Source: Candidatus Eiseniibacteriota bacterium (GTDB lineage Bacteria > Eisenbacteria > RBG-16-71-46 > JABDJR01 > JAWXBZ01). From it: 37,498 bases of DNA. Below are positions 1-37,498 of this stretch, one piece after another. Numbering within the stretch: the stretch's first letter is position 1; each line of letters begins with the position of its first letter. A model generated the notes under the pieces. That model saw only the letters and a program-made list of their open reading frames with translations, was not told where the DNA came from and searched no databases. Where the stretch lies: positions 1-37,498 of the forward strand of contig JAWXBZ010000196.1 of assembly GCA_034440375.1 (NCBI GenBank), given 5' to 3'. Position numbers and translations under genes: made by a program.

Positions 1-1
1 C

Positions 2-3000
2 GGTCACGAGGCAAGTGTCGGCGCGCGCGGGGTCCGAGTCCGCACTGGCGATCAGGCGAATCACGGCCGTCTGACCGGGGGTGGCCGCGGCGTAGGCTTC
101 GACGTTGACCGGCGGCAGTTGGAGCGACGTCGGGCCAGTGCCGCCGAGCCAGGCGGCGCCGATAACCGGGCCCCCCACGAGGACGATGTCCGGACCGGGT
201 CCGAGGTCGACGATCGACCAGCGAATCGAGTCGGCCTTGCTCCCCGTATTGGCGATTGCGAAGGCCAGGGGGACCGTGTCGGGAGAGACCAGGAGCGTGT
301 CCGATGGGCAGGTGACGCCGACGATCGGCGCCATGACCGACACGGAGACCAGGCACGAATCGACATCGGAAGGGAAGTCGGTCGGCCAGACCCTTGCCCG
401 GAGCGTGATCGTGCTGCCGTCCAGGGTATTTGCGGCGGCCACCACGGTCAGTGGAACAAGGAGCGTGTCGCCGGTGGCGACATCGGCCTCGATGACGACC
501 GGGGAGCCGACGAGCGAGAGGCCCGGACCGGGCCCCAGGTCGGTGACTTCGGTATGGAGCGTGTCACCTCCGGGGCCAACATTGACGACCCGCAAAATGA
601 ACACCAGCGTGTCGCCGGGGCAGAGTGAGGTATCAAAGGGGCAGATGACGCCCGCCCGGGCGAACATCCCCGTGTTGACTTGAACGGTGAAGGGTGTGGC
701 CGCGCCCCAGTTGTTGGCCGAATCACGGCCGCGGATCCAGAACTTGTTGGGGCCGGGTGGAATCTCGCGCGTTGGTAGAACGGCCGACACGTTGACCGTG
801 GGAGAGGTGAAGACACCGGTCATGGCCGTTCCCGTGCCGGCCGTTGCGGCGGCGGCGCCGCGGCTCCATTCAGCCGCGGTCACGTTGAGGCCGCCGCGTG
901 CGGCATCGGTCAGGCGGCCGGTCAGCGTGGCTGACATGCCGGCCGTGATCGGGTTGGGCATAACGGCGGGACTCCCGACCACTACCAGCGGACCTTCGTT
1001 ATCCGCCGCCGGGCGCTGGAGAGAGAAATTGCCGTTCATGGTTCCGGTGCCGCGGAGCGAGGGGGAGCCGTTGTCGGTGATCCGGACTCGAACCCGCATG
1101 GTGGTGCGATTGGGGAGGGCGGAGACATCCCAGGTAAAGGGGGAAGCGCCGACGCCGTCCGCGATGAGGCTCCATGAATCACCCCCATCGGCGGAATATT
1201 CGAGCCGACGATTGGCCGTGGCCGCGCCGCTGATCACTTCGGTCCAGGCCACGTTGATCGAATTGGCGGTAACGATTCCGGCAACGGTTGGAAACGTGAC
1301 GTTGACTTCCGGCCGATCACGACCGATCAGCCAGATCAGCGTCTTGTTGAGGATGTCGGTGCGGGCGGCGTTGGGCGTTGCGAACGGCGGGTTGATGGCC
1401 GTGTACTCGAAGTACATGGTGGCCAACCGGGAGGGGAGACCGCCCCAGACAGCCGAATCGGGGCTGCCGTTGTTGGCCCCGTTGATCCAGCGGAAGCCGA
1501 TGTCGTCGGGTGAGGTTTCGTTGTTCCGCCAGACGTAATTCGACGTGCCGGTGCCGTTGAACACATCGATTTCGTCGCCGGCAAGCGCGGTGCCGAGTGG
1601 CGTGTATCCGACCCCGCCGGTGTAGGCGCCCGAGATCGGATCAGCCGCGTAGCCGATGTTGCTGCTCCAGGTGTTCGGATCGACCTGCCAGGTCGTGTGC
1701 AACACATCGCGCAGCCAGTCGCGCCGGGCCGTTGTGTAGACCGACGAGCTTGGGTCGCCAAACGACCAGGCGATGTCGTGCCCCACGGTGAGCAGGCGGC
1801 CGCCACCGTTCAGGTAGTTGCCGACGGCCGTCCGCTGCGCATCGCTGAATGGTGGATACTGGCTGAAACCCGGCTGCCAGATGACGGTCTTGTACGAGCG
1901 GAGCCCGCCGGTGAGATTGCCGAGCGGGGCATTGTCGGCCAGTGTGCCGGACCAGATGTCGAGCGACCAGCCGGCCGCGGCCGCCGCTTCCGTCCATGCC
2001 TCGAGCCGATCGAACGACGCTTCGTCGCCGATGACGAGCAGGATGTCGGCCGGCGGGTCGATCGTCACCTGAAAGTGGGCGCCACCGTTGTCATCGCGAA
2101 CCAGGTTGCCGTTCAACCCGACCGATTCCACATCATAGAAATAGGTGGCTCCGGTCATGAGTCCTGGAATGAGCATCTGGTGGGAAAGGACCGCCGTCGG
2201 ATCGCTCTGGCTGCCGAGCTCGAGTGCCGTGGTCAGGCCCCAGTAAACCGTGGAACTGGCGTTCTGGTTCGTGGCCCAGCTGATCAGGGCCGAGGAACTC
2301 CCGCGCGAATCGGCCGCGACCGCGGTGATCGTCGGCTGTTCGATTGCGACGAAGGCTCTGGCCGTCAGGGTGGCTACGGGACTGGCGTCGAGATAAGTGG
2401 CGGTGATCTGGTCGCCGTGCGAAACCCGAAGCGTGTCATCGGCGAGGTCGACGGACAGGGTCTGGAATCCATCGCGCGTACGGGGATCGAGATGACCGGC
2501 GCCATGCGGGGCGCCCGGACTCCACGGGGCCAGTCGGAGGGTGCCGGTGAAAACACCATTGCCACCGGTCAGCGTGACGTCTTCGCCGCCCGGTTCGGTC
2601 GGCGAGGAAACGTGGACCAAGAGCGGCGAGCTGGCGTTGGTGTCGATGACCTGTACTTCGACCTCGCTTGTCGAACCGTACTCGGCCCGATCCAGGTAGA
2701 GCGCGCCCGACCCGCCGTCGACGACCCCGGTCACGACGAGGCCGAACGGCTGGGGGCCGGCCGGAATGGCAAATGCGTCGATCCGCACGATCCAGGTGCC
2801 GGTGGCCGGATTCGAGATGAGGCAGGCCTCCTCGACGTTGCGGCTGTCGGCGCTTCCGCCGGTGATCGAGGCGCCGCTGCCGTAAACATTTCCCTTATAG
2901 GAAGTGGCCCCCCGCGACACCGTCAAATTCAAATCGTTGACCAGCTGGATGGCGGAGGCCGGCGAGGCCGGAAAGTCGGTCCAGCAGAGGGTTACTTCGA

Positions 3001-5209
3001 GGGGAGATGTGTTGGCGGTCACCTGGATCTCGTACTCGATGTAGTCACCAAAGGCGAGGCCGGGCTGATGGTCGATGGCGATCAGCCGTTTCGTGTCGCC
3101 GGGAAAGTAGAGGACGTTGTCGGCCATGACCCGGCCATAGCCGATATTGTTGTCAGGAGCCGTGAATCCGCTGACCCCGTTGTCGGCCGAATTGACCACC
3201 ATCGCCTTGAGGAGGGCGGCCGAGGGAACGATGGCATTGGCCGGCACCGGCGCACCGGACGGATACCATCCGTCTGCCAGGTACTGGCGGATGAGCACGG
3301 CTTCGCCGGTCTGGCTCGGGGAGGCCATGGAGGTGCCGGAAAGCGATTTGTAACCGCTTGCCGTGTTGCCATCAGCCGAAAATATCGACTGGCCCGGACT
3401 GCAGACGGTGGGCTTGCGGCGGTTGTCGTCGGTCGGTCCACGACTGGTTGAACTGTAGATATTTCCGGAACTGACGCCGTTCTGGGTGCCGCCGGCCGAG
3501 CAGATGCTCTTGGCCGAGGCCGGGCTGCCGACGGTGTTGGTCGCGCCCGAGTTGCCATTGGAGAAGAAGATCAGGAAGTCCTTGTGGGCCCACATGAACT
3601 GGTCCACCTGCATGCACGACACGTCGTAGGCGCCGCCGTTGTTGGAACCCCACGAATTGGTCGAGAGGCGCGGCGCTCCAGCCGCATTGCCGTCGTAGGC
3701 CTCCTGGTAGAGATCGTTCAGGTCGGGGAAGTGATCGATCGAATTGGCCAGGCTGGTTCCGGAGAGGTCGTGGAAATAGATCTTGGCACCCTTGGCCATG
3801 CCGTCCCGGAGGCTGACTCCGCCGACCGGGCCGTCGTTGCCGGCCACAGTGCCGTTGGTGTGCGTGCCGTGAAACGAGGCCCCGGAGTGGTCACCGAAGG
3901 TGACGCCCGCGTTGTCCGACCCGCGTTTGTAGGCAATGACCTTGCGATGCGTGGTGTAGTCGCCGAACGTGGTCACCGGTACGGCCGGGTCACGAAACTG
4001 ATCGTGCGCCATCGTGATGCCCGAGTCGGTGTTGTGAACGACCTGCCCCGTGCCATCGATCCCCTGGTCCCATATCTTGCGATTGGCATTCAGGTTGGTC
4101 TGCACGACCCACTGGGCGTTGTCGTTTTCCATTGTTGGCGTGATCCAGGGTTCGATCCAGTGGACGCCCGGAAGGCGCGCTGCCTCGAGAATGCGCGCCG
4201 CCGGCATGCGGATGCGGAGCAGACGGTTGATGCCATTGTCGGATTCGATTTCGATTGAGGCACCCAGCGTCTTCAGCCGATCGCGGTCCCGGCCGGCCGG
4301 CGCATCGGTGAAGAGCAGGACCGTCATCGGAATCGGCTCGACTGCCGCGGCGCTGGTGGTTCCCGCGAGGGCCCGAAGAGATGGAGCCACCCGATAGGCC
4401 GGGTGCCAATCTCCGGTCCACGTTACGCGGGCGAGACGCGACAGGGAAGCACGCGCATCGGGAAAGGCCCGGACCAGCCAGGCATCCCCGGGAAGCGGCG
4501 TGATTGGAACGGCGCCGGCGGCGAGCAAGGCGGACATATCTTCCCCGGTCGTCGGCCCGTTGAACTGAACGAGGAGCGACTGGCGTTCATCCGTTTCGGG
4601 GCGGAGGGCGTTTTTCTCGAGGGCGCTGAGCAAAGGTTCACCCTCCTTCGTGTCGAAATCGAATCCGGCGGCCAGCTCGATCCGTGAATCGTGCGCGCGG
4701 ACATCCGTTGTGGCCAGACGTCCCCGGCTCTCCCGGTGGATCAGGGGAGAGACGGAGGCACTGACCTGCCACGCCGGACGGACATCGACGCGCCGGACGG
4801 TGCTCGCCCGGAAGATCTGTCCGGATTCGTCCAGCGAGGCCACGGCCCAGAACCAGCCGGCCTCCCGGGGCGTCAGGCCGAGGTCGTCGGCATCGACGAT
4901 CGGCCCGGATACCGGGATGACTCGAATGGCGTCGCCGATCGGAAGCGCCGTCAGGCCATCGGTGCTGAACGGCAGAATGGAGACCATCAGGAAGTGGCGG
5001 GTCAGGTTCGGGGGCGGTGCGAAGGAAAACTGCAGCCCGGATTCGGGCACGACCTCCCCCTCGAGCGGGGCAACGAGCAAAGGACGCCGGTCAACACCCT
5101 GGCCTTTTCCATCGACCCGGGGGGCAAGGCTGAGCGCCAGGGCGAAAGCGGGAACGAGGAGCAGAAGGGGGCGGAACCGGCGGGTGGTGTTGGCAGAAGC
5201 CCGATGCAT
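2..5209 (-). CDS. Large secreted multidomain S8 (subtilisin, KP-43-like) serine protease; 3' end lies beyond the left window edge
   Basis: Own translation (no stop in window, so missing from the ORF track). ATG at 5209 after GGAGG; signal peptide MHRASANTTRRFRPLLLLVPAFALALSLA. Catalytic motifs in frame: VVHNTDSG (Asp), FHGTHTNGTVAG (His), SNGNSG (oxyanion Asn), SGTSMASP (Ser, 3329-3331). KP-43 hallmarks ISTNSWG, GPTDDNRRKPTV, PSAALLKAMVVN, NNIGYGR, VTLCWTD...LVNDLNLTV, followed by FN3-, alpha/beta- and Ig-like domains. Confidence 0.93.
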   Translation of the reverse strand, partial: MHRASANTTRRFRPLLLLVPAFALALSLAPRVDGKGQGVDRRPLLVAPLEGEVVPESGLQFSFAPPPNLTRHFLMVSILPFSTDGLTALPIGDAIRVIPVSGPIVDADDLGLTPREAGWFWAVASLDESGQIFRASTVRRVDVRPAWQVSASVSPLIHRESRGRLATTDVRAHDSRIELAAGFDFDTKEGEPLLSALEKNALRPETDERQSLLVQFNGPTTGEDMSALLAAGAVPITPLPGDAWLVRAFPDARASLSRLARVTWTGDWHPAYRVAPSLRALAGTTSAAAVEPIPMTVLLFTDAPAGRDRDRLKTLGASIEIESDNGINRLLRIRMPAARILEAARLPGVHWIEPWITPTMENDNAQWVVQTNLNANRKIWDQGIDGTGQVVHNTDSGITMAHDQFRDPAVPVTTFGDYTTHRKVIAYKRGSDNAGVTFGDHSGASFHGTHTNGTVAGNDGPVGGVSLRDGMAKGAKIYFHDLSGTSLANSIDHFPDLNDLYQEAYDGNAAGAPRLSTNSWGSNNGGAYDVSCMQVDQFMWAHKDFLIFFSNGNSGATNTVGSPASAKSICSAGGTQNGVSSGNIYSSTSRGPTDDNRRKPTVCSPGQSIFSADGNTASGYKSLSGTSMASPSQTGEAVLIRQYLADGWYPSGAPVPANAIVPSAALLKAMVVNSADNGVSGFTAPDNNIGYGRVMADNVLYFPGDTKRLIAIDHQPGLAFGDYIEYEIQVTANTSPLEVTLCWTDFPASPASAIQLVNDLNLTVSRGATSYKGNVYGSGASITGGSADSRNVEEACLISNPATGTWIVRIDAFAIPAGPQPFGLVVTGVVDGGSGALYLDRAEYGSTSEVEVQVIDTNASSPLLVHVSSPTEPGGEDVTLTGGNGVFTGTLRLAPWSPGAPHGAGHLDPRTRDGFQTLSVDLADDTLRVSHGDQITATYLDASPVATLTARAFVAIEQPTITAVAADSRGSSSALISWATNQNASSTVYWGLTTALELGSQSDPTAVLSHQMLIPGLMTGATYFYDVESVGLNGNLVRDDNGGAHFQVTIDPPADILLVIGDEASFDRLEAWTEAAAAAGWSLDIWSGTLADNAPLGNLTGGLRSYKTVIWQPGFSQYPPFSDAQRTAVGNYLNGGGRLLTVGHDIAWSFGDPSSSVYTTARRDWLRDVLHTTWQVDPNTWSSNIGYAADPISGAYTGGVGYTPLGTALAGDEIDVFNGTGTSNYVWRNNETSPDDIGFRWINGANNGSPDSAVWGGLPSRLATMYFEYTAINPPFATPNAARTDILNKTLIWLIGRDRPEVNVTFPTVAGIVTANSINVAWTEVISGAATANRRLEYSADGGDSWSLIADGVGASPFTWDVSALPNRTTMRVRVRITDNGSPSLRGTGTMNGNFSLQRPAADNEGPLVVVGSPAVMPNPITAGMSATLTGRLTDAARGGLNVTAAEWSRGAAAATAGTGTAMTGVFTSPTVNVSAVLPTREIPPGPNKFWIRGRDSANNWGAATPFTVQVNTGMFARAGVICPFDTSLCPGDTLVFILRVVNVGPGGDTLHTEVTDLGPGPGLSLVGSPVVIEADVATGDTLLVPLTVVAAANTLDGSTITLRARVWPTDFPSDVDSCLVSVSVMAPIVGVTCPSDTLLVSPDTVPLAFAIANTGSKADSIRWSIVDLGPGPDIVLVGGPVIGAAWLGGTGPTSLQLPPVNVEAYAAATPGQTAVIRLIASADSDPARADTCLVT

Positions 5210-5269
5210 GAATCCTCCGTCGGAGCGGATGCGAGGGGTGAGCAAGGAGAATCTCGGTAAAGCCCTGTA

Positions 5270-5275
5270 ATTCTA
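5270..5275 (-). promoter_or_regulatory. Putative -10 box (TAGAAT) for the S8 protease gene
   Basis: TAGAAT on the minus strand in an AT-rich patch ~60 nt upstream of the ATG at 5209; no convincing -35. Confidence 0.4.
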
Positions 5276-5316
5276 ATGGAATAGGCCGTTCGGATCGAGC
5301 AGGAAATTCGGGGCCA

Positions 5317-6375
5317 TCAGGCCGGAGCGGTTGATCCGGGGCGGCGTCGGCCCTGCCAGGCATGCAGGACCAGCGCGAGCGTAATGACGGCGTAGGCCAC
5401 GAAGACGCGGAAGTACTCGCCGATCTGGGCGTCACCGGCCAGGGCCTTGCCGGCGAGGGGCGACACCACGAACAGGGTGTGGAAGAGAATCGTTCCGATG
5501 AGGGCCTGGGCGACGGTGGCCTTCTTGACCGTGGCGCCGGAAACCAGAAGCGCGGCGATGGCGAACATGCCGACCTGTTCGTGGGAGTTGTAGGTGTTCA
5601 TGGTCCCCATGTTCTGCAGAAAGAGCAGCTGGCCCCAGGCGCCGAGAACCGTGGAGAGGATAGTGGCCGTAATCCGGTTACGGTCGACCGGAATGCCGGC
5701 GATGGCGGCCACATGGGCGTCCTGACCCATCGCCTTCAGCTCCTGCCCCAGTTTTGTTCGGAAGAAGGCGACGATCGCCAGGCAGAAAGCCAGAACCACC
5801 AGAATGGTGGCCACCGGTATCCGGACATTTCCGCCAAAGATGGGGAGCTTGACCGGCAGGAGGTCGTCCAACGCGTACTGGATCGGCGTCAGGTCAATCG
5901 TGTTTCGAAGGCCAAACCCCTGCGGCAGGATCATGGTCTCGTTGCGAAATGGAATGAGCGTGCCGGCCAGGAAGAGAAAGACAAACTGGTAGATGCCGTT
6001 GGCGAAGTAGCCGGCGATCAACCCGGTGATCATCTCGCGCCCCTTCGCCATGTTGAAGAGCCAGCCGACAAGCCAGCCGAACACGACGGCGATGGGGAGT
6101 GCGACAAGCGCCGCCAGCGCGAAACCGGGAAGTCCGCCGATGCCCCAGTGCACGATCAGGATGGCGGCGATCTGACCGGCCATGGCGCCGATGGTGATGC
6201 CGAAATTGAGTCCCAACCCGGCCAGGATCGGGATGATCAGTGCCAGGACGAGGAGCGAGTTCCGACCGAAACGGATCGACATCTCGGTGGCAAGGAAAAG
6301 CGGTTCGATCCGGGCCACCAGGATGCCGGCCAGGCAGAGGGTGAGGAAGAGAATCGGAACGGCGAATCGTTTCAC
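5317..6375 (-). CDS. ABC transporter permease (sugar/nucleoside CUT2-like, BPD_transp_2)
   Basis: 352 aa, very hydrophobic; GLGLNFG and RTKLGQELKAMGQDAHVAAIAGI motifs; 4-nt overlap with the upstream permease. Confidence 0.92.
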   Translation of the reverse strand: MKRFAVPILFLTLCLAGILVARIEPLFLATEMSIRFGRNSLLVLALIIPILAGLGLNFGITIGAMAGQIAAILIVHWGIGGLPGFALAALVALPIAVVFGWLVGWLFNMAKGREMITGLIAGYFANGIYQFVFLFLAGTLIPFRNETMILPQGFGLRNTIDLTPIQYALDDLLPVKLPIFGGNVRIPVATILVVLAFCLAIVAFFRTKLGQELKAMGQDAHVAAIAGIPVDRNRITATILSTVLGAWGQLLFLQNMGTMNTYNSHEQVGMFAIAALLVSGATVKKATVAQALIGTILFHTLFVVSPLAGKALAGDAQIGEYFRVFVAYAVITLALVLHAWQGRRRPGSTAPA

Positions 6376-7448
6376 GTGCGATCCCCGCGACGCGTGAGGG
6401 CGTAGAGAATCATGCCGTTCTGAATGACGAGACGGGCTGTTTCCGAAACATCACCCTGGATCACCTGGCTGGTGACCGGGAGGGCGATCGTCAGGATTGT
6501 CTGGAACAGGAACGTGCCGATGATCACGTTTCGGATACTGGCCCGCACGACGCTGGCCCCACCGATCAGGATGCATGCCACCGCCGGGAAGGCCATCATC
6601 AACGGGGCCTGGTAGAGCTGAACGAAGCCGTACGACTGGCTGAAGGCCACGATGCCGGCGGCACCGAGAACCGTGGTCAACATTGCGGCCTGGATGCGGG
6701 TCCGGGAGTCCTGAATGCCGCTGGCCCGGGCGAAGCGGGGATTGTCGCCGGCGGCGCTGATGGACAGGCCCGCCCGTGTGCGAAAGAAGATCCAGACCAG
6801 GAAGCAGATCAGGCCGAAGTAGAGGAGCGCACCGGTCGGGAGGACCAGGTCACCGATCCGGATCTGCAGGAACTTGTCGAGAATCTTCTCGAAGTTTTCA
6901 TTGAGCGTCAGGGTCGTGCGCAGTCCCTTGCCACCGATGGCCCACACCAGCCTGGGATTCCGGAACGGCGCCAGGAGCCAGAAGATCGACATGAGGCTGA
7001 CCATGGCGAAGCCGATGTAGGTACCGACCATCATTTCCTGGCCGCGGGTCCTGTTGAGGAGCCATCCGTAAACCCAGCCGATCGGCACGGCCAGCAGCGA
7101 GCCAAGAAAGGTGGCCATGGCAAACCCGGTCCAGCCGGCCACGCCGAAGTTGATCGTGATCACACAGCCGACGAGGCCGCACAGGATACCCAGCGGCAAA
7201 CCAAAATTGAGGCCGAGCCCCCCCTGGATGGCCGGAAGAAGGGCGAGAACCAGGATGCCGTTTCGCGCGATACGGTCGACGCTCTGGCTGATCAGGCTGG
7301 CCAGGTTCATGCCTGTTCCGGCGGCCACGCTGAAAAGAACCAGGAGAAAGGCCACGATGATCAGGCGGGGAACGCCCATTCCCCGGACCAGGTCGCCCCA
7401 CCGCGCGGCGATCATGCCGGGCGCCGGTTTCGGCCGGGTATCGCTCAC
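6372..7448 (-). CDS. ABC transporter permease (sugar/nucleoside CUT2-like, BPD_transp_2)
   Basis: 358 aa hydrophobic; GLGLNFG and RTRAGLSISAAGDNPRFARASGI; paralogous to the neighbouring permease. Confidence 0.92.
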   Translation of the reverse strand: MSDTRPKPAPGMIAARWGDLVRGMGVPRLIIVAFLLVLFSVAAGTGMNLASLISQSVDRIARNGILVLALLPAIQGGLGLNFGLPLGILCGLVGCVITINFGVAGWTGFAMATFLGSLLAVPIGWVYGWLLNRTRGQEMMVGTYIGFAMVSLMSIFWLLAPFRNPRLVWAIGGKGLRTTLTLNENFEKILDKFLQIRIGDLVLPTGALLYFGLICFLVWIFFRTRAGLSISAAGDNPRFARASGIQDSRTRIQAAMLTTVLGAAGIVAFSQSYGFVQLYQAPLMMAFPAVACILIGGASVVRASIRNVIIGTFLFQTILTIALPVTSQVIQGDVSETARLVIQNGMILYALTRRGDRT

Positions 7449-9031
7449 GACGGCATTTGCTCCCCGGCCATGGCCAGGCCGTAGTGGGCGTCAGGGGCAT
7501 CCGGATCCAGAATGGCGTGAACTTTTCCCCTGGTCACGATGGCGATTCGATCGCAGATGCCGCGCAGTTCGGCCAGTTCGGATGAGGTCACCAGCACCGT
7601 GACGCCCTGCTTTCGGTTGAGCGCAACGATCAGGTCGAGGACAAGCTTCTTGGCGCCAATGTCGATGCCGCGGGTCGGCTCGGAGACCAGGAGGATTTCC
7701 GGTTCGAGCGTCATGGCCCGCGCGACGCAGACTTTTTGCTGGTTGCCGCCGGAGAGTCGTCCCACCGACTGTGCCGGCCCGGTGGTTCGAACATCGAGGT
7801 CCCGGATCATCCGATTGGCGTGACCACGGACCACTTTCTGGTCCAGCAGGTGCACGCCGGGCAGGACCCGTCTCAGGAATCGACGCTGCACCCGAATCGA
7901 CGGGAGCACCATGTTCAACTCGATCGATTCCTCGGGCATGATGCCGACGCCGCGCCGATCCTCGGAGACGAAGGCCATCCGCTCGGCCAGCGAACCGGCC
8001 GGATCGTTGAGCTTCAGGGGCCGACCATTCACCATCACCGTTCCCCGGGCCGGTTGGATTCCCATGAGGCCGTTGGCCACGCCGACCTTGCCGTACCCGG
8101 CGAGGCCGCCCAGCCCAAGGATTTCCCCCCGCCGCACGGCCAGCGTCAGGTCGTGCACGGCCTCGCCTGGCATGTCGACCTCGAGATTCCGAATATCCAG
8201 CGCCAGGCTTGATTCCGGGCCGGGGCCGGGCCTTCGGTCGGCCAGGGTCATGTCGAGTTTTCGCCCGACCATGGCCTCGGCGATTCCTTCGAGCGTGGCA
8301 TTGCTGCGATCCATGCGGGCCACCACCTCGCCGTCGCGCAGAACGGTGATGCGCCCGGCCACGGCCATGACTTCGTGAAGGCGGTGCGTGATGAAGAGGA
8401 TCGCGATGCCGCGGGCGGAAAGGTCCTGCATGACCTGGAGCAGCCGATCGGCTTCCGACTCGGTCAGCACGGCCGTCGGCTCATCGAAGACAAGGAGCCG
8501 CAGGTTTTCCTTGTCGAGTTCGCGCGCAATTTCGACGAACTGCATGTGTCCGACCGGCAGCCCCTGGACGTGGGTCCAGGTATCGAGATCAAGCCCGACC
8601 TGGTCCAGCGCAGCCCGGGCATCACTGTCGATTTTCCTCCGGTCGAGCGTGGCCAGCTTCGGCGCGAATCGGGAGAGGAAGTTCGGGCGGAGCGGCTCAC
8701 GATTCAGCTTGATATTCTCGGCCACCGAGAAGCCGCCGATCAGCATGAACTCCTGGTGGACCATGCCGATGCCGGCCGTCATGGCTTCGGAGGGACCGGC
8801 GAAGCGAACCTCGCGGCCGTCAAGGCGGATTTCGCCGGAATAGCCGCCGGTGGAATGAATGACCGGCATTCCGAAGAGGATGTTCATGAGGGTGGACTTG
8901 CCGGCGCCGTTCTCGCCGACGAGCGCATGAATCTCGCCCGGGAGGACCTGGAGATCGACCCCCTTGACCACGCGGTTGCCGGCATACTCCTTGGCGATCC
9001 CGCGCAGTTCCAGGACGGGCGTGCCGCTCAT
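7445..9031 (-). CDS. Sugar-type ABC transporter ATP-binding protein (two fused NBDs)
   Basis: Walker A GENGAGKST, Walker B VFDEPT, ITH switch; second NBD with LSGGNQQK and EPTRGIDIGAK. Confidence 0.95.
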   Translation of the reverse strand: MSGTPVLELRGIAKEYAGNRVVKGVDLQVLPGEIHALVGENGAGKSTLMNILFGMPVIHSTGGYSGEIRLDGREVRFAGPSEAMTAGIGMVHQEFMLIGGFSVAENIKLNREPLRPNFLSRFAPKLATLDRRKIDSDARAALDQVGLDLDTWTHVQGLPVGHMQFVEIARELDKENLRLLVFDEPTAVLTESEADRLLQVMQDLSARGIAILFITHRLHEVMAVAGRITVLRDGEVVARMDRSNATLEGIAEAMVGRKLDMTLADRRPGPGPESSLALDIRNLEVDMPGEAVHDLTLAVRRGEILGLGGLAGYGKVGVANGLMGIQPARGTVMVNGRPLKLNDPAGSLAERMAFVSEDRRGVGIMPEESIELNMVLPSIRVQRRFLRRVLPGVHLLDQKVVRGHANRMIRDLDVRTTGPAQSVGRLSGGNQQKVCVARAMTLEPEILLVSEPTRGIDIGAKKLVLDLIVALNRKQGVTVLVTSSELAELRGICDRIAIVTRGKVHAILDPDAPDAHYGLAMAGEQMPS

Positions 9032-9069
9032 GCGAGAATCCGGGGCGTCATCGACAGCGCGGCCGTCGA

Positions 9070-10248
9070 TCAGTAGTAGATGCTGTCGAGCAGGATCAGA
9101 TAGCTGTTGCCGCTGGTCGAGTCATACCGGGCCACCGTGACCGGCACGCCCGCCGTTCGACTGAGGTACTCCGCCACCACGCCCGAATCCTTGTAATCCG
9201 CCTTCCCCAGTTCCGAATCGACAAGGAGATCGACCATGGCCCGAGTGGCCACGATGACTTCCGGCGCCGCCCAGGTGGAGAAGTGTCCGCTCATGCCGGC
9301 CTCGGCAATCTTCAAACGGTTCTGCTCACTGATATAGGCAAAGTCGCCGGCCTTTTCCGGAGGAATGGAAATGCCGAGGGCAGTGGGATATCCGTGCGTG
9401 GGGCTGGGGCAGCACTGCTCGGGGAAGTAGGCGCCGGTGGCCAGGATCTGGCGAATCATCGGGTCCATCATCCCGCAGTTGGTGGAGAAAAATGCGGTCT
9501 GGGTGCCGAACTGGGCCACCTCGCGCGGGATGTCTTCGAGCACGAACTGTTGCGTGGCGGGCAGGCCGCCCTCGGCCATCGGGTCGGGCGCGGTGACGAA
9601 ACGGAAATCGATGCCCATTTCGCCGGCGGTCTTCTTCATTTCGTCGCGACGCCGCGCGATGAGCTCCTGGGACATGTGGCGCGGGAACGAATAGTGAATG
9701 AACGTCTTCACGCCCATTGTCCTGGCCTTCTCGATGATCGTCCGACCGCGGGCGACCTGGTCCGGCTGGATCGAGATGTCAGCCGCGGCATTGACGACCT
9801 TCGGATCCTCGTGCGGCTCCATGAAGCCGATCTTGATGTCGGGGCGGGCCTCGCGAATCTTGCGCAGCGCCGCCACCGAACCCGGCACGGCCTGTGAGGC
9901 GACGATCACTTTCACCTCCGGATCGGCCGCGAGGCTGGTCAACTGGGAGATGGTGGTCTCCTGCTCGTTCATGAAATTGTCAGGATAGGTGACATGCTCG
10001 ACGTGCCCCGGATACTTCCGCGAAATCATCTCGGCGGCGCGGAACTCGTCCTCACCCTGGCTGACCGTTCCGGTCATGATGCCGATCTTGAAGGGGATGT
10101 CGACGGTTTCCACTGTGGGACCCGGAGAGACTGCCGGTTTCGGTTCGCCCGCGACCCGGTCTGTTTCGGCGGTTTTTCCGCCGCCGCCACAGCCGGCCAA
10201 TGCCGAAATGAGCAGGAATGTGACGAATCCGAACAGTGATTTCTTCAT
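9070..10248 (-). CDS. DUF3798-family substrate-binding lipoprotein
   Basis: Start reassigned to ATG 10248 (GGAGGAACCG-ATG); lipobox LAGC; motifs GTVSQGEDEFR, TYPDNFMNEQET, FIHYSFPRHMS, FSTNCGM, CCPSPTHGYP as recalled for DUF3798; first gene of the ABC operon. Confidence 0.88.
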   Translation of the reverse strand: MKKSLFGFVTFLLISALAGCGGGGKTAETDRVAGEPKPAVSPGPTVETVDIPFKIGIMTGTVSQGEDEFRAAEMISRKYPGHVEHVTYPDNFMNEQETTISQLTSLAADPEVKVIVASQAVPGSVAALRKIREARPDIKIGFMEPHEDPKVVNAAADISIQPDQVARGRTIIEKARTMGVKTFIHYSFPRHMSQELIARRRDEMKKTAGEMGIDFRFVTAPDPMAEGGLPATQQFVLEDIPREVAQFGTQTAFFSTNCGMMDPMIRQILATGAYFPEQCCPSPTHGYPTALGISIPPEKAGDFAYISEQNRLKIAEAGMSGHFSTWAAPEVIVATRAMVDLLVDSELGKADYKDSGVVAEYLSRTAGVPVTVARYDSTSGNSYLILLDSIYY

Positions 10249-10356
10249 CGGTTCCTCCGGAATATCAACGGCGCCGGACCTGGGGCTCCGGCGCGAGGGG
10301 TCAAATGACACATGGATACGACCAAGGCCCGGCGGCCCCGATCAGATCATGGACGG

Positions 10357-10365
10357 ATCGTATCA
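10357..10365 (-). promoter_or_regulatory. Putative extended -10 promoter (TGATACGAT) for the ABC operon
   Basis: Matches TGnTAnnnT ~110 nt upstream of ATG 10248; same pattern recurs before other genes in the window. Confidence 0.5.
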
Positions 10366-10389
10366 GAAAGCCCCGGAAACAGCATCCGG

Positions 10390-10418
10390 TTGACGCCGAA
10401 GGGCTCTGGCCTCACCTT
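10390..10418 (+). promoter_or_regulatory. Putative sigma70 promoter for the peroxiredoxin-sppA unit
   Basis: TTGACG (10390-10395), 17-bp spacer, CACCTT (10413-10418, weak -10). Confidence 0.35.
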
Positions 10419-10489
10419 CCCCCGGTATCGGATTTCCTGCCGCCCCAACCGTCCACTGGCGCCACACGCCGCTGCGAAGGAGATTGCCC

Positions 10490-10942
10490 ATGCTCAAGAA
10501 AGGCGATATCGCCCCCGACTTCACGCTCAAGGGTAACGACGACAAGGAACACCGCCTGTCCGATCAGAGAGGCCACAAGGTCGTGCTGATTTTCTACCCG
10601 TTCGACTTCAGCTCCTTCTGCGAGAAGCAGCATGCCTGCATGCGGGACGACCTGGCGGCCTTCCGGAATGCGGATGCCCGCGTCTTCGGCATCAGCGTCG
10701 ATCACATTCATGCGCACAAGGCTTTCGCGAAATCACTGGGCCTGGAGTATCCACTCCTGGTCGATTTCCATCCGAAGGGTGCGGTGGCCAGCCAGTACGG
10801 GGTTTACCTGGCCGACAAGGGGTTCAACGGGCGCGTCACCTTTCTGATCGACGCGAACGGCGTCATCACGGACGTTATGAATTACGAGATTCCCTCGGTG
10901 CCCGAAACGGCGCCGCTCCTGTCCGCGCTCGGCTCTCGCTGA
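10490..10942 (+). CDS. Peroxiredoxin (AhpC/TSA; AhpE/BCP-like)
   Basis: GAAGGAG then ATG at 10490; GDIAPDFTL, peroxidatic [10 protein letters not shown] (PxxxS/TxxC), GISVD, RVTFLID. Confidence 0.92.
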
Positions 10943-10956
10943 CTTCGGCCGTCGCG

Positions 10957-13359
10957 ATGCAACAGATTCGTCGGGTCGTCCTCCTCGGCCTCTTACTGGC
11001 CGGGGGGGGCGCACCGGTCCGGGCCGCCGAGGCCCCGGTGCCGTTGCCGCAACTGATCGGATGGGTGTCGGATGTCGATGACGCCTCGGCGCTCTTCGCC
11101 AATCCGGCCGGTATGGCCATCAGTCGCGGACCGGAGTCCTGGCTCGACCTGAATTTCGAGTCGGGCGATCATGAACAGGGGGTGGGCATCCTGGCCCTGC
11201 CGCCGCTCCGATTCGGTTACGTTCACGACAATCTCGGCGACAATGATTTTGATACGTATGCCATCGGCACGGGATTCGAGGCGGCTCCCTTCGCCTTTGG
11301 CTGGACGATGGCTTTTCATCGCAACGATTCAGGCATAGGAACCAGCGCCACCTCGCATGACCTGGGACTGCTGTTCCGCCCCCGGCGGCGGGTCTCGCTG
11401 GGACTAGTCGCTCGAAACATGAACGACCCGGCCTTCGCCGGTTCGCGCCTGGCACGAGGCTATGCGGCCGGCGTGTCGATCCGGCCACTTGGCGACGATC
11501 CAGAACGACTGACCGCCACCTTTCAGACCGAGTGGCGCACCACCGAGGACGCGGCGCGCTACGTCGTTGCCGGCGAGTACCGGGTGCTGGACGGCCTGCG
11601 GGTGACGGGCCACTGGCGAAGTCATCCGGAAGAGGCGGCCCTGGCGGTGGCGTTTGACCTGCCGGGAAGCACGCTCCGGACGATATCCATGGCTCGACAG
11701 GACACACCGAAACGCCGGACATCAGTGTCGATCCAGACCCACGCCGACGCTTTCCGTCGCGAGTCCTTCCCGGTCATGAAGCGTTTCGCGGAATTGCGCC
11801 TGGATGGTACCTACGCCGACCAGGCCTCCGGCTTCGTTCTCCTGGCCGCCCCGGTCAAAAGCCTGCACCGCGTCCTGCAAAATCTGGAGAAGGCGCGAAG
11901 CGACACGGACGTCTCCGGTGTCATCGTCCGCATCGGCCACCTGGGTGACGCCTTCATCGGCGGTGTGTCGGCCGTCCACCAGGAACTCTTTCGCGGCCTC
12001 CTGGCCGTGCGCGAGTCGGGCAAGCCGGTGGTGGCCTTCCTCGAGGCGGGAGGCGGTCCGGCGGAACTCTACGTGGCCTCCGCCGCCGATCGAATCATCA
12101 TGCCGCGACTGGCCCGCCTGCAGGGAATCGGCGTCAGCGTGGAAATCCTCCGCCTGAAAAGCGCCTTCGCCGATCTGGGCATCGACTGGGATGCCGTTAC
12201 CGCCGGACCCTACAAGTCGACCTTTCACACCTGGTTCACCGATGAAGCGACGCCGGCACAGAAGGCGGAACTCGAGTCGCTGGTGCTGGCCGCCGCGGCG
12301 GAACTCGACTCCACACTGACCGGCGCCCGCCACCTGTCGCCGGACAGCCGAAACCGGCTGTTTTCCGGCGGAATTGTTCGCGCCGACGAGGCGCTCACCC
12401 TTGGGGTCATCGACCGAATCGGCTGGTACGAGGATGCCCGCCGGGTGGCGGCCGAACTGGCGGATTCAGGAACCGATCCGGCCCGCACCCGCCGGCTGGA
12501 TCGACGGCGCTACTGGCGCGAGCGATGGACGCCTCCGCCGGCGGTGGCCATTGTTCTGGCCATGGGTGGCATCGAGAGTGGTGAGAGTCGGGTCAACCGC
12601 CTGACCGGGGGACGAACCATGGGGTCCGACACGGTGGTGCGGGCGCTCCGCTCCGCCGCCGCGGTCTCGGATGTCCGGGCCATCGTCCTTCGTGTCGACT
12701 CCGGCGGGGGATCAGCGCTGGCCTCGGACCAGATCCGGGCCGAGGTGCAGCGAATCAAGGAGAGCACGGGACTTCCCATCATCGTTTCGATGGGTGATGC
12801 GGCGGCTTCGGGGGGATACTGGATCGCCAGCAACGCCGACGCGATCGTGGCCAACCCGCTCACGGTAACGGGCTCGATCGGAGTCGTCGCGATGAAGCCG
12901 GTGTTCGAGCGACTTCTCGAGCGTCGCCACATCAGCCGCGAGGTGTACCAGCGTGGGGCAATGACCGACATGTTCTCGCCCTGGCGCGCCATGACGGCAA
13001 AGGAAAAGGAGGCGCTTGATCGCGATATCCGCACCACCTATGATATTTTCCTGGACGAGGTGGCGGCGGGTCGCAGGATGACGCGGGCACAGGTCGAGGC
13101 GGTGGCGGGAGGGCGTATCTGGTTGGGGCGCGAGGCCCGGGAGCGTGGCCTGGTCGATCGTCTTGGAAGCGTCGAGGATGCCGTGGTCGAGGCCGCCGCA
13201 CGGGCGGGGATCACCGACACCTATCGCACGCTCTACTTCACGGGGCAGAAGGTCAGCTTCCTGACCCGCCTCGCCACCGGTATTGAGTTCATCCGCACCG
13301 CCAGCGGATTGGTCGGCTCGGGCGTGGAAAGTGGCGGCGAGATCGAACTCGCGGATTGA
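10957..13359 (+). CDS. sppA: Signal peptide peptidase SppA (S49, tandem domains) with an N-terminal beta-barrel-like domain
   Basis: Signal peptide; N-terminal ~250 aa with ANPAG motif and amphipathic strands; first S49 domain with AGPYKS (Lys), second with RVDSGGG, AASGGYW (Ser), TGSIGV, GGRIWLG, GLVDRLG. Confidence 0.9.
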   Translation: MQQIRRVVLLGLLLAGGGAPVRAAEAPVPLPQLIGWVSDVDDASALFANPAGMAISRGPESWLDLNFESGDHEQGVGILALPPLRFGYVHDNLGDNDFDTYAIGTGFEAAPFAFGWTMAFHRNDSGIGTSATSHDLGLLFRPRRRVSLGLVARNMNDPAFAGSRLARGYAAGVSIRPLGDDPERLTATFQTEWRTTEDAARYVVAGEYRVLDGLRVTGHWRSHPEEAALAVAFDLPGSTLRTISMARQDTPKRRTSVSIQTHADAFRRESFPVMKRFAELRLDGTYADQASGFVLLAAPVKSLHRVLQNLEKARSDTDVSGVIVRIGHLGDAFIGGVSAVHQELFRGLLAVRESGKPVVAFLEAGGGPAELYVASAADRIIMPRLARLQGIGVSVEILRLKSAFADLGIDWDAVTAGPYKSTFHTWFTDEATPAQKAELESLVLAAAAELDSTLTGARHLSPDSRNRLFSGGIVRADEALTLGVIDRIGWYEDARRVAAELADSGTDPARTRRLDRRRYWRERWTPPPAVAIVLAMGGIESGESRVNRLTGGRTMGSDTVVRALRSAAAVSDVRAIVLRVDSGGGSALASDQIRAEVQRIKESTGLPIIVSMGDAAASGGYWIASNADAIVANPLTVTGSIGVVAMKPVFERLLERRHISREVYQRGAMTDMFSPWRAMTAKEKEALDRDIRTTYDIFLDEVAAGRRMTRAQVEAVAGGRIWLGREARERGLVDRLGSVEDAVVEAAARAGITDTYRTLYFTGQKVSFLTRLATGIEFIRTASGLVGSGVESGGEIELAD

Positions 13360-13366
13360 CCCCGAT

Positions 13367-13570
13367 TTACTTCGGTTCGATACGGGGGGGCGGGCCGTCC
13401 TTGTCGTCGTCTTTCTTGATCTGCTCGTCGATCCCGGATACCCCCTTCTTGAAATCGCGAATCCCCTTGCCCAGCCCCCGGGCGATTTCCGGAATCCGGT
13501 TGGCGCCGAAGAGGAGAAGGACAATGAGGAAGATCAGGATCAGTTCTGTCGGGCCCAGATTCGGGAGCAT
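13367..13570 (-). CDS. tatA: Twin-arginine translocase TatA/E
   Basis: LGPTELILIFLIVLLLFGANRIPEIARGLGKGIRDFKK: TM helix, FG hinge, amphipathic helix. Confidence 0.96.
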   Translation of the reverse strand: MLPNLGPTELILIFLIVLLLFGANRIPEIARGLGKGIRDFKKGVSGIDEQIKKDDDKDGPPPRIEPK

Positions 13571-13645
13571 GTGGTGAGATCCTTGTCGTCGCGTCCGCCC
13601 GGCCGGTTCGAAGTGGAACCTTGGGGCATTCGCCTGTCCATACGG

Positions 13646-13675
13646 ACGGTATCACGGCCCCTTGATGGCCAACAA
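13646..13675 (-). promoter_or_regulatory. Putative extended -10 promoter for tatA
   Basis: TGATACCGT (13654-13646), with TTGTTG 18 bp upstream of the -10 hexamer. Confidence 0.45.
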
Positions 13676-13685
13676 GAGATGTCGG

Positions 13686-14180
13686 CTACTTCTCGTTGAA
13701 CGGCATGGAGTTGCCGGATTCGCGAAACTTCAGGAAATCGGCCAGGACAAGGGCGTGGTCGAAGGCCAGCGGGGTCGGGGGCGCCCCCGGCGGGAAGAAC
13801 GCCGCCTCGATCGCATCGTCACCGGCCACGGGTGCGGCGGCCGGGTCAACCGGTCGCCCCAAGAATACCGTGGTCACGGTATGGTGGCGCGGATCGCGGC
13901 TCGGATCGGAGTAGGTATGAAATTGCCCGGTCAGGGCCACCCGAAGGCCGGTCTCTTCCAGGATTTCGCGGACGGCCGCCGCCCCGAGCGTTTCTCCGAC
14001 ATCGACGAAACCGCCGGGGATGGCCCAGCCGTCGGGAGGATTGCGACGTCGGATCAGGAGAATGCTTCCTGACGGGTCCTCGACCAGGACATCCACCGTC
14101 ACTTTCGGCTGCTTCCACTCGTCGAGCGTCGTGCCGCAGCGGGGGCAAACCAGCCGCTCACCCATGGTGACGATCGGCAC
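13686..14180 (-). CDS. Nudix hydrolase (ADP-ribose pyrophosphatase-like) with N-terminal CxxC
   Basis: Nudix box GGFVDVGETLGAAAVREILEETGL; SDPSRDPR and LAFDH motifs; CPRCG. True start may be the ATG of MGERLVC a few codons downstream. Confidence 0.92.
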   Translation of the reverse strand: MPIVTMGERLVCPRCGTTLDEWKQPKVTVDVLVEDPSGSILLIRRRNPPDGWAIPGGFVDVGETLGAAAVREILEETGLRVALTGQFHTYSDPSRDPRHHTVTTVFLGRPVDPAAAPVAGDDAIEAAFFPPGAPPTPLAFDHALVLADFLKFRESGNSMPFNEK

Positions 14181-14195
14181 GAATCATCCGGGCAC

Positions 14196-14750
14196 TCACC
14201 CGGTCAGAAGGTCGGCCACCGGAAAGAGTGGCGTGAAGGCGATGCCGCGCGCCTCGATGGCTTCCTTGCCCCCCCCGGCCCGATCGACCACGCAAACCAC
14301 CCGCGAGACGCGCGATCCCGCGGCTTCCACGGCATCGATGGCCTGGAGCACCGAGCCGGCCGATGTCACGACATCCTCGACCAGGGCGACGGCACCCGTG
14401 GCGGGAAGAATCCCCTCGATGAGCTGGCCTGTGCCATGGCTCTTGGCTTCCTTGCGGACCAGGAAAACGGGGAGCGGGTGACCCCGTCGAAACGATTCCG
14501 CGGCAATGGCCCCCACGATGGGCGCGGCGCCGAGCACCGGACCACCCACCGCGGCCAGACCGTCCCCGGCCAGGATATCCAGCATGAGATTGGCAATGAG
14601 GAATGCCCCCTCGGGATCCATGCTGATCTTGCGGATGTCGAGGTAATACGAACTGGTGGCGCCGGAGGCCAGGATGAACTGACCACGGCTCAGTGATTTC
14701 TCGATGATGAGCGCCCGAAGGCGCTCCCGGTCGGCAATGACTTTGCTCAT
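14196..14750 (-). CDS. pyrE: Orotate phosphoribosyltransferase
   Basis: GQFILASGATSSYYLD, VRKEAKSHG, PRPP motif LVEDVVTSAGS; start reassigned to ATG 14750 from promoter position. Confidence 0.95.
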   Translation of the reverse strand: MSKVIADRERLRALIIEKSLSRGQFILASGATSSYYLDIRKISMDPEGAFLIANLMLDILAGDGLAAVGGPVLGAAPIVGAIAAESFRRGHPLPVFLVRKEAKSHGTGQLIEGILPATGAVALVEDVVTSAGSVLQAIDAVEAAGSRVSRVVCVVDRAGGGKEAIEARGIAFTPLFPVADLLTG

Positions 14751-14757
14751 GTGCGGG

Positions 14758-14786
14758 ACGTTACGGTGGGCGGCGGGGAGCGTCAA
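14758..14786 (-). promoter_or_regulatory. sigma70 promoter of pyrE (probably leaderless mRNA)
   Basis: TTGACG, 17 bp, TAACGT, 7 nt, then ATG 14750; no SD sequence. Confidence 0.7.
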
Positions 14787-14804
14787 GATCATGGCCGCTC
14801 CGCA

Positions 14805-14813
14805 TGCTATCGT
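14805..14813 (+). promoter_or_regulatory. Extended -10 (TGCTATCGT) for the divergent S8 gene (probably leaderless)
   Basis: TG-C-TATCGT followed by 6 nt and ATG 14820; no SD. Confidence 0.55.
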
Positions 14814-14819
14814 TATGTC

Positions 14820-17753
14820 ATGATGCGAGTATTCTTTGCCTTTTCGATGGTTCTCGGCCTTCTGTTGCGCGCGGCGCCGTCAACGGCCCGAACCGAACCG
14901 TCGCTGATCCTCGAACTCGCGCCGGGCTCCTCTGCCCTCTCCCTCAAGGCTTTGGATTACGGGCAAATCGAACCGCTCTTTTCGGCACATCGCGATCCGC
15001 TTGATCCGCTCTCCCGATTTTATCGCCTGATTCCCGGTGGCGCCTGGACCGCCGGTTCGTCGTCGGCGGCCCTGTCGGTTCAACCGGGTGTCATTTCCGC
15101 TTCACCCGATCGGATATCGCCGCTGGCCGCGTGCCTGCCGAACGATTTCTATTTCGCGCATGACGAGCCTGATTCCGCCCAGTGGCCGCTCCATGCCAAT
15201 CCGCAGGGGCCCGACCTCGGAGCCATCGAGGCCTGGAACGTCACCACCGGCGATCCCGACGTCCTGCTGGCGGTTCTCGACAGTGGCGTCGACTGGCGTC
15301 ATCCGGAGTTCGGCCCACCGCTCTCACCGGCCGGACAGATCTGGGTCAACGCGGCCGAAGCCTCGGGGCAACCCGGCATCGACGACGACGGCAATGGTTA
15401 CGTGGACGACCTCCGCGGCTGGGACTTTGTCGATGTCGCAACCATCCAGGGCGAGATCAACCGGGTGGACCCGGCCGAGGACGGTCTCGTGCCCGACAAC
15501 GATCCGGTCGACTATGACGGTCACGGGACGTTCGTGGCCGGCCTCGCGGGCGCCGCGATGGACGACGGGGTCGGGATGGCCGGCCTCGCGCCCGGTGTCC
15601 GGCTCCTGCCGCTGCGGGTCGGCTGGCGAGAGGACTACATCGATCCCGGCACCGGTCGGCGTGTCAACCAGGGCGTGGTGGCCATGAGTTTCTGCGCGCA
15701 GGCGATCGTGTATGCCGCCGACAACGGCGCCCGTGTCCTCAACTGTTCGTGGCTCTCCGAAGAGACGCCCGAGTTGAAGGCCGCGCTCGACTACGCCATC
15801 CAGGTGAAGGGCGTCCTCGTCGTCGATGCGGCGGGGAATGGTGGACTCTCGACCACCCAGTCGCGCAACTATCTCAGCCGTCGCGGCGATTGTCTTGAGG
15901 TTGCGGCGCTCGACCGTACGGGCCAGCTATCCGGCGTGACCAGCATCGGAACCTGGGTCGATCTGTCGGCGCCGGGCGAAAAGCTTCTCTCGCTGGTACG
16001 AACCGGCGTGTCGCGGTTGTACCGGATCAATGATGCCGGTGCCACATCGTTCGCGGCTCCGTTCGTGTCGGCCACCGCCGCGCTGGTCCGTTCGGTGGCG
16101 CCGTTGATGACCCCGGCCGAGGTGCGGACGCATCTCATGGCAACGGCCCTGAACATTGATCACATCGGTCTGAACGGAAACCAGCTCTACCGGGGCAAGC
16201 TCGGAGCCGGAATGGTCAGTCCGGTCCGCGCCCTCCTGGCACTGGTGCCGGCGGTACGGGAGTCGATCGCGGCGCCTCTTGGCCCTGTGCCGCTGGTTCT
16301 TGCCGGGGCGGGGTTCGTCGCCGTCGATGTCCAGCGGCATCTGCTTGCCTGGGGCGATGGAACGGAATCCCGGACGCGACTGCCGCTCGATGGCGAGATT
16401 CGGGGCGTGGCCAGCGTCATGAACGGCTCATCCCGAATCGATGTGGTGACGCTTCGGGATGGTCACGTCGCCGTGCTCAAGGATGGTGCGTTCGCGCCCG
16501 GCTGGCCACGTCCTACCGGCGGCCTTCTGCTGGGCAATCCGATGATCGTGGAACTCGGCGGCGGAGCGGAGCCCGAAATCGTCGTGGCCGGTACCGACAG
16601 TCTTCTTTATGCCTGGTCGCTCGACGGCACCAGCCGTCCCGGTTTTCCGGTGCGGTTGCCCGATGCCGTATTGACCGCACCAGCCGCGGGCGATGTCATC
16701 CCTGGTGGCGCGATCGAAATCGTGGTCGTCACCGCCGATGATCGCGTGTCGATCGTGACCGCGGGTGGCGTGCGTACCGACTGGTCGAGTGCGAACCTGA
16801 CGCCGCTTTCGGCCGCCCGCTACGCCGCGCCGGCCCTGGCCGATGTGACCGGCGATGGCCGTCTCGATGTCGTGCTGACCGGGTCGGATCGCATCGGCGT
16901 TCTGCCGAATCCGGCGGGGGCGCAGGCGAGTGTGCTCTGGGTGTCGTTCCTGGGAGCGGACCCCATGGTGGGGGAAATTGCGGTCGCTGATTTTCAAGGC
17001 AACGGGCACTTCAGTGTGGTGACGACTCACGAGTCCGGAGGGGTGCTCTTGAGAGGCTTTGTCGCTCCCCCAGGAATCGTGGCCAACATCGAAGTTGAGG
17101 CATCCGGAACGCCGGCCACCGGAGCCATCCTCCTGGCCACTGACGACTCGAGCGAACCCGGAATCGTGATCGTAACCACGAACGGCTGCATCGAGGCCTT
17201 CCGATCGACCGGCGAGCGTGTGCCCGGCTGGCCGAAGCGCCTGTCGGCGGACGCCACCGGACGCGTGGCCGCCGGCCCCGACCTGGCGTCCAATACGATC
17301 GGCCTCGTCGTCGAAACGGCCGGTGGCGAGCTGCGCCGCTTCACGATCCCGAGCACCGATCCGATCGGCGACTCACCCTGGGGCATGGCCGGCGGCAATG
17401 CGCAGCGGACGAGGAGCCTGGCACCCACGCTTCCCACCGCGCCGGTCGATCCGGAAATTCCAGATGGAGGCCAGCGGCCGATCCAGTTTTCGGCCTCGCG
17501 CAACCCGGCCAGCGCCGGAACGCCCGTGGCTTTCCTGTTATCCGGGGGTTCCTTGACCGACCTTGTCATCCACGACATCCAGGGTCGCGCCGTTCGCCGG
17601 ATGCGTGTCGCCCCCAACGACAATCGCTCCGGCCTCCACTGGTGGGATGGTCGGAGCGATGACGGCCGGATTGTCAGTGCCGGGTTGTACCTCGCGCGGG
17701 CCCGGCTCGCCGACGGGGCCGTGCGAACGGCTCGCCTCGTCGTGGTCCGGTGA
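14820..17753 (+). CDS. Secreted S8 serine peptidase with FG-GAP-like repeats and C-terminal T9SS-A/FlgD-Ig-like domain
   Basis: Signal peptide from MMRVFFAF; AVLDSGVD (Asp), DDDGNGYVDD insert, GHGTFVAG (His), AAGN, ATSFAAP (Ser); repeats such as ADVTGDGRLDVV and PGWP; CTD RNP...HDIQGRAVR...WDGRSDDG...GLYL...RLVVVR. Confidence 0.9.
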   Translation: MMRVFFAFSMVLGLLLRAAPSTARTEPSLILELAPGSSALSLKALDYGQIEPLFSAHRDPLDPLSRFYRLIPGGAWTAGSSSAALSVQPGVISASPDRISPLAACLPNDFYFAHDEPDSAQWPLHANPQGPDLGAIEAWNVTTGDPDVLLAVLDSGVDWRHPEFGPPLSPAGQIWVNAAEASGQPGIDDDGNGYVDDLRGWDFVDVATIQGEINRVDPAEDGLVPDNDPVDYDGHGTFVAGLAGAAMDDGVGMAGLAPGVRLLPLRVGWREDYIDPGTGRRVNQGVVAMSFCAQAIVYAADNGARVLNCSWLSEETPELKAALDYAIQVKGVLVVDAAGNGGLSTTQSRNYLSRRGDCLEVAALDRTGQLSGVTSIGTWVDLSAPGEKLLSLVRTGVSRLYRINDAGATSFAAPFVSATAALVRSVAPLMTPAEVRTHLMATALNIDHIGLNGNQLYRGKLGAGMVSPVRALLALVPAVRESIAAPLGPVPLVLAGAGFVAVDVQRHLLAWGDGTESRTRLPLDGEIRGVASVMNGSSRIDVVTLRDGHVAVLKDGAFAPGWPRPTGGLLLGNPMIVELGGGAEPEIVVAGTDSLLYAWSLDGTSRPGFPVRLPDAVLTAPAAGDVIPGGAIEIVVVTADDRVSIVTAGGVRTDWSSANLTPLSAARYAAPALADVTGDGRLDVVLTGSDRIGVLPNPAGAQASVLWVSFLGADPMVGEIAVADFQGNGHFSVVTTHESGGVLLRGFVAPPGIVANIEVEASGTPATGAILLATDDSSEPGIVIVTTNGCIEAFRSTGERVPGWPKRLSADATGRVAAGPDLASNTIGLVVETAGGELRRFTIPSTDPIGDSPWGMAGGNAQRTRSLAPTLPTAPVDPEIPDGGQRPIQFSASRNPASAGTPVAFLLSGGSLTDLVIHDIQGRAVRRMRVAPNDNRSGLHWWDGRSDDGRIVSAGLYLARARLADGAVRTARLVVVR

Positions 17754-17761
17754 GCTTAAGT

Positions 17762-18169
17762 CTAGCCGCGCAGTTCGACCATGTTGTCCGGTTCGGGTGT
17801 CGGCGGGGCTGCGTACTCGACGGCCATGATCCGCGACGGGGCACTCTCGTTGCCGGAGCGATCGATGGCGGTGATTCGAAACGGCGTCGGGCCGGCCAGC
17901 GACGATTCAAACGACACGCCCCGGCTTCCGGCCGGAGCAAAACCGATCGGATCGGTCACTCCCACTTCATAGATCTGATAACCGGCGAGATCGCTCTCCA
18001 CGTTCGGGGACCAGTTCAGGACGACAAGGCCTTCCGTTTTGGAGTATCCCGACAGGAGTTCCGGCGCGAGTGGCGGTGCCGTATCAGGGATCGAGGCGGT
18101 CTCGGTGCCGCACCCGATCAGGGCCGTGACGGCCAGGGCCAGGAAGCCGGTGGTATGGAAACGGGTCAT
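17762..18169 (-). CDS. Small lipoprotein with a fibronectin type III-like domain
   Basis: AGGAGG then ATG at 18169; lipobox LIGC; DTAPPLAP...LNWSPNVESDLAGYQIYE...ITAIDRSGNESAPS FN3 pattern; 135 aa. Confidence 0.85.
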   Translation of the reverse strand: MTRFHTTGFLALAVTALIGCGTETASIPDTAPPLAPELLSGYSKTEGLVVLNWSPNVESDLAGYQIYEVGVTDPIGFAPAGSRGVSFESSLAGPTPFRITAIDRSGNESAPSRIMAVEYAAPPTPEPDNMVELRG

Positions 18170-18270
18170 GGGGTTGATCCTCCTGATTTCAGAAAACGCG
18201 AAGTCGCGGATGAGTCGGCGGTCCGGCCAGGGCGGGACCGAATCGAATCGGTGCCAACTAGGGAGATGTC

Positions 18271-18287
18271 CGCAATGCGCATGCCAG
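18271..18287 (-). promoter_or_regulatory. sigma-54 (-24/-12) promoter for the FN3 lipoprotein
   Basis: Minus strand CTGGCATGCGCATTGCG versus consensus YTGGCACG-N4-TTGCW, exact GG-N10-GC spacing, ~100 nt upstream of the start codon. Confidence 0.7.
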
Positions 18288-18418
18288 CCGCGGGCCGCTT
18301 GGCCCTCCGATGAGCAAGAGACGTCCAAGTCACCTGAAGCAAAGCGCTTGAGCTGGGTTCCCTCACCCATTTTCGAGATGATTTTCGATGGAGAATCCCG
18401 GAGTTGCGGGGCGAATTG

Positions 18419-18454
18419 GCGCAAGCTGCACCAGGGGCCCATGCAATCTGCACG
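18419..18454. promoter_or_regulatory. Tandem imperfect palindromes; candidate enhancer-binding protein sites
   Basis: GGCGCA-agc-TGCACC and ATGCA-atc-TGCACG; cores GCAAGCTGCAC (18421-18431) and GCAATCTGCAC (18443-18453) are 22 bp apart, ~135-165 bp upstream of the sigma-54 site. Confidence 0.4.
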
Positions 18455-18470
18455 GATCGAGCGGGGTGGC

Positions 18471-20543
18471 ATGCGGCGTACAAACCAACGGCGCGGGTCT
18501 GCCCTCCTTGCCCGGGTGGTCCTGCTGGCTGCCCTCGTCGCCGCAGCCGGTGCCGCCTCGGCGTCCGACAACAACTACCACCCACCTGTTCTCGAGCCGC
18601 TCCCGGTCTCCAGCAGCTTCGGCGAATTTCGCGCCAACCACTTTCACGGCGGCATCGACTTTTCGACCTCCGGCAGGATTGGCATTCCAGTCCACGCGGT
18701 GGCGGATGGCTGGGTCTGGCGGGTGCGGGCTTCCGGTTCCGGCTATGGCCTTGCCCTGTATCTCCGGCTCAGCGATGGTCGAACCCAGGTCGTCGCCCAC
18801 CTCGACCGCGTCGCCACGGAGATCACCGGCTTCATTGCGGCAGCGCAGGAAAGTCTCGACCGCTACGAGGTCGATCTGCATCCACCCCCCGGCCGCCTGC
18901 CGGTGCGGCGCGGCGAGGTGATCGCCTGGACCGGGGAGTCCGGCGCCGGGCCGGCACATCTCCACTTTGAAATGCGCGAGGGGGAGGATGCCGGCATCGG
19001 CGTCAACCCCCGCCTGCTCGGTTTCGGTGATCGTGACGTGGCCGTTCCGGTCATCCGGCGCGTCCTCGTCGTGCCGGTAGGCGCCGGGTCCCGTGTGAAC
19101 GGGTCACCAACGATGAAGTCATTCACGGCCACCCCGATCGCCGACGGGCGTTATCGGTTGCCCGGATCGATCGACGTCACCGGCAACGTGCGCTTCGGAC
19201 TCGACGTTGTCGACCCGGCCCCGCGCGACAACCTGATGGCCCCGTATCGCGTTCAAATTGTCGAGGGGGATATCCGCCACTATGATGTGCGGCTTGATCG
19301 CGTGGACTGGACCCGGACACATGAGGTCGAGTGTTTCTTCGATCTGGCCGAGGCCGATCATGGCCGGCGCTTCGTCCTGAACTGTCAGAGGTGGCCCGGC
19401 GTCCGTGATCCCGTGTTCGGCAGCCTGCCGATCGGGGCGGGCGTTCTCGAACCGCCGCCGGCCCCCGGGCCCGGCACGCGCCGCGTAACCCTTCGCGCCT
19501 TTGACCTGGCCGGCCATGAGGCGGCTGTTGATGTCGATCTGCTGCAGCGCCCGGTCGAATCGCCGCGCTTGACCACCACGCGGGCGACGAGTTCAACCCC
19601 GGCGATCGATCTGGGCGCCGCCGTCACGGTTGCGGGCCTCACGGTTCGACAGCGGGTTCGGCAGGACTGGCGCGATCCCCGCGTGACGGTGGCCCCCCCT
19701 TTGATGAATCCACTCTCCTGGTTCGATCGCCTGATCGGCCGCGCGCCGCCACCGGCGGCTTCGCCGACCGCCCTCTGGCCGATGGGCGGAGGGGACTCAT
19801 CGGCACTCCTTTCGCCACCGTCAACGTTCGAATTCCGTCCGCGGTTGGAACTCGCGATCACCGACCCGGACGGCTCGCCCCGCACGATCGGGGTCGACAC
19901 GCTGGACATCATCGGTCTCGTGCGCGGGGAAGGACGCACCGTCCGTTTCGGGATACTGAGCCTGGCTTTTCCGGACAGCGCCGCCTTCATGCCGTTCTGG
20001 CTTGGTCTGTCCACGGCGCCCGGCGACACGGGGAACGGCCTCGTCCCGGTCTCGAAGGTCTATCACCTGGAAGCGCCTGGAATCGTGCTCGATCGGCCGG
20101 CGCGCTTCGCGATCGCGCCCGATGGCACCCCGACGCACGGCCTTGGCCTCTACCGGCGAAGCGGCGGCGGCTGGTCATGGGTCGGAAACGAGGCCGGGCC
20201 GGACGGCGTTGGGGGCAACACACGGTACCTGGGCGAACTGATGCTGGCTCGCGATGCCCGGCCGCCGGTCGTCACGCTGCTCGCTCCGGCGGCCCGCGTG
20301 CGTGAGCCTCGCCCGACCATTCGCGTGAGCATCAAGGAGGCGGGGAGCGGCCTCATCTGGCCCTTGATTTCGGCAACGCTGGACGGAGTGACGCAGCTCC
20401 TCGTGTGGGATCCGGAGTCGCGTACCCTCTCCGGTCGCTCACGCCGCCCGCTCGCCAGGGGCGCGCATCGCCTGGTCGTGACAGCCGTCGATCGCGCCGG
20501 GAACTCGACGACGGCTACCCGTGAATTTCAGGTCGTGCATTGA
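18471..20543 (+). CDS. M23 family metallopeptidase with C-terminal Ig-like domain
   Basis: Signal peptide MRRTNQRRGSALLARVVLLAALVAAAGAASA; SSFGEFRANHFHGGIDF (HxxxD), GESGAGPAHLHFEMR (HxH); C-terminal GAHRLVVTAVDRAGN. Alternative start 18441. Confidence 0.9.
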   Translation: MRRTNQRRGSALLARVVLLAALVAAAGAASASDNNYHPPVLEPLPVSSSFGEFRANHFHGGIDFSTSGRIGIPVHAVADGWVWRVRASGSGYGLALYLRLSDGRTQVVAHLDRVATEITGFIAAAQESLDRYEVDLHPPPGRLPVRRGEVIAWTGESGAGPAHLHFEMREGEDAGIGVNPRLLGFGDRDVAVPVIRRVLVVPVGAGSRVNGSPTMKSFTATPIADGRYRLPGSIDVTGNVRFGLDVVDPAPRDNLMAPYRVQIVEGDIRHYDVRLDRVDWTRTHEVECFFDLAEADHGRRFVLNCQRWPGVRDPVFGSLPIGAGVLEPPPAPGPGTRRVTLRAFDLAGHEAAVDVDLLQRPVESPRLTTTRATSSTPAIDLGAAVTVAGLTVRQRVRQDWRDPRVTVAPPLMNPLSWFDRLIGRAPPPAASPTALWPMGGGDSSALLSPPSTFEFRPRLELAITDPDGSPRTIGVDTLDIIGLVRGEGRTVRFGILSLAFPDSAAFMPFWLGLSTAPGDTGNGLVPVSKVYHLEAPGIVLDRPARFAIAPDGTPTHGLGLYRRSGGGWSWVGNEAGPDGVGGNTRYLGELMLARDARPPVVTLLAPAARVREPRPTIRVSIKEAGSGLIWPLISATLDGVTQLLVWDPESRTLSGRSRRPLARGAHRLVVTAVDRAGNSTTATREFQVVH

Positions 20544-20592
20544 GCGGCAAGGGATGCGGGCGGATCACGACTTCCGATTGATGCCGCCCAGG

Positions 20593-20601
20593 TGATAACG
20601 T
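20593..20601 (+). promoter_or_regulatory. Extended -10 (TGATAACGT) for dnaE-accA (probably leaderless)
   Basis: TG-A-TAACGT, 6 nt, then ATG 20608; no SD. Confidence 0.6.
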
Positions 20602-20607
20602 CCCGGC

Positions 20608-23600
20608 ATGACCCGTTCCAGCTTCGTTCACCTTCATAATCACTCGGACTACTCGCTGCTCGACGGCGCGCAGACGATCGACACGATGGTGTCACGCGCG
20701 GTGTCGATGGGCATGCCGGCCCTTGCGTTGACCGACCATGGCAATCTGTTCGGTGCGATCAAGTTTTACGACGCCTGCAAGAAGGCCGGCATCCAGCCGA
20801 TCGTCGGTATCGAGGCGTACGTCACACGCGGAAGCCGGACGGATCGGACCGCCAAGCACGGCCCTCAGAATCCGCTGGACCACCTCGTGCTCCTCGCCCG
20901 GAACGAGGAGGGGTATCGCAATCTCGTCCGGCTCTCGTCGTCGAGCTTCGTGGAGGGGTTCTACTACAAGCCCCGGATCGATCTCGAAATTCTCTCACGC
21001 CACTCGGCGGGACTTCTCGGTATGTCGGCCTGCCTCAACGCCGAAATTCCGAAGCTCCTGCTCGGCGGACGCGACGCCGAGGCTTTTCAGGCGGCGGGCC
21101 GGTTCAACGACCTGTTCGGTCCGGGAAATTTCTACATCGAACTACAAGATCATGACATCCCCGAGGAACAGCGGGTGATGCCGATGCTGGTCGAGCTGGC
21201 CGGCCGGGCCGGCATCCCGCTGGTGGCGACCAATGACTGCCACTACAGCCGGAAGGAGGACGCCGACGCCCACGATGTCCTCGTCTGCATCCAGACCAAC
21301 AAGTCGGTAAATGACACCAACCGACTCAAGTTCACGACATCGGAGCTCTATTTCAAGAGTTCTTTGGAGATGCGGCAGCTCTTCCGTCATCACCCGACCG
21401 CCTGCGATGCGACACTCGACATTACCGAGAAGTGCCGGCTCAAGCTCGAACTGGGCAAGGCTCAGCTGCCGCACTTTCCATGCCCGGACGGCTTCGCCGG
21501 ACTCGACGAGTATCTGAATCATGTCGCCCGCGAGGGGCTCGCGACGCGCTATCCCTCGCCCGGTGACAGCCTGTGGGAACGACTCGAGTTCGAGCTCGGC
21601 GTCATCGGCCAGATGGGGTACGCCGGCTACTTCCTGGTCGTCAAGGACTTCATTGACTATGCCCGAAAGCAGGGCATCCCGGTGGGCCCGGGGCGCGGCT
21701 CGGCGGCCGGAAGCCTGGTGGCCTACTGCCTCGGGATCACCGACATCGATCCGATCCGGTTCAACCTTCTCTTCGAGCGATTCCTCAATCCGGAACGGAT
21801 TTCGATGCCGGATATCGACGTCGATTTCGAGGATGACCGGCGCGACGAGATCATTCAGTACGTGCGCCGGAAGTACGGTGAGGAAAATGTCTGCCAGATC
21901 ATCACGTTCGGAACGATGGCCGCCCGGGGCGCCATCCGTGATGTGGGACGGGCGCTCGGGATGCCGTACGGCGACGTGGATCGTATCGCCAAGCTGGTGC
22001 CGGAGGAACTCGGCATCACCCTCGACAAGGCCATCGGCGCGGCGCCGGAGCTTTTGCAGATGGAAACGGAAGGGGGCGCCCCCGCGCGGCTCCTCAAGAC
22101 GGCGCGTGTCCTGGAAGGGCTCTCGCGCCATGCGTCGACGCACGCGGCCGGGGTCATCATATCGCCACGACGGCTGGACGAAATCGTGCCGCTGTTCAAA
22201 CCAGCCAACAAGGATGAAATCTCCACTCAATATGACATGAACTCGGTGGAGAAGATCGGCCTGGTCAAGATGGACTTCCTGGGCCTGCGAACCCTCAAGG
22301 TGATCGACCGGGCGGTCCGGCTGATCCGCGAGCTGAAGGGCGAGGTGATCGACATCGCCCGCCTGCCCTTCGAGGACCCGATCACGATGGACCTGCTCCG
22401 GGCGGGGCGTGCCATCGGCGTCTTTCAGTTCGAATCGGAGGGGATGCGCAACCTGCTGCGCCGGCTGTCGCCGGAAAACTTCGAGGATTTGATCGCCGTC
22501 TGCGCCCTGTATCGCCCGGGCCCCATGGGCTCCGGCATGGTGGACGATTTCATCGACTGCAAGCAGGGTCGGAAGGAGGTCCGGTACGAGCATCCGGAAC
22601 TTGCGCCGATCCTGGCCGCCACCTACGGCGTGATGGTGTATCAGGAACAGGTGATGCAGATCGCCTCGAGCCTGGCCGGCTACTCGCTGGGACAGGCGGA
22701 CCTGCTTCGCCGGGCCATGGGGAAGAAGAAGGCCGAGGAGATGGCCCAGCAGAAGGCCTCGTTCATCGATGGCGCCACGGCCCGTGGCATCGCGCTCCCG
22801 GTGGCCGGGAAGATCTTCGAACAGATGGCCTACTTCGCCGGCTACGGATTCAACAAGAGCCACTCGGCCGCCTACGCGCTCATTTCGTACCAGACAGCCT
22901 GGCTGAAGGCGCACTATCCGATCGAATTCATGGCCGCCTCGCTCAGTTCCGAAATGGACAAGACCAATCGCATCGTCATCCTGATCGAGGAGTGCCGGAA
23001 GATGGCGATCCCGGTGCTCCCCCCGCTGATCAATCGAAGTCGTTTTGAATTTGTCGTCGAGGAAGGGTCGATTCGATTCGGGCTCGGGGCGGTCAAGAAC
23101 GTCGGGCAGGGAGCCATCGAGGCGATCCTCGCGGCGCGGGACGGCGGGAGTGCCGACCTGGTTGGCGGGGCGGGGCCGTTCGCGAGCCTGCACGAGTTTT
23201 GCCGGCGCGTCGATCTCAAGTCGGTCAACAAGCGGGTCGTCGAGAGTCTCGTCTCGGCCGGCGCCTGCGACGATCTCCCCGGGCATCGGGCCCAGAAACT
23301 GGCCGCCGTGGCCCAGGCCATGGCCGGCGGTCAGGCCGATCAGGATGATCGGCGTGGAAACCAGATCGGCCTCTTTGGCGGCGCCGATCCGCTCGCCCCC
23401 GCACTGGTCATCGATCCGAAACTCGCGGACCACCCGGAGTGGGACCAGCCGACCCGACTCCGGGAGGAAAAGGCCGTGCTTGGTTTTTTCCTGACCGACC
23501 ATCCGCTGGCGCCGTTGCGGGAGGAGATCGCCGCGGTGGCCACCTGCGACAGCCAGACTATCGAGGAGCGGAAGTCCAACCAGGACGTTGATTTCGTCGG

Positions 23601-24213
23601 CGTCGTGTCGGCCGTGGTCCGTCGGCCGACCAAGAGCGGCAACGTGATGGCCTGGATCACGCTGGAGGACTTCGCCGGTTCGGTCGAGTGCATCTGCTTC
23701 AGCGACCTGTACGAGGCCAGCAAGGAAATTCTCGAGGTCGACCAGATCATCCTCGTCCGCGGCCGGGCCGACCGACGGGACGAGGAAGGTGCGGTCAAGA
23801 TCGTGGCGGAAGAACTGTCGCTCTTTGATGAATCCAGGCGACTGGCCCTGCATACACTGCACCTTTCCCTGCCGCTCGCGGGCACCAGCCTTGACGATCT
23901 GGTTCGGGTGCACGACATCCTGACGCGCTATCCGGGCAAGGGCGACGTCATGATTCACTTCGATACGCCGAATGGGCGGGTCAGGATCAAGGTGGGCAAG
24001 TTGCGCGTGGCCGTGTCCGGAGACATGCTCGGCGAACTTCGGGCGCAGCTTGGTTCCGAGCATGTGCGCCTGGGCGAAGCCCGGCCCCGTCCGCGCCCGG
24101 CCGCCGAACCGGCCAACCCCTGGCGCGGGGGGACGCGCCGGGCCGGAAAGCCGCGGGAAATGGTGGTGTCACGTGGCTATCGACCGGCACCAGCAAAGGG
24201 AGGCCGGGCATGA
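20608..24213 (+). CDS. dnaE: DNA polymerase III alpha subunit
   Basis: PHP HLHNHSDYSLLDG, ALTDHG, ATNDCHY; GRGSAAGSLV; catalytic MPDIDVDF and KMDFLGL; YGFNKSH; C-terminal OB fold. No intein seen. Confidence 0.98.
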   Translation: MTRSSFVHLHNHSDYSLLDGAQTIDTMVSRAVSMGMPALALTDHGNLFGAIKFYDACKKAGIQPIVGIEAYVTRGSRTDRTAKHGPQNPLDHLVLLARNEEGYRNLVRLSSSSFVEGFYYKPRIDLEILSRHSAGLLGMSACLNAEIPKLLLGGRDAEAFQAAGRFNDLFGPGNFYIELQDHDIPEEQRVMPMLVELAGRAGIPLVATNDCHYSRKEDADAHDVLVCIQTNKSVNDTNRLKFTTSELYFKSSLEMRQLFRHHPTACDATLDITEKCRLKLELGKAQLPHFPCPDGFAGLDEYLNHVAREGLATRYPSPGDSLWERLEFELGVIGQMGYAGYFLVVKDFIDYARKQGIPVGPGRGSAAGSLVAYCLGITDIDPIRFNLLFERFLNPERISMPDIDVDFEDDRRDEIIQYVRRKYGEENVCQIITFGTMAARGAIRDVGRALGMPYGDVDRIAKLVPEELGITLDKAIGAAPELLQMETEGGAPARLLKTARVLEGLSRHASTHAAGVIISPRRLDEIVPLFKPANKDEISTQYDMNSVEKIGLVKMDFLGLRTLKVIDRAVRLIRELKGEVIDIARLPFEDPITMDLLRAGRAIGVFQFESEGMRNLLRRLSPENFEDLIAVCALYRPGPMGSGMVDDFIDCKQGRKEVRYEHPELAPILAATYGVMVYQEQVMQIASSLAGYSLGQADLLRRAMGKKKAEEMAQQKASFIDGATARGIALPVAGKIFEQMAYFAGYGFNKSHSAAYALISYQTAWLKAHYPIEFMAASLSSEMDKTNRIVILIEECRKMAIPVLPPLINRSRFEFVVEEGSIRFGLGAVKNVGQGAIEAILAARDGGSADLVGGAGPFASLHEFCRRVDLKSVNKRVVESLVSAGACDDLPGHRAQKLAAVAQAMAGGQADQDDRRGNQIGLFGGADPLAPALVIDPKLADHPEWDQPTRLREEKAVLGFFLTDHPLAPLREEIAAVATCDSQTIEERKSNQDVDFVGVVSAVVRRPTKSGNVMAWITLEDFAGSVECICFSDLYEASKEILEVDQIILVRGRADRRDEEGAVKIVAEELSLFDESRRLALHTLHLSLPLAGTSLDDLVRVHDILTRYPGKGDVMIHFDTPNGRVRIKVGKLRVAVSGDMLGELRAQLGSEHVRLGEARPRPRPAAEPANPWRGGTRRAGKPREMVVSRGYRPAPAKGGRA

Positions 24214-25199
24214 GCACACCCGGTTGGCTGGAATTCGAGAAACCGATTGTCGAACTCGAAGCCAGGATCGAGGAATTGCGACAACTGAACAGCAATGGCC
24301 GTGTCGAGGTGGCCGAGGAAATCGAGAGCCTGGAGCGGAAGGCGGAACGCCTCCAGCAGGAAATCTATTCCAACCTGAACCGCTGGCAACGGGTGCAGTT
24401 GGCCCGCCATCCTCGCCGCCCCTATGCGCTCGACTACATCGACGGGCTCTCCTCGGAGTTCACCGAACTCCATGGCGATCGGCTCTTCGGTGACGACCGG
24501 GCCATCGTCGGCGGATTTGGCTTTCTGGATGACCGCCCGACCATGTTCATCGGTCACCAGAAGGGGCGCAACACCAAGGACAACATCCTTCGCAATTTCG
24601 GCATGCCTCATCCCGAGGGGTATCGGAAGGCCCTGCGCCTGATGGACCTGGCCGGGCGCTTCGGCGCGCCGATCGTGACCCTGGTCGACACGCCCGGGGC
24701 CTATCCCGGTGTCGGGGCGGAGGAGCGCGGCCAGTCCGAGGCGATCGCCCGAAACCTGCGCGACATGGCCCGCATTCCGGTCCCGATCGTCACGGTCGTG
24801 ATCGGTGAGGGGGGGTCGGGGGGGGCGCTGGCCATTGCCGTGGCCGATGTCATCCTCATGATGGAGAACTCGATCTACTCGGTCATCTCGCCGGAGGGGT
24901 GTGCGGCCATCCTGTGGGGCGATCGCACCCGGGCGCCGGAGGCGGCCGAGGCGCTCAAGCTGACCGCCACCGACCTGGGTGCGCTTGGAATCATCGACGA
25001 CATCGTGCCCGAACCGATCGGTGGCGCGCACCGCGATCCGCCCGTCGCCGTGGCCACTCTCAAGACCCATGTGGCGGCCCGGCTTGAATCGCTTCGGGCC
25101 ACGCCGGTCGATCGGCTGCTCAAGGATCGCCTGGCCAAGTACCGGAGGATGGGGTCATTCCAGACAAAGGGTTTGACACGCCCGGGTGACACTGGTTAG
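24210..25199 (+). CDS. accA: Acetyl-CoA carboxylase carboxyltransferase alpha subunit
   Basis: LEFEKPI, ARHPRRPY, ELHGDR, RNFGMPHPEGYRKALR, DTPGAYPG, GEGGSGGALA, YSVISPEGCAAILW; ATGA overlap with dnaE. Confidence 0.98.
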   Translation: MSTPGWLEFEKPIVELEARIEELRQLNSNGRVEVAEEIESLERKAERLQQEIYSNLNRWQRVQLARHPRRPYALDYIDGLSSEFTELHGDRLFGDDRAIVGGFGFLDDRPTMFIGHQKGRNTKDNILRNFGMPHPEGYRKALRLMDLAGRFGAPIVTLVDTPGAYPGVGAEERGQSEAIARNLRDMARIPVPIVTVVIGEGGSGGALAIAVADVILMMENSIYSVISPEGCAAILWGDRTRAPEAAEALKLTATDLGALGIIDDIVPEPIGGAHRDPPVAVATLKTHVAARLESLRATPVDRLLKDRLAKYRRMGSFQTKGLTRPGDTG

Positions 25200-25202
25200 C
25201 CT
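25173..25202 (+). promoter_or_regulatory. sigma70 promoter embedded in the accA 3' end
   Basis: Consensus TTGACA (25173-25178), 18 bp, TAGCCT (25197-25202); predicted start ~25209-25210 coincides with the 5' end of a long stem. Confidence 0.6.
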
Positions 25203-25209
25203 CATCACC

Positions 25210-25409
25210 GTCGGGGCTCCATTGTGTCGCCCCGCGCCGACCTGGAAAGACCTGCCCCACAGGAGCCTTCACCTATCGCATCTGGCTAAGGGTCACTGCC
25301 TGAACGGAAAGACCGGCGCCATTCCCGGAAGCTCAGGTGTGCCAACCGCGACCCATGACCAGCGCGACCACACTCTCTACGTCCGGAGGGGTGGCCTCGG
25401 CGTCCCGAC
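25210..25409 (+). ncRNA. Candidate ~200-nt structured non-coding RNA (6S-like rod or unknown motif)
   Basis: Manual pairing: GTCGGGGC 25210-17/GTCCCGAC 25402-09; GTCGCCCC 25226-33/GGGGTGGC 25388-95; TCGC 25276-79/GCGA 25364-67; CTGG 25282-85/CCAG 25359-62; GGGTC 25290-94/GACCC 25350-54; CCTGA 25299-303/TCAGG 25333-37; CCGG 25313-16/CCGG 25325-28. Directly downstream of a promoter; no credible ORF. Confidence 0.5.
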
Positions 25410-25438
25410 TGTCACCATCAGCAAGGAGACGATGACCC

Positions 25439-25609
25439 ATGCCAAGCAAGGAATTGCTGGAGCTCCTGGCCTGCACGGCCTGCAAGGGGCCCCTCGATTA
25501 CCGTGAGTCGGAGCAGAAACTGATCTGCAGGAAGTGTGGCCTGTCCTACCGGATCGAGGACGATATTCCCAACATGCTTCTCGACGAGGCGGAAAAGACC
25601 ACAGGTTGA
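25439..25609 (+). CDS. Trm112-like (UPF0434/YcaR) small zinc-binding protein, 56 aa
   Basis: Own translation (below ORF track cutoff): MPSKELLELLACTACKGPLDYRESEQKLICRKCGLSYRIEDDIPNMLLDEAEKTTG; AAGGAG upstream. Confidence 0.93.
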   Translation: MPSKELLELLACTACKGPLDYRESEQKLICRKCGLSYRIEDDIPNMLLDEAEKTTG

Positions 25610-28600
25610 TGATGCACCGGAACGACGGTCCGCGCCCCCCGGTGGCCATTGGTGCGGGGATGTTTCACGCTTTGTGGCGCCGTGGCCTGGCCGCGACGTT
25701 CGGGACGCCGCTTCTCCTGATCGTCGGGTTGCACCTCGCAATCGCTGATGCGGTCGCCCGTCCCGACGACATGATTCGGGAAACCCCCGCCTCCGCCACC
25801 GGCGTGTCGTTCCGCTATATACCACCGACTCCCCGAATCCTCGACTTCGAGGGGGGCAAACCGAATCAGCGCACGATCGTCGTGGCCGATGCGGGCCTGA
25901 CCGGTGCCCTGCCGGACGACTGGATTTTGCCGGTTCACACGGCGCAGATTCTCGTCCCAGCGGGCCATGACTGGTCGCTCGATTTCCGAACGGTGTCCGG
26001 TTCGCGTATCGAGGATGTCTCCTTTGCGCGCGTGCCGACCGGTGGTCGTGCCGCGGAACGCGGTGCCGACAGCCCGCGATCGATTACCCTGGACGGCGTT
26101 TTTCCGGAATCACCGGTCACGGGATCGCTCGAGATCTACCGGGGTCGGACGCTCCTCCTCCTGACGCTGGCGCCGGTGCAGTTCGATCCCATCGACGGTA
26201 CGGCTACCACCTTCGAGTCGATCGAGGTCGATGTCCGATTCCATCGGCGCGCCGACGCCCCTGGCCGCGCCGTCCGGCCCTTCCCCACGGAATCGGCCGG
26301 GGATGATTTCTGGAAGGACCTGATACTGAACCCGGAGGCCCTGTCGGCCGACACCGGGGGCCCTCCATTGCGCTCCGAGCTGGTGGCTGCGGGAGCAGCC
26401 GGCTCGGGACGTCCGGATACCTATTTCGATGACGCGCCGATCTGGCTCAAGGTGGGGGTTAACGCGAACGGCATTTACCGCATCAACGCCGCGACCGTGA
26501 CGGCGGCTGGTGTGGACGCCCGCACCATCGATCCGGCCACGATCCGGATATTCGCCAATCCGGGGCCGGAACTGGATGAAGCCACGCACGAAGCCGATGT
26601 GCCGGCCTGGGGTGAGCGGGGTGGATTCCGCGAGCTGGCCATTCATGTCAGGGAGGGCGGTGCGTCGAACAGAACCTTCGAGGATGTGGACACGCTCCTC
26701 TTCTACGGACTGGCCATTGACAATTTCGGCAACACCTTCGATCCGGCCGGGAGCGCGGAATGGCTTGAGAATGAACACACCGGGACGAACGTCTACTGGA
26801 TGACCTGGGGAGGCAGTTTCCCGGCCGCGCCGCTGCGCATGGCCACCCTTCCGGGCGGCGCGCAAGGCGAGCCGGTCAACACCGTCCTCGAGCGAAGCCA
26901 CGTCGAGATCAACGACCCCGCCCTGTACGACCCGTTACCTCGTGAGCGGGGCGTCCGATGGGAAAAATGGTGGTGGCAGCGGATCGAGGACTCGGGCGCC
27001 AGCTATTTCTGGGACATCCCGCTTCCCGACATCGACACGACCCGGACGCTTTCCATGACGATCCGGTGGTGGGGTTCAAACACGCCGGCCTGGAGCGCAC
27101 AGGAACCAACGCAGCGCCATTTTCTCCGCGTGTCGGTCAACGACCAGCCGGAGATTGCAGCCACCTGGGGAGGCTTCCTCCAGGGGATCAGCCGGTACGA
27201 CATGGCGATTGCCGACCTGCCCGCCCGGACGACGAATCGTGTGATCGCCACGGTTACCGAGTTCGCGGGCGCCTCGTTGCGGATCGACCAGATACTCCTC
27301 GGCTGGATGGAGCTGGACTGGTGGCGGCGTCTCAGCCTCTCGGGTCAGCACCTGGCCTTCCGCGGGACGAGCGCGGCACCCGGACCGGTCACCTTTGAGG
27401 TGGCCGGCAGCGAGGGGGGTGCGCGGGTACTCGACGTCACCTCGCCCTGGGCGCCGGCGTTCGTCCCCGCCGGACGATTGGTGATTTCGGGCGTGGCCAC
27501 GCTGGCCTTCAACGTCGACGACCCTACCGGCCGCCGCTATGCCCTGGCCAATCCGGCGGGTATTCAGACGCCAATTTCCATTCAGCGGGACACGTTGCCG
27601 CAACGATGGCTGCGCGATGTCGACATGAGTGCCGACTATATCGTCATCACCGCGGATGAATTCGAGGGGAGCGCCGGCGACCTGGCCACCTGGCGCCGCA
27701 CACACCTCCGCGGCATCGCCAGCGACATGCCGGTCGGCCAGACGCCGCGCGATGCACGAACCGCCGTCGTGCGGGTGTCCGATATCTATGATGAATTTTC
27801 CGGTGGTCGACCCGACGTCGCGGCCATCCGAAATTTTCTGAAGTACGCCTGGCTCAACTGGGGATCCAGCCTGCCGGAGGATCGCCTGCGGTACGTCTGC
27901 CTCCTCGGAGATGCCAACCGTGATACCCGCGACCGCGAAGGGACCGGCGTCAGGAACCTGGTGCCGACCTGGGAAGGGGGCTATGACACGGCCACGATAC
28001 TTGATTCCAACCCGGCCTACGCCAGCGACGACTTCTTCGGCCGCTTTGACGGACCGGCCGACCGGATCACCGACCTGGCCATCGGTCGCATTCCGGTGGT
28101 CGACCCGGAGATCGCGGAGGATCTGATCCGGCGGAAGATCGTGGGCGTCGAGTCGTTCGACGGGTTCAATCCGAAACGGAATCGGGCCATCCTGGTGGCC
28201 GATGATGTCTGTCAGGCGGGGCGATCGGACCCGCTCGGCGTGACCCATATTCTGCAGACGGAGACCATCGATCGATACATCCCGAAGCAGTTTGACCGGT
28301 TGAAGATCTATCTCTATGACTACGGCCAGAATGACTGCTCACTCCTCTCCCGGCCGGGGGCCAAGCGCGACCTGATCCAGGCGATGAACGAGGGGGCCTG
28401 GCTGGTCAATTACATCGGTCACGGTGGCGACCAGGTCCTGGCCGACGAAAAGGTGCTGGAAACAACAGACGTCCCCTCGCTGACAAATCTTGAGGATCTG
28501 TCGGTGCTGGTGGCCGCCTCGTGCAGCGTCGGCAAGTTCAATCGTGCCGGGAGCGACGGGCTGGCCGAGGCCCTGGTCAAGTGGCCCAATGGTGGATGTC

Positions 28601-29886
28601 TGGGCGCGATCGCCGCCACGCACCTTTCCTTCTCGGGCGAGAATGAAGACCTGAATCGCCGCATTTTGCAGTTCCTGTTCCCGGGGGGGGACAACCGCAG
28701 CGTAACCCTTGGAACGGCGCTGCTGAAGGCCAAGATCGCCCAGACAATGACCACCAACTTCTGCTCCCCGACCGGCGATCTCGAGCCATGCGATCGACCG
28801 AAAAAGTATCTGCTCTTCGGCGATCCGGCGGCCGTGATCGTGGGCCCCAACGGCCAGATCCGGATAACCGAAGCACCGGATACACTGGATCGCGGTACGC
28901 TCGTCACGGTGCGCGGCGAAGTGATGCGCCCTGACTCGACCCGTGACGAGAGCTACCAGGGGATGATCGACCTCCTGGTCGAGGACCAACCGGACACGCG
29001 GCGGGCATTCGGTCAATCGGGCGCCGGCATCGGGGCTCCGTATGCCATCCCGGGCGCCACCATTTACAGTGGCCGGGCCGCCGTGACGGCCGGACTGTTT
29101 GAAGCCACGTTCGTCGTCCCGGTGTCGCTGCGCGGCGGGCCGAGGGGGCGGGTGCGTGCCTATGCGGCCGGCGGGGGGAGTGAAGCTGTCGGCGCCATCT
29201 CACCGCTCGCGATCGGCGGACTCGACGCCGATGCGCCGGGCGACACGACCGCTCCCAGCATCGTCATCAACGTCCCCGGCGGAACCATGGCGGCGGGGCA
29301 GGTCCTGACGATCAATATCGAGGATGACAACGGCATCAACCTGACCCGGCTTTTTGAATTTCGCTCGATCATCCTGACGTTCCTGGACGACACGGAACTG
29401 GAGCGATTCCGGGCCGACGTGACCGACGACTTCCAGTACGAAACCGGAAGTTACCGCCGCGGCATCGTTCAAACCCGCGTGCCAAACCTTCCAGGGGGGG
29501 CATACACGGTCCGCCTGACGGCCACCGACAACTTCAACAACCGCGGTGAGGCACGGCTGGCCGTCACGATCGGCACGACCGGTGGAGCCGGGGACTTGAC
29601 CGACCTTCTGGCGCTGCCCAATCCCTTCCAGGAATCGACCGAGATCACCTTCCTTCTGGCGGGAGCATCGCCCTCGGTGCGGGTGCTCGTCTATTCCGTC
29701 AGCGGCCGAAAGGTCCGGGAGTGGAACGTCGTTGGCCAGGTTGGGGAGAACCGGCTGGCGTGGGATGGCCGCGACGCGACAGGCGATGCCGTGGCCAACG
29801 GGGTTTACCTGATCAAGGTGGCCGCCCGACCCGCCGCCGGTGGCGACGAGATCGACTTGATCGAGCCAATCGTCCGCCTGCGATAG
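25609..29886 (+). CDS. porU: PorU-like C25 (gingipain family) sortase/transpeptidase with C-terminal T9SS-A/FlgD-Ig-like domain
   Basis: WLKVGVNANGIYRI, LLFYG, NVYWMTW, DYIVIT, IYDEFSGG.PD..AIRNFL, LLGD, SDDFFG, AIGRIP, catalytic NYIGHGG and AASCSVGKF, LFGDPA, DTTAPSI, ATDNFNN, CTD PNPF...YSVSGRKVR...WDGRD...NGVYL. Upstream of porV. Start 25609 (TGATG overlap) or 25660. Confidence 0.85.
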   Translation: MMHRNDGPRPPVAIGAGMFHALWRRGLAATFGTPLLLIVGLHLAIADAVARPDDMIRETPASATGVSFRYIPPTPRILDFEGGKPNQRTIVVADAGLTGALPDDWILPVHTAQILVPAGHDWSLDFRTVSGSRIEDVSFARVPTGGRAAERGADSPRSITLDGVFPESPVTGSLEIYRGRTLLLLTLAPVQFDPIDGTATTFESIEVDVRFHRRADAPGRAVRPFPTESAGDDFWKDLILNPEALSADTGGPPLRSELVAAGAAGSGRPDTYFDDAPIWLKVGVNANGIYRINAATVTAAGVDARTIDPATIRIFANPGPELDEATHEADVPAWGERGGFRELAIHVREGGASNRTFEDVDTLLFYGLAIDNFGNTFDPAGSAEWLENEHTGTNVYWMTWGGSFPAAPLRMATLPGGAQGEPVNTVLERSHVEINDPALYDPLPRERGVRWEKWWWQRIEDSGASYFWDIPLPDIDTTRTLSMTIRWWGSNTPAWSAQEPTQRHFLRVSVNDQPEIAATWGGFLQGISRYDMAIADLPARTTNRVIATVTEFAGASLRIDQILLGWMELDWWRRLSLSGQHLAFRGTSAAPGPVTFEVAGSEGGARVLDVTSPWAPAFVPAGRLVISGVATLAFNVDDPTGRRYALANPAGIQTPISIQRDTLPQRWLRDVDMSADYIVITADEFEGSAGDLATWRRTHLRGIASDMPVGQTPRDARTAVVRVSDIYDEFSGGRPDVAAIRNFLKYAWLNWGSSLPEDRLRYVCLLGDANRDTRDREGTGVRNLVPTWEGGYDTATILDSNPAYASDDFFGRFDGPADRITDLAIGRIPVVDPEIAEDLIRRKIVGVESFDGFNPKRNRAILVADDVCQAGRSDPLGVTHILQTETIDRYIPKQFDRLKIYLYDYGQNDCSLLSRPGAKRDLIQAMNEGAWLVNYIGHGGDQVLADEKVLETTDVPSLTNLEDLSVLVAASCSVGKFNRAGSDGLAEALVKWPNGGCLGAIAATHLSFSGENEDLNRRILQFLFPGGDNRSVTLGTALLKAKIAQTMTTNFCSPTGDLEPCDRPKKYLLFGDPAAVIVGPNGQIRITEAPDTLDRGTLVTVRGEVMRPDSTRDESYQGMIDLLVEDQPDTRRAFGQSGAGIGAPYAIPGATIYSGRAAVTAGLFEATFVVPVSLRGGPRGRVRAYAAGGGSEAVGAISPLAIGGLDADAPGDTTAPSIVINVPGGTMAAGQVLTINIEDDNGINLTRLFEFRSIILTFLDDTELERFRADVTDDFQYETGSYRRGIVQTRVPNLPGGAYTVRLTATDNFNNRGEARLAVTIGTTGGAGDLTDLLALPNPFQESTEITFLLAGASPSVRVLVYSVSGRKVREWNVVGQVGENRLAWDGRDATGDAVANGVYLIKVAARPAAGGDEIDLIEPIVRLR

Positions 29887-29952
29887 GGCTGGCCGGGATC
29901 GATCAGGCGGTTTCCGGAGATCCTTCCCCGGCTGGCCGGGGTACCGCGCGTC

Positions 29953-29961
29953 TGCTAGCAT
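29953..29961 (+). promoter_or_regulatory. Extended -10 (TGCTAGCAT), putative internal promoter for porV and downstream genes
   Basis: TGnTAnnnT ~100 nt upstream of ATG 30063. Confidence 0.5.
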
Positions 29962-30062
29962 AGTGCGGCAATTGAGGTTCCGAATTGGGAACCACGAAAA
30001 GTGGCGCCGGTACCACACCCGCCTGCCCCACCCCGGCCGATCATCCAACGGGAGGTTTTTCC

Positions 30063-31088
30063 ATGCCGTTTGCTCGTTTCCGACTCATGTACGCCCTTCC
30101 GGCCCTGTTGTCCCTGCTCCTGGTGGCCGGGTCGGCCCGGGCCCAGGGGACCGCTGGCGCCTACAGCCTGCAGATTCCGCCGGGCGCCCGGGCGGAGGGG
30201 ATGGGCCGAAGCTTCACCGCCATCGCCGACGATGCTTTTGCCCCCTGGTGGAATCCGGGCGGGCTGGCCTTCCTGGACGGCAAACATGCCGCGTTGATGC
30301 ACACCAAGCTTGTTCCGGATCTGGCGGACGACGTCTACTTTGAGTACCTCTCCTACGCCCAGCATCTTTCCGGTTGGGGCGGCATCGCGGCGACGATCAC
30401 CTACCTGTCGTACGGCGAGAGCCAGGCCACCGATCCGGGACAGGGAGATCTCGGCACCTTCAGTTCGTGGGAGATTGCCCCGTCGATCGCCATCGGCACA
30501 AGCATCACTGACAACCTCGGCCTCGGCGCGAATCTCAAGTATGTCCACCTCGACCTGGCGCCGGCCCTCTCTTCGACATCCGGCGAGGCCGGCAAGGGGA
30601 GCACCTTCGCGGTCGACCTGGGCGCTCTCTACCGGATTCCCGGCGCGCCGATCAACCTGGCGGTGGTGATTCAGAATCTGGGTCCGGACATTGCCCTCGT
30701 GGACGAGGAGCAGGCGGATCCACTCCCCCGGACGCTTCGCATCGGCGGAGCATGGCAGGCCCTCAGCAAGGAGGCCCACAGCCTCATCGTGGCTTTCGAT
30801 GCCGACAAGCTCCTGCTGGGTGACCAGGGGGGCGCGCCGCCCGACTCGACATTTCAGCCGACCTGGTTCGACGAGAACGAGGTCCTGTTGAACGGCGGCA
30901 TCGAATACTCCTACAACAAGCTCGTCTCCCTTCGAGTGGGCTACATCTTTGACGACCCGGGTGAGATCAAGGACTTCACGTATGGCCTCGGCGTGGCCTA
31001 TCGCGCGCTCTCGTTCGACTACGCCAGCATTCCGCAGTTCGAAGAACTGGACCGGGTCAGCAAGTTCTCGCTCTCGGTACGATTCTGA
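30063..31088 (+). CDS. porV: PorV/PorQ-family outer-membrane beta-barrel
   Basis: GGGAGG then ATG 30063; signal peptide; SLQIPPGARAEGMG, DDAFAPWWNPGGLA, NLGP, PLPRTLRIG, GIEYSY..LVSLRVGY, terminal Phe (SLSVRF). Confidence 0.88.
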   Translation: MPFARFRLMYALPALLSLLLVAGSARAQGTAGAYSLQIPPGARAEGMGRSFTAIADDAFAPWWNPGGLAFLDGKHAALMHTKLVPDLADDVYFEYLSYAQHLSGWGGIAATITYLSYGESQATDPGQGDLGTFSSWEIAPSIAIGTSITDNLGLGANLKYVHLDLAPALSSTSGEAGKGSTFAVDLGALYRIPGAPINLAVVIQNLGPDIALVDEEQADPLPRTLRIGGAWQALSKEAHSLIVAFDADKLLLGDQGGAPPDSTFQPTWFDENEVLLNGGIEYSYNKLVSLRVGYIFDDPGEIKDFTYGLGVAYRALSFDYASIPQFEELDRVSKFSLSVRF

Positions 31089-31089
31089 G

Positions 31090-34000
31090 TTGATTCGCAA
31101 GGTCATTCTGCTGCCGGCGGGTTTCTCGCGAGCCCGGCTGACGCTGGTATTAGTCGCCGGACTGGCGCTGGTCGGGGGAGACAGGGCGGCGGCCAGGGAG
31201 CCTGTCTTCCGTCTGTCGCACACCCCGTTAACCCCTTCCTCCGTTTCCCGACAGGAACGATGGAAGGGGTTTCCCTGTTTCATGGGAGCCGACGGCCACG
31301 CCATCACGTTGAAGCCGGGCGGCCCCGACGCCGGACGGATTCGTGCCGAATCCTTGAAAGACGCGCCCCTCCTGTTTGATGGATCAGGCGGCCCCGCCGA
31401 CGAGACGCGGCCGGCCGACCATGCGTCCCCGGCCATCGCCGCGCCGGGTCGCTTTGCCGCCACCGATATTGATACGCTTCGGGTGGCCATGATCCGAATT
31501 GATTTCGAAACGGACCGGAGCGGCGATTCGACAACCACGCCCGACGGTCGATTCGACCTGCGGACCGACCAGCTGCTCCCGGTCGATCCGCCGCCGCACA
31601 ACCGTAATTTTTACTCGGCTCATGGCCGCGCGCTGGCAAACTATTACCGGGCCCAATCCGCCGGCCATCTGGAGCTTGCCGTCGAGGTTTTTCCAACCGA
31701 TCCGGGCGCAGCCTACCGGCTGGGCGACACGGCCGATTACGGCCCCTGGTCGGTGGCGGCTGACAACGTGAATGTGGCCCTGGAGGCAGAAACGCTGATC
31801 AAGGATGCCCTCGGCGCCGCGTTCGCCTCCGGAGAGATCGACTTGCGTTCGTTCGATGCCTTCATCGTTGTTCATGCCGGCGCCGACTTTCAGAGTGACA
31901 TCAACTCGGATTCGCCGAATGACATTCCGACCTTTGTCCTGGAGTTCGGCGACACGGTTTTCGTCGGCGGCAAGCATATCGAACGCTGCATGGTCCTGCC
32001 TGAGACGACGACCCAGGATGGATTTTCCGGCGCACTGAACGGCGTACTGGCCCATGAGTTCGGCCACATCCTCGGCCTGCCCGACCTGTACAACGCCCGG
32101 ACTGGGCTGCCGATGGTCGGATTCTTCTCGGTGATGGACTCCGGGCACAATATCGGCGCCATCCTCGTCGACACCGATTCGACCGAGGTTGAAGTGATTG
32201 GTGTCCTGCCGTCGTCCTTCGATGCCTGGAGCCGGCTCCAGCTCTTTCTGTCGCCGGAATCGCCAGGTGGTGGATTCCTGGGATCGCGCATTGCCGTGGC
32301 CGAGGAATCGCTCGCTGTCGACCTCGGCGCGGTGCTGCTGGAACAGGAACTCATCTACTCCCCGATTCATGACAGCGAGTATTACCTGGTCGAGAATCGG
32401 GCGATCGAGCTGGACGGAAACGGCTTCCCGATCATTCGGGCCGATGCCATGACCGGCGTCATCCTGGGGCCCATCGCCGACTCGACGTTGTCGAATCCGG
32501 CCGGGGCCTTCGAATACGATGCGCTCCTGCCGTCCGGCGGCCTTCTGATCTGGCACATCGATGACCGCGTTATCTTCGGCGACCTGAGCGATCCGTTCGG
32601 CGTCAACACGAATATCGCCCGCCGCGGCGTCAAACTGGTGGAAGCGGATGGTATCGAAGACCAGGGTCGCCGTAACTTCGGCACGCCATGGGATCCGTTC
32701 TACGCAGGAAACAATTCGTTCCTTGGCCCGTTCACCCTGCCGGCCAGCACGACCAATGACGGCCAGTTCTCGCGAGTCGAGATCGGCACGATCTCGGAGC
32801 CCGGGGTCACGATGGAAGTGATCGTGCGGCGCCGGGCGGCGTTGGATGGCTGGCCAATCTTCCTGAACGACGCGATCACAATCACCTCGACCGGTCTGCT
32901 TGATGTGACCGGGGACGGCTCGCCGGAAATGCTCTTCACGTTCGGCTCGAATATCCTCGCGATCGAGGGACGGGGGGGGCGGCCATACCCGCCGCTCGAT
33001 GAGACCGGCCAGGCCCAAGCCTGGGTACGGGGACCCGCCGCGCTCGATCGGCGGCTGGCCTCCGGTGATATGTCGGATCCACGTCAGAAACAACCGTCCT
33101 CCCGAACGTCCTTCGTGGCCGCCCTCACGGCCGGAGCCGATCAGATCGTGGCCTGGGAGGCCGACGGAACTCCGATCGCGACCAGCACCGAGCGGCCGCT
33201 CCGCCAGGCCTCGACACCCCCGTCGGTGATCGCCGACGAACGATCGTTCGGTGCGTTTGGGCTGGCGTATGGCGGACAGGTCGGGCGGGTTCACCTTGCG
33301 GGCGGTTTCACACCGCTGGAACGCAAGGCCGACAGCGAAGCCTTCCAGTTCGACGGACAGCCGGACCCACCTTATGGAAACGTGGTCGCGGGGGCGTTGC
33401 GCGGGCCGACATCCTCGATCGAGGTGGCCTGGGCCACGGAGTCGGGTCGCGTGCATATCGCATCCGTTGACGCCACAACTCCTTCGAGCGGGCCCGATGG
33501 CACACGCCTCATGACGACAATCGGTTCGACGTCTTCGGCCGTGGGTGGCCGTCGGCGCCTCTCCCTGCTCGCGGCCGATTTCCGGGGAAGCGAACCAGGC
33601 GCCTATGATCTGGCTGCCGTCGACCGGACCGGCACGATCACGATGCTGGATATCGCTGGCACCACGCTGCCGGGGTGGCCGGTGGTTATTGGCGTTCCGC
33701 TCGTTGGCCACGCGGCGGCCGGCGATCTGGATGGTGAGGGGAATGCGGAACTGGTGGTCGCCGATACGCTCGGCGTCCTCACGGCCCTGAACGGGGATGG
33801 CACCATGGCGCTCCACTTTCCGGTCGCGCTCGGGTCGAAGCCGACGTCCGGGGCGATGATGGCCGATGTCGATGGCGAGCCTGGCCATGAAATCCTGTTG
33901 ATGACGGAGGACGGATCACTTCACGCCATCAATCGTGACGGGAAAGAAGCCCGCGGCTTTCCGATCGGACTGGGAGGCTACCGGATGGCAGGTAATTATC

Positions 34001-34470
34001 TCGCCGATCTCGACAACGACGGAAAAATGGACATTGCGGCCGGGTCGCCGGCCCATCTCCTTGCCGGATTCTCGACCGGACAGGCGATTCCGGATTCGAT
34101 GATTGCCTGGCGGGGTGAAGACAATGGACCGACGCGCAACGCGATCCTCGACCGACGGGTGGCCGGGGTTGGCCGGCGCACCGCACCGAGCGCCGAGGCG
34201 CAATCGCTGGTCTGCTTTCCCAATCCGGCCAGGGGAAATCAGATGAACTTCCGAATGACGCTGGCGGCCGGGCAATCAGCGGAAGCCAGTGTCTTTGATC
34301 TGGCGGGGCACCCGGTGGCGGCGGGGTTGTTGCCGATTGGGGGCGATCGGGAAGCCAACATCCCCTGGAACCTTCAGGATGTGGCACCGGGAGTCTACCT
34401 GGTACGGGTCGAAGTTTCGGGACCCGGGGCGCCGGGGAGCGTGGTACGCCTGGTTTCAGTGCTCAAGTGA
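31090..34470 (+). CDS. M6 (immune inhibitor A-like) metalloprotease with FG-GAP repeats and T9SS-A-like CTD
   Basis: Probable TTG start at 31090 giving a signal-like N-terminus; IVVHAGAD, AHEFGHILGLPDLY, SVMDSG Met-turn, EYYLVENR, GLLIWHID; FG-GAP GDLDGEGNAELVV, ADVDGEPGHEI, ADLDNDGKMDI; CTD FPNP...FDLAG...PGVYLVRV...VSVLK. Start uncertain. Confidence 0.87.
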   Translation: MIRKVILLPAGFSRARLTLVLVAGLALVGGDRAAAREPVFRLSHTPLTPSSVSRQERWKGFPCFMGADGHAITLKPGGPDAGRIRAESLKDAPLLFDGSGGPADETRPADHASPAIAAPGRFAATDIDTLRVAMIRIDFETDRSGDSTTTPDGRFDLRTDQLLPVDPPPHNRNFYSAHGRALANYYRAQSAGHLELAVEVFPTDPGAAYRLGDTADYGPWSVAADNVNVALEAETLIKDALGAAFASGEIDLRSFDAFIVVHAGADFQSDINSDSPNDIPTFVLEFGDTVFVGGKHIERCMVLPETTTQDGFSGALNGVLAHEFGHILGLPDLYNARTGLPMVGFFSVMDSGHNIGAILVDTDSTEVEVIGVLPSSFDAWSRLQLFLSPESPGGGFLGSRIAVAEESLAVDLGAVLLEQELIYSPIHDSEYYLVENRAIELDGNGFPIIRADAMTGVILGPIADSTLSNPAGAFEYDALLPSGGLLIWHIDDRVIFGDLSDPFGVNTNIARRGVKLVEADGIEDQGRRNFGTPWDPFYAGNNSFLGPFTLPASTTNDGQFSRVEIGTISEPGVTMEVIVRRRAALDGWPIFLNDAITITSTGLLDVTGDGSPEMLFTFGSNILAIEGRGGRPYPPLDETGQAQAWVRGPAALDRRLASGDMSDPRQKQPSSRTSFVAALTAGADQIVAWEADGTPIATSTERPLRQASTPPSVIADERSFGAFGLAYGGQVGRVHLAGGFTPLERKADSEAFQFDGQPDPPYGNVVAGALRGPTSSIEVAWATESGRVHIASVDATTPSSGPDGTRLMTTIGSTSSAVGGRRRLSLLAADFRGSEPGAYDLAAVDRTGTITMLDIAGTTLPGWPVVIGVPLVGHAAAGDLDGEGNAELVVADTLGVLTALNGDGTMALHFPVALGSKPTSGAMMADVDGEPGHEILLMTEDGSLHAINRDGKEARGFPIGLGGYRMAGNYLADLDNDGKMDIAAGSPAHLLAGFSTGQAIPDSMIAWRGEDNGPTRNAILDRRVAGVGRRTAPSAEAQSLVCFPNPARGNQMNFRMTLAAGQSAEASVFDLAGHPVAAGLLPIGGDREANIPWNLQDVAPGVYLVRVEVSGPGAPGSVVRLVSVLK

Positions 34471-34492
34471 CGCGAACAGGGGGGGGCAGATC

Positions 34493-35290
34493 GTGAAACG
34501 GCAACTGGTTCGAAACAACCGCTGGCTGTTCGCCGCATTGCTGTTTTTTGTGCCGTCCATGGCGGAAGCTGGCATGATGGATGCAAGAGTTCTGCGTGTG
34601 GGCGAGGATCGGCCGCTTTTGGCCCAGCGGGCGCTGGACGGACCGGAAACACCGGCGCCAGATGCCCGCCTGGACAGGGGCGACCCCCCACGCGTCAACG
34701 GGAAACGCTCTCCGGTACTGGCGGGTCTGCTTTCAATGGTGCTCCCCGGTTCCGGACAGTTCTACAATGGTAGTCGCAGCGGCTGGCTGTACCTCGGCAT
34801 CGAGGCGGCCGGCTGGGTCACCTACGCCAGCACCCGGGGCACCGGCCATGACATTGAAGCCCAGTACAAACGCTACGCGGACGCCCACTGGACCTTCGTG
34901 CGATACCGGGATCCGGGCTTCGAGGATTGCCCTGCCAATGGTCACTCCGACGAGGGCGTCCAGGACTCGACGTTGGTCCTCCTGTATGACACGCGGCGTG
35001 ATGACTACTACGAGGACATTGGAAAACTCGACATATACTCCTGCGGATGGGATGCAGCGGCCAATCGGGAGCACTATCGGGACATGCGGAACGAATCAAA
35101 CGACTTTCTTCGAACTTCACGAACCGCCGTCACGGTGGTGTTCTTGAACCACCTGGTCAGCGGTATCCTGGCGGCCCGTGGGGCGGCAAGATATAACGCC
35201 TCATTGCCGGGCGGTTCGGAGCTCGGCTTTCATCTCGATCCTTCCATCACGAATCCCGGCGCGGCCATGACCCTGAGCCGTCATTTCTGA
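34493..35290 (+). CDS. Conserved hypothetical envelope protein (DUF5683-like)
   Basis: GTG start at 34493 after a G-run; signal peptide; KRSPVLAGLLSMVLPGSGQFYNG motif; YYEDIGK...GWD; terminal Phe. Confidence 0.7.
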   Translation: MKRQLVRNNRWLFAALLFFVPSMAEAGMMDARVLRVGEDRPLLAQRALDGPETPAPDARLDRGDPPRVNGKRSPVLAGLLSMVLPGSGQFYNGSRSGWLYLGIEAAGWVTYASTRGTGHDIEAQYKRYADAHWTFVRYRDPGFEDCPANGHSDEGVQDSTLVLLYDTRRDDYYEDIGKLDIYSCGWDAAANREHYRDMRNESNDFLRTSRTAVTVVFLNHLVSGILAARGAARYNASLPGGSELGFHLDPSITNPGAAMTLSRHF

Positions 35291-35301
35291 CAGGAGTACT
35301 C

Positions 35302-36162
35302 ATGATCCGGCTTTCTGGATGTCTGCTGCTTCTTGCACTCATCAATGTGCCGACGGCGTCTGCCGATCTGGCGGTCTCACCGGCGACATCCCCGTTTACC
35401 CAGCCCGGTTTCTCGGGACGGTTGATTGCCCTGAATCAAATCGGCGGGACACCCTCCCGGCCTAAGGACGGTCCAAACGACCCGACACCCAGGACCCCAA
35501 ATGTGGTCAACCCGCGAAAGGCGATGCTCTACTCGCTCCTCCTGCCGGGACTCGGACAGCAGGTCGCCGGGCGAAAGGGACGGGCACGGGTTTTCTACGC
35601 CATCGAAGCGGGCATCTGGACCTCGTTCGCCATCTTTCGGGTCCAGTCTGACCAGCAGCAGGACCGCTATATTGAGTATGCGGAGTTCACAGCCGGCGCC
35701 GAGGCCTCCGGGAAAAATGACGAGTACTGGCGGACCCTGGCGCGCTACGAGCGGAGTGATCCCGGGCCGGGAAGTGCCAATGAATTCATCCGCCGTCAGG
35801 CCCGCGCCCTCTATCCAGGCGATCGCGCGGCGCAGGAAGATTACTTCGCCCGGAACGGCTACTTCGAGAACGAAACCTGGGACTGGCAGAATGCCGACAA
35901 TCTGGCCCGCTACCAGGGCCTCCGCAGCCGGAGCCTCGACTCCCGGGATCGGGCGGAGTTTTCGATTTTCGCGGCCATCGCCAACCGGGTGGTATCGGTC
36001 ATCGATGCGGCCCGCGTCGCTGGCCAGGCGAATCGTGCCGCCGCCCAGCCCCGCGGTGACACCGGGGGGGGCATTGGCAATCCGCTCCAGCACCTTGGTT
36101 TCAAGATGAAGAAAGACGGCGATGATCGTATTCCGATGGTCACCTGGAAAATGAAGTTCTGA
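35302..36162 (+). CDS. Conserved hypothetical envelope protein (DUF5683-like), paralogue of the upstream gene
   Basis: AGGAG RBS; signal peptide; NPRKAMLYSLLLPGLGQQVAG; WDW; AAIANRVVSVIDAA; terminal Phe. Confidence 0.75.
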   Translation: MIRLSGCLLLLALINVPTASADLAVSPATSPFTQPGFSGRLIALNQIGGTPSRPKDGPNDPTPRTPNVVNPRKAMLYSLLLPGLGQQVAGRKGRARVFYAIEAGIWTSFAIFRVQSDQQQDRYIEYAEFTAGAEASGKNDEYWRTLARYERSDPGPGSANEFIRRQARALYPGDRAAQEDYFARNGYFENETWDWQNADNLARYQGLRSRSLDSRDRAEFSIFAAIANRVVSVIDAARVAGQANRAAAQPRGDTGGGIGNPLQHLGFKMKKDGDDRIPMVTWKMKF

Positions 36163-37127
36163 TTCACCGAACCGCGTCCGTTCTCGCGGTCGTGCTTCTT
36201 CTTGTCGGCCTGAACTCCTGTGGCGGTACCGCGGTGCGCGTGGCCGCCGACCCGCCCACCCATCCCTCATCGGGGGCGATTCGGATCATTGGTCGGCTGA
36301 CACCTCCCCCCGGCGAAGGTCGATTCACGCCAACCTTCCTCGCCGTCGATCCGAAAGGCCGGCTCCTGGTGGCGGACGAAGCCCGTGGGGCCATCTTCGC
36401 CTACGACCGGCCGGAAGATCCGCCCATCGGCTGGCTGGCTGCGCCGATCGGCCAATCGGGCGGATCGCCGCGCTTCGTCGACATTCGCGGGATGGTGGCT
36501 TCCGCCGGCCTGAACCTGTTTGTCCTGGACGGTGGCACGGGGCGCATCTACCAGTTCGACCTGTCCTACGAGGCCCGCGGGCTGGTTCTTGACCTGGCGG
36601 GCGAGCGATTGGTTTCGCGCTTTGGTGACATCCGGGCGACGGCCTTGGCGATCGATCCGAGCGGCCAACCGATCGTGGTCGACGCGGCCGGCGACCGGCT
36701 TCTCGTTTTCGATCCGCAGTGGTCACCCCGCTTTGACCTGGGCGGCCCCGGCGCTTCGGCCGGTGGCTTCCGCGATCCGGCCGGCGTGGCCATCGGTCCG
36801 GGCGGACGGATCTGGGTGGCCGACCGGGGCAATCGCCTGGTATCGGTTCTCGATCCGGTCGGAGCCTTCCTGGTCGAGCATGAGTTTGACCACGCGCCGG
36901 AGTCGCTGGCGATCGATTCGTCCGGGAATGTCTACGTCGGCGATGCGGCCGGAGTCGTCACGATACTCTCTCGGGATGGTGGGCGAGCGACCATGCCGCC
37001 GGGCCGGGCGGGTGGCGGCACGGCCTATGTCGCTCTCAGCCCGGACGGGCGGCGTCTGTTCGTGGCGAGGCCGGTGGCGGGAATCGTCGAGGTTTACGAG
37101 GTGGTCCCCGCCGCAATGAAACCATGA
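36159..37127 (+). CDS. NHL-repeat (beta-propeller) lipoprotein
   Basis: Repeats FTPTFLAVDPKGRLLVAD, FRDPAGVAIGPGGRIWVADRGN, PESLAIDSSGNVYVGD; lipobox-like LNSC. Start GTG 36192 or CTG 36159. Confidence 0.8.
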   Translation: MIHRTASVLAVVLLLVGLNSCGGTAVRVAADPPTHPSSGAIRIIGRLTPPPGEGRFTPTFLAVDPKGRLLVADEARGAIFAYDRPEDPPIGWLAAPIGQSGGSPRFVDIRGMVASAGLNLFVLDGGTGRIYQFDLSYEARGLVLDLAGERLVSRFGDIRATALAIDPSGQPIVVDAAGDRLLVFDPQWSPRFDLGGPGASAGGFRDPAGVAIGPGGRIWVADRGNRLVSVLDPVGAFLVEHEFDHAPESLAIDSSGNVYVGDAAGVVTILSRDGGRATMPPGRAGGGTAYVALSPDGRRLFVARPVAGIVEVYEVVPAAMKP

Positions 37128-37498
37128 ACCGCCCGGACGCCCTTGCCGGGCTCCTGCTTCTGGCGACAATGATCGGTCCATCCTCCGCGGCCGGCGCCGG
37201 GCCATTGCGCCACGATGTCGCGGTCATGCCCCTCGACCGGGCTGTGTGCGTCGGTCGTCGCTTCCTCGAATCAGGCAGCGACAGCCTGACGCTTGCCGGG
37301 AGGCCGCTCCGGCGGGGCATCGACTACACGATGGACGCCGCACAGGGATGCTTCTTCCTGCTGCCGTCGGCCTTCCCGGATTCGTTGCCGCCACCCTTCA
37401 CCCTGGTGGTCTGGTATCGCCCGCTGCCGTTCCAGTTCGAACCGGTGTATGCCCGCCGCGACCTCACCCGTGGCAGCGGCGACGTGGCCCCGCCGGGA
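37124..37498 (+). CDS. 5' part of a secreted/outer-membrane hypothetical protein (runs off the right edge)
   Basis: Own translation: ATG 37124 overlapping the previous stop (ATGA); MNRPDALAGLLLLATMIGPSSAAGAG...FLESGSDSLTLAGRPLRRGIDYTMDAAQGCFFL...VWYRPLPFQF; open to window end. Confidence 0.75.
   Translation, partial: MNRPDALAGLLLLATMIGPSSAAGAGPLRHDVAVMPLDRAVCVGRRFLESGSDSLTLAGRPLRRGIDYTMDAAQGCFFLLPSAFPDSLPPPFTLVVWYRPLPFQFEPVYARRDLTRGSGDVAPPG

Follow-up and report, generated by a model that had tools for sequence, protein, structure and literature searches.

A conserved predicted sigma-70-type promoter at the end of accA, followed by an otherwise ordinary leader with one short order-specific candidate regulatory motif

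Internal promoters of the sigma-70 type, lying in the 3' end of an upstream gene and followed by a long 5' untranslated leader, are a known arrangement in bacteria. Several described systems place regulatory function within such a leader or within an RNA of similar size. Leaders that sequester a Shine-Dalgarno (SD) sequence, as in riboswitch platforms and RNA thermometers, pair it with an anti-SD-like arm. Rho-dependent leader attenuators carry C-rich, rut-like regions. Finally, 6S RNA is approximately 200 nt long and is drawn with nested helices around an internal bubble. Here we compare with these systems the spacer downstream of accA in the window, i.e. the whole stretch of 37,498 nucleotides of a Candidatus Eiseniibacteriota genome that was analysed.

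The region is a string of genes on the plus strand. The dnaE gene (20608-24213) is followed by accA for the acetyl-CoA carboxylase carboxyltransferase alpha (24210-25199 in the ORF table, Pfam ACCA E = 6.8e-146), by a spacer of 239 nt (25200-25438, plus strand), by a gene for a small Trm112-like zinc-ribbon protein (25439-25609, Pfam Trm112p E = 7e-15) and by a PorU-like C25 peptidase of 1424 amino acids (25612-29886, Pfam Peptidase_C25 E = 6e-73), which carries a C-terminal FlgD_ig domain (Pfam E = 2.7e-9). The Shine-Dalgarno sequence of Trm112, AAGGAGA, lies at 25424-25430 and is also kept in the nearest relative, G001, the only other genome of the same family that was compared (accA 73% identical). 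The spacer itself occurs once in its own 3.96-Mb genome (G000).

To place this arrangement in a wider context, the window locus was compared with 29 accA loci of relatives, giving 30 loci altogether. Among the relatives, Trm112 stands directly 3' of accA in 16 of 29 loci, at distances of 3 to 264 nt, and at 1.3 kb from accA in one further locus. The gap is as short as 3-31 nt in 8 of the 29, where the two close-set genes presumably share one transcript, so that an internal promoter is not required everywhere. A PorU-like homologue lies downstream in 21 of the 29 loci. In the sister family f2, Trm112 is absent from the locus, and accA, the promoter described below, a leader of ~250-330 nt and the PorU-like gene are all kept; it is therefore with the PorU-like operon, and not with Trm112 as such, that the leader is associated. 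The spacer is probably the regulatory region of a class-wide gene string consisting of accA, in some genomes Trm112, and the PorU-like C25 peptidase.

A near-consensus promoter had been proposed in the 3' end of accA from the window alone, and this proposal was confirmed and strengthened by both the genome-wide pattern and the comparison of loci. On the plus strand, a perfect -35 box TTGACA (25173-25178) is followed after an 18-nt spacer by the -10 box TAGCCT (25197-25202), whose first three bases are the accA stop codon TAG (25197-25199); transcription is predicted to start at about 25208-25211. The pair therefore has the TTGACA and TAnnnT boxes at 17 ± 1 nt that define the promoter type, and it faces the next operon, like other internal sigma-70-type promoters. 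An automated promoter scan misses 25173-25202 because of its threshold of 4/6 matches in the -10 hexamer. In its own genome, the pattern TTGACA-N16-19-TANNNT was found at 59 intergenic and 16 intragenic sites, as compared to 6 and 18 for the reversed control, an intergenic enrichment of about ten-fold (with crude gene calls, consisting of long ORFs with high third-position GC). The spacer length peaks sharply at 17 (27 sites) and 18 nt (24 sites), while lengths of 15, 16, 19 and 20 nt give 2-6 sites, and the -10 boxes genome-wide are mostly TAGnnT, TACnnT or TAAnnT. This enrichment, together with the sharp spacer peak, indicates that the lineage uses classical sigma-70-type promoters, into which the pair at the end of accA fits. 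Sigma-54, ECF-type and antisense promoters were also considered for the conserved leader block described below, and were rejected because, relative to their consensus sequences, the spacing was wrong or boxes were absent.

The same two boxes, 17-18 nt apart, recur near the end of accA in 9 of the 30 loci, spread over four families. TTGACA is present in the window, G001 and G025, and TTGACC in G002, G003, G004, G005, G007 and G057; the -10 box reads TAGCCT six times and TAGGCT, TAACCT and TAGACT once each. The sequences between the boxes are unrelated among these nine loci. The C-terminal tails of the accA products are non-homologous, the codon phase of TTGACA within accA differs between the window and G001, and in G002 and G003 the pair is shifted as a unit to 87 nt and 23 nt beyond the accA stop. 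Coding thus does not explain the conservation of these boxes. We accordingly regard the predicted sigma-70-type promoter at the accA 3' end as real and conserved, as judged from the sequences. It departs from typical internal promoters in that its -10 box shows unusual conservation (six of nine loci have TAGCCT) and is at the same time one arm of an inverted repeat, to which we return below.

Downstream of the promoter, the predicted leader of the Trm112/PorU-like operon spans 25203-25438 on the plus strand. It is C-rich, with a C/G ratio of 1.37 over the 239 nt of the spacer, which places it at the 99.5th percentile among tiles of 239 nt across the window; neighbouring genes range from 0.88 to 0.99. 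Folding the whole spacer gave -83.5 kcal/mol against -83.8 ± 5.3 kcal/mol for dinucleotide shuffles (z = +0.06; 106 of 200 shuffles as good), the minus strand gave z = -0.60, and plus-strand tiles of 60 and 100 nt gave values from -0.58 to +1.60, most of them positive. A C-rich composition combined with a fold no stabler than that of shuffles resembles, by analogy, the Rho-loading region of a leader attenuator. This likeness is, however, one of composition only, and it weakens in the relatives, with a C/G of 1.21 in G001 and near 1.0-1.1 in G025, G057 and G018. Also, no intrinsic terminator (a GC-rich hairpin with a U-tract) was found at any site in 24800-25800, in agreement with the earlier remark that no U-tract terminator follows here.

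Overall identity between the spacers of the window and G001 is only ~44%, and their 3' 140 nt cannot be aligned up to the Shine-Dalgarno sequence; the conserved elements are confined to the first ~95 nt of the leader. Against this background, two ungapped blocks stand out. The first, at the promoter, has 28 of 38 positions identical, and the second, at 25255-25292, has 30 of 38, where in both cases the maximum of 500 shuffles was 25. The second block, for which we give the limits 25260-25297 (plus strand), consists of an SD-like AGGAG (25261-25265), a pyrimidine arm CACCT (25270-25274) and a GGCTAA box (25285-25290). Five f2 genomes carry a homologous block, and the core reads AGGAG, (A/C)C, a pyrimidine arm (CACCU, CUUCU or UCCUC), a few bases and (A/U)GGCUA(A/G).

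A covariance model of this block, R1, was run on 151 class genomes. Only seven reached 30.0-44.1 bits, with E at or below 1e-3, and the next-best score was 23.5 bits. The order is represented by ten genomes, of which these seven are G000, G001, G002, G003, G004, G005 and G007; in all of them the block is in sense orientation between accA and the PorU-like gene. A stricter pattern of the family block, with up to three mismatches allowed, was found in 2 of 206 class genomes, and nhmmer with the family block returned only itself and G001. Searching the own genome with a two-box pattern for a possible regulon gave no second credible copy. A coding explanation was considered as well: the frame shared across the block lacks ATG, GTG or TTG, the frame differs between the window and G001, and every minus-strand frame is interrupted by stops. 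Three small-ORF readings, namely an accA extended by read-through, a mini-ORF started by ATC and a 26-codon upstream ORF at 25355-25435, were rejected, as frame or start is not conserved. On the basis of its sequence conservation, we take the block to be a short leader module that is under selection in this bacterial order, with the reservation that the comparison comprises seven sequences from four genera, three of the seven being close kin. Apart from this one short order-specific candidate regulatory motif, the leader is ordinary.

More insight into the possible action of the module can be gained from its pairing potential. Between the SD-like AGGA(G) and the pyrimidine arm, 26 of 28 cells can pair, as compared to 43-64% for slid partners. 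Within this AGGAG hairpin one compensatory change, from A-U to C-G, was detected in G003, as well as two changes from G-C to G-U. The shuffle control of the hairpin is weak, with 61 of 500 shuffles equalling it. By analogy with SD-sequestering leader elements, the combination of AGGAG with an anti-SD-like arm far upstream of the real SD shows a resemblance to riboswitch platforms and RNA thermometers. It differs from both in that it has no recognisable ligand or sensor domain and no Rfam family, and in that the real SD is ~150 nt away. Our best guess for the module, held with somewhat less than even credence, is an element of the leader RNA that acts in cis and has a sequestered SD-like sequence at its centre.

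Taken as a whole, the locus is probably explained by an ordinary promoter followed by a leader of ~230 nt with a cis-acting module, and by neither a rod-shaped RNA nor a 6S RNA. According to this account, the sigma-70-type promoter in the last accA codons would start the Trm112/PorU-like operon at ~25208-25211, where both the activity of the promoter and the position of the start are what we infer from its boxes. The resulting leader would be C-rich, G-poor and weakly structured. At about +50 to +90 it would carry the module, in which AGGAG is held in a hairpin of 4-5 bp with the anti-SD-like arm and is followed by the GGCUA(A/G) box. The module would then act in cis at the RNA level, possibly tuning translation or stability of the downstream operon.

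A different kind of explanation would place the function at the level of the DNA. An inverted repeat is anchored on the -10 box (AGCCTC 25198-25203 and GGGGCT 25213-25218, together 25198-25218 on the plus strand; 6 bp, P = 0.016 against shuffles). Tested as a contiguous stem, the hairpin formed by this repeat is longest in G004 and G007 (9 bp, P at or below 0.005), followed by G005 (8 bp, P = 0.009); G001, G002, G003, G025 and G057 gave no significant stem. Moreover, when the -10 box is taken together with its 5' neighbour, it reads as the reverse complement of GGCUA(A/G), the distal box of the conserved block, with 43 of 49 cells pairing against 3-30 for slid partners. Here a U-A pair of family f1 becomes C-G in three f2 genomes, and a G-C pair becomes G-U in G002. 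In the genus g3, each of the four genomes has two complementary sites (P = 0.003-0.016); the single distal match of the window is not significant (P = 0.29). Folding the region bounded by the -10 and distal boxes gave z = -2.2 and -2.3 for G004 and G007, and no significant value for the other five genomes. Since a transcript that begins 7 nt past the -10 box would not contain the -10 arm, these pairings, if real, belong either to RNA that reads through from accA or to DNA.

On the DNA side, the inverted repeat at the -10 box and start, together with the distal GGCTA(A/G) box, could represent operator sites of a repressor acting at the promoter. Such sites would account for the position of the 5' arm on the -10 box upstream of the predicted start, for arms of 8-9 bp in G004, G005 and G007, and for the reverse complementarity between the distal and -10 boxes; arm differences that are transitions only suit a degenerate site as well as they suit G-U pairs. 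Nevertheless, we hold this explanation unlikely. The -10 and distal boxes lie at a variable distance of 49 to 80 nt and show no helical phasing, the G005 arms are as DNA truly complementary at only 5 of 8 positions, the block at +50 to +90 is far away for an operator, and the genome has no second copy of the site.

It could also be argued that the hairpin at or after the accA stop is a 3' end element of the dnaE-accA transcript, either a terminator lacking a U-tract or a stabiliser, which only happens to overlap the next promoter, with the remaining spacer being neutral. Bacteria with a high GC content do use hairpins without U-tracts, and the hairpin does begin at the accA stop or soon after it. 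In G002, however, it lies ~110 nt past the stop and has moved with TTGACC rather than with accA, and the conserved block at 25260-25297 would be left unexplained. We therefore consider this explanation distinctly unlikely.

On the RNA side, the first ~95 nt after the accA stop would form an order-specific riboregulator with a promoter-dependent alternative leader fold. Its key strand would be the -10 sequence (C/U)UAGCCU, found only in RNA that reads through from accA, and this strand would have two possible partners, a proximal arm and the distal AGGCUA(G/A) box of the block. RNA from the upstream operon would consequently take another fold than RNA begun at the internal promoter, and expression of the PorU-like peptidase would differ between the two. 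We regard such a switch as improbable. To the same degree we doubt that the promoter yields a discrete small RNA of ~90-100 nt, with the conserved block as its core and an end before Trm112. The cessation of conservation ~95 nt past the predicted start would suit such an RNA, as would a block that is unique and under selection. Against it speak the lack of any terminator-like site, a fold z of +0.50 for 25205-25300, the missing Rfam match, and the sense orientation of the block directly upstream of the PorU-like operon in 7 of 7 genomes.

The first-pass annotation had read the spacer as a rod-like RNA of ~200 nt, representing either a divergent 6S RNA or a structured leader controlling the porU operon. 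Of the latter, the promoter-fed leader of ~230 nt stands in outline and the 200-nt rod structure does not. The listed elements are indeed all present where they were placed, and none of the RNA features rises above chance. The minimum free energy (MFE) fold contains an 8-bp terminal stem (GUCGGGGC at 25210-25217 with GUCCCGAC at 25402-25409) and nested helices; the 9-mer GGAAAGACC is duplicated at 25244 and 25306; the octamers GGGGCTCC (25213-25220) and GGAGCCTT (25262-25269) are complementary; and CTAAG and CATG are found at 25286-25290 and 25354-25357. Yet in the case of the rod interval 25209-25415, the MFE of -75.9 kcal/mol coincides with that of the shuffles (-75.9 ± 4.3 kcal/mol; z = -0.01; 97 of 200 as good). 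Exact repeats of at least 9 nt occurred in 259 of 2000 shuffles, and contiguous stems of at least 8 bp between the end segments in 293 of 2000, so that neither the duplicated 9-mer nor the terminal stem exceeds chance.

The rod did not survive the comparison with G001 either. The spacer of G001, with 242 nt, folds differently (z = +0.21), and of the 56 rod pairs 26 are able to form there, as compared to 21.2 ± 3.5 for random sequences. The consensus fold of the two sequences amounts to -22 kcal/mol with no long-range rod left. Two of the outcomes that the first-pass annotation had named as refuting, a shuffle-level energy and a lack of conservation and covariation, hold for the rod. A further likeness, that of the internal loop to the 11-nt tetraloop receptor, fails in its details. 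This receptor consists of CCUAAG opposite UAUGG and has a GAAA tetraloop as its partner, while the window has GCUAAG (25285-25290) and CAUGA (25354-25358). In addition, neither GGAAAG of the window qualifies as a closed GAAA tetraloop. As for conservation, CUAAG lies within the conserved block, and CAUG is unaligned between the window and G001. We conclude that the 200-nt rod is what GC-rich RNA folds into by chance. In a sequence of 64% GC, a rod, a stem aligned with the start, a repeated 9-mer and motif look-alikes are what shuffles yield, and because shuffles give a rod-like fold equally, the element does not merit an entry as a new 6S-like RNA.

The same outcome was reached by the search for known RNA families. 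With Rfam 15, nothing in the window reached the gathering score, and 25000-25650 gave only noise with E above 4, with neither a 6S model (RF00013, E up to 10) nor a riboswitch model matched. On eight homologous loci, searched at E up to 1, the only match was to an unrelated snoRNA model inside accA of G001. A canonical 6S RNA does exist in this genome, on the minus strand of a different contig (G000:C180:3200-3385), where RF00013 scores 53 bits against a cut-off of 46.4. The 6S reading is thus rejected, and a rod-like or divergent 6S RNA at 25210-25410, despite its 6S-like size and a nested-helix MFE fold with a bubble that begins at the predicted start, has next to no probability in view of the shuffle-level fold, the loss of its pairs in G001, a 3' half that cannot be aligned within the family and the genome's own 6S elsewhere. 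Upstream of that canonical 6S gene no promoter was found, and it consequently offers no calibration of the start distance.

The ordinary promoter with its short leader module remains of interest for two reasons. Firstly, the locus cleanly illustrates the promoter pattern used by a poorly sampled lineage known from metagenome-assembled genomes (MAGs) only, which aids the annotation of this lineage. Secondly, a short order-specific conserved leader motif precedes a PorU-like type IX secretion peptidase; if the motif is regulatory, it would offer a handle on the control of secretion-system maturation in these bacteria. We know of no described leader-level control of genes for PorU-like type IX secretion peptidases outside the Bacteroidota. 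The portions of the literature accessible to us on accA/Trm112 intergenic regions, and on transcription starts and untranslated regions of porU and type IX genes, held nothing relevant.

Regarding the wider distribution of the locus, a BLASTN search with the spacer among 60 relatives yielded noise, except for two collinear short matches in G001. Scanning metagenomes with accA gave a best identity of 66%, and scanning genome contigs returned mostly distant bacteria, chiefly Proteobacteria. Among the loci L063-L224, which include all those from these scans, regular expressions detected the motif or the promoter only in L144 and L143, which are the window and G001 loci themselves. The unpublished genome G054 gave an accA match with no match to the block pattern, and no specific claim is built on it. 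As a separate observation, an 87-nt contig assembled from DNA runs overlaps positions 25256-25338 of the window with 9 differences.

Across the whole genome to which the window belongs, a pattern count of TTGACA-N17/18-TAnnnT gave an approximately 10-fold enrichment in intergenic DNA. It is the housekeeping promoter pattern of this organism, with G, C or A frequent at the third position of its -10 box, and it is of aid to annotation of the lineage. In the case of one sister-family genome (G002), about 90 nt of very GC-rich DNA, within which GCCGGCGGCCGG is repeated, separates the accA stop codon from the TTGACC of the promoter module. The module of G002 has been shifted away from accA as one unit.

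The predicted leader of the Trm112/PorU-like operon (25200-25438) is C-rich and G-poor, with a C/G ratio of 1.37 that lies at the 99.5th percentile when compared to tiles of the window, and its folding is slightly weaker than that of shuffled sequences. In C-richness, G-poverty and low structure, it is similar to a Rho-loading site. For the conserved block of this leader, a sediment metagenome run (X5) yielded an 87-nt contig that spans 25256-25338, including the block, with 9 differences. The contig is a diverged relative, and it might serve as an extra sequence for comparison of the block.

The canonical 6S RNA of the genome lies elsewhere, on the minus strand of contig C180 (3200-3385; RF00013, 53 bits), together with a second, sub-threshold 6S-like match on the plus strand of contig C85 (37792-37914; 30.4 bits).

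Upstream of Trm112, and in frame with it, an ATG-started ORF of 26 codons without a Shine-Dalgarno sequence (25355-25435) ends one codon short of the Trm112 ATG. The other genome of the same family likewise carries an ATG near the corresponding position, open in frame into Trm112. The peptides from this region are unrelated between the two, so that the ORF is probably due to chance.

Regarding the gene neighbourhood, a class-wide gene string runs from accA, with or without an intervening Trm112, to a PorU-like C25 peptidase (window 24210-29886 and the relatives' loci L032-L060). Of the 29 loci from relatives, 16 have Trm112 next to accA, and 21 carry the PorU-like gene downstream. On the other side of accA, the dnaE stop overlaps the accA start in an ATGA (24210-24213), so that the two genes are tightly coupled, as they also are in Escherichia coli. 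In the class-wide string, a lipid-synthesis gene, accA, is linked with the gene for a type IX secretion peptidase.

Follow-up and report, generated by a model that had tools for sequence, protein, structure and literature searches.

A porU-porV block with DUF5683-like, lipoprotein and giant-barrel partners: a candidate T9SS-type module in an Eisenbacteria-like bacterium

In P. gingivalis and F. johnsoniae, the T9SS attachment complex comprises PorU and PorV together with PorZ and PorQ. We analyzed a 37,498-nucleotide stretch of DNA (the window), in which a PorU-like and a PorV-like gene stand at the head of a tightly packed block (25534-37498, all genes on the + strand in the ORF analysis). 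The genes behind them raise the question of whether they are partners in a differently built T9SS-type system or have only been inherited side by side. All genes listed by an initial annotation, which read the block as a divergent T9SS-related system outside the Bacteroidota, were recovered on the + strand at about the positions it gave, based on ORFs and family matches, and the scores of the block genes far exceed those of chance matches. Related loci were retrieved with a p5-family profile, one genome per species, yielding a sample of 66 loci. No published description of a porU-porV/DUF5683-like/NHL/giant-barrel/Omp85 block was found in the literature on DUF5683 or on Eisenbacteria and T9SS, which was surveyed partly by title and abstract.

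Table 1 Features of the porU-porV block and a further tail-bearing protease in the window
Feature	Position	Strand	Basis
porU: T9SS sortase of the C25 type that carries a C-terminal sorting domain itself (by sequence)	25660..29886	+	NF033707, Pfam Peptidase_C25, 6za2_A
porV: PorV/PorQ-family outer-membrane barrel, closest to PorV	30063..31088	+	NF033709, 6h3i_F
M6-like metalloprotease, HEFGH, FG-GAP region, T9SS-type C-terminal domain	31102..34470 (about)	+	Pfam, NCBIfam
p4: DUF5683-like (LptT-like) paralogue A, signal peptide	34493..35290 (about)	+	profile matches
p5: DUF5683 (LptT-like) paralogue B, signal peptide	35302..36162	+	Pfam DUF5683, model
NHL-repeat beta-propeller, probable lipoprotein	36192..37127	+	Pfam NHL, lipobox-like start
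p7: first 125 codons of a predicted ~1150-residue giant outer-membrane barrel protein	37124..37498	+	family profile A2
S8 protease, FG-GAP repeats, T9SS-type C-terminal tail; probable cargo	14751..17753	+	Pfam, tail sequence

Sortase, barrel and tail-bearing proteins

The porU ORF extends from 25534 to 29886. The start first proposed, 25609, is indeed an in-frame ATG, but the ATG at 25660, which is followed by a signal-peptide-like N-terminus, is the more likely one. The protein exceeds the cut-off of NCBIfam NF033707 'T9SS sortase PorU' (519.8 bits, cut-off 420), matches Pfam Peptidase_C25 with 246.6 bits and aligns to P. gingivalis PorU (6za2_A) with E=3.3e-44. In this alignment the His of 'YIGHGG' and the Cys of 'AASCSVG' pair with 'YAGHGG' and 'TATCDFA' of 6za2_A. 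As far as sequence can tell, the catalytic dyad of this C25 sortase is intact, in agreement with the initial annotation. The porV ORF opens at 29985, with ATG 30063 as its likely start. PorV scored 227.3 bits against the PorV/PorQ family model NF033709 (cut-off 90) and matched PDB PorV 6h3i_F with E=6e-19, but remained below the equivalog cut-offs for both PorV (138.7 vs 250) and PorQ (83.9 vs 220). An NCBIfam search of the window returned no PorK/L/M/N, PorW, PorT, PorZ or PorQ equivalog, consistent with the earlier remark that porK/L/M/N are not recognizable here.

T9SS-type tails were found on three proteins of the window: PorU (FlgD_ig, 37.2 bits), the M6-like protein (TIGR04183, a weak 21.6 bits with a cut-off of 23) and an S8 protease (Peptidase_S8 130 bits, FG-GAP_3 30.8 bits, FlgD_ig 17.6, below 27). 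The S8 gene lies outside the span 25609..37498 covered by the initial annotation. The locus resembles the attachment complex in that its PorU has both the C25 dyad and a C-terminal domain, a PorV-family barrel is encoded directly behind it and tail-bearing proteases lie nearby. It differs from that complex in the lack of a PorZ or PorQ equivalog in the window, in a PorV that does not reach the equivalog cut-off, and in the company of the pair, which is embedded among DUF5683-like proteins, an NHL lipoprotein, a giant barrel and, in related loci, an Omp85-family gene.

Intergenic gaps from porV through p5 to the NHL gene are 13, 22, 11 and ~29 nt, and the NHL gene overlaps the last ORF by 4 nt. 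The M6-like protein matches Pfam Peptidase_M6 (39 bits) and FG-GAP_3 (28.4 bits). Its top NCBIfam match is NF052323, 'T9SS-dependent M6-like inactivated metalloprotease', a model that stands with NF052324 (PorU2) and NF052325 (PorV2). The score of 214.7 bits is far below the cut-off of 600, whereas the homologue in locus L028, directly after a PorV-family gene, comes near it (552). Unlike the proteins that the NF052323 name describes, the window protein keeps its HEFGH motif intact (residue 318) and is, for this reason, probably an active enzyme. Of 10 locus homologues whose alignment covers the motif, 7 likewise retain HExxH, and L028, L030 and L032 have lost it. The M6 gene directly follows porV in part of the related loci. 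Because the gene stays beside porV even in lineages that have lost HExxH, its product may be a constant part of the system and not simply cargo.

The NHL protein (Pfam NHL, 66.2 bits) has a lipobox-like 'LNSC' before its mature part, and a hydrophobic stretch ending in Cys occurs in at least 15 of 19 homologues, pointing to a probable lipoprotein. Its start is uncertain, as a fuller signal peptide would result from an in-frame CTG/ATT at 36159-36164, which spans the p5 stop.

The DUF5683-like pair and LptT

The p4 ORF opens at 34289, and its product, which ends in ...SRHF, is 28% identical to p5 (E=4e-13). The Pfam DUF5683 cut-off of 26.7 is exceeded by p5 (29.3) and missed by p4 (22.3), which nevertheless matches the p5-family profile with E=1.8e-22 and its own family profile (alignment A3) with 4.2e-79. 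The homologue search with p5 gave 86 proteins. In a tree of 80 rows, one branch (support 99/95) divides p4 from p5 types, with several phyla on each side; p4 and p5 are an anciently duplicated DUF5683-like tandem pair.

The p5 model (pLDDT 80.7, core >90) has a disordered N-terminal tail, short hydrophobic helices at 71-80 and 84-88, long helices at 92-131 and 198-247, and a C-terminal hairpin whose final residue is F. The model had no PDB fold match at E<=0.001, and no PDB sequence match supported the equation of DUF5683 with LptT. LptT is a helical outer-membrane subunit of the Bacteroidota LPS translocon which, in the available portion of its description, has two long membrane-crossing helices, two short hydrophobic helices that enter part-way and a long N-terminal periplasmic tail, with paralogues and a tandem fusion in FCB phyla (bioRxiv 10.64898/2026.10.03.756453). 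All helices and the tail set out in that text have counterparts in the p5 model, and the P. gingivalis DUF5683 protein PG0140 appears in the available part of an outer-membrane-vesicle proteome table. From this comparison of the p5 model with the published text description only, we infer that the pair are LptT-like helical outer-membrane proteins. They depart from LptT, so far as the accessible text describes it, in being two diverged tandem paralogues beside porV instead of an unlinked single gene, in the C-terminal hairpin ending in Phe, absent from that description, and in a partner barrel that would be p7 instead of LptD. The suggestion that the downstream genes replace PorZ or PorQ is not borne out: we found no specific link to the roles of either protein, and the modeled pair looks LptT-like.

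The p7 family, SprA and an Omp85-family neighbor

The window part of p7 matches family profile A2 (E=7.8e-24, profile positions 10-117) and is 59% identical to the member in L001. The p7-family model (pLDDT 81.4, pTM 0.72) contains 40 strands of at least 8 residues, and predicts that this family, newly recognized here and lacking a Pfam family, comprises ~1150-residue outer-membrane proteins forming a giant barrel. SprA (Sov) is the 36-stranded T9SS translocon (PDB 6h3i, 8gl8). When the model was compared with the PDB by Foldseek, SprA chains were the best three matches (top E=3.7e-9), although at low TM-scores of 0.25-0.26 and with TonB-dependent receptors, SlpA and LptD close behind. SprA 6h3i_A was also the top PDB match of the family profile (E=2e-4), TIGR04189 was matched by 30 of 35 family members at E<=0.01, and hhalign aligned the family with a 2114-residue SprA_N protein over 55 columns at 90.7% probability.

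The similarity over this ~55-residue module, 'GSE.V.LDG..L.RG.DY.IDY', is weak and is the sole detectable kinship of p7; the module also matches phage tail proteins in 9 and 7 of the 35 members. Against the SprA cut-off of 200 bits in TIGR04189, family members scored 20.8 and 22.9. Pfam returned nothing for the family, SprA_N included, P0088, its first member, had no NCBIfam match, and a search for the family among longer proteins gave two weak matches only. The initial statement that no sprA is recognizable in the window needs qualifying, in that the only similarity p7 does show is to SprA, if below the cut-off for that family. Both would be giant single-chain outer-membrane barrels, and p7 is encoded in the same block as porV, and SprA binds PorV in solved complexes; p7 is, however, half as large (~1150 residues vs 2403 in 6h3i_A) and would be without most of the extracellular mass of SprA. 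An Atlas cluster at 0.99 similarity to p7, with few records, carries mostly Bacteroidota labels, which would argue against p7 replacing SprA.

In related loci, beyond what the window covers, p7 is followed by an Omp85-family gene of ~540-620 residues with POTRA repeats and an Omp85 barrel. This architecture is that of TamA and BamA, but the scores are below the cut-offs for BamA (81-116 bits vs 297) and TamA (31 vs 625).

Conservation, function and origin of the block

With modest confidence, we favor the reading that the block is the outer-membrane sorting and attachment module of a T9SS-type system with lineage-specific partners in an Eisenbacteria-like bacterium. Proteins with C-terminal sorting domains would cross the outer membrane and be handed to PorV, and PorU would cleave off the sorting domain and attach or release the cargo, as in Bacteroidota. 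Giant barrel p7 may serve as the exit channel, in the manner of a compact SprA-type translocon, or may anchor the complex; the DUF5683-like pair would dock on its side as LptT-type helical proteins, the NHL lipoprotein would be a periplasmic partner, and the Omp85-family protein would assemble the barrel.

The linkage of the downstream genes with porU and porV extends, as the initial annotation had proposed to check, across several candidate phyla. The order PorU-PorV-(M6)-p4-p5-NHL-giant barrel-Omp85 recurs in Eisenbacteria, Latescibacterota, Krumholzibacteriia and Zixibacteria contigs. A tandem of a p4-like and then a p5-like gene occurs in 30 of the 66 loci. Among pair loci with 2.4 kb or more of upstream sequence, 22 of 24 have PorV there on the same strand; as loci were found via p5, such counts give the frequency of PorV beside the pair and not that of the pair beside PorV. 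The two exceptions are L032, where the contig ends inside M6, and L038, which is arranged differently. In 19 of the 22, PorU lies ahead of PorV (L002 is cut, and L028 and L030 have gcvPA instead). Downstream, a p7-family gene is present in 24 of the 29 loci whose contigs extend far enough, and an Omp85-family gene comes after it in 21 of these 24, the contigs of the remaining three ending there. Both p7 and the Omp85-family gene are missing from the block in L028, L030, L032, L035 and L038.

A possible but distinctly less probable explanation is that only the neighborhood has been inherited. PorU and PorV would then be an ordinary T9SS attachment pair with translocon and motor elsewhere, and the downstream genes would serve general envelope biogenesis: the pair as LptT paralogues within an enlarged LPS/lipoprotein translocon, the Omp85-family protein as a TamA-like factor and p7 as its large barrel client. 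Gene order by itself is weak evidence here, because dnaE and accA, unrelated housekeeping genes without a link to secretion, are also kept upstream of porU in many of these loci and across the same phyla, so that some of the synteny may reflect common descent and not selection. This explanation also draws on the minimal sequence similarity of p7 to SprA, and on LptT being an LPS-translocon subunit that, according to the available portion of its description, is conserved across Bacteroidota and in 6 of 7 further FCB phyla, paralogues included (bioRxiv 10.64898/2026.10.03.756453). Single-copy DUF5683 genes, moreover, sit in housekeeping contexts without PorU or PorV: ParA-ParB-DUF5683-SLT in Bacteroidales, and MiaB-like-x-TruA in loci labeled Chitinophagales or Chlorobi. 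Yet single copies with full flanks (L024, L027, L031, L033, L037) have no PorV within 10 kb, in opposition to the tandem pair. The block also stays intact while its right flank varies; beyond the Omp85-family gene come, depending on the locus, an M16-like peptidase, HutH/HutU, LigA or DinG, which gives the block a right-hand boundary. A second arrangement, PorV-M6-like-X-p4(-p5), in which X is a Peptidase_MA and PD40 propeller protein, recurs with other flanks and without accA or PorU in L028, L030, L044, L064 and L066, and partly in L032 and L055. In the Gemmatimonadota locus L038, the pair is joined by an X-like protein and a tail-bearing HExxH protease. Furthermore, the available text reports LPS-translocon genes as genetically unlinked, lptQ-lptR excepted (bioRxiv 10.64898/2026.10.03.756453), and a Pfam search gave p7 no LptD family match.

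It is highly improbable that the block is Bacteroidota DNA, a fragment of a canonical T9SS acquired by mis-binning or recent transfer: PorU does clear the PorU model with which NCBI annotates, and loci L030 and L028 are labeled Cytophagia or plain 'bacterium', but GC is 63-67% throughout the window with no step where the block begins, PorV is under the Bacteroidota-trained equivalog cut-off, and the dnaE-accA-porU order is shared with Eisenbacteria-, Latescibacterota- and Krumholzibacteriia-labeled contigs, some of 976 kb and 3.2 Mb. The closest named homologues of p5 and of the p7 family are Candidatus Eisenbacteria MAG proteins, and p4 and p5 both cluster with Eisenbacteria-labeled loci in the tree, in line with the initial view that this is no ordinary Bacteroidota genome. 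A porU-porV block with helical proteins, a lipoprotein and a giant barrel suggests a differently built T9SS in a candidate phylum.

PorU, PorV and their neighbours in the window

Seven closely spaced plus-strand genes extend from position 25534 to the end of the window, whose GC content is 63–67% from end to end. The initial annotation had read this run as porU, porV, an M6 protease, two DUF5683-like paralogues (p4 and p5), an NHL lipoprotein and another secreted protein (the last ORF, p7), and this reading was borne out by the ORFs, the family scores and the alignment of the PorU dyad. PorU scored 519.8 bits against NCBIfam NF033707 (cut-off 420) and 246.6 bits against Pfam Peptidase_C25 (cut-off 23). 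The His of its 'GHGG' motif and the Cys of its 'ASC' motif occupy the same alignment positions in Porphyromonas gingivalis PorU (6za2_A, E=3.3e-44), a pair that we take to be catalytic in the C25 fold. The porV gene adjoins porU, starting 99–177 nt past its stop codon. Its product exceeded the cut-off of the wider PorV/PorQ family (NF033709, 227.3 bits against 90) and matched the solved PorV 6h3i_F (E=6e-19); it stayed under the equivalog cut-offs for PorV (NF033710, 138.7 against 250) and PorQ (83.9 against 220), and judged by these sequence scores it is nearer to PorV than to PorQ.

Features of the window: coordinates, strands and family assignments
Feature	Position	Strand	Family or domain
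Subtilase, >1748 residues, cut by window start	2-5245	-	
SppA, 800 residues	10957-13359	+	
S8 protease	14751-17753	+	FG-GAP repeats, T9SS-type tail
M23 peptidase	18039-20543	+	
PorU	25534-29886 (ORF; probable start 25660)	+	NCBIfam NF033707, Pfam Peptidase_C25
PorV/PorQ-family barrel	30063-31088	+	NF033709
M6-like metalloprotease	31102-34470	+	M6 domain, HEFGH intact, FG-GAP repeats, sorting tail
p4	34493-35290	+	DUF5683-like
p5	35302-36162	+	DUF5683
NHL-repeat probable lipoprotein	36192-37127	+	NHL repeats
p7 start, last ORF, cut by window end	37124-37498	+	p7-family profile

The M6 protein reached 39 bits against Pfam M6 (cut-off 22) and 214.7 bits against NF052323, the model for inactivated M6-like proteins (cut-off 600). 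Because the M6 domain is present, the HEFGH motif is intact and the NF052323 score lies below its cut-off, we assign it as an M6-like protease outside the inactivated equivalog. The tails of PorU, the M6 protein and the S8 protease carry 'PNP'-type and 'G.Y'-type motifs, presumably T9SS sorting-domain motifs, together with FlgD_ig/TIGR04183 matches; the C-terminal end of PorU scored 37.2 against FlgD_ig (cut-off 27) and 21.9 against TIGR04183 (cut-off 23). Predicted cargo-type proteins with C-terminal sorting domains are present in the window.

Located 5′ of the block are accA, dnaE, the M23 peptidase, the tail-bearing S8 protease, pyrE, SppA, a sugar ABC transporter and a very large S8 protease. 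Secreted or envelope peptidases are abundant around the block in the window, and the sugar-type ABC transporter operon (5317–10311, minus strand) has a DUF3798 binding protein (383 bits). No protein in the window reached the cut-off of the SprA/Sov model TIGR04189, and none of PorK/L/M/N, PorW or PorT was found within these 37.5 kb. A promoter and terminator scan of 24900–37498 gave counts not above those of shuffled sequence. Only ~9 residues separate the GTG at 36192 from the lipobox-like Cys in the NHL sequence, and an in-frame CTG (36159–36161) or ATT (36162–36164), spanning the p5 stop codon, would yield a normal signal peptide. The spacing hints at non-canonical initiation and translational coupling for the NHL gene.

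The phylum of the window genome, Candidatus Eiseniibacteriota, is close to the FCB group. NCBI classes it among 'Bacteria candidate phyla'. The few named proteins among 86 p5 homologues are from Candidatus Eisenbacteria (P0009, 74% identity, and P0046), Krumholzibacteria (P0071) and a 'bacterium' (P0056); named p7-family homologues are from Eisenbacteria (two), WOR-3 (one) and 'bacterium' (two). The closest p5 Atlas cluster, judged on 16 records, consists mostly of Candidatus Eiseniibacteriota. We also built a maximum-likelihood tree from 80 DUF5683-like rows. In this tree (excluding locus L011 and rows aligned over <120 residues), window p4 and p5 each group with locus L001 and then with the Eisenbacteria-labelled loci L002 and L004, with support of 100/99 and 100/97.

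Linkage of the block across loci

A single p5-family profile scan of species-representative genomes yielded 66 loci (L001–L066), which were annotated by tblastn with the window proteins and by local profile searches; PorU/PorV loci lacking the pair fall outside this p5-based sample. A p4-like gene is directly followed by a p5-like gene in 30 of the 66 loci, and three further contigs start within p5. Twenty-four pair loci have 2.4 kb or more of upstream sequence, and in 22 of them PorV lies upstream on the same strand; the exceptions are L032, whose contig ends in the M6 gene, and the differently ordered Gemmatimonadota locus L038. PorU precedes PorV in 19 of these 22, L002 being cut and gcvPA standing in its place in L028 and L030. 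An NHL homologue was found 3′ of p5 in at least 19 loci, a lower bound given by tblastn, and in at least 15 of the 19 homologues a Cys closes a hydrophobic stretch (10 by pattern and five more by eye). Of the 29 loci with enough room downstream, 24 continue with a p7-family gene, which is missing from L028, L030, L032, L035 and L038. After p7 comes an Omp85-family gene with POTRA repeats (21 of 24, the remaining three contigs ending). This is a real, ordered block that occurs widely among Eisenbacteria, Latescibacterota, Krumholzibacteriota and Zixibacteria; its carriers include the 3.2-Mb chromosome OY970173.1 (L013) and the 976-kb MAG contig CAVXKA010000003.1 (L004). The giant barrel and the Omp85 gene, which are its most interesting parts, are found at the window edge or past it.

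The M6-like gene stands between PorV and p4 in Eisenbacteria, Zixibacteria and several further loci, with M6 matches in 15 loci; in 14 Latescibacterota/Krumholzibacteriia-type loci it is missing and p4 comes straight after PorV. HExxH is present in 7 of the 10 homologues alignable across the motif and lost in L028, L030 and L032. In these three (L028:2759–5920 for the first) it is replaced by LLMGS or SNVGS with the gene still beside PorV, in agreement with the NCBIfam inactivated M6-like model; the L028 protein comes close to the cut-off of 'T9SS-dependent M6-like inactivated metalloprotease' (552 against 600). The M6-like protein may have both a structural and an enzymatic role.

Shared ancestry accounts for part of this gene order, since dnaE and accA, for which we know of no link to secretion, are also kept 5′ of porU. 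The order dnaE-(small ORF)-accA-porU (window 20608–25199) recurs in L004, L005, L011–L014, L019, L021, L023, L034 and L041, on contigs labelled Eisenbacteria, Latescibacterota or Krumholzibacteriia, and many of the loci come from related Krumholzibacteriia/Latescibacterota species. A functional tie is argued for by the variable right flank and by a second arrangement in which PorV again accompanies the pair. Past the Omp85-family gene the neighbours vary (an M16-like peptidase, HutH/HutU, LigA or DinG). This arrangement is PorV-M6-like-X-p4(-p5), and its flanks are unrelated; it was seen in L028, L030, L044, L064 and L066, with parts of it in L032 and L055, X being a protein of ~1000 residues with Peptidase_MA and a PD40 propeller. 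Single-copy DUF5683 genes are found in housekeeping contexts with no PorU or PorV within 10 kb: ParA-ParB-DUF5683-SLT/LysM in Bacteroidales, and S1-MiaB-like-(DUF512)-x-TruA in Chitinophagales- or Chlorobi-labelled loci.

Several single loci deserve mention. The Zixibacteria-type PorV-family gene has ~570 residues inserted where the N-terminal part would meet the barrel (L029:~3384–4979, L035:3187–5883, L042:~3862–5703); the L035 ORF is 898 residues long, with a weak 'Reg_prop' propeller match. L038 encodes at 8–5663 a PD40-propeller protein (borderline Omp85, 23.9 bits with a cut-off of 24), a p4-like/p5-like pair and a tail-bearing HExxH protease, and a PorV-family protein is encoded ~6 kb downstream on the other strand. 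L011 (CAWGCC010000021.1), labelled 'uncultured beta proteobacterium', contains the same block with dnaE, accA, p4 and p7 split over several frames; it looks like an assembly rich in sequencing errors, with a doubtful label. A DUF5683 gene with the 'PGLG' motif occurs on four Bacillota-labelled contigs, L048 (Coprococcus), L053 (Anaerovoracaceae), L059 (Firmicutes) and L062 (Lachnospiraceae), and that of L053 groups with Bacteroidales in the tree; these contigs are likely mis-binned. Soon after the block on the Eisenbacteria contig L004, the ORF at 16644–17942 has a weak match to IscB, an RNA-guided endonuclease (50.6 bits, cut-off 175).

The DUF5683-like pair and LptT

The two paralogues are 28% identical (BLASTP E=4e-13), and p4 matches the p5-family profile at E=1.8e-22; with a Pfam DUF5683 gathering cut-off of 26.7, p5 scores above it (29.3) and p4 below (22.3). 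They share a signal peptide, a low-complexity tail and, inside hydrophobic stretches, the invariant 'S..(L/V)PG.G' motif; at the C-terminus stands a pair of strands whose final residue is usually aromatic. A single branch (support 99/95) parts the p4 and p5 types in the 80-row tree, with several phyla within each type, the type labels having been assigned by best profile and being partly circular with this split. The predicted p5 structure (pLDDT 80.7, core >90) consists of two short hydrophobic helices (71–80 and 84–88) and two very long helices (92–131 and 198–247), with a small helical insert between the long ones, a C-terminal hairpin at low confidence and an N-terminal tail (residues ~20–60) with pLDDT <60. 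It matched no PDB fold at E≤0.001, and a Bacteroidales DUF5683 protein had no match among PDB sequences.

A preprint of October 2026 describes, in its available text, LptT as a highly unusual outer-membrane protein belonging, as a subunit, to the LPS translocon of Bacteroidota, with two long transmembrane helices, two short hydrophobic helices from the periplasmic side and a long N-terminal periplasmic tail, and as binding to LptD where the barrel has its lateral gate (bioRxiv 10.64898/2026.10.03.756453). The same text reports paralogues of LptT and its conservation in Bacteroidota and six of seven other FCB phyla. The p5 model has this helix set and the N-terminal tail, the comparison being with the text description only. 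The close agreement suggests that DUF5683 corresponds to LptT. If so, the pair beside porV would be a specialised, anciently duplicated LptT-like pair. By analogy, p4 and p5 would dock on a large barrel, for which p7 is the obvious candidate. Among the records returned by our literature search, no paper on DUF5683 function was found, and LptT in the LPS-translocon sense appeared only in this preprint.

The p7 family and a proposed outer-membrane complex

The last ORF of the window shares 59% identity with the opening part of a long L001 ORF and matches the p7-family profile (E=7.8e-24). The full-length L001 protein ends in ...RAYF; 61 of its 62 homologues are 1014–1207 residues long and one is 683, and none of the 62 has a precomputed Pfam domain or functional name. 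An exhaustive profile search collected 6461 representative clusters at E≤0.001, the best 150 spanning 892–1265 residues. The AlphaFold model of a family member (pLDDT 81.4, pTM 0.72) is nearly all beta, with 40 strands of at least 8 residues between residues 175 and 1146, a count of model strands and not of barrel strands. The family is predicted to form a giant barrel.

In the sequence and model searches, the sole family signal of p7 is towards SprA. TIGR04189 was matched by 30 of 35 members at E≤0.01 (best 1.9e-10), within a small module only; the best PDB match of the family profile was SprA 6h3i_A (E=2e-4), and hhalign against a 2114-residue SprA_N protein gave 90.7% probability across 55 columns. 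The three best Foldseek PDB matches of the model were SprA chains (best E=3.7e-9), with TM-scores of only 0.25–0.26 and further large barrels close behind. The closest named Atlas cluster, at 0.87, was SprA-family; we treat it as no more than a lead. A search for longer p7 relatives gave two weak matches among 3000 scored candidates, one of them with SprA_N at E=1e-4. All of the sequence signal comes from that single small module, by which 9 and 7 of the 35 also matched phage tail proteins. Family members scored 20.8 and 22.9 bits against TIGR04189, about one tenth of its cut-off of 200; Pfam gave no match on the family, SprA_N included, and the L004 p7 protein had no meaningful match among PDB sequences. 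Because of the one-module signal, the low scores, the Pfam result and the TM-scores, we do not assign p7 to the SprA family; as modelled, it resembles a giant barrel of SprA size class that misses the SprA family cut-offs. A weak ShlB match (28.2 bits) raised the reading of p7 and the Omp85 protein as a TpsA/TpsB two-partner secretion pair, which was rejected: p7 models as a barrel and its final residue is aromatic. An LptD identity was likewise discarded, with no LptD family match and LptD ranking below SprA in Foldseek.

The Bacteroidota T9SS has the huge SprA barrel as its translocon and PorU, PorV, PorZ and PorQ as its attachment complex. To our knowledge, T9SS work is almost confined to Bacteroidota. 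Reviews and a 2025 Nature paper, in their available text, place the T9SS and SprA in the FCB superphylum, and T9SS genes beyond Bacteroidota are therefore not new in themselves. Our literature search found no paper on Eisenbacteria together with the T9SS and, judged by titles and abstracts, no description of a PorU-PorV-p4-p5-NHL-p7-Omp85 block. We propose that tail-bearing proteins would be passed to PorV and their tails cut by PorU, as established in the Bacteroidota T9SS, and that p4/p5, the NHL lipoprotein and p7 would form an outer-membrane complex serving this step, with p7 possibly the channel and the Omp85-family protein acting in its assembly. A bolder version, which we hold to be rather unlikely, makes p7 a compact SprA-type translocon with the LptT-like p4/p5 placed at its lateral opening, the NHL lipoprotein beneath it, PorV as shuttle, PorU as sortase and a dedicated Omp85 assembly factor: a self-contained, one-block secretion-and-attachment machine, maybe a stripped-down or ancestral form of the outer-membrane part of the Bacteroidota T9SS.

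The block, conserved over several candidate phyla, joins PorU and PorV to a predicted half-size giant barrel, a helical outer-membrane pair and an Omp85 protein. The proposed outer-membrane complex offers a testable parts list for the export and attachment of sorting-tail proteins beyond Bacteroidota, would extend LptT-like helical outer-membrane proteins past the LPS translocon, and gives a context to the large uncharacterised outer-membrane family of p7 (2729 representative clusters at E≤1e-30).
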